Part shown: one piece after another, positions 1-20,000 of the stretch
Layout of the letters: every line of letters begins with the position of its first letter
How positions within the stretch are numbered: the stretch's first letter is position 1
IMG/VR virus record: IMGVR_UViG_3300027969_000053
Source of the DNA: an uncultured virus (IMG/VR IMGVR_UViG_3300027969_000053)
Taxonomy: Duplodnaviria > Heunggongvirae > Uroviricota > Caudoviricetes
Direction: 5' to 3' (one strand)
DNA: 20,000 nt
The notes under the pieces: generated by a model
The model's input: only the letters and a program-made list of their open reading frames with translations
What the model was told of the DNA's origin: nothing
The model's database searches: none
Translations under genes and position numbers: made by a program

Positions 1-482
1 GTAGTTCATTTGATTTGTTTCACGCTGGGCACGTTACTATGCTTAAAATGGAAAAAGAATTATGCGATTACTTAAAAGTTGCACTTCAAGTTGATCCGAC
101 CGTAGATCGTCCTGGCATTAAAAATAAACCAGTACAATCTGCTTACGAACGTTATGTTCAACTTCAAGGATGCAAGTATGTTGATGAAATCCTTGTTTAT
201 GAAACAGAAGAAGATCTTCTTAATTTAATTCAATCCCAAACAATTCATATAAGATTTTTGAGTGAAGAATATAAAGATAGAGATTTTACTGGTAAGCAAT
301 ATTGTATTGATAATGGTATAGAATTATTCTTTCATTTAAGAAGGCACAAATATTCTTCAACTGAAATTAGAACTAGAGTTCATCATCTTGAAGAACAAAA
401 AAGAATAAAAAAATTAGAAGAAAATGTAATAGAACAATATTCCCCAGAAATTTTAGAAAAATATTCTTTTAAAGATAATTAA
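1..482 (+). CDS. Cytidylyltransferase-like protein (TagD/glycerol-3-phosphate cytidylyltransferase family), 5'-truncated by the window edge
   Basis: The frame is open from the window start and reads SSFDLFHAGHV (HxGH motif). It also has a KNKPVQSAYERY segment and a C-terminal YSSTEIR motif typical of the family. Confidence 0.85.
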   Translation, partial: SSFDLFHAGHVTMLKMEKELCDYLKVALQVDPTVDRPGIKNKPVQSAYERYVQLQGCKYVDEILVYETEEDLLNLIQSQTIHIRFLSEEYKDRDFTGKQYCIDNGIELFFHLRRHKYSSTEIRTRVHHLEEQKRIKKLEENVIEQYSPEILEKYSFKDN

Positions 483-484
483 CT

Positions 485-1405
485 ATGACAATTTTAGTGA
501 CTGGTGGGTGTGGATTTATTGGCAGTAATTTTATTCACCATTTAAAAAAGAGAACAAGTGAAAAAATCATTTGTATTGATAAAATGACTTATGCTGCTGA
601 TTATGGAAATATTTCAAATTTAGATATTGAATTATATCCACTTGATATTAATAATTCGGATTATGTATTTAAAGAAAATAAAATTAAAACCGTCTATCAT
701 TTTGCTGCGGAAAGTCACGTAGATAATTCAATTAAAAGTTGCTCCGAATTTATCAATACTAATATTAATGGAACAGTCAATCTTTTGAATCTTTCTATGA
801 AATATAATGTTGAGAAGTTTATTCATATTTCTACGGATGAAGTTTATGGTTCAATTGAACACGGTAAATTTACGGAGACAACAACATATAATCCAAGAAA
901 TCCATATTCAGCATCAAAAGCTGCAAGTGATCATTTTGTGATGGCTTACCATAATACTTACGGTCTTCCTGCTATCATTACAAATTGTTCAAATAACTAT
1001 GGACCAAGACAGCACGAAGAAAAATTAATTCCAAAGACAATTAAAAATTTAATGATGGGGAATAAAGTTCCTATCTATGGTGATGGGCAACAAATTCGTG
1101 ATTGGTTATATGTTCAAGACCATTGTGAGGCAATTTTAGTTGTGGCAGAAAAAGGAAAGTTTGGTGAAAAATATAATATTGGTGGAGAATGTGAAGTCAA
1201 AAATCTTGATTTGATAAAAAATATTCTTAATATTATGAAAAAAGACGAAGATATGATAGAATATGTGAAGGACCGTCCAGGGCACGACCGTAGATATTCA
1301 ACTGATATTACTAAAATACAAACTGAACTTGGTTGGTCTCCTAGATTTAATTTAGAACAAGGATTGGAAAAAACCATTGAATGGTATAAAAGTCATTTAC
1401 AATAA
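485..1405 (+). CDS. rfbB: dTDP-glucose 4,6-dehydratase
   Basis: GGCGFIGSNF NAD-binding motif, HFAAESHVDNS, HISTDEVYG, YSASKAASD, NNYGP, RDWLYVQDH, DRPGHDRRY. Confidence 0.93.
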   Translation: MTILVTGGCGFIGSNFIHHLKKRTSEKIICIDKMTYAADYGNISNLDIELYPLDINNSDYVFKENKIKTVYHFAAESHVDNSIKSCSEFINTNINGTVNLLNLSMKYNVEKFIHISTDEVYGSIEHGKFTETTTYNPRNPYSASKAASDHFVMAYHNTYGLPAIITNCSNNYGPRQHEEKLIPKTIKNLMMGNKVPIYGDGQQIRDWLYVQDHCEAILVVAEKGKFGEKYNIGGECEVKNLDLIKNILNIMKKDEDMIEYVKDRPGHDRRYSTDITKIQTELGWSPRFNLEQGLEKTIEWYKSHLQ

Positions 1406-1424
1406 AGGCATTTTAAACTAAAAT
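1396..1424 (+). promoter_or_regulatory. Putative sigma70-type promoter
   Basis: TTTACA (1396-1401), 17 nt spacer, TAAAAT (1419-1424), at the only sizeable intergenic gap of the island, upstream of the 1454 ORF. Confidence 0.45.
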
Positions 1425-1453
1425 ACATAGTACATACACTAATAAGTTAATTT

Positions 1454-2500
1454 ATGAGTCAATATAAAAAAACTGCACTTGTTCTTGGTGCGGGTGGCTT
1501 TATTGGAAGTCATATGGTAAAACGATTGAGATCCGAAGGATATTGGGTCACCGGAGTAGATGTTAAACTCCCAGAATATTCTAAAAGTGAAGCAAATGAA
1601 TTCATCCTTGGAGATTTGACAAATCAATTATTTACTGATAAAGTAATAATGTTTAAAGGATATCAACAAAACTTTTATAAATTTGTCCCATCCAAATACA
1701 TATCAGCATTTGATGAAATATATCAATTTGCCGCTGATATGGGAGGTGCTGGATATATTTTTACTGGAGAAAACGATGCTGATGTGATGAACAATTCTTG
1801 TTCTATCAATTTGAATATTCTTCGCTCGGTTAAAAATTTAAATGACAATCTTGGCGTGAATAAAACAAAAATATTTTATTCGTCATCAGCGTGTATGTAT
1901 CCAGAGCACAATCAATTAGATCCTAATAATCCAAACTGCCGTGAAGAATCTGCTTATCCCGCTAGCCCAGACTCTGAATATGGATGGGAAAAACTTTTTT
2001 CAGAACGTCTTTACTTTGCGTACAATAGGAATTATAATATACCTGTGCGTGTATGTCGCTACCATAACATCTTTGGCCCCGAAGGGACCTGGAAAGGCGG
2101 AAAAGAAAAATCCCCAGCAGCAATTTGTCGCAAAGTAGCAGAACTTCCTGATCTTGGTGGATCCATTGAAGTTTGGGGTGATGGGGAGCAAACTCGTTCG
2201 TTCCTTTATATCAATGAATGTATTGAAGCGACACGAAGATTGATGGAATCTGATTTTATGGGACCAGTCAATATTGGATCTGAAGAGATGGTAACAATCA
2301 ATCAACTTGTGGATATTACTGCTAAAGTTTCCAGCAAAACAGTACAGAAAAGATATAAATTGGATGCTCCCCTTGGTGTCCGTGGTCGTAATTCTAATAA
2401 TGACTTAATTCGTAAAGAACTCGGTTGGGATTATAGTATGACTTTAGAAGAGGGTATTACAAAAACTTACAAATGGATTGAGGAACAATTAAATGGTTGA
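1454..2500 (+). CDS. NAD-dependent epimerase, GDP-mannose 3',5'-epimerase-like
   Basis: GAGGFIGSH, FAADMGGAGYI, YSSSACMYP, YGWEK, RYHNIFGPEGTWKGGKEKSPAAICRK, GVRGRNSNN; these match GME-family motifs. Confidence 0.85.
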   Translation: MSQYKKTALVLGAGGFIGSHMVKRLRSEGYWVTGVDVKLPEYSKSEANEFILGDLTNQLFTDKVIMFKGYQQNFYKFVPSKYISAFDEIYQFAADMGGAGYIFTGENDADVMNNSCSINLNILRSVKNLNDNLGVNKTKIFYSSSACMYPEHNQLDPNNPNCREESAYPASPDSEYGWEKLFSERLYFAYNRNYNIPVRVCRYHNIFGPEGTWKGGKEKSPAAICRKVAELPDLGGSIEVWGDGEQTRSFLYINECIEATRRLMESDFMGPVNIGSEEMVTINQLVDITAKVSSKTVQKRYKLDAPLGVRGRNSNNDLIRKELGWDYSMTLEEGITKTYKWIEEQLNG

Positions 2501-3146
2501 AAATTTTTCTTGGAGTGATAATAGAAGAGAAGATTGGAGAGATTATGTCCGTTCTTTGGAAAATGATAATATAAGTGAAATTCTTGGAGCAATTCCATCA
2601 GGATGGAATGTACCACCAAAAAGTCATAATGAATTTGTGATTTGGTTGATGAATAGAATTGATCCAAAATTAACTGTAGAACTTGGAGTTGATTGGGGAT
2701 ATTCATCTTTTATGCTTGCTTTGAATACAAAAAATGAGGTTGTTGGTATTGATTGTTTTGATATTTCAAAACATAGTTTAAGAAAAGATGATGACTATCA
2801 ATTTGTTATGGACATAAAAGAAAAACTAAAACTTGATAACTTAGAAATTATTAAAGGATATTTTGACGATGTAGCAAAAACTTGGAATAAAGAAATCAAT
2901 CTTCTTCATATTGATGGTCTTCACGATTATAATAATTGTAAAAATGATTGCGATACCTGGGCGCCATTTTTGGAAGAAAGAGGTGTAGTATTATTCCACG
3001 ATACTATTTCAAATCCAGATGGAGTTGGACTTTTCTTTTCTCAACTTGAACTTCCAAAAGTGAATTTTACCAATTCTTGTGGATTGGGTGTTGCTTCAAA
3101 TGATGTTAAATTGATTGAAGAAATTAAACAAGTTTTTAAACTATGA
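2493..3146 (+). CDS. Class I SAM-dependent methyltransferase (Methyltransf_24-like)
   Basis: VELGVDWGYSS, GIDCF, LLHIDGLHDY, GVVLFHD motifs. Confidence 0.8.
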   Translation: MVENFSWSDNRREDWRDYVRSLENDNISEILGAIPSGWNVPPKSHNEFVIWLMNRIDPKLTVELGVDWGYSSFMLALNTKNEVVGIDCFDISKHSLRKDDDYQFVMDIKEKLKLDNLEIIKGYFDDVAKTWNKEINLLHIDGLHDYNNCKNDCDTWAPFLEERGVVLFHDTISNPDGVGLFFSQLELPKVNFTNSCGLGVASNDVKLIEEIKQVFKL

Positions 3147-3679
3147 TTAAACTTATAATCCTTGATGTGGATGGTGTTCTTACTGATGGCACCAAATATT
3201 ATGATCATGATGGGAAAGTAGTTCTTAAACTTTTCTGTGATAAGGATTGGACTGCAATTAAAAGGTTTCGTGCTATTGGAATTCCAGTTGTTTTTATAAC
3301 TGGCGATCCTTATAATGAGATCATTCTTAAGAATAGAAATCTCCCTGTTGTAGTGAATCGTGGCGAAGGATTTCATAAAGACAAAGTAAATTATCTTGCA
3401 GAAGTTCTTGATGATTACAATTGTCTTGTAGAAGAAGTTGTTTATCTTGGAGATGATCTTTTTGATTATGGTATAATGAGAGAGGTTGGATATCCTTATT
3501 GTGTGTTAAATTCACCAAGAACTCTTCAAGACATTTCTGTAGTTCTTCACTGTAATGGTGGAGAAAATGCAGTGATGTGTTTGTTTGAATATCTGGAGGA
3601 TAGAGAATTGATTCCGGTTGTTCCTTATGATGAGGTAATGTCTAAAATTTATGAACTTGACTTGAAGGAAAACTTTTAA
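3143..3679 (+). CDS. HAD-family phosphatase, KdsC/YrbI-like
   Basis: LDVDGVLTDG (motif I), ITG (motif II), K (motif III), YLGDDLFD (motif IV), GGENAV. Confidence 0.82.
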   Translation: MIKLIILDVDGVLTDGTKYYDHDGKVVLKLFCDKDWTAIKRFRAIGIPVVFITGDPYNEIILKNRNLPVVVNRGEGFHKDKVNYLAEVLDDYNCLVEEVVYLGDDLFDYGIMREVGYPYCVLNSPRTLQDISVVLHCNGGENAVMCLFEYLEDRELIPVVPYDEVMSKIYELDLKENF

Positions 3680-4350
3680 TGAAAGACATTTCTCTTTATG
3701 GGCATCTGACTATTGATACGATTCTTGACGGTAATTCTGAAAAGAAAAGTTTAGGATCAATGGCAAATGTTTGGAGATCTTTACTTGAGATTGATTCAAC
3801 ATTAAATATTGGACTTTCTCCAATTGATGTTGGTCAAGCACTTGTTTATATTGATAAACTTTCAGCACAAAGGTATTCAAAAGCAAATTTAAATCTAGTT
3901 CAACACAAAGTAAAAATCTTCGAATCAAAAGTTCACCATCTAATTTATCTCAATGAAATGTCTATTCATGATTTTATTCCAAAACTGAATGGTATTATCA
4001 CTGCAGATATATGTTCTGGAAAATCATTGAATAAAGATTTACTTAAGGGTGTAGATTATCTTTTTATTTCTGATGAAGATATTGATGGCAATCTTTCAGA
4101 TTACGTGAATACAATAAAGGGGTATGTGATACTTCATAGTTCATCAGGAAGCATTGTATCAAATGGAAAAGATGAGTTTTTCTATAAACTGCCTAAAGAT
4201 TTAATACTGAAAGGTGTTAATGTTCTTGGTGCTGGTGATACATTTGCGTCTTGTTTCTTATATAAATTACTAAGGAATGAAGGAAGCATCCACAACTGGA
4301 TCGAATTTGCTCATTTAAAGACAACTGAAATTATTAGGAATTCGATATGA
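3679..4350 (+). CDS. PfkB/ribokinase-family carbohydrate kinase (short)
   Basis: N-terminal GHLTIDTI...LGS and C-terminal NVLGAGDTFAS PfkB signature. Confidence 0.75.
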   Translation: MKDISLYGHLTIDTILDGNSEKKSLGSMANVWRSLLEIDSTLNIGLSPIDVGQALVYIDKLSAQRYSKANLNLVQHKVKIFESKVHHLIYLNEMSIHDFIPKLNGIITADICSGKSLNKDLLKGVDYLFISDEDIDGNLSDYVNTIKGYVILHSSSGSIVSNGKDEFFYKLPKDLILKGVNVLGAGDTFASCFLYKLLRNEGSIHNWIEFAHLKTTEIIRNSI

Positions 4351-5504
4351 AACCAAATATTCTTGTTCCGATGGCGGGACTTGGTAGTAGATTTATTAAA
4401 GAAGGATTTAAAGTACCAAAGCAGTTAATTAATATCAAAGACAAACATCTAATTGATATTTCGCTTGATTGTTTGAACTATGAAGATTGTAATCTAATCT
4501 TCGTGGTTAGGGATGAAACTGTTTATAATTTTCATATTGATGAACTCCTAAAGAAAAAGTTTGGTGAAGATATCAAGATTGTTATTATTGATAAACTTAC
4601 TGATGGATCTGTGAGCAGTTGTCTGTATGCAGAAGAATATATTGATAATGATGCGCCTCTTGTAATTCATACTCTAGATATTGAATTCCGTCCAGTATTT
4701 GATCCGCATACTATTAATAACTTGAATGCAGATGGACTCCTTTTGACATTTAAATCAAATTCTGCAAATTATAGTTATGCTGATGTTAATGAAGATGGAT
4801 ATGTAAAAAGAACTGCTGAAAAGAAAGCAATTAGTTCTAATGCCTGTGTTGGTATCTATGGATTCAAAAAAGGATCCGACTTCTGCAAGTATGCAAAGGA
4901 AATGATCGAAAGAGATATTAGAACTAATAATGAGTTTTATATTGCACCTTTGTATAATCTTCTTATTGATGATTGTAAGAAAATCGTTACTTCGGATGTA
5001 GATAAAATGCATGTATTTGGAACTCCTGATGAGTTTCATTTCTACAAAGAAAATGTCATTCGTAAGGTTGGTGATAAACCAATTGCTATTTGCTCAGACC
5101 ATTCTGGATTTGAATCAAAGGAAAAGTTTAAACATATTCTAGAAAAACACAATCTTGAGTATATTGATTTTGGAACTATCTTGAATAAGGATTGTGATTA
5201 TAGTGATTATATTGCACAAGCAGTTAAAGCAATTGCTGAGCGTGATTGTGATTATGGATTTGGTTTCTGTAGAACAGGTCAAGGTGTGAATATTTGTGCT
5301 AACAAATACAAAGGTATTCGTTCAGCACTTATCTATGATGATTTCTCTATGGAGATGGCAATCCGACATAATTGTGCTAACTTTTTTGCAATTCCTGCAA
5401 AAGATTATACTATCGAAAAAATGGATAAGTATTTGGAAATCTGTTCTACTCATAACTTTGATGGCGGTCGTCATCAGGTTCGTATTCAGGAATTAGAAAA
5501 ATGA
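4347..5504 (+). CDS. Fusion of a sugar-phosphate nucleotidyltransferase-like domain and a RpiB/LacAB sugar-phosphate isomerase domain
   Basis: N-terminal PMAGLGSRF...PKQLI, EKKAIS, NNEFYIAPLYN, FGTPDE. C-terminal SDHSG, DFG, DY, CRTGQG, ANKYKGIRSA, HNCAN, FDGGRHQVRI (RpiB). One continuous frame. Confidence 0.85.
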   Translation: MKPNILVPMAGLGSRFIKEGFKVPKQLINIKDKHLIDISLDCLNYEDCNLIFVVRDETVYNFHIDELLKKKFGEDIKIVIIDKLTDGSVSSCLYAEEYIDNDAPLVIHTLDIEFRPVFDPHTINNLNADGLLLTFKSNSANYSYADVNEDGYVKRTAEKKAISSNACVGIYGFKKGSDFCKYAKEMIERDIRTNNEFYIAPLYNLLIDDCKKIVTSDVDKMHVFGTPDEFHFYKENVIRKVGDKPIAICSDHSGFESKEKFKHILEKHNLEYIDFGTILNKDCDYSDYIAQAVKAIAERDCDYGFGFCRTGQGVNICANKYKGIRSALIYDDFSMEMAIRHNCANFFAIPAKDYTIEKMDKYLEICSTHNFDGGRHQVRIQELEK

Positions 5505-5821
5505 TTCAAGCAAATATTGTTGACTTTAAAGCAGGATGGTTTGTTGGGGACTTTGAACCATCTATTTTTAAGAATCCATTTTTTGAAGTTGCACACCATT
5601 CTCACACAAAAGGTCAACAAACTTTTCCTCATTACCATGCAGTCACTAATGAACTTAACTACATTGTAAAAGGTGAACTAATAGTATCTGGAAAGCATTT
5701 GAATGCAGGTAATATGTGGATCTATGAACCAAAGGAAATTTCTGATGTTGAGTTCTTGAGTGATGTTGATCTTATAGTAGTGAGATGGCCGTCTATTCCT
5801 TCGGATAAGTATATGGTATGA
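5501..5821 (+). CDS. Small cupin-fold protein
   Basis: GWFVGDFEP, HYH...ELNYIVKG cupin-like metal motif; ATGA-coupled to both neighbours. Confidence 0.65.
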   Translation: MIQANIVDFKAGWFVGDFEPSIFKNPFFEVAHHSHTKGQQTFPHYHAVTNELNYIVKGELIVSGKHLNAGNMWIYEPKEISDVEFLSDVDLIVVRWPSIPSDKYMV

Positions 5822-6285
5822 AACTGATAGCACATAGAGGTAATATTGTAGGACCTAATCCTCTAGAGGAGAATAAACTAGAATACATTGAAGCAGCAAT
5901 TGCAGGTGGATATGATGTTGAGATTGATGTAAGATGGGAAGATCATCAGTTTTATTTGGGACATGATGGACCACAATATTATGTCCCTATGACTTGGTTA
6001 GTTAAAAGAAAAGATAAACTTTGGATTCATTGTAAAGATTTTAAATCTTTGAATATTTTTTCTAATAGTCCAATAGATTTTAACTTTTTTTGGCATGAAA
6101 ACGATAAGTATACTTTGACTAGTAAAGGTTATATTTGGACTTATCCTGGGCAATTATTTGAAAATAATTCTGTTATTGTAATGCCAGAAGTATTCGACTT
6201 GCAAAATATTCAAGATAATGGTACAATAGCATACAGCAAAAAATCTTTTGCTGTATGTAGTGACTATGTGGAAAAATTTAAATGA
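5818..6285 (+). CDS. Glycerophosphodiester phosphodiesterase (GDPD)-like short protein
   Basis: LIAHRGN, EN, VEIDV, LGHD, WIHCK, VCSDY motifs. Confidence 0.7.
   Translation: MKLIAHRGNIVGPNPLEENKLEYIEAAIAGGYDVEIDVRWEDHQFYLGHDGPQYYVPMTWLVKRKDKLWIHCKDFKSLNIFSNSPIDFNFFWHENDKYTLTSKGYIWTYPGQLFENNSVIVMPEVFDLQNIQDNGTIAYSKKSFAVCSDYVEKFK
6199..6227 (+). promoter_or_regulatory. Possible internal sigma70-type promoter
   Basis: TTGCAA (6199-6204), 17 nt spacer, extended -10 TGgTACAAT (6219-6227), about 55 nt upstream of the 6282 ORF. Confidence 0.35.
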
Positions 6286-6893
6286 CATCTACGATTTCCC
6301 CAGTATTTAAAGAATTAAAACAATATGATAAAATTAATGTTATAGATGTTGGATCTGCAAGAGCATCTTTTTTGGTAGAATTGGAAAAATCCTTTGATCT
6401 AAAAAATGTTTATTCTATAGGAATTGATCCAATTGATTATGGAGTAGAATCTCATTATGATAAGTTTTATCGTGTTTGTCTGGATGACGTTAAAACTCCT
6501 CAAAAGCAAATATTTTATAACGATGATCAATCCTCTTCGCTGCTTTCTTCCAAAGGTGAAAAAATGGGCTTGGTTGACATTTTAAATATCAATAGCATTA
6601 TCGATGTTGATATACCAGAAAATATTATACATTTTATTAAAATAGATGCAGAAGGAAAGGATTTGTCTATTGTAAAATCTTTATCAAAACAAAATTTAAA
6701 TAGAACAAAATTTATTGCAATAGAATGTCCAAATAAAATTCCAAGATATGATGGCGAATATATTAAAAAAGATTGTATTGAATATTTTAATTCTATAAAT
6801 TTTGAATTTTTTTATGAATACGATACTAATATTGAATCTTGGAACAAATCAGATTTGAGTGATGTCGTTTTTATAAACAAACGAGAATTATGA
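6282..6893 (+). CDS. FkbM-like methyltransferase
   Basis: VIDVGSA, GIDP, SSSLL, FIKIDAEGKDLSIVKS, FIAIE. Confidence 0.7.
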   Translation: MTSTISPVFKELKQYDKINVIDVGSARASFLVELEKSFDLKNVYSIGIDPIDYGVESHYDKFYRVCLDDVKTPQKQIFYNDDQSSSLLSSKGEKMGLVDILNINSIIDVDIPENIIHFIKIDAEGKDLSIVKSLSKQNLNRTKFIAIECPNKIPRYDGEYIKKDCIEYFNSINFEFFYEYDTNIESWNKSDLSDVVFINKREL

Positions 6894-7630
6894 AAGTAGC
6901 ATTATGTTTATCCGGTCAACCAAGAGTAGTTGACATTGGGTTTCAAAAACTAAGCCAATCAATTCTTCAGCACAATGATGTTGATGTGTTTATTCATACT
7001 TGGTTTGATCCTGAAAATCTTAGTACAAATTCTGTCATTCCTGGCAGAGAATCTCATAGGTTAGATCCTCAAGCAATTGATAAATTGATTCATTATTATC
7101 AACCAAAACGCATTATGGTTGAAAAACCAAAAAAGTGGTCAAAAAGATATGAGTTTCCTGATAAGGTTTTTACACATTCGCATACTTGGGCACTTGAAGT
7201 TCCTGTAGGATTGGAAGCGGCAAAAGATTATATTTGTGATACTACAAATAGTATGTTTTATAGTATTATGATGTCAAATCTTTTGAAGGAGCAATATTCA
7301 ACAGAAATCGGAATTGAATATGATTTAGTAATTCGAAATAGAATTGACTATTCTCCTCATGTAGTGCTAAAATTGAATGAGATTCCAATAGATGATTGTA
7401 CACTAATATATCAAGATCTATATCAACCTGATGGTATGATTAGTGATTGGTTTGGTATGGGATCAACAAACACTATGAATGTTTTTTGTGGCGTATATAA
7501 TCAAATAGGTCATCTCATCCGACAATCAAATGAAGTTGATGGATATTGGTGCAATGAACTTCTTCTTAAACATCATATCAAAAATAATAAAATTAAAACA
7601 AATCCTATAGACTATCAAGTTCACTATTAA
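6890..7630 (+). CDS. Hypothetical protein, probable glycan-modifying enzyme or glycosyltransferase
   Basis: [40 protein letters not shown]; a pattern recurrent in viral glycan islands. Confidence 0.55.
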
Positions 7631-7631
7631 C

Positions 7632-8657
7632 ATGAAGAAAGCACTTATTACTGGCATTACTGGTCAAGATGGATCATATCTTGCGGATTTACTTTTGAGC
7701 AAAGGATATGAAGTTCATGGAATTATTCGTAGAAATTCAACATCAGATTGTACTGATAGAATTAATTATCTTTTAGGAAATCCCAAAATCACTTTACATT
7801 ACGGAGATCTAACTGATTTCTCAAATATTACATCTATCATTCAAGAAACTCGTCCTGATGAGATCTATAATCTTGCAGCACAAAGTCATGTAAAAGTATC
7901 TTTTTCCAATGCACTTTATACTGCTGATGTAGATGCTTTAGGTGTTTGTCGTATTCTTGAAGCACTACGAATTCTTGGCATGATTAATACGACCAAGTTT
8001 TATCAGGCAAGCACTTCAGAAATGTATGGTCTTGTTCAAGAAATTCCTCAACGTGAAGGTACAAAATTTCATCCAAGATCTCCTTATGGTGTGGCAAAAC
8101 TTTATGCTTATTGGATTACTAAAAACTATCGTGAAGCATATGGTTTGTTTGGATGTAACGGAATTCTTTTTAATCATGAAAGTCCTCGTCGCGGAGAAAC
8201 TTTTGTGACTCGTAAGATTACTAAAACTCTTGCAGAGATCAAGAATGGTAAACGTAGTCTACCATTAGAACTTGGTAATATAGACGCAAAACGTGATTGG
8301 GGTCATGCAAAAGATTATGTGGAGGCAATGTGGTTAATACTTCAACGTAATAAACCAGATGATTATGTTGTTGCAATGGGTGAACAGCATTCTGTTCGTG
8401 AATTTGTTGAGATTGCCTGTGAACATTTTGGATTTGATATTGAATGGAAAGGAGAGGGAATAGAGGAGGTGGCAGTCTTTAGAAATACAAATAATGTTCT
8501 TATAAAAATTAATTCAGAATTTTATCGTCCTGCTGAAGTTGATTCTCTTGTTGGTGATTCTAGTTATACTAAAAGCAGAATTGGTTGGATTCCCAGATAC
8601 TCTTTTTCTGATCTTGTAACGGAAATGTGCGATAGTGATTTGGAGGCAACAAAGTGA
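7632..8657 (+). CDS. gmd: GDP-mannose 4,6-dehydratase
   Basis: [81 protein letters not shown]. Confidence 0.96.
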
Positions 8658-9583
8658 AGAAAAGGATTGTATTTTGGGTAGAAAATAAACCATATCAAAC
8701 TTTTTCTTACATCTATGCTGGAATGAAAAAAGCATTTGAAAGATTGGGTTGTGAAACATATTGGTTTAGTGATTCTAATTATCCTTCAAAATTGGAGTTT
8801 GATTACTCGGATTGTATTTTTTTTGTAGATAATCAAGGTCCACTTGATTGGAATGTTCCTATTATTGATAGTGGAATTTATTTTTCTTATGATAAATTTA
8901 CAAATCTGGATAAGTATCTTGATAAGGTCAAGTGTCTTGTGAATTATCGAGTTGCTGAATTCAAAAAACCAATTCCGGATAATGATAGGTATATTGAAGT
9001 TGAAAAAGGAGTTACTTTTGATACTCAAGCACCAGAACCTTATAATGTTGTTTATTTTAGTTGGGCAACTAATTTGCTTCCTGATGAAATTGATTTTGAT
9101 TGGGCCAATAAACAGAGAAATGATGAATATAATTTTGTTGGTACTATTCATTCTCCCCGTCCAAATTCCAAACCCCTTCATCAAGATTTTATTGATATTG
9201 TAAAAAATAAAAATATTACATTCAATCATTATAATCCTAATATTAATCCTGCAACTGATCAGGAACATATTGAGATTCTTCAAAAATCGATGTTTGTTCC
9301 AGATTTTAGACCACAAGAACAAAAAGATAATTGGTATGTTTCATGTCGTGTTTTGAAGGCAATTAGTTATGGTTGTCTTACTGTTTCGGATTCTTCTTAT
9401 CTTAAACACTTTATTGATGATAGTCTTTTGGTTTCTGAAAATGCTCAAGAAATATTTGATCTTGGAATGAGAAATCAGTATAATAAAGATTTAATTGTAC
9501 ATCAAATGGAAATTATAAAAAGAGATCATACTTATTTAAATAGGTGCAAAGGTATTCTTCAAATCGTAGAAAATATAAAATGA
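8654..9583 (+). CDS. Putative glycosyltransferase (GT-B, CgeB/Glyco_trans_1_2-like)
   Basis: GTG start in a GTGA overlap; [25 protein letters not shown]-terminal pattern. Confidence 0.55.
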
Positions 9584-10437
9584 AAATTACAATTTTAGGT
9601 TCCAGTGGACAGATCGGTGCCTATCTTACCGAGTATCTGCGTAAAAAAGGACATGTAGTTGAAGAGTTTGATGTAGTTAATGGACCTTCACAGGATATGA
9701 CCGTAATTCCTAATCAATATCTTGAAATAAAAATTAGAGATTCTGATTTTGTATTCTTCCTTGCATTTGATGTGGGTGGATCACGTTATCTTAAAAAGTA
9801 TCAACATACTTTCCAGTTCATTGATAATAATACTCGTTTGATGGCAAATGCTTTTGGATTTCTTCAAAAGTATAATAAGAGGTTCATCTTTGCCTCATCT
9901 CAGATGAGTAACATGAGTTATTCTCCTTATGGAGTTCTCAAGAACGTTGGTGAACTGTATACCAAATCACTTAAAGGACTGATCGTTAAGTTTTGGAATG
10001 TTTATGGTATTGAGAAAGATCAAGAAAAAGCACACGTCATCACAGACTTTATTCGTAAAGGATTTGAGACTGGTTTGATTGATATGCTTACTGATGGCGA
10101 AGAGGAACGTGAGTTTCTTTATGCTGAAGATTGTTGTGAAGCACTTGAAACCATTATGGAGAATTATACTGACTTTACCTCAGAAGATAATCTTCATATT
10201 ACTAGTTACCATCCAACTAAGATTATTGATATTGCAAATATGATTATTGGGCAATTTAATTTGATTGGTAAGTATGATATAAAACTTCAACCATCTACCG
10301 AAAAAGATAGTGTTCAGATGGATAAAAAGAATCGTCCAGATTTATATCTTTCTAAGTGGTGGATTCCCAAAACAACAATAGATCAAGGAATTTCAAAAGT
10401 TTTTAAAAGTATGGAGAAAAATTATGTTAGCGTGTAA
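9580..10437 (+). CDS. NAD-dependent epimerase/dehydratase (extended SDR)
   Basis: Likely start is ATG 9580 (ATGA overlap). GSSGQIG, FLAFDVGGSRY, ASSQM, YGVLK (YxxxK), NVYG, REFLYAED. Confidence 0.85.
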   Translation: MKITILGSSGQIGAYLTEYLRKKGHVVEEFDVVNGPSQDMTVIPNQYLEIKIRDSDFVFFLAFDVGGSRYLKKYQHTFQFIDNNTRLMANAFGFLQKYNKRFIFASSQMSNMSYSPYGVLKNVGELYTKSLKGLIVKFWNVYGIEKDQEKAHVITDFIRKGFETGLIDMLTDGEEEREFLYAEDCCEALETIMENYTDFTSEDNLHITSYHPTKIIDIANMIIGQFNLIGKYDIKLQPSTEKDSVQMDKKNRPDLYLSKWWIPKTTIDQGISKVFKSMEKNYVSV

Positions 10438-11266
10438 TCAACTTGGCAATAATGGAAGACTTGGGAATCAAATGTTCCAATATGCTGCACTAAAAGGTAT
10501 CGCACATCGTAGAGGATTTGATTATTGTATTCCCCCATTTGACCAACAAGGAATTGATAATTATGGACTTGGTGATGCCTTTAATATTAAATCTTTTACT
10601 GGTATAGCAAATCTTCCATCAGTTGGAGAACCTCATTTTCATTACAGTGAAGAATTTCACAATACTTGTCCAGATGATGTTACTCTTGTTGGATATTTCC
10701 AAACTGAAAAATATTTCAAAGATATTGAAGACCAAATCCGCCAAGACTTTATTTTTAGAGATGAATGGATGGAACCCTGTAAGGGGTTTCTTCAAGAGTT
10801 TGAGGGACAAGAGATCGCTTTCCTTCATGTTCGCCGTGGAGATCCAAATCTAGTGGATCGTAGGGGATTTAAATGGGCATACGTGAATTGTTCCGATCAA
10901 CATCCAGTTCAATCTTTGGAATATTATGAGGAGGCAATCAAGAGATTGCCAGAAGATATGCCGATACTTGTTTTTTCTGATTCAATTGAATGGTGTAAAG
11001 AACAAGAATTCTTTCAACCAGATAGATTTTTATTTTCGGAATCAGAAGACAAATATTCAGATGGCGCTTTGGTTCCATATGTTGATTTGTGCTTGATGTC
11101 CTTGTGTGATCATGCTATAATTGCTAATAGTAGTATGAGTTGGTGGGGTGCTTGGTTGATGAAAAATCCAAACAAAAAAGTAATCGCACCAAAAATGTGG
11201 TTTGGAACAGCATATTCTCACCACATCACAAAAGACATTTACTGCGATAATTGGGAGATTATTTGA
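10424..11266 (+). CDS. GT11 family alpha-1,2-fucosyltransferase-like glycosyltransferase
   Basis: GRLGNQMFQYA, GYFQTEKYF, HVRRGD, VFSDSIEWCK, NSSMSWWGAWL. Confidence 0.9.
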   Translation: MLACNQLGNNGRLGNQMFQYAALKGIAHRRGFDYCIPPFDQQGIDNYGLGDAFNIKSFTGIANLPSVGEPHFHYSEEFHNTCPDDVTLVGYFQTEKYFKDIEDQIRQDFIFRDEWMEPCKGFLQEFEGQEIAFLHVRRGDPNLVDRRGFKWAYVNCSDQHPVQSLEYYEEAIKRLPEDMPILVFSDSIEWCKEQEFFQPDRFLFSESEDKYSDGALVPYVDLCLMSLCDHAIIANSSMSWWGAWLMKNPNKKVIAPKMWFGTAYSHHITKDIYCDNWEII

Positions 11267-12093
11267 TGATTTATATTTCTGGGTCTAATGGATTGATCGG
11301 AACAGAACTGACAAAAAATATTCAAAACTATATTCCAATCTCTTATAGGAATCAATATCCAGAAATAAATTTTTTATCGAATTCTACATTGATTCATTTA
11401 TCTTCATCAACCACTCCTAGAAATAGTTTTGGTGAATTGCAATCATCATTTAATAGTGATGTTTTGATTCCTTTTGAATTGTTTCAAAATTATTTAAAAG
11501 TAAATTCAAATGGAAGAATTATTTTTCTTTCTACTGCTGGGGATTTACATAGTTCTGAATTTGATGTTTGGTCTAATGAAGAATCAGAACCTATTCCAAA
11601 GTCAATTTATGGCGCACATAAATTACTTTTAGAACATTGTACAAAGTTACTTCATAGTCAATATGATTTTACGAGTATAGTTTTAAGAACTACAAATGTT
11701 TATGGTGGAAAGATTGACCCAAAAAGAGTGAATGGATTGATTGATAAATTGATTTCAAATAATAATGAAATCGTAATAACATCAAATATTAAAACGACAG
11801 TTAATTTTATTCATATTAGTGATTTGATTAGTTTAATTTTGCAATCATTGGATGCGAATCTTAAAGGATTTAATTTATTTTTGGTTGGCAGTGAAAAATC
11901 CATTTCTATTCAGGATTTGATTGAAAAAATATCATCATATATTTCTCCAAATATTGTATTTAAAAATGAGAATTCAAATCCCTCATACATAAACATAGAC
12001 ACCTCAAAGGTGCAAAAATATCTCAATTGGAAATGCAAATATTCAATTGATAGTGGTATAATTAAACAAGTACAATCTTTGAATTCTTTATGA
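11266..12093 (+). CDS. NAD-dependent epimerase/dehydratase (divergent SDR)
   Basis: Likely start is ATG 11266 (TGATG overlap). GSNGLIG, FLSTAG, YGAHK (YxxxK), NVYG, NFIHISD. Confidence 0.75.
   Translation: MIYISGSNGLIGTELTKNIQNYIPISYRNQYPEINFLSNSTLIHLSSSTTPRNSFGELQSSFNSDVLIPFELFQNYLKVNSNGRIIFLSTAGDLHSSEFDVWSNEESEPIPKSIYGAHKLLLEHCTKLLHSQYDFTSIVLRTTNVYGGKIDPKRVNGLIDKLISNNNEIVITSNIKTTVNFIHISDLISLILQSLDANLKGFNLFLVGSEKSISIQDLIEKISSYISPNIVFKNENSNPSYINIDTSKVQKYLNWKCKYSIDSGIIKQVQSLNSL
12054..12062 (+). promoter_or_regulatory. Possible extended -10 promoter element
   Basis: TGgTATAAT at 12054-12062, about 28 nt upstream of the GT6 start; the -35 region is poor. Confidence 0.3.
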
Positions 12094-12809
12094 AAATTGC
12101 TATTTCATTTTTTGGGACAGGAAGTTATTTGAATTTTCTTCCTAATTGGTATACGTCCATTCATGATAATTTTCTTCCAGGTGTAGAAAAAAAGTTTATT
12201 GTATTTACAGATGGAGAGGGTGATTTTCCAGAAGATGTTACTAAAATAGAAATAGAACATTTTGGGTGGCCTGATGTTTTTTACAAAACATTTGAAACAA
12301 TCTTGAAAGCAAAAGAAATTATTTCTGAATGCGATTGGTTTATTTCTATTGATGCGGATATGATTGTTAATGGCAAAGTATCTATTGAAGAATTTATTGA
12401 TGAAACCAAAGATTATATTGGAGTTCATCATCCTTGTGCTTATTTAAAACTTCCACCACACGACAAATATCCAGGATCTTTTGATGTAAATCCACTATCA
12501 AATGCTTACATCACCGAAGATATGGATACTTCTGTTTATTATCAAGGATGTTTATGGGGTGGAAAGGTTCCTGAAATTATTGAAATGATGGAACTTTTAG
12601 ATGAATGGACAAAGAAAGATATTGAAAAGAATTCTACTCCCGTTTGGTATGAAGAATCTTATTTTAATAAGTTTTTTATTACAAACAAAGAAAGAGTACA
12701 TACACTTCCTCCGTCATTTGCTTATCCAGAAGACTTTAAACAATATTGCGATTTTGAAGAAAAAATCACACATATCTCTAAAAATAATCAACAATATCAT
12801 AATCAATGA
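12090..12809 (+). CDS. GT6 family glycosyltransferase (ABO/alpha-1,3-Gal(NAc) transferase fold)
   Basis: FGTGSY, VFTD, GWP, DAD, HP, YYQGCLWGG, WYEESYFNKFF (cf. GT6 WHDESHLN). Confidence 0.82.
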   Translation: MKIAISFFGTGSYLNFLPNWYTSIHDNFLPGVEKKFIVFTDGEGDFPEDVTKIEIEHFGWPDVFYKTFETILKAKEIISECDWFISIDADMIVNGKVSIEEFIDETKDYIGVHHPCAYLKLPPHDKYPGSFDVNPLSNAYITEDMDTSVYYQGCLWGGKVPEIIEMMELLDEWTKKDIEKNSTPVWYEESYFNKFFITNKERVHTLPPSFAYPEDFKQYCDFEEKITHISKNNQQYHNQ

Positions 12810-13588
12810 CTATGACTAAAAATTTATCAGTTTATTATCATATCTGGAGTCCTGGCGGAACGGATCTTTGGAAATTGATGGTAGACGAACAACTTAAAAG
12901 AATTTATCGCAATGGACTTACGGAAAGTGCTTCTATCTATTGCGCTATTAATGGACCACAAGCAAACCGAATTGCAGAATATATCTCCATCTATGATTGG
13001 TTAAATGTTCTTGATGTTTCAATTGATGAAAGTGAGTATGAAGGATTCACTTTAAAGAGAGCATACGAAGAGGCACATTTCAATCCAGATTTGAAAGCAG
13101 TTGCTTATCTTCATACAAAAGGCATTAGTCATATGTGTGGAGTTCGGGATCATTACTCTGATCGTAAGTTTAGAGCAGTGAATAGTTGGAGACATCAAAT
13201 GGAATGGGGCATTCTTGATCGGTGGAAAGAAGCGGTAGAAAAACTTGACGAATATCAAGTTTCTGGTGTAAATTATTGTTTGGATCCTTGGCCTCATATG
13301 AGTGGAAACTTTTGGTGGGCACGGGCGGATTATCTTAAAACTTTAATTCATCCCACTAGAGATAGATTTCCAAATGACAATAGAGATTTTGGACCAATTC
13401 AAAGAATGAATTTTGAAAAATGGATTGGACTGAATAATCCAAAATCTTTCAGTTTTTACGATGCTCCATTTAGTTATGATTTTAAAGGAATGACACCAGA
13501 TGTACAACCAACACCCCCAGGAGAACCGCATTGGTTCTGGTTGTACCGAGACGACATTGAACCCTATTATAGAAAGGAAGGTAACTGA
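12806..13588 (+). CDS. Hypothetical protein, probable glycosyltransferase-like
   Basis: YEGFTL, YLHTKG, SWR, HMSGNFWWARADY, EKWIG; motifs typical of viral glycan-island proteins. Confidence 0.55.
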   Translation: MTMTKNLSVYYHIWSPGGTDLWKLMVDEQLKRIYRNGLTESASIYCAINGPQANRIAEYISIYDWLNVLDVSIDESEYEGFTLKRAYEEAHFNPDLKAVAYLHTKGISHMCGVRDHYSDRKFRAVNSWRHQMEWGILDRWKEAVEKLDEYQVSGVNYCLDPWPHMSGNFWWARADYLKTLIHPTRDRFPNDNRDFGPIQRMNFEKWIGLNNPKSFSFYDAPFSYDFKGMTPDVQPTPPGEPHWFWLYRDDIEPYYRKEGN

Positions 13589-13589
13589 T

Positions 13590-14312
13590 ATGACTTTTGG
13601 ATGCTTTCATACAGTGTATGAAAATAAAAGAGCAACAGAGTTTATTTTGCAAGAGTTTAGAAAATATTATCCAGATGCTCCTTATACTTTGATTTGTGAT
13701 GGTGGAGTAGATTACTCTGATCTTGCTGTAAAGTACAATTGTAAATATATTCATTCGTATATGCATATTGGCAGAAGAAATTCTGGGGATCCTTCTGGAA
13801 TTTATGGATTCACAAAGGATGAAAGTCTTCATTGGATTCATATGTTTAGGGAGGCAGCAAGACACGTTAAAGAAAATGGTGGAACACATATGATTATGAT
13901 GGAAGATGATGTTCTCACTCAAGGTGAAGTGAAAATTAATCCAATTTGGGAATGTGCTGGATTTGATGTTCCGGGAAATAAAATTTCTCCTGGTCTTTTG
14001 AAGTTTATTGAAGAAAAGTATAATGCAAAACCAAATGTTGATTGGTATGGTGCTGGTGGCGGAACCATTTATAATATTGAAACATTTTTAGATAACTATC
14101 ATAAAATCTATGATTTTATTGATTTTGATTTTGAAAATATTCTAGAAAATATGGATTATAGATTTGGTTGGTTGGATCTTTATATGCAAATTGCTTATTT
14201 TGTAATTGGTAAACATTATTCAATTAATACAAATTTAACTGAAGTTTGGAAAACACCAAACTTTAGGGATAGTGAATTTACTCTTGTTCATGCTTATAAG
14301 GAATTATACTGA
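13590..14312 (+). CDS. Putative GT-A fold glycosyltransferase
   Basis: Likely start is ATG 13590, 1 nt after the previous stop. LICDGG, MMEDDV, GAGGG, C-terminal LVHAYK. Confidence 0.55.
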   Translation: MTFGCFHTVYENKRATEFILQEFRKYYPDAPYTLICDGGVDYSDLAVKYNCKYIHSYMHIGRRNSGDPSGIYGFTKDESLHWIHMFREAARHVKENGGTHMIMMEDDVLTQGEVKINPIWECAGFDVPGNKISPGLLKFIEEKYNAKPNVDWYGAGGGTIYNIETFLDNYHKIYDFIDFDFENILENMDYRFGWLDLYMQIAYFVIGKHYSINTNLTEVWKTPNFRDSEFTLVHAYKELY

Positions 14313-15289
14313 TGAAAATTGCATTTATTGGACCTGGAATTATGCCCATTCCTCCTGATGGGTGGGGGGCAGTTGAATCTTTAATCTGGGAAATTGCTTG
14401 TGAACTTGGGGAAATGGGTCATAGTGGAACAATTATTAATGATCCAAATTTGAATGAAATTATTAAAACAGTCCAACAAGATGAGTACGATTTCATTCAT
14501 TTATTTTATGATGTTTTTCACCCAATTATGGATGAGATTAAAAGGTTGTGTCCCAAATCTATAACTGCGATTAGTAGTGCTTATCCTTATGTGGATCAAT
14601 TTCAATTTCATCAAAGAGATGGATATGATAAAACATATAAGTGGTTGATTGAACAAAAAAATCATTATAATTTTTGTTTGTCTGATAAAGATTTTGAAAC
14701 ATTTAAAAAGGGTGGAGCAGACGAATCAAAACTTTTGAGACTTGGACTTGGTGCTCAACATAAGAATTTTAAATTTAATATTGAATGCGAAAAACCAAAT
14801 AAAACCCTATATATGGCAAAAATTGAAGTTAGAAAACGTCAATGGGTCTATCAGTCAATTGATAGCATTGAGTTTGTTGGTAGATATTCTCCCACAACTA
14901 CATTTGATAAACTTCATAAAAGTTATATTGGAGAGTGGACAACAGAACAAAAACACGAAAATGTAACCAAGTATGCAAATTTACTTCTTCTTTCTGATGG
15001 TGAAAATGGGACTCCGCTCGTAATTAAAGAGGCACTTGTTTCTGGTATTGGTGTGGTTTGTTCTAAGTATGCTGCTTATGATTTGGATCATAGTCTTCCA
15101 TTTATTACAGTTGTTCCTGATGATAAATTAAATGACTTGAATTATGTGAGTAATGCAATTAAAGAAAATCGTGAAGTATCTGTGAACATGCGACAGCAAA
15201 TTCATGAATATGGTGTAAATAATTTTTCTTGGGAGAATATTGTAAAACCTTATATTCAAACTATTGAAAAATTGGAGAGTGTTCAGTGA
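14312..15289 (+). CDS. GT4-like glycosyltransferase (paralog 1)
   Basis: IGPGIMPIPPDGWGAVE, AKIEVRKRQ, LLSDGENGTPLVIKEALVSG (Ex7-8E), FSWE. Confidence 0.85.
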   Translation: MKIAFIGPGIMPIPPDGWGAVESLIWEIACELGEMGHSGTIINDPNLNEIIKTVQQDEYDFIHLFYDVFHPIMDEIKRLCPKSITAISSAYPYVDQFQFHQRDGYDKTYKWLIEQKNHYNFCLSDKDFETFKKGGADESKLLRLGLGAQHKNFKFNIECEKPNKTLYMAKIEVRKRQWVYQSIDSIEFVGRYSPTTTFDKLHKSYIGEWTTEQKHENVTKYANLLLLSDGENGTPLVIKEALVSGIGVVCSKYAAYDLDHSLPFITVVPDDKLNDLNYVSNAIKENREVSVNMRQQIHEYGVNNFSWENIVKPYIQTIEKLESVQ

Positions 15290-16239
15290 AAATCTGCATC
15301 ATTGGTCCTGGATTTTCTCAAATTCCACCAGTTGGTTGGGGTGCTGTTGAAATTGTAATTTGGGATACAGCAAATACGTTGAAAGAATTAGGACATCAAG
15401 TAGATATTATTAATACTACTGATCCCCAACAAATTCTTTCAACAATTAATCAAATTAATCCGGATTTTGTTCACGTTCATTATGATGATTATGTCTTCTT
15501 GTATCCATATATTCAATTTCCAAAAGCAATTACAACGCATTATGGATATCTAGAAAGACCAGAAATGTATGGTGCTTACTCATATAAAGCAAATGGATTT
15601 GCAAATATCAAACCAAATGTTTTTGCTTTGTCTGATGGTATTAAAAGTATCTATCAAAATCAAATGAGAATTCCGGAACAAAACTTATATACTGTTCCAA
15701 ATGGTGTGATTAATGAGAATTTTAAATTTACTAATACACCAGAATTTCCAAATAGATCAATCTACCTAGCAAAAGTAGATTACAGAAAGAGGCAGTGTTT
15801 ATTTCAATCAATATCTTCAATTTATTATGCTGGAAATATTGTAGATGAAAGATTTGATAGAAATAAAAATTATCTTGGGGAATGGTCAAAAGAAGATTTG
15901 TATAATAATTTAACTGATTATGCGAATCTTATTTTACTCTCTGATGGTGAAGCACATCCACTTGTTTGTATGGAAGCACTCTCTGCTGGATTGGGTCTTG
16001 TGATTTCTGAATGGGCAACTGCTAATTTGGATTTAAATAAAGATTTCATTACTGTTATTCCTGAAAGTAAAATTATAGACTTGGAATATGTGTCTTTAAA
16101 AATTGAAGAAAATAGAACAATATCTTTACAAAAAAGAAATGAAATAGTAGAGTATTCAAAAGAATTTGCTTGGAAAAAACAAATTGAAAACTATTATATT
16201 CCTGCTGTAAAACAAGTTATGCAAAAATCTAATGGATAA
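15286..16239 (+). CDS. GT4-like glycosyltransferase (paralog 2)
   Basis: GTG start; IGPGFSQIPPVGWGAVE, VPNG, AKVDYRKRQ, LLSDGEAHPLVCMEALSAG, FAW. Confidence 0.85.
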   Translation: MKICIIGPGFSQIPPVGWGAVEIVIWDTANTLKELGHQVDIINTTDPQQILSTINQINPDFVHVHYDDYVFLYPYIQFPKAITTHYGYLERPEMYGAYSYKANGFANIKPNVFALSDGIKSIYQNQMRIPEQNLYTVPNGVINENFKFTNTPEFPNRSIYLAKVDYRKRQCLFQSISSIYYAGNIVDERFDRNKNYLGEWSKEDLYNNLTDYANLILLSDGEAHPLVCMEALSAGLGLVISEWATANLDLNKDFITVIPESKIIDLEYVSLKIEENRTISLQKRNEIVEYSKEFAWKKQIENYYIPAVKQVMQKSNG

Positions 16240-17029
16240 AAACAAATCTACCTACAAACTTCAAGGAATTGGTCCAATTTATTACATTAATCTTGATGGA
16301 CAACCAGAAAGAAAACAATATGTAGAAGATCAATTTGAGTATTGGGAAATTGAAAATTACACTCGTATTTCTGCTTATGATGGTCGTAATGATGATTTAA
16401 GTGATATTATATCTGGTCGTTATCCAGATAATATGACTTCTGGTGAGATTGGGTGTGTCACCTCCCACCTTAAAGCAATCAAGCATTGGTACGAAACAAC
16501 AGATAGTCCATATGCAATTATTATGGAAGATGATGTTGATCTGCAACTTGTAAAGAATTGGGATTTTTCTTGGAAAGATTTTTACTCATTGATTCCCTAT
16601 GATTGGGATGTAGTTCAACTTGCTATTATTTGTACTGGACCTTTACATATCAAACTTCATAAAAGATTTGTAAATAACTTTTCTACTGCCGCTTATATGA
16701 TTAATCGGCATCACGCAGAAAAACTTTTAAAGTTTCATATTCGGGGTGATAAGTATAAACTTGATAATGGATGCAAACCAAGAGCGGTTGCAGATGATCT
16801 AGTTTATAATTCTGGAAATACTTATAGTATTCCTTTACTTCTTTATAAAATTCAATTGGGTTCTTCTATTCACCCAGAGCACGTTGATATTTTTCACAAA
16901 TCAAGTCACGATGGTCTCTTAGAATTTTGGCAACAGAAAGGGGCAGGATTGAATATTCGGGAACTGATGGATTATGATCCTTATCTTGGTAGAATTACTG
17001 AAAATGTTCCAGAACAAAGTAACACTTGA
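16232..17029 (+). CDS. GT25 family glycosyltransferase
   Basis: YYINLD..ERK, RISAYDG, GEIGCVTSH, IMEDDV, WDVVQL, STAAYMI. Confidence 0.85.
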   Translation: MDKNKSTYKLQGIGPIYYINLDGQPERKQYVEDQFEYWEIENYTRISAYDGRNDDLSDIISGRYPDNMTSGEIGCVTSHLKAIKHWYETTDSPYAIIMEDDVDLQLVKNWDFSWKDFYSLIPYDWDVVQLAIICTGPLHIKLHKRFVNNFSTAAYMINRHHAEKLLKFHIRGDKYKLDNGCKPRAVADDLVYNSGNTYSIPLLLYKIQLGSSIHPEHVDIFHKSSHDGLLEFWQQKGAGLNIRELMDYDPYLGRITENVPEQSNT

Positions 17030-17054
17030 CAAGTCTTAACATTTCCTATATAAT
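17026..17054 (+). promoter_or_regulatory. Consensus sigma70 (early-type) promoter of the hli cluster
   Basis: TTGACA (17026-17031), 17 nt spacer, TATAAT (17049-17054); the -35 box overlaps the GT25 stop codon. Confidence 0.85.
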
Positions 17055-17081
17055 TGTGTAGTAAAACTTCATAAAACAAAA

Positions 17082-17291
17082 ATGACTGTAACAACCAATG
17101 AGCGCGGGCAAAATAATATGTGGGCACTTGAGCCAAAAGTTTATATTTCTGATGAAGATGCAATCAAATATGGAATTAAAACTTATGCCGAACGTGCAGA
17201 GCTTGCTAATGGAAAATTTGCGATGCTTGGATTTGTTGCCGCAATTATATCTTATGCGACAACAGGACACCTCTTTTTTGGTGTAATCTAA
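17082..17291 (+). CDS. hli: High-light inducible protein (Hlip), long form
   Basis: MTVTTNERGQNNMWALEP N-terminus and AERAELANGKFAMLGFVAA...TG helix motif. Confidence 0.92.
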   Translation: MTVTTNERGQNNMWALEPKVYISDEDAIKYGIKTYAERAELANGKFAMLGFVAAIISYATTGHLFFGVI

Positions 17292-17377
17292 TGGGAGAAG
17301 CAATCTTTACCATCGCAAGCATTGCCTTCTTTGTGCTTCTTTCACATTCTATCAATCAACTTTCAGAAACTTACTAA
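17291..17377 (+). CDS. 28-aa hydrophobic microprotein MGEAIFTIASIAFFVLLSHSINQLSETY (not in the ORF track)
   Basis: The ATG overlaps the hli stop (TAATG); the ORF fills the gap between the two hli genes and has one predicted TM helix. Confidence 0.65.
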   Translation: MGEAIFTIASIAFFVLLSHSINQLSETY

Positions 17378-17390
17378 CGGAGAAACAAAA

Positions 17391-17510
17391 ATGAAATTCG
17401 GATTTACCCCTGAGGCAGAACTTCTTAATTCTCGCCTCGCAATGCTTGGATTTGTAATCGCAGTTGGCACTTATCTCGCCACTGGGCAAATTCTGCCTGG
17501 AGTATGGTGA
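17391..17510 (+). CDS. hli: High-light inducible protein (Hlip), short form, 39 aa
   Basis: ATG 17391 preceded by GGAGA; MKFGFTPEAELLNSRLAMLGFVIAVGTYLATGQILPGVW. Confidence 0.93.
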   Translation: MKFGFTPEAELLNSRLAMLGFVIAVGTYLATGQILPGVW

Positions 17511-17549
17511 GACCCTAACACAAGTAAGCAATTATACTTATTCTTTGCT

Positions 17550-17582
17550 ATCCTCACTCTAAATAAGGGTGAGGATTTTTTT
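17550..17582 (+). terminator. Rho-independent terminator after hli, with TAAATA at the loop
   Basis: Stem ATCCTCACTCT / AGGGTGAGGAT, loop AAATA, followed by a T-run. Confidence 0.8.
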
Positions 17583-17591
17583 GTTTGGACG

Positions 17592-17666
17592 ATGTATAAT
17601 ATATTGGAGATTTATTTTTTAGTCATTTTTGTCGTTCTGGTGCTGAAGGCAGCGACTTTCAAATGA
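17592..17666 (+). CDS. Possible 24-aa hydrophobic microprotein MYNILEIYFLVIFVVLVLKAATFK
   Basis: ATG...TGA frame about 27 nt downstream of a TAAATA motif, with GGA just upstream and a hydrophobic core. Very short. Confidence 0.35.
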   Translation: MYNILEIYFLVIFVVLVLKAATFK

Positions 17667-17670
17667 CCCC

Positions 17671-17704
17671 TTGACAGGACCCAGGGACCGTGCTATGATA
17701 AATA
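17671..17704 (+). promoter_or_regulatory. psbA promoter: sigma70 promoter overlapped by a T4-like late-promoter motif
   Basis: TTGACA (17671-17676), 17 nt spacer, TGcTATGAT (17691-17699); ATAAATA at 17698-17704. Confidence 0.8.
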
Positions 17705-17740
17705 AGTCAGGAAACGAAGACAAATCTTTACGTTTCTTAA

Positions 17741-17850
17741 CCTTCTGTAACCGAGATCATCAGAAGTAAAGCGTCTCTCATATCCGTACTGGAGGGTGGT
17801 ACGGAAATAACTGTAACATTCAGTTCCCCCTGAATTCTTATTTACCCTTT
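17741..17850 (+). ncRNA. Structured psbA 5' leader, probably the PhotoRC-II RNA motif
   Basis: Stems CTTCTG/CAGAAG, TCCGTAC/GTACGGA and ATTCAG/CTGAAT; loop-to-downstream complementarities GAGA/TCTC and AGGGT/ACCCT; located directly upstream of a cyanophage psbA. Confidence 0.65.
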
Positions 17851-17858
17851 AACGAAAA

Positions 17859-18938
17859 ATGACTGCTACAATTGCTACACGTTCTGATAATAATGTCTGG
17901 GAACAGTTTTGTTCTTGGATTACTTCTACCGACAACCGTCTTTATGTTGGTTGGTTCGGTGTTCTACTTATTCCAACAGTTTTAACTGCAACCATCTGCT
18001 TTATTCTTGCTTTTATTGCGGCACCTCCAACAGATCTGGACGGAATTAGGGAAGCAGTATCTGGTTCTCTAATGTATGGCAATAACATTATTAGTGCTTC
18101 AGTAATTCCTAGTTCTAATGCCATAGGATTGCATCTATACCCAATTTGGGAAGCACAATCTCTGGAAGAATGGCTATACAATGGAGGCGAATATCAACTT
18201 ATTGTTTTCCATTTTATGATTGCAATTTATGCTTATATGGGTCGTGAATGGGAACTTTCATATAGGTTGTCAATGCGCCCTTGGATTTGTGTTGCTTATA
18301 GTGCTCCTGTTGCTGCTGCTACTGCTATCTTTCTTGCTTATCCAATTTCACAAGGTTCATTTTCTGATGGATTTCCTTTGGGAATTTCGGGCCAATTTAA
18401 TTTTATGTTAGTCTTTCAGGCAGAGCATAATATTCTTATGAATCCGTTTCATATGTTAGGTGTTGCTGGTGTTTTTGGTGGCGCTTTAGTTTCTGCCACT
18501 CACGGATCACTCGTAACAAGTTCTCTTGTGAGAGAAACTACTGAGGAGGAAAGTCAAAATAAAGGATATAAATTTGGTCAAGAACAAGAAACTTATAATT
18601 TAGTTGCCGCACACGGGTATCTGGGTCGTCTTCTGTTTCAATATGCATCCTTTAATAATAGTCGTTCATTGCACTTTGTGATGGCTGCACTACCTGTTAT
18701 TGGTATTTGGTTTGCTGCTTGTGGAATTTTTATGTCTGGTTTTAATCTCAACGGTCTAAATTATGTTCATAGTATCCAAGATAACCAAATGAGAACAATT
18801 CCTACTTGGGCGGACGTATTGAACCGGGCAAATTTGGGAATTGAAACAATTCACGAAAGAAATAGCCATCAGTTTCCATTAGATTTGGCATTTTCTGCTG
18901 GTTCGGAAATTGCACTTATTGCACCTTCAGTTGGTTGA
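17859..18938 (+). CDS. psbA: Photosystem II reaction centre protein D1, intronless and highly divergent
   Basis: 359 aa, colinear with standard D1 numbering. D61, H118, E130, Y161, D170, E189, H190, H198, H215, H252, S264, H272, H332, E333, H337, D342 and A344 are all present. Confidence 0.98.
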
Positions 18939-18963
18939 TAAAAAACTGAATATATGATAAATG

Positions 18964-18991
18964 AAGAGACCCATCAAAGGGTCTCTTTTTT
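18964..18991 (+). terminator. Rho-independent terminator of psbA
   Basis: AAGAGACCC-ATCAAA-GGGTCTCTT followed by TTTT. Confidence 0.85.
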
Positions 18992-18993
18992 GT

Positions 18994-19000
18994 CTAAATA
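18994..19000 (+). promoter_or_regulatory. Putative T4-like late promoter for the endonuclease gene
   Basis: CTAAATA immediately after the psbA terminator and 26 nt before the ATG at 19027. Confidence 0.5.
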
Positions 19001-19026
19001 TTTAAAATTAATCAACTTAAAAATAA

Positions 19027-19479
19027 ATGAAAGAATTAGAAAGGAAATGTAGAGACTGTGGTTTAATTAAATCAATTGCTGAATATTATAGAACAACTTA
19101 TAAGAAAAAGGAATGTTATCATACTAATTGCAAATCTTGTTATATTAAAAGAAATCAGGAAAGATATGACCCAATAAAACAAAGAGATAATAATTTAAAA
19201 CGTTTATATGGAAAGCAATTTGGAATTGATGAATATAATAAACTTCTAGAGAAGCAAGATTTTAAATGTGCTATATGCAAAACTACTGAAATTAAGGGTA
19301 GAAAAACTGGTAGAGGGGGGCAGATAGAAGTTTTTTATGTAGACCACGATCATAAGACGGGAAAAGTTCGTGGATTGCTTTGTAATATATGCAATAGAAC
19401 TATGGGTTATGTTGGTGAAAATTCTGGAGTGTTGGAAGAAATGATTAAATACCTACAAAAACACCAACCCACACCTTGA
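19027..19479 (+). CDS. Endonuclease VII-family free-standing (homing) endonuclease, F-CphI-like
   Basis: N-terminal CxxC...CxxC; Q..KCAIC, VDHDHKTGKVRGLLCNICNRTMG EndoVII signature; directly downstream of psbA. Confidence 0.85.
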   Translation: MKELERKCRDCGLIKSIAEYYRTTYKKKECYHTNCKSCYIKRNQERYDPIKQRDNNLKRLYGKQFGIDEYNKLLEKQDFKCAICKTTEIKGRKTGRGGQIEVFYVDHDHKTGKVRGLLCNICNRTMGYVGENSGVLEEMIKYLQKHQPTP

Positions 19480-19505
19480 CACCACCCCCCAAAAACTGCT
19501 ATAAT
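19476..19505 (+). promoter_or_regulatory. sigma70 (early-type) promoter
   Basis: TTGACA (19476-19481), 18 nt spacer, TGcTATAAT (-10 at 19500-19505); overlaps the endonuclease stop codon. Confidence 0.75.
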
Positions 19506-19528
19506 ACTCACAACGTCGCAAACACATT

Positions 19529-19753
19529 ATGAAACAACTCACATCCGAACAAATCAAAACTCTGGAAGATGCCTTTGCAAGTTATCCGGAGGACTATAAC
19601 TCAGATACTAAGTATGCAAATATGAATAGTATTCAAGAACAACTAGATGGACTTAAAGGAGAACCTGGAGATATTTTTTATATCTCTAAAGTAACTATGG
19701 TTGATAAAATAAATCTACCCAAATTTACAATAGAAAGAATGAAAGTACTTTAA
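19529..19753 (+). CDS. Hypothetical protein, 74 aa
   Basis: ORF bracketed by its own promoter and terminator; no recognisable motif. Confidence 0.65.
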   Translation: MKQLTSEQIKTLEDAFASYPEDYNSDTKYANMNSIQEQLDGLKGEPGDIFYISKVTMVDKINLPKFTIERMKVL

Positions 19754-19762
19754 AATAAATAG

Positions 19763-19789
19763 AGGAGTTCCACAAGAACTCCTTTTTTT
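19763..19789 (+). terminator. Rho-independent terminator, preceded by ATAAATA (19755-19761)
   Basis: AGGAGTTC-CACAA-GAACTCCT followed by a T-run. Confidence 0.8.
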
Positions 19790-19855
19790 ATGCTCCTCAT
19801 CCTCCTGTTCTTCCAGTTATTCGGAGTGTTCCTCTTTCTAATGTCTCTACTATAA
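19790..19855 (+). CDS. Possible 21-aa hydrophobic microprotein MLLILLFFQLFGVFLFLMSLL
   Basis: ATG...TAA frame, almost entirely hydrophobic, downstream of a late-promoter-like ATAAATA. Confidence 0.4.
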   Translation: MLLILLFFQLFGVFLFLMSLL

Positions 19856-19877
19856 ATCCCCCAAGAAGTATTACAAA

Positions 19878-20000
19878 TTGTCTTATCTAAATCATAACTT
19901 ACCTGATTGGAGTTGTTACATTCGTAATGAGTTTCTATATAATCACAAAAAAGGACAAGGTGAAGTTACAAAATGTGATGTTCACTCTGTCGCAAGTATG
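19878..20000 (+). CDS. Hypothetical phage protein, 3'-truncated (TTG start; (M)SYLNHNLPDWSCYIRNEFLYNHKKGQGEVTKCDVHSVASM...)
   Basis: Open frame to the window end with protein-like composition; resembles the N-terminus of a conserved cyanomyovirus hypothetical (recalled, not searched). Confidence 0.6.
   Translation, partial: MSYLNHNLPDWSCYIRNEFLYNHKKGQGEVTKCDVHSVASM

Follow-up and report, generated by a model that had tools for sequence, protein, structure and literature searches.

The D1 protein encoded by psbA in the window, a 20,000-nucleotide stretch of DNA from an uncultured virus (Caudoviricetes; IMG/VR record IMGVR_UViG_3300027969_000053), is a viral branch of ordinary Group 4 (G4) D1 that has evolved fast, and not a new deep class. 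Its divergence is far above chance, and taken as a whole the evidence probably describes a selected viral D1 that arose from an ordinary G4 D1 by the addition of two sets of substitutions and would yield a re-tuned photosystem II (PSII).

The psbA gene and its product

The reading frame is open along its whole length (Table 1), as the preliminary description of this DNA had claimed. The product (hereafter the query D1) belongs to the Pfam family Photo_RC (PF00124), which it matches with 296.4 bits (cut-off 27; E 2e-88), and among solved D1 chains the highest score is 640 bits, for 7yq7_A. Residues 1-344 align collinearly with canonical D1 and can be numbered accordingly. The 13 residues that had been described as retained were all found in this alignment, namely D61, Y161, D170, E189, H190, H198, H215, H272, H332, E333, H337, D342 and A344, and the changes do spare the catalytic residues. 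The donor-side, acceptor-side and bicarbonate ligands are all kept, the residue set for Mn4CaO5, YZ, P680, Fe, QB hydrogen bonding and bicarbonate is complete, and S264 is kept.

The 36 substitutions listed in the same description are all real when compared with a consensus drawn from 64 cellular G4 D1 rows: V58T, I60L, P66A, G80A, A81S, F93L, P111E, G122A, G138S, G164S, M172F, T179Q, H195N, F211V, M214T, Y235K, E243Q, I248L, F255L, I259L, F274V, L275M, W278L, T286A, S291F, T292M, M293S, A294G, F300L, F302Y, N303V, Q304H, V330T, M331I, A336S and N338Q. To these are added L41V, L120M and V157I at further near-invariant sites and, where CtpA cleaves, S345F. PSII carrying the query D1 would oxidise water, a prediction that draws on the intact frame, the full ligand set and, from sequence comparison, the low dN/dS ratios given below.

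Table 1. Features of the psbA cassette in the window
Feature	Position	Strand	Remarks
hli (high-light-inducible protein, 69 aa)	17082..17291	+	PHROG phrog_178, E 1.2e-29; weak Chloroa_b-bind match
Second, short hli (39 aa)	17391..17510	+	phrog_178, E 5.2e-17; coordinates from sequence
Terminator-like hairpin closing the hli unit	17550..17576	+	11-pair stem, then T run; consensus scan only
Sigma-70-type promoter-like site	17671..17699	+	TTGACA-17-TATGAT with TG, 11/12 matches; consensus scan only
PhotoRC-II RNA motif, psbA 5' leader	17728..17818	+	Rfam RF01717, full model length
psbA, divergent, complete D1	17859..18938	+	359 aa; mature part 1-344 plus 15-residue C-terminal extension
Terminator-like hairpin 3' of psbA	18963..18988	+	10-pair stem, then T run; consensus scan only
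Free-standing Endo VII-type homing endonuclease, F-CphI-like	19027..19479	+	Pfam Endonuclease_7, E 5.4e-21; PHROG endonuclease VII

The cassette and the virus

The gene stands in a cyanophage psbA cassette, that is, in a phage genome where it has hli genes as neighbours and is preceded by a PhotoRC-II leader, the order being hli, hli, promoter-like site, leader, psbA, terminator and F-CphI-like endonuclease. Promoter, leader and terminator, which had been described as intact, are all present, the first and last of these as consensus-scan matches; as the region holds 15 promoter-like sites where shuffles give 11.2, the one upstream of psbA is weak by itself. The PhotoRC-II motif scored 60.4 bits against a gathering threshold of 39 (E 4.5e-09) and was found upstream of psbA in 13 of the 14 related loci searched. 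Over 97% of its length the endonuclease shares 41.9% identity with an S-PM2 locus annotated as F-CphI, and in S-PM2, as in the window, psbA is followed directly by an endonuclease of the Endo VII type. The S-PM2 psbA has a group I intron whereas the psbA of the window is intron-free, though an intron of this group was confirmed after about codon 92 in two members of its clade (L025 and L028), and the psbA genes of relatives L019 and L020 are also interrupted by group I introns.

In a near-identical record (G001) the upstream DNA has genes for a tail fibre, a primase and an endolysin as well as nrdA/nrdB, and the best explanation for the source of the gene is a large, low-GC, T4-like freshwater cyanomyovirus. 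The contig with the query protein is 126 kb long, and relatives are found on contigs of up to 282 kb. No locus of the clade has psbD within 5 kb. A PF00124 search of four further records, all fragments (G007, G008, G009, which is 188 kb and 84% complete, and G010), returned psbA only, and the same search of the G001 fragment gave no match.

Phylogenetic placement

The D1 phylogeny that the preliminary description had proposed placed the query D1 within G4, to which it therefore belongs, and grouped it with Group 3 (G3) in no tree. FastTree and both the quick and the careful IQ-TREE runs put it deep within G4, inside a viral clade, with graded intermediates connecting it to ordinary phage D1. 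In the careful IQ-TREE (105 rows) the core clade of 14 rows was supported at 99/99 (ultrafast bootstrap/SH-aLRT), its successive outgroups at 99/98, 100/99, 97/82, 94/96, 99/99 and 99/90, and the picocyanobacterial-plus-phage clade around it at 99/98; the FastTree of 213 rows gave the same placement. A tree holding the clade outside G4 was 93.5 lnL units lower and was rejected (p-AU 0.0014), the group having been named after the tree was seen. The root-to-tip distance from the base of G4 is 1.11 for the query D1 and has a median of 0.17 for cellular rows.

Of 198 sites with a conservation of 97% or more across 152 reference D1 rows, the query D1 is altered at 16, and the reference rows themselves have a median of 0; the corresponding counts are 3-14 in G3 rows and 35-74 in Group 2-like rows. 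It is not the sole divergent viral D1, as two other IMG/VR groups, L055/L082 (16-17 near-invariant changes) and L073-L077 (9-10 in L073 and L076), are about equally divergent.

Two sets of substitutions

Many of the changes fall into two sets. Set 1, in the QB pocket, comprises F211V/I, M214T, I248L, F255L, I259L, F274V, L275M and W278L and swaps aromatic for aliphatic residues, as in Group 2 "rogue" D1. Set 2, on the donor side, comprises G80A, G164S, M172F, T179Q and H195N/S, plus S291F and A294G; by published contacts, M172F and T179Q are located at the primary donor chlorophyll, ChlD1. A further change at a PD1 contact, T286A, is older than set 2 and arose with set 1. Cofactor contacts and distances were taken from the accessible parts of papers on other D1 proteins, according to which the side chain of M172 (L in PsbA2) lies 3.8 Å from the ChlD1 ring and T286 is hydrogen-bonded to PD1 (PMC12107152), T179 hydrogen-bonds the axial water of ChlD1 (PMC10498673), the QB niche is lined by F211, F255, F274 and L275 (PMC8398153) and binding of the QB head group is dominated by F255 and F265 (PMC4030317). 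At sites in contact with cofactors, the query D1 has substitutions that are seen in its clade only. G164, T179 and M214 are invariant in 64 cellular G4 and 16 G3 rows, and M172 varies only in D1'.

The two sets also occur apart. Set 1 alone was found in the P0018 group and P0037 (10 rows), set 2 alone in P0014, P0299 and P0298, and both in the 14 remaining core rows and in the stem-2 rows. Putative recombination breakpoints lie at about codons 205 and 285. Forms with set 1 only were not recovered on IMG/VR contigs among the matches listed in a scan with P0018, where the best match (86%) was a stem-0 form.

Selection and composition

In pairwise comparisons of core-clade members at a dS of 0.65-1.3, dN/dS is 0.04-0.11, indicating purifying selection among these phage alleles; for ordinary relatives (L011-L016) it is 0.08-0.17. 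Because of the low core ratios we consider the query D1 to be selected and not decaying, and with the intact frame they uphold the earlier judgement that the gene has not decayed. Ratios between the query and ordinary relatives are higher (0.21-0.26), but dS is here about 1-1.2 and saturated, so that positive selection cannot be told from relaxation on the stem; constraint could for a time have been relaxed on the stem branches. Two close pairs also gave higher values (window-L008, 0.35; L004-L009, 0.24). A full-length psbA was present in 37 of the 79 cluster members examined, and truncations recur at about codons 89-93, 185 and 331-337, or the gene starts at an internal Met. Compositional bias was considered as a cause of the changes and rejected, since relatives with ordinary D1 share the low GC and L010 carries both sets at 48% GC.

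Comparison with known D1 types

The query D1 has all the features required of standard D1 (Groups 3 and 4 sensu Cardona et al., 2015; definition from the accessible part of PMC4408414). With the G4 D1 of picocyanobacteria and cyanomyoviruses it has in common the fold, the length and the E130 of the "high-light" type, and with standard cyanomyovirus loci the hli genes, the PhotoRC-II leader and the F-CphI-like endonuclease. However, its QB niche is without F211, F255, F274 and W278, and its ChlD1 environment is altered by M172F and T179Q.

D1' of G3 (Thermosynechococcus PsbA2, PDB 7yq2; Synechocystis PsbA1) has the full ligand set, as does the query D1, and comparable or fewer unusual residues. 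Position 172 by ChlD1 is altered in both, being L in most tabulated G3 rows and F in the query D1, but G3 retains T179, G164 and a standard QB niche, all of which are changed in the query. According to PMC4408414, A80, L158 and A286 are common to all G3 sequences; the query D1 shares A80 and A286 but has F158, and the G3 rows (P0072, P0082, L178, P0066, L181 and others) fall outside its G4 clade.

Likeness to Group 2 rogue D1, of which four rows were fetched, is found in L255, L259, L/V278, A80 and A286 and in aliphatic residues at 211, 214 and 274. These rows have an inserted residue after H252 and E170 and are without E189 and D342, with E333 missing in three of the four, whereas the query D1 has the full ligands and no insertion at the G253 position; its residues 246-269 contain three substitutions relative to standard D1. 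In the accessible part of their paper, Cardona et al. (PMC4408414) likened the Group 2 QB site to herbicide-resistant mutants, with a semiquinone that is possibly weakly bound. The same source gives a replaced H252, W256 and missing oxygen-evolving-complex ligands as features of Group 1 (ChlF or super-rogue D1), whilst the query D1 has H252, G256 and all ligands.

D1INT, a Nostocales form within G4, is an earlier case of a specialised sub-form that is nested in that group and has a name of its own. Two rows with W260, from Nodularia (P0065) and Nostoc (P0099), have V/I211, Q243, L255, V274 and L278 in common with the query D1, but D1INT is cellular and lies far from this viral protein in the tree, and the query has Y126 and F260 where the D1INT markers are W126 and W260 (accessible text of PMC9740203). 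The markers of far-red D1 in that text are Y120 and T155, residues related to chlorophyll f; the query D1, in which T155 is accompanied by M120, is not of this type.

Relatives and distribution

Nine clusters at 90% identity comprise 198 relatives, all metagenomic, and IMG/VR viral contigs carry relatives at 83-96% identity. Part of the gene was found in 20 run rows from 17 studies, labelled mostly as freshwater or lake. Three exact contigs of 165-174 nt on psbA came from one lake RNA library at a depth of about 3, for which DNA carry-over is possible; the uncovered flanks of such contigs do not indicate silence. RNA runs X18 and X19 held short or diverged pieces only, probably from relatives. 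Among 512 GenBank phage records no isolate carries a D1 of the query type, the best matches being the Synechococcus phages S-CREM1 (76.6%) and S-RIM8 (75.5%), and the D1 of S-PM2 was not among the 40 closest phage records. A search of 1.84 billion protein representatives returned mainly fragments and fusions and was of little help for atypical D1 forms. The query D1 is altered in both of the peptides, residues 58-66 and 331-340, to which the classical degenerate psbA primers are presumably directed.

In the literature searched, which covered few subscription journals, we found no description of the clade or of M172F or T179Q in a viral D1. The positions T179, M172, F255, M214 and P111 occur nowhere in a preprint (10.64898/2026.07.15.738324), and phage D1 is absent from two D1 classification papers, with no occurrence of "phage" or "virus" in PMC4408414 and none of "phage" or "viral" in PMC12096807.

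Weighing of the explanations

It could be argued that this is an ordinary phage D1 evolving fast through drift, hitch-hiking and recombination, with nearly neutral changes and PSII behaviour unaltered. Phage D1 branches are generally long (median 0.48 for other rows from the picocyanobacterial-plus-phage node, against 0.17 for cellular G4 from the G4 base), the two other viral groups are as divergent, the substitutions are mostly conservative (I/L/V/M, G/A/S) and the catalytic residues are all retained. However, the sites hit include G164, T179 and M214, which do not vary in the cellular rows, and M172, which is otherwise L only in D1'; the changes concentrate in two cofactor environments instead of being scattered, stay fixed under the low core dN/dS and shift between lineages as blocks, and relatives of matching synteny and GC retain a normal D1. 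We thus think this explanation unlikely. Capture by the phage of a special D1 isoform that had diverged in an unsampled cyanobacterial host is more doubtful still. The D1 of freshwater Synechococcus sp. UW140 (P0107) does have S336, Q338, M292 and S293 like the query, and intragenic psbA exchange between host and phage is documented in the accessible part of PMC1484495. Against this, the closest cellular D1 is about 77-78% identical, none exceeded 78% among the best 80 of at least 587 confirmed loci in a genome-wide scan, and none exceeded 77% in 401 Cyanobium-family genomes (317 with D1); the best identity to a cellular D1 is 78.4% for the query, whereas the median for 67 other viral rows is 88.6%. 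Where the context of clade members can be read, they are on viral contigs and have hli, PhotoRC-II or GT25 as neighbours, and the grade of intermediates begins with viral rows (L197, a stem-0 form on a viral contig).

The preliminary description had seen in this protein a candidate new D1 class. That it is unusually derived holds good, but rank as a class beside G0-G4, far-red D1 or ChlF does not, and a genuinely new deep class parallel to G0-G4 is highly improbable. Identity to every known D1 levels off at 73-78%, and two of the three D1' signature residues are present together with several Group 2-like QB residues; however, nesting in G4 is highly supported at seven successive nodes, a position outside G4 is rejected and the 246-269 segment departs from standard D1 at three positions and has no Group 2 insertion. 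The residues resembling Group 2 and D1' are convergent, since they were acquired stepwise on the viral stem.

The selected, re-tuned viral D1 that we prefer would have had an ordinary G4 D1 of phage or picocyanobacterial type as its ancestor and would have acquired both substitution sets on the viral lineage, set 1 re-lining the QB niche and set 2 modifying the donor side near ChlD1. Upon infection it would take the place of the host D1 in the host PSII, in which QB may be bound or exchanged differently, with weaker stacking of the head group, and the energetics of ChlD1 may be shifted. Functional re-tuning, for which we argue from the sequence, would make the query D1 a virus-specific isoform to a degree comparable to cellular D1'. 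In its most specific form the proposal is tentative, and it is perhaps the case that a freshwater cyanomyovirus D1 isoform combines a rogue-like, de-aromatised QB pocket with a re-engineered ChlD1 site (M172F, T179Q) whilst keeping water oxidation, that phages exchange these modules by intragenic recombination, and that the PSII of infected cells has acceptor kinetics and charge-separation energetics unlike those of any cellular isoform.

Implications

D1 is among the most conserved proteins known, and its natural variants (D1:1/D1:2, D1', far-red D1 and D1INT) have served as the chief guide to the tuning of PSII. The viral lineage described here provides natural substitutions at G164, T179 and M214, invariant in the cellular rows, and at M172, as well as natural chimeras with the donor-side set only or the QB-pocket set only, which collectively offer, ready-made, a series of mutants for work on ChlD1 energetics and QB binding. 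A phage D1 need not be a near copy of the host D1, and this bears on the modelling of viral photosynthesis in lakes.

Identity and genomic setting of the viral D1

The psbA product under study, hereafter the query, matches the Pfam family Photo_RC (E 2e-88) and aligns end to end and without internal gaps with solved D1 chains, the best being 7yq7_A, a 'D1 3' chain (640 bits); numbering is collinear with canonical D1 over residues 1-344. Residue assignments were checked on an alignment of 298 D1 sequences, with the consensus of 64 cellular Group 4 (standard D1) rows as the reference for substitutions. All 13 residues which the preliminary description had listed as retained are present, and its 36 substitutions are all real against that consensus. 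R334 is also present, position 130 has the 'high-light' residue E, the QB hydrogen-bond partners H215, H252, S264 and F265 are unaltered, and H118, Y126, N181, H252, S264, F265, E244, Y246, N298 and E329, among other functional residues, are invariant in a 17-sequence alignment (A1).

The setting of the gene is a typical cyanomyovirus photosynthesis cassette, in which the promoter, leader and terminator described around psbA were each located as a promoter-like site, a PhotoRC-II motif and a terminator-like hairpin.

Features in and around the psbA cassette
Feature	Position	Details
Sugar-nucleotide and glycosyltransferase gene array	1-17029	+ strand, consecutive genes, ~17 kb
hli	17082-17291	phrog_178, E 1e-29
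Second hli	17391-17510	phrog_178, E 5e-17
Terminator-like hairpin		between second hli and psbA promoter-like site
Promoter-like site	17671-17699	TTGACA-17-TATGAT
PhotoRC-II RNA motif	17728-17818	60.4 bits against a gathering score of 39
psbA	17859-18938	+ strand, 359 codons, uninterrupted
Terminator-like hairpin 3' of psbA	18963-18988	
Endo VII-type endonuclease	19027-19479	41.9% identity over 97% of length to the S-PM2 locus annotated F-CphI

An IMG/VR record of 40.5 kb (G001) is identical to positions 1-17477 of the window, where it ends. Further upstream it codes for a tail fibre protein, primase, nrdA, nrdB and an endolysin, which identifies the element as a T4-like cyanophage (GC roughly 31-32%). 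In this record nrdA, the ribonucleotide reductase large subunit gene, is divided into two ORFs with a GIY-YIG homing endonuclease gene between them (L275:8852-12386), and another homing endonuclease lies at L275:3938-4585. The sugar-nucleotide and cell-surface glycan block, which includes epimerases/dehydratases, GT25, GT6 and GT4/GT1 glycosyltransferases and a heptose-phosphate adenylyl/cytidylyltransferase-like gene, is unusually large for a phage. Among the runs containing the gene (20 rows, 17 studies), most carry a freshwater or lake metagenome label; the PhotoRC-II motif also precedes psbA in 13 related loci, and the runs matching these contigs are mostly labelled likewise.

Divergence and relatives

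Matches to the query in GenBank phage records (n=512) all lie at 60-80% identity, headed by S-CREM1 at 76.6%. When one genome from each prokaryotic species was scanned, at least 587 stretches encoding a D1 relative emerged, the best 80 listed being 72-78% identical, and in the family containing a Cyanobium genome D1 was found in 317 of 401 genomes, with the best 150 of ~650 matches at 74-77%. The best identity of the query to any cellular Group 4 row in the set is 78.4% (residues 1-344), compared with a median of 88.6% for other viral rows (n=67), 81.6-89.2% for microaerobic D1' (Group 3, n=16) and 65-71% for atypical rows (n=5). At 198 of the 344 mature positions at least 97% of 152 reference Group 4 rows agree, and 16 of these near-invariant sites are altered in the query (L41V, V58T, P66A, A81S, L120M, G122A, G138S, V157I, G164S, M172F, T179Q, M214T, I248L, F255L, L275M and V330T); reference Group 4 rows have a median of 0 and a maximum of 17 such changes, Group 3 rows 3-14 and atypical rows 35-74. 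As the reference set was drawn from the best hits to the query, any bias would be towards similarity.

The protein collection contains close relatives with identities of 94%, 91%, 84%, 82%, 81% and 80%, below which the values level off at 73-77%. The nine 90%-identity clusters examined have 25, 85, 3, 27, 41, 1, 14, 1 and 1 members; every member is metagenomic, and the contigs are up to 282 kb long. Relatives of 83-96% identity also occur on IMG/VR viral contigs (L004-L010, L025, L028). The gene order GT25-hli-hli-psbA is common to the query, clade loci L005 and L009, and loci with an ordinary viral D1, L012 and L016; in the last two, D1 is 73-74% and GT25 67-76% identical to the query's, and from the L016 values D1 is slightly more diverged from the query than is the glycosyltransferase. 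One contig binned as Rubrivivax, a betaproteobacterial MAG (L120), bears a phage-type psbA that clusters with viral rows and has 77% identity to the query; it is probably a mis-binned viral contig.

Phylogenetic placement and named D1 forms

Three trees, from FastTree (213 rows), a quick IQ-TREE run and a careful one (105 rows, LG+C20+F+G4, its bootstrap not fully settled), all place the query in the same core clade of 14 rows (99/99, ultrafast bootstrap/SH-aLRT). This is nested in a series with the successive outgroups P0309, L010 and P0311 (99/98), P0021 (100/99), the P0018 group (97/82), P0037 (94/96), P0079, P0085 and P0323 (99/99), and P0060 (99/90), within a viral group that itself lies in the picocyanobacterial-plus-phage clade of Group 4 (99/98). 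Measured from the Group 4 base, the query has a root-to-tip length of 1.11, whereas 27 cellular rows have a median of 0.17. With the picocyanobacterial-plus-phage node as the starting point, the medians are 0.96 for the core clade and 0.48 for 33 others. Placement and branch lengths together make the lineage an offshoot of standard viral D1 that has evolved at a strongly accelerated rate. The preliminary description had proposed a highly divergent protein and a candidate new D1 class: the divergence stands, given the 16 near-invariant changes, but a class beside Groups 0-4 does not, since constraining 23 divergent rows (a group named after the tree had been seen) to the non-Group 4 side cost 93.5 log-likelihood units (p-AU 0.0014).

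Nor does the query belong to a named specialised form. Group 3 rows, including Thermosynechococcus PsbA2-type rows and a Synechocystis psbA1-type paralogue, fall outside its clade, and the query keeps F158; four rogue (Group 2) rows, recognised by an insertion after H252, E170 and lost ligands, fall outside likewise. By their defining tests it is neither a Group 2 nor a ChlF/super-rogue (Group 1) protein, and Y126/F260 and M120 set it apart from D1INT and far-red D1, respectively. Judged on its sequence, the query is by membership a standard Group 4 D1; it resembles the named specialised sub-forms of standard D1 in degree and kind, but is viral, with substitutions not seen in the cellular forms compared. 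No description of this clade was found in the literature searched, most subscription journals being outside its scope.

A second divergent viral D1 group was seen in IMG/VR (L055:2719-3795 and L082:305-1381), with 16-17 near-invariant changes and a best identity to cellular D1 of 75.5-76%. Its members carry the D1' signature L158 and A286 (A80 in L055), M172L, and the 'CF' pair at 292-293 of Synechocystis and Arthrospira D1' rows, on a long branch inside viral Group 4 (100/100); they may be a viral mimic of D1'.

Two blocks of substitutions

Tracing of states through a table of 50 D1 rows separates two blocks. Block 1, in the QB pocket (F211I/V, M214T, I248L, F255L, I259L, F274V, L275M, W278L/V), first appears at the P0037 node and is then retained, T286A following one node later; block 2, on the donor side (G80A, G164S, M172F, T179Q, H195S/N, S291F, A294G), first appears at the P0021 node. 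Core rows P0014, P0298 and P0299 have block 2 with a fully standard 211-278 region, which makes them natural mosaics; recombination inside the psbA genes of phages has been documented (PMC1484495). In the full alignment F172, S164 and T214 are restricted to the query's clade, and Q179 occurs outside it in one row, L023.

Block 1 recalls Group 2, all four rows of which have L255, L259, L/V278 and aliphatic residues at 211, 214 and 274. In segment 246-269, however, the query is standard D1 save for the substituted positions and has no Group 2 insertion, which points to convergence rather than import. Five QB-region states of the query (V/I211, Q243, L255, V274, L278) also occur in two cellular, D1INT-like W260 rows of Nostocales, P0065 (Nodularia) and P0099 (Nostoc), which on these residues offer an independent example, in cellular D1, of a de-aromatised QB pocket. 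Base composition does not account for the pattern: ordinary relatives have the same GC as the query (psbA 40-41%, flanks 32-34%), and both blocks are present in L010, where context GC is 48%.

Selection and gene integrity

No sign of decay of psbA was seen in the dN/dS estimates (Nei-Gojobori) or in the 79 cluster members examined. Ratios in the core clade are 0.04-0.11 at pair dS of 0.65-1.3, and 0.16-0.35 in the four closest pairs; ordinary relatives L011-L016 give 0.08-0.17 (0.38 in one close pair), and query against ordinary relatives 0.21-0.26 with dN ~0.25 and dS saturated. The earlier view of a gene that is not decayed is thus upheld, relaxed selection being expected to give ratios near 1 with frequent disruptions. 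Full-length genes number 37 of the 79; the remainder start at internal Met codons or break at about codons 89-93, 185 or 331-337.

Group I introns (RF00028, 85-111 bits) were seen after about codon 92 in clade members L025:2618-2854 and L028:1207-1443 (110.6 bits) and near codon 334 in ordinary relatives L019:5890-6194 and L020:5932-6195, and shortened gene calls point to a possible third site around codon 185. The window psbA has no intron, yet an F-CphI-like endonuclease adjoins its 3' side. In one DNA sequencing run (X1) the flanks equal the window exactly and a 900-nt psbA contig has 20 differences, all in 18755-18798 (codons 299-314, a short lumenal-loop stretch). Assemblies break at the psbA borders (17934-17963 and 18804-18833), and G001 ends at 17477; together these suggest strain microdiversity or recombination within psbA.

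Proposed function

The query D1 would be expressed under the phage's own promoter and PhotoRC-II leader, and the protein would take the place of host D1 in host PSII, which would continue water oxidation; the related records searched, all fragments, yielded no psbD. In one lake metatranscriptome three contigs of 165-174 nt match psbA exactly at a depth of ~3, with none on the flanks compared, a faint hint of expression in situ for which DNA carry-over is an alternative source.

The hydrophobic QB niche includes F211, F255, F274 and L275 (PMC8398153), and F255 and F265 are reported to contribute most to head-group binding (PMC4030317). The less aromatic pocket is predicted to bind quinone or semiquinone more weakly, or to change quinone exchange and inhibitor affinity, the same effect as that proposed for Group 2 by Cardona et al. 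(PMC4408414). On the donor side, the M172 side chain, L in PsbA2, is described as facing the ChlD1 macrocycle at 3.8 A and T286 as hydrogen-bonding PD1 (PMC12107152), whilst T179 hydrogen-bonds the water that ligates ChlD1 (PMC10498673); altered surroundings of ChlD1 and PD1 would be expected to change site energy and the energetics of the radical pair. The lineage supplies natural variation around ChlD1 and in the QB site, with a predicted effect on function.

Follow-up and report, generated by a model that had tools for sequence, protein, structure and literature searches.

The psbA gene of an uncultured lake cyanophage encodes a photosystem II (PSII) D1 protein with changes at a number of sites, among which the QB pocket stands out as a genuine focus. 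Eight substitutions in and around this pocket (hereafter, the module) are old, conserved, and exchanged between phage genes, and their core pair is also found in spare D1 copies of some cyanobacteria. Taken together, these features point to a putative, reusable retuning of the site at which electrons leave PSII. The mobility of the module, the coupling of the L255/V274 pair, and the cellular parallels are new here.

The psbA gene lies at positions 17859..18938 (+) of the window, the 20,000-nucleotide stretch of viral DNA that we analysed; its open reading frame and alignment reveal a complete, divergent D1 protein of 359 amino acids and no intron. Upstream, a sigma-70-type promoter-like site (17671..17699, +; 11/12 matches and an extended TG, by consensus match only) precedes a PhotoRC-II cis-regulatory RNA in the psbA leader (Rfam RF01717; 17728..17818, +; scoring 60.4 bits where the cut-off is 39), and an intrinsic-terminator-like hairpin follows the gene (18963..18988, +). 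Further downstream is a free-standing gene of the endonuclease VII family (19027..19479, +; PF02945, E=5e-21), which, from its position, is likely to be a homing endonuclease. Two ORFs located 5’ of psbA (17082-17291 and 17391-17510, both +) are taken to be hli-like on the basis of a motif; in Pfam, the second gave a weak PF00504 match under the cut-off and the first had no match. The end of the window thus reads glycosyltransferase-rich island, two hli-like genes, psbA, and endonuclease VII-family gene. About 25 sugar-nucleotide or glycosyltransferase-like genes follow each other in a row at positions 1-17029; one of them (4347-5504) joins a nucleotidyltransferase to an isomerase of the RpiB type.

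Gene content identifies the bearer of this psbA as a T4-like cyanophage. Among virus records, G001 (40.5 kb) comes closest; it overlaps the window, stops before psbA, and encodes a gp61-type primase that is 59% identical to that of S-SSM7; Gp23 was recovered in carrier records G006 and G007, i.e. in two of the five fragments searched. By eye, an ORF resembling Dps or ferritin was spotted in record G001 as well, upstream of the window (L210:894-1328). The tree and the gene context suggest freshwater picocyanobacteria as the host. No second psbA and no psbD was detected in nine carrier fragments, which, at 5-58% completeness, are too partial to establish absence, and double matches proved to be halves of split genes. 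In the lake metatranscriptome X11, three short contigs (17923-18096, 18219-18391, and 18461-18625; depth ~3) show no differences to psbA, a weak hint of transcription that contigs alone cannot prove. That X11 contigs were missing from the rest of the window carries no weight as evidence.

Alignment of the viral protein to the solved D1 chains 7yq7_A and 6wj6_A is gapless, and canonical D1 numbering therefore applies. The Mn4CaO5 ligands are complete (D170, E189, H332, E333, D342, and A344, directly followed by F345), and Y161, H190, D61, H337, H198, H118, and E130 are retained, as are the residues serving the QB head group, the protons, and the iron (H215, L218, V219, E244, Y246, A251, H252, S264, F265, N266, L271, and H272). 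The same residues are found in 19/19 of the first-found carriers of the module, some of which are near-duplicates, save H332 (18/19), D342 (17/19), and A344 (17/19), where the exceptions are ends of shortened or intron-split matches. Judged by its ligand set, which defines Groups 3 and 4 in PMC4408414, the viral protein classifies as a standard water-oxidising D1. We considered a pseudogene or drift and rejected this option, as the frame is open and nonsynonymous divergence (pN) is far below synonymous divergence (pS). Stop codons in the projections of four relatives (L169, L172, L191, and L194) probably reflect read-through into introns; within this lineage, inserts that are probably group I introns split psbA at a number of differing sites (L006, L022, L025, L169, L171, L183, L191, and L194), and some of these inserts contain ORFs.

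A previous, sequence-only reading of this DNA had proposed a remodelled QB and herbicide-binding pocket, and alignment to the solved D1 chains bears out all of the residues it named: F211V, M214T, I248L, F255L, I259L, F274V, L275M, and W278L are present, and H215, H252, S264, F265, and H272 are unchanged. By alignment to D1 rows, the module covers codons 211-278 (18489..18692, +), with V211 at 18489-91, T214 at 18498-500, L248 at 18600-02, L255 at 18621-23, L259 at 18633-35, V274 at 18678-80, M275 at 18681-83, and L278 at 18690-92. The aromatic residues F211, F255, F274, and W278, as well as M214, are replaced by smaller ones, and ~235 cubic angstrom of side chain are lost over the eight positions, as estimated from residue volumes. 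Assembly errors do not explain these substitutions, given that contigs of the DNA runs X1 (17934-18833) and X2 (17934-18942) span psbA and L188 is identical to the gene across codons 1-298. X1 is possibly the source of the window, and none of the 20 differences of its contig lies before 18755; a contig from X4 spans 18449-18762 and shows a single difference. An AlphaFold2 model computed from a 20-row alignment reached a pLDDT of 40 and was unusable.

The proposed clustering of the changes around the QB site stood at the level of individual contacts and fell at the level of the stretch. For the chance test, we used 236 reference D1 rows and considered a position conserved at >=90%; the 19 module carriers, 26 rows with L255 and V274, P0014 (discussed below), two atypical D1, and rows of <320 residues were left out. 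The viral D1 alters 22 of the 225 positions conserved to this degree. There is no enrichment in stretch 211-278 (7/57 altered inside vs 15/168 outside; Fisher p=0.31), and clustering along the sequence is not significant (p=0.21-0.36). Of the QB-contact residues named in PMC8398153, 5/10 are altered (p=0.001), as are 5/13 when additions from PMC4030317 are included (p=0.004) and 3/8 at a 95% conservation cut (p=0.01), with apparent conservation at 211, 255, 274, and 278 being inflated by dropping the 26 L255+V274 rows. Changes beyond those noticed previously are M172F (18372-74) and T179Q (18393-95), which lie on the ChlD1 side (18372..18395, +) and belong to a subset of module carriers only; further changes are G164S, V58T, P66A, A336S, N338Q, and residues 288-294. 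The latter stretch (18720-18740), near ChlD1 and the lumenal end of helix E, is rewritten and conserved in a carrier subset.

Several of the altered residues have been assigned roles in the literature. F211, M214, F255, F274, and L275 are placed in the QB niche (PMC8398153, PMC4030317, PMC7368266), and the pocket has been termed conserved from cyanobacteria to plants (PMC8398153, PMC9454826). F255 ranks first among the contributors to QB head binding and F211 touches the tail (PMC4030317), M214 forms the isoprenoid pocket (PMC7368266), and quinol release has been proposed to hinge on I259 (PMC9454826). For PsbA3, the isoform of high light, easier QB exchange has been attributed, as a proposal, to one substitution close to QB, and the lipid SQDG, held beside QB via S270 and N267, has also been proposed to affect exchange (PMC9709244). 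F274V is a weed mutation associated with resistance to atrazine, metribuzin, and diuron (PMC6843678, PMC13756829), which was not functionally validated according to PMC6843678; F255I confers triazinone resistance (PMC13756829), and P162S/F211S results in 8.2-fold atrazine resistance and slightly reduced QA-to-QB efficiency (1-VJ 0.518 vs 0.548; PMC3629139). The accessible part of PMC12096807 has no phage or viral mention, and those of PMC10300377 and PMC7184784 do not name the residues we looked for. Among the positions previously put forward as herbicide sites, resistance is on record for changes at 211 (P162S/F211S) and 255 (F255I), and a herbicide role is presumed for 248 and 275.

None of the 512 phage records searched carries the module, with the best record reaching 76.6% identity over the whole D1 and 83.9% over residues 204-294, and T214 and M275 do not occur together among the best 80 of 181 bacterial-genome relatives. 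A search for the V274-M275 motif yielded 15 viral and 29 metagenome stretches, with psbA in 36/43 new loci. The 28 distinct DNA segments that resulted, L192 and 27 phage-like ones, were chosen on 274 and 275 only, and share L255 (28/28), L248 (27/28), and T214 (26/28). In this set, mean pS is 0.69 vs a pN of 0.074 for codons 205-280 (whole gene: 0.71 vs 0.129), documenting that purifying selection holds the module while its silent sites have reached saturation. Such saturation among carriers would make the module far older than herbicide use, and selection by man-made herbicides is therefore not supported. Altered plastoquinone exchange and lower inhibitor affinity, which had been suggested along with it, stay plausible.

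Given that the 19 carriers had been chosen on the module itself, trees were built without columns 205-280. Sixteen carriers still cluster (SH-aLRT 95), and P0014, which combines the backbone of the lineage with an ordinary QB segment, is nested among them; in the smaller backbone tree used for AU tests, the carrier group falls in two. A single origin of this group thus appears likely, though not firm. Five carriers on contigs of ~50% GC (L176, L186, L198, L200, and L201) are 89-94% identical to the window D1 over residues 205-285, but only 72-78% before and 65-69% after this segment. Third positions of L176 and L186 differ at 0.35 within the segment and at 0.55 outside. At least three psbA backbones bear the module, as one backbone clade for 11 carriers was rejected (AU p=0.01, computed with P0014 left out, because forcing the nested P0014 outside inflated the test to p=5e-5). 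The contrast in identity between segment and backbone, together with the rejected clade, indicates that the module moves by recombination and does so independently of M172F and T179Q. Together with L007 and L175, these five carriers are found in contigs of 47-51% GC, with neighbours unlike those of the T4-like locus.

The 3’ end of psbA varies as well. A patch of codons 299-354 (18753..18920, +) varies among genes that are the same elsewhere, and with the patch the gene that follows changes too: when window positions 18753-19479 are compared to L188:2203-4074, psbA is identical to codon 298 and continues into a divergent patch and another downstream gene. Run X1 contains both forms of the patch, and the difference resembles what co-conversion alongside a homing endonuclease would leave. 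A further long-branched viral D1 (L079:305-1384 and L078:1-1008) from the same type of phage locus has Q214, W260, and K335, has lost H252, and may be a throttled or non-standard D1.

L255 and V274 form a coupled pair. In 219 distinct segments from 429 rows, the residues at 255/274 were F/F (156), L/V (47), F/L (14), W/L (1), and L/F (1), meaning that L255 accompanies V274 in 47/47 distinct V274 segments and is found once without it; as the sample was enriched for L255/V274 rows and shared ancestry is common, these represent a handful of lineages and not 47 events. Among the best 80 of 181 genome relatives, 23 loci, nearly all from Nostocales, encode a D1 with V, I, or L at 211 together with L255 and V274. 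L278 is present in 21/23 of these loci, and the catalytic residues are intact (e.g. L085, L090, and L130). This paralogue, located at about 4001-5083 in L085, L090, L130, and the 20 other loci, is an extra copy beside ordinary D1 in 5/5 genomes checked, and in 21/23 loci it is arranged head-to-head with an NB-ARC/WD40 gene, the full-length product of which has ~1190 amino acids. The paralogue and the viral module have in common an aliphatic residue at 211, L255, V274, and mostly L278, whereas the paralogue keeps M214 and L275 and has added W260 and V/I263, in many cases along with Q266 and W270. In the tree, the backbone of the paralogue is placed within the standard D1 of Nostocales, a joint clade with the viral core was rejected (AU p=0.023), and third positions of viral and cellular segments differ at 0.56, i.e. 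are saturated; the likeness may stem from either convergence or ancient transfer of the segment.

Other cellular-type genes carry the pair, too. L243:1170-3268 combines all three D1' markers (A80, L158, and A286) with L248, L255, L259, W260, and V274, and is followed by a fatty acid desaturase gene; P0094 also has L255 and V274. L192:1-3373 encodes a cellular-type D1 with V211, L255, W260, V274, and M275, and a ketosynthase gene of type I PKS-like character lies ~1 kb away; this layout, seen on a single contig of 3.9 kb, may serve self-resistance. Among 400 sampled cyanobacterial genomes, the V274 motif was present in one besides the centre. Our literature search, to which subscription journals were mostly outside coverage, returned neither a description of the Nostocales paralogue, which Sheridan et al. 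(2020) may describe, nor an account of a module-bearing viral D1.

As a tentative explanation, which we favour, looser quinone binding would keep water-splitting PSII turning over in infected cells. The viral psbA would be expressed in infected freshwater picocyanobacteria and its D1 would assemble with host D2. The wider and less aromatic pocket would bind plastoquinone and plastoquinol more weakly, and easier departure of the product would allow PSII to continue turnover while infection keeps the quinone pool reduced, as we assume to be the case in infected cells. Weaker binding of diuron, atrazine, and metribuzin would be a by-product and not the cause; it is expected under most readings because F274V, F255I, and F211S each have this effect singly. 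We count as support the intact catalytic set of the 19 first-found carriers, the gene's own promoter-like site, PhotoRC-II RNA, and terminator-like hairpin, the low pN relative to pS, the enrichment at QB contacts, the L255+V274 pair in the D1'-marked L243, and, weakly, the X11 contigs, along with the published roles of F255/F211, M214, and I259 and the PsbA3 exchange proposal. Against it, ordinary viral D1 manages without the module, as seen in 0/512 phage records carrying it, and P0014 has an ordinary QB segment on the backbone of the lineage. Sequence does not dictate which way the effect goes, and looser binding may also slow the flux, as the 1-VJ of P162S/F211S illustrates.

The main rival to looser binding, possible but doubtful in our view, is tolerance to a natural inhibitor of the QB site, that is, an allelochemical made by plants, fungi, cyanobacteria, or other bacteria. 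With host D1 blocked, the phage D1 would then sustain PSII activity, while the paralogue of Nostocales would act as a resistant spare that can be induced, perhaps under the control of the NB-ARC/WD40 protein encoded next to it. V274 being the exact residue of resistant weeds, and changes at 255 and 211 also conferring resistance, speak for this option, as do an additional Nostocales copy, kept beside ordinary ones, that has lost the same four aromatics, its head-to-head arrangement with the NB-ARC/WD40 gene, the ketosynthase gene adjoining L192, and a patchy occurrence that suits a resistance trait. However, S264, the commonest resistance site, is unaltered, and a literature search on psbA self-resistance produced nothing relevant; likewise, no PKS/NRPS was recognised 10-20 kb upstream of the paralogue in 5/5 genomes (by eye from ORF starts), and L192 is but one short contig. 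We consider it unlikely that the module serves as a throttle, in which lower QB occupancy slows linear electron output in favour of photoprotective recombination or cyclic flow, providing ATP for phage replication from a centre that stays assembled. While loss of F255 removes a main binding contributor, atypical D1 such as the rogue-type L139_b alter the same positions, E130, the high-light form, is present in 19/19 first-found carriers, and M172 and T179 are also altered in a carrier subset, all QB protonation and hydrogen-bond residues are retained, unlike in rogue D1, and one change of S264 would make a simpler throttle.

The module could also have no special function, representing an early, compensated burst of changes that was locked by epistasis and spread by co-conversion with psbA-targeting homing endonucleases or introns. 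An endonuclease VII, GIY-YIG, or other ORF 3’ of psbA in the carriers inspected, the switch after codon 298 between the window and L188, the divergence of the whole protein without enrichment in stretch 211-278, and the tight L255-V274 coupling, which compensation predicts, all fit this scenario; yet we hold it to be quite improbable, considering that the amino acids are held though silent sites are saturated, that the pair recurs in cellular paralogues whose inspected neighbours include no such endonuclease, and that the block is kept on unrelated backbones. There is very little to recommend a fit to lipid or quinone in the exchange cavity, e.g. altered SQDG occupancy or a modified prenylquinone, in place of an effect on kinetics, even though F274 and W278 presumably contact the SQDG tails. 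SQDG binding via S270 and N267 (PMC9709244), S270W as an addition in many Nostocales copies, and the desaturase gene adjoining L243 would agree with such a fit, but the phage allele retains both S270 and N267 and no lipid or quinone gene was recognised by eye in the 40.5 kb of G001. Equally far-fetched is a loosened one-sidedness of PSII, by which some electrons would travel down the normally silent D2 branch directly to QB, bypassing QA. M172F, T179Q, and M214T are all present beside the widened pocket, and, in PMC7368266, M172 and T179 head a QM/MM list of residues lowering ChlD1 vs ChlD2 excitation energy and M214 heads the list disfavouring PheoD2 reduction. Against this stand a calculated gap of 409 meV, the retention of D61, D170, Y126, R27, and R136, and the many T214 carriers that keep M172 and T179.

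Regardless of which explanation applies, an alternative, pre-compensated QB pocket has persisted in phages and travels as a block, and its two-residue core also occurs in spare cellular D1 copies. The module thus offers a natural set of alleles for asking what the QB aromatics do and whether viral and host D1 differ in function. It also places a herbicide-resistance residue in lake viruses and cyanobacteria without herbicide selection, and if a natural inhibitor drove the module, there would be an unrecognised chemical conflict around photosystem II.

Known D1 types share some, but not all, of these features. Trees place the viral D1 among standard D1 of picocyanobacteria and cyanophages, and it does not group with L092, L101, and L104, which appear to be far-red D1, a type that forms its own clade and has a cluster of 12 residues around ChlD1 (PMC9325196). 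D1INT, for which we take W126 and W260 as markers, is represented in our alignment; the viral D1 has Y126 and F260. With D1' (Group 3), a class expressed at low oxygen (PMC4408414), it has A80 and A286 in common but keeps F158, and A80 occurs in only 9/19 carriers; position 172 is altered in D1' and far-red-like rows, as it is in the viral D1. Rogue D1 and ChlF (Groups 2 and 1) show loss of Mn ligands and changes of S264, E244, or H252, none of which is found in the viral protein, although the rogue-type L139_b is altered at 211, 214, 248, 255, 274, and 278. Ordinary D1 of T4-like cyanomyoviruses (e.g. S-CREM1, S-RIM8, and S-PM2) resembles the viral D1 in family, catalytic residues, and surroundings, where psbA is accompanied by hli-like genes and an endonuclease that stands free, and differs in its identity of at most 76.6% and the absence of the module in 512 records; talC, zwf, and gnd-like ORFs were recognised by eye in relatives. 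Finally, the herbicide-resistant alleles F274V of Raphanus raphanistrum, F255I of Capsella, and F211S of Chlamydomonas match the module in the same residue at 274, an aliphatic residue at 255, and a smaller one at 211. In contrast to these single and recent mutations, the viral module consists of eight coupled, ancient changes made around an S264 that has been kept.

Follow-up and report, generated by a model that had tools for sequence, protein, structure and literature searches.

Gene content of the psbA region

The window, by which we refer to the whole 20,000-nucleotide stretch of DNA from an uncultured virus of the Caudoviricetes, carries towards its 3' end a psbA gene followed by a variable cassette. 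The following features were mapped in this region:

17322..17510, +: hli gene 5' of psbA, encoding a high-light-inducible protein (Pfam Chloroa_b-bind, E 1.8e-4)
17671..17699, +: promoter-like site upstream of psbA (TTGACA-17-TATGAT, 11/12 consensus positions; consensus match only)
17728..17818, +: PhotoRC-II RNA motif within the leader of psbA (Rfam RF01717, 60.4 bits at a gathering score of 39, E 3.8e-9)
17859..18938, +: psbA (D1), intron-free, 359-aa open frame with Photo_RC
18755..18938, +: presumed mosaic 3' segment of psbA, codons 299-359 (differences between the window and the relative L010; endonuclease-linked identity blocks in clade relatives)
18830..18889, +: equivalent of the 60-bp F-CphI substrate (PMC6083498, supplement 6); 33 of 60 bases as in the S-BM4 substrate
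18963..18988, +: terminator-like hairpin 3' of psbA (10-pair stem, then a T run)
19027..19479, +: putative free-standing homing endonuclease gene with Endo VII motif (DHHRN, F-CphI type; PF02945, E 5.4e-21; phrog_2633, E 1e-31)
19476..19505, +: sigma-70-like promoter that overlaps the stop codon of the endonuclease gene and precedes the 74-aa ORF (TTGACA-18-TATAAT with TG extension, 12/12; consensus match only)
19529..19753, +: 74-aa ORF inside the variable cassette, 82% identical to the ORF at the same position in L087
19761..19785, +: terminator-like hairpin
19790..19855, +: conserved hydrophobic mini-ORF of 21 codons, bounding the variable slot on the right, with matches in 24 other loci
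19858..20000, +: resumed homology with L010 (95%; blastn to L010 1817-1959), 5' end of the next gene

The psbA gene is a single uninterrupted frame of 359 codons and its product matches the Pfam family Photo_RC with E 2e-88. Identity to D1 of named cellular organisms is 74-76%, and 80-94% was reached only with unnamed metagenomic proteins; the predicted protein is a member of a divergent D1 lineage known so far almost only from viral contigs. When aligned with D1 of Thermosynechococcus, Nostoc, Nodularia and Arthrospira, twelve positions are invariant (Y161, D170, E189, H190, H198, H215, H272, H332, E333, H337, D342, A344), which we take to be the ligands of the D1 cofactors and the Mn cluster. 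Together with the Photo_RC fold these presumed ligand residues identify the predicted product as D1. No group I intron was found by Rfam at E ≤ 1 in positions 17000-20000 of the window; the same library detected psbA group I introns in the relatives L027, L138, L140, L021 and L011. All relatives are metagenome-assembled contigs. In many cyanophage records hli adjoins psbA. The nearest record to the window, G001, is identical to positions 1-17477 only and ends before psbA.

Behind psbA, hairpin and T run can be aligned with their counterparts in the clade relatives and in phage S-PM2. No consensus promoter was found between this terminator and the endonuclease ORF. When the psbA-endonuclease spacers were aligned the terminator was shared, a TATAAT box of the clade was absent from the window, and no clue to the target emerged. 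The 74-aa ORF had no match in Pfam or PHROG and no informative match in the protein atlas. The mini-ORF often stands straight after the endonuclease stop codon, and its reading frame looks preserved in the copies examined; its 24 loci include L136, a duplicate of the window. In L010, the gene following the slot (1837-2457) matches phrog_3704 (E 1e-48).

Relationship of the endonuclease to F-CphI

The ORF at 19027-19479 encodes 150 aa and starts 88 bp after the psbA stop codon. In the phage collection it is most similar to F-CphI of Synechococcus phage S-PM2 and to the homologue of S-SRM01 (41.9% identity over residues 3-147, E 3e-22, tblastn), the F-CphI alignment spanning 97% of the endonuclease length. 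The initial annotation had described an intron-free psbA beside an F-CphI-like endonuclease, which agrees with the open frame, the Rfam search and this similarity. The background it gives is likewise correct: in S-PM2 the F-CphI gene directly follows psbA, whose intron sits exactly between the codons of R334 and N335, equivalent to 18860|18861 in the window.

Both enzymes share a two-part build, a Cys-rich N-terminal part and a C-terminal Endo VII motif, and both genes directly follow psbA and its terminator hairpin. Pfam Endonuclease_7 covers residues 63-145 of the window enzyme. The complete catalytic motif (CX2-4C, DHDH, a conserved R, CX2C and N) is present, and C81, C84, D106, H107, H109, R115, C119, C122 and N123 are invariant in a 13-row and a 28-row alignment. 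The F-CphI residues matching the CxxC/CxxC zinc ligands and the D, H, H, R and N columns have been shown to be essential (Fang et al. 2018, PMC6083498); all of them are conserved in the window enzyme. The same study distinguishes an endonuclease clade from a resolvase clade and reports a C-terminal motif for most sequences of the former; the motif position together with the whole-length alignment to F-CphI places the window ORF with the endonucleases. T4 endonuclease VII (gp49) in contrast carries its motif N-terminally (PMC6083498), and neither an N-terminal motif nor whole-length similarity to this resolvase type was found in the window enzyme.

An AlphaFold2 model of the enzyme (pLDDT 87.7) was compared to known structures with Foldseek. 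The best match is Hpy99I (PDB 3fc3; 149-156 aligned columns, E 2.6e-5), and T4 endonuclease VII (1en7, 2qnf) follows with about 95 columns and E 3e-3, at TM-scores that are low (0.35-0.38). Both proteins have a beta-beta-alpha-metal nuclease core. As opposed to restriction by Hpy99I, no methylase partner was found among the ORFs neighboring the window gene. Compared to its clade relatives the window enzyme is 41-53% identical in the N-terminal 62 residues and 63-82% in the C-terminal part. Homologues from T7-like enterobacterial phages are 38-42% identical to it, about the same as F-CphI, and the choice of target is not readable from sequence similarity alone.

A quick maximum likelihood tree of 67 distinct endonuclease ORFs, with SH-aLRT values as the only support, separates F-CphI and the window enzyme into two clades. 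In the F-CphI clade (SH-aLRT 99) the psbA site is split in 26 rows, intact in none and of unknown status in 2, whereas in the clade of the window (SH-aLRT 98) it is intact in 17, split in 2 and unknown in 1, and the canonical D1 motif HERNAHN is encoded in 18 of the 19 rows of known status. The contig L119, in which psbA and endonuclease are full of frameshifts, was left out of all counts; the C-terminal half of its endonuclease is 90% identical to that of the window. The window enzyme also has a 5-residue insertion before DHDH that is absent from F-CphI and the other non-clade rows of the alignment. The tree and the intron counts suggest a clade that is sister to F-CphI and whose members are normally located behind a psbA without an intron at the F-CphI site. 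In two members, however, the site or its vicinity does carry an intron (L140 after HER, L138 after HERNA), therefore enzyme types and intron states are not strictly coupled.

F-CphI is the textbook example of collaborative homing, where an intron lacking an ORF and a free-standing endonuclease have one shared target. The window psbA, unlike that of the F-CphI system, has no group I intron in the recognition site, therefore the arrangement which defines this system is absent here. Taking all observations together, the ORF at 19027-19479 probably encodes a homing endonuclease that is free-standing and belongs to the F-CphI family (DHHRN, Endo VII motif), which explains the data best.

Recombination in the 3' part of psbA

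Between the window and L010 the psbA sequences show no difference in 17934-18754 (821 bp) and 34 differences in 18755-18938 (184 bp). The probability that all 34 fall into the last 184 of the 1005 bp by chance is 8.5e-26. Ten of these differences are located within 18834-18866, where they alter six codons synonymously and one with an I/L exchange. After psbA the two contigs are wholly different up to 19858, and the slot of L010 contains a 236-aa ORF matching phrog_655 'homing endonuclease' in place of the window cassette.

A corresponding pattern was found in three pairs within the clade of the window enzyme, in which the endonuclease and the last part of psbA are near-identical over 185 bp (L092/L147 and L092/L141) or 233 bp (L093/L143) of psbA. 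Upstream of this block psbA differs every few bases, and the block ends near the endonuclease stop codon. An all-against-all megablast yielded no partners that are close to the clade members with canonical psbA and lack the endonuclease. The sharp junctions could be assembly chimeras; that of the window is covered by the second contig L136, which is 100% identical and has the endonuclease ORF at full length as well, whereas L010 is represented by one contig only. The junction recurring at codon ~299 may mark just the end of a conserved block in which crossovers are resolved rather than the vicinity of a cut. Overall, an endonuclease cassette that appears optional or replaceable and the apparent recombination junctions inside psbA fit a mobile homing-type element.

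The T4 Seg enzymes are GIY-YIG nucleases and differ in catalytic family from the window enzyme with its Endo VII motif. The concept of intronless homing by free-standing phage endonucleases is cited in the Background section of PMC6083498 and in part of PMC3037559. The window resembles the T4 SegF/SegG type of such homing in two respects: an optional nuclease gene is located between conserved genes, and neighboring markers are apparently inherited along with it by co-conversion, the identity blocks including the end of the flanking gene. The likeness is one of gene arrangement and sequence tracts.

We regard intronless homing in which the psbA 3' end is co-converted as the best reading, with a probability of about 0.6. 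During co-infection, the enzyme would introduce a double-strand break into a related phage genome without the endonuclease. Synteny and recombination tracts suggest that this break would lie in the last ~185 bp of psbA or, at odds of about 60:40 in favor of the former, in the spacer behind psbA. The break would then be repaired with the endonuclease-bearing genome as template, and cassette and psbA 3' end would be copied together. The resident genome might owe its protection to sequence specific to its allele within the variable codons 300-315, or to the synonymous differences around 18834-18866.

A less probable, though by no means negligible, explanation is a homing endonuclease whose target is the insertion point or spacer that follows psbA, or a rival nuclease cassette in this slot. 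The resident would in this case be immune because the insertion replaced the target site. Such a target would agree with the at least four alternative nuclease families that occupy the slot from the psbA terminator to the mini-ORF, and with the 236-aa family, for which the near-identity block of L010 and L006 starts approximately at the psbA stop codon and not inside psbA. The identity block of the window clade, however, extends 185-233 bp into psbA and ends near the endonuclease stop codon, an asymmetry consistent with a break left of the endonuclease gene, inside psbA.

The HERNSHQ variant and the psbA 3' end

In the initial annotation the enzyme was proposed to cut canonical HERNAHN-encoding psbA in the manner of F-CphI, the resident gene being protected by recoding of the target. 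At 18843-18878 the window psbA indeed encodes the HERNSHQ version and no HERNAHN (the DNA string quoted there is placed at 18843-18872, the FP codons coming next), and HERNAHN was found in 85 of 85 psbA copies from 80 cyanobacterial genome loci. A cellular origin of the variant was considered. The lone candidate, the NCBI protein P0109, is named Synechococcus sp. UW140, comes from a 12.2-kb contig that may be cellular or phage DNA, and has EVIHEKNSHQFP; against it stand the 85 canonical copies. Ten psbA copy listings from three picocyanobacterial genomes (including two assemblies of UW140) gave HERNAHN nine times and HERNVHN once.

The cut site of F-CphI was reportedly mapped by Zeng et al. 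in 2009. For our site comparisons we used the 60-mer of PMC6083498 (supplement 6), a substrate from S-BM4 which encodes GLGMEVMHERNAHNFPLDL. Several observations would suit protection by recoding: 27 of the 60 bases at 18830-18889 differ from this substrate, among them 11 of the 24 that surround the intron site, the ten differences to L010 are centered on the intron-site equivalent, and in relatives the site is part of the sequence that moves together with the endonuclease. However, in 60-bp windows sliding along the psbA genes of the window and S-BM4 (n = 1014) on average 39.2 bases are identical (sd 4.8), and 13% of them score as low as the site or lower. The F-CphI site of the window psbA is thus no more diverged than the rest of the gene, and the recoding claimed for it holds at the level of the motif but not as an unusual divergence of the target. 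We also searched the site for bases specific to the window's endonuclease clade and found none. Each base of the window site is also present in some relative without a window-type enzyme. Within the clade the psbA sites match the substrate at 39-50 of 60 bases and are variable among themselves.

More importantly, the variant is not tied to the enzyme. HE[RK]NSHQ is encoded by 14 distinct viral psbA alleles, 13 of which have downstream sequence. The slot behind these 13 contains a window-type enzyme in one case, the 236-aa family in three, GIY-YIG+NUMOD3 in three and phrog_681-type ORFs in six, so that the variant is common to 12 distinct alleles with other nuclease families. In the clade of the enzyme itself the neighboring psbA mostly keeps the canonical, uninterrupted site. 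HERNSHQ in D1 is, from the predicted proteins, a trait of the whole divergent viral psbA lineage, in which the 3' flank of psbA is a hotspot for at least four unrelated putative nuclease families. We therefore do not regard it as an immunity device that evolved for the window enzyme, and cleavage at the canonical site with protection by recoding is quite unlikely. What stands of the earlier interpretation is a full-length F-CphI-type ORF in the position of F-CphI, the missing intron and probable mobility, and intronless homing is backed by the cassette polymorphism and the junctions in psbA; self-immunity through the coding change is not supported.

Least likely, and in our view very improbable, is an ORF that no longer homes, as an inactive remnant or after recruitment to another task (resolvase, host DNA degradation, or psbA regulation via antisense or readthrough transcription), for although the lack of a consensus promoter upstream, T4 endonuclease VII among the structural matches and the diverged N-terminal residues would be compatible with it, all catalytic and zinc-binding residues are intact, the motif is C-terminal, and the ORF is of full length and identical in the second contig.

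Beyond intronless homing in the window we tentatively propose a wider scenario, which is possible rather than probable. Two sister clades of psbA-linked Endo VII-type homing endonucleases would exist, the intron-dependent F-CphI and an undescribed intronless one that drags along the last ~185 bp of psbA. The member in the window, with its diverged N-terminal and presumably DNA-recognizing part, would have moved into a virus-only, highly divergent D1 lineage. The psbA 3' end of this lineage would be contested by at least four nuclease families as well as introns, which were found at four insertion points within eight codons, and self would be distinguished from non-self by codons 300-315 or by synonymous patches at the F-CphI site. 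Repeated nuclease-driven conversion would in this scenario render the C-terminal part of phage D1 mosaic.

In the part of PMC3984707 dealing with it, collaborative homing is seen as a stage on the way to mobile introns. A sister clade at the same genomic position, mostly free of introns, would provide natural pairs for comparing self-protection and the origin of the partnership with introns, and the intron-bearing members L138 and L140 would be of particular use for such comparisons. The data also indicate that the 3' end of psbA, a core photosynthesis gene carried by phages, is a nuclease-linked recombination hotspot, which matters for the use of psbA as a phylogenetic or ecological marker of cyanophages.

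The psbA locus and its endonuclease gene

The window appears to derive from a large cyanophage genome; G001, its closest virus record, matches positions 1–17477 with full identity and stops there. Genes for sugar-nucleotide synthesis and glycosyl transfer, all on one strand and frequently overlapping, fill about 17 kb (1–17029), a glycan-modification cluster that is large by phage standards; among them are genes for GDP-mannose 4,6-dehydratase, several epimerases, glycosyltransferase families 4, 6, 11 and 25, methyltransferases and a nucleotidyltransferase-RpiB fusion. The following features lie to the right of this cluster.

Features of the psbA region
17322–17510, hli
17671–17699, promoter-like site upstream of psbA
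17728–17818, PhotoRC-II leader motif (60 bits)
17859–18938, psbA, a single 359-codon frame (Photo_RC, E 2e-88)
18963–18988, terminator-like hairpin after psbA
19027–19479, Endo VII-type endonuclease ORF, 150 aa (Pfam Endonuclease_7 motif in the C-terminal part, residues 63–145, E 5.4e-21)
19476–19505, sigma-70-like promoter, 12/12 consensus match plus TG extension, overlapping the endonuclease stop codon and facing the 74-aa ORF
19529–19753, 74-aa ORF, followed by a second hairpin
19790–19855, hydrophobic mini-ORF of 21 codons, MLLILLFFQLFGVFLFLMSLL, followed by the start of the next gene

An intronless psbA adjoining an F-CphI-like nuclease had been described in the initial annotation, and this is borne out: the frame is uninterrupted, Rfam detected no group I intron in 17000–20000 with a library that readily detects them in relatives, and a search of 50,697 phage records gave F-CphI of Synechococcus phage S-PM2 and its S-SRM01 homologue as the top matches of the 150-aa ORF (41.9% identity, residues 3–147). 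The catalytic residues are intact. No consensus promoter was found between the psbA terminator and the endonuclease ORF. The AlphaFold2 model, of high confidence (pLDDT 87.7), best matches the structure of Hpy99I, with T4 Endo VII next; Hpy99I is also placed in the endonuclease clade by PMC6083498.

The background given in the annotation holds as well. S-PM2 carries an intron-bearing psbA followed by F-CphI, and the intron falls precisely at the R334/N335 codon boundary, equivalent to 18860|18861. Zeng et al. are said to have mapped the F-CphI cut in 2009. Shielding of the resident gene by the intron is published (PMC6083498; PMC5931967), and the published 60-bp F-CphI substrate encodes GLGMEVMHERNAHNFPLDL (PMC6083498, supplement file 6).

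The interpretation put forward there is supported only in part, and the further proposal of a specially recoded target did not hold. The DNA string on which it was based is located at 18843–18872, inside psbA. Between 18830–18889, the counterpart of the substrate in the window, and the S-BM4 sequence 33/60 bases are identical, which is ordinary for this gene: the psbA pair shares 65% DNA identity, with a mean of 39.2 ± 4.8 identical bases per 60 bp, and 13% of 60-bp segments score equally low or lower. Every base at the site recurs in one or another variant-bearing relative. The HERNSHQ coding variant, replacing canonical HERNAHN, characterises a lineage: E[TV][IV]HE[RK]NSHQFP is present in 18 loci representing 14 distinct sequences (window=L136, L006, L007, L008, L009, L010, L027=L030, L057, L058, L075=L076, L077, L078, L079, L083=L084). 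An Endo VII-type ORF follows only one of the 13 variant alleles with downstream sequence, that of the window itself.

The D1 protein of the window is 74–76% identical to named cellular D1. It belongs to a divergent lineage (L006–L010, L027, L057/58, L075–79, L083) whose members come, in this material, almost exclusively from viral or metagenomic contigs. The window D1 departs from otherwise invariant residues close to the Mn cluster (A336S, N338Q) and in other parts of the protein, e.g. P66A, P111E, T179Q, H195N and W278L. Twelve positions which we take to be cofactor or Mn-cluster ligands are all retained. HEKNSHQ is also the reading of P0109, an NCBI protein named Synechococcus sp. UW140, which could be of cell or phage origin.

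Endonuclease clades and intron status

Endonuclease scans yielded 49 viral and 52 metagenome loci, from which ORFs of 120–200 aa were retained; this filter removed fragments and a few long read-throughs, and the frameshifted L119 is absent because its matches are too short. Identical endonucleases were merged into 67 rows, and the upstream HERNAHNFPLD-coding stretch was scored as uninterrupted, split or not visible (L138 and L103 were scored split by eye from translations). In a quick ML tree, with SH-aLRT as the sole support measure, two sister clades were found. In the F-CphI clade (support 99; including S-PM2 and S-SRM01) the site is split in 26 rows, intact in none and not visible in 2, whose contigs end within 52 bp. 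In the window clade (support 98) it is intact in 17 rows, split in 2 and not visible in 1. The split rows are L140 (intron after HER) and L138 (intron after HERNA), both confirmed by Rfam. Two small clades are mixed: L098 and L152 are intact; L127 and L177 are split but L182 is intact.

All 18 other status-known rows of the window clade adjoin canonical HERNAHN[FY]P, with 39–50/60 bases identical to the F-CphI substrate at sites other than the window's. The lack of an intron is therefore the norm in this clade, independent of HERNSHQ. The window endonuclease forms a long, early branch inside its clade; its C-terminal part is 63–82% identical to the other members, its N-terminal 62 residues 41–53%.

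Within a span of eight codons, psbA has four insertion sites for group I introns: before H332 (L011), after R334 (S-PM2 type), after A336 (L138, L103) and after H337/N338 (L020, taken from translation alone). The intron loci are L011 4986–5212, L135 2129–2338, L138 2625–2857, L103 and L020. In L011 a 5' part like the window lineage (91% aa identity) is joined to a canonical HERNAHN exon 2. On the metagenome contig L154 (210–1018) two Endo VII-type ORFs, 45% and 33% identical to the window enzyme, apparently follow psbA exon 2 in tandem.

The nuclease slot and recombination tracts

The psbA 3' flank (window 18939–19789; L006–L084) is a hotspot of free-standing nuclease genes from at least four unrelated families. 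Besides the Endo VII type these are GIY-YIG+NUMOD3 ORFs (L007, L027, L083), a 236-aa phrog_655 type (L006, L008, L010) and phrog_681 'endonuclease'-type ORFs (L057, L058, L075, L077, L078, L079). The L010 copy of the 236-aa ORF matches phrog_655 'homing endonuclease' (E 1e-8), and those of L006 and L008 are 94–97% identical to it. For the phrog_681 type L075 and L078 were scanned directly and the others assigned by blastp, L057 and L058 via L014. Weak HNH-like ORFs (L013, L017) and a NUMOD3-only ORF (L022) also occur in the slot. Its right edge is the mini-ORF, often few bases past the endonuclease stop codon and absent from L010. Thirteen other loci, with psbA only ~70% identical, contain a match to the mini-ORF at 88–98% identity, and 11 further loci match a shorter stretch only.

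Compared with its closest psbA relative, L010, the window shows no difference over 821 bases (17934–18754), whereas 34 of the last 184 psbA bases differ (chance of such placement 8.5e-26). One cluster comprises 20 mostly non-synonymous differences in 18755–18798; a second, with 10 differences in 18834–18866, is centred on the equivalent of the intron site and comprises six synonymous codon changes plus one I/L change. Beyond the psbA stop the two are unrelated up to 19858, the window containing the endonuclease, 74-aa ORF and mini-ORF and L010 the 236-aa ORF.

Three pairs of relatives within the window clade display a complementary pattern. In L092/L147 and L092/L141 psbA differs every few bases until 186 bp before the stop; from there L092/L141 is identical until just beyond the endonuclease stop codon and L092/L147 has two differences, within the endonuclease gene. 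In L093/L143 the same change sets in 234 bp ahead of the stop. Inheritance as a single block therefore covers the endonuclease together with the final 185–233 bp of psbA. On the left, this block begins at the window/L010 junction, codon ~299; this junction may be the mere end of a conserved FNLNG block. Chimeric assembly is conceivable for junctions in single contigs; the part of the window between psbA codon 259 and the end of the 74-aa ORF recurs with 100% identity in a second contig, L136.

The inherited block reaches deep into psbA on the left and ends at the endonuclease stop codon on the right, an asymmetry that would be expected of a break left of the endonuclease gene, within psbA. For the 236-aa family the L010/L006 identity block begins only about the psbA stop, thus tract geometry seems to vary by slot occupant. 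The 74-aa ORF region (19526–19841) shares 89% DNA identity with L087 (2044–2359) and the adjacent endonuclease genes only 69%, suggesting another recombination junction between these genes.

A possible route of spread

We infer that the enzyme would cut related genomes lacking the endonuclease, more probably in the psbA 3' end than in the spacer. Repair would then copy the cassette together with the psbA 3' end, and the resident allele would differ wherever the enzyme reads DNA. The closest known system is collaborative homing by F-CphI and the S-PM2 intron, to whose endonuclease half the window element may correspond, but the defining trait of that system, an intron at the target, is absent. 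In the portions of the literature accessible to us, the only published statements place cyanophage F-CphI-like enzymes next to intron-containing psbA (PMC3428280), and we found no account of an intron-free clade or a multi-family nuclease slot; Millard et al. 2010 and Zeng et al. 2009 may bear on both. The window element offers a way into the contrast between the two clades and into the hotspot of nuclease genes behind psbA.
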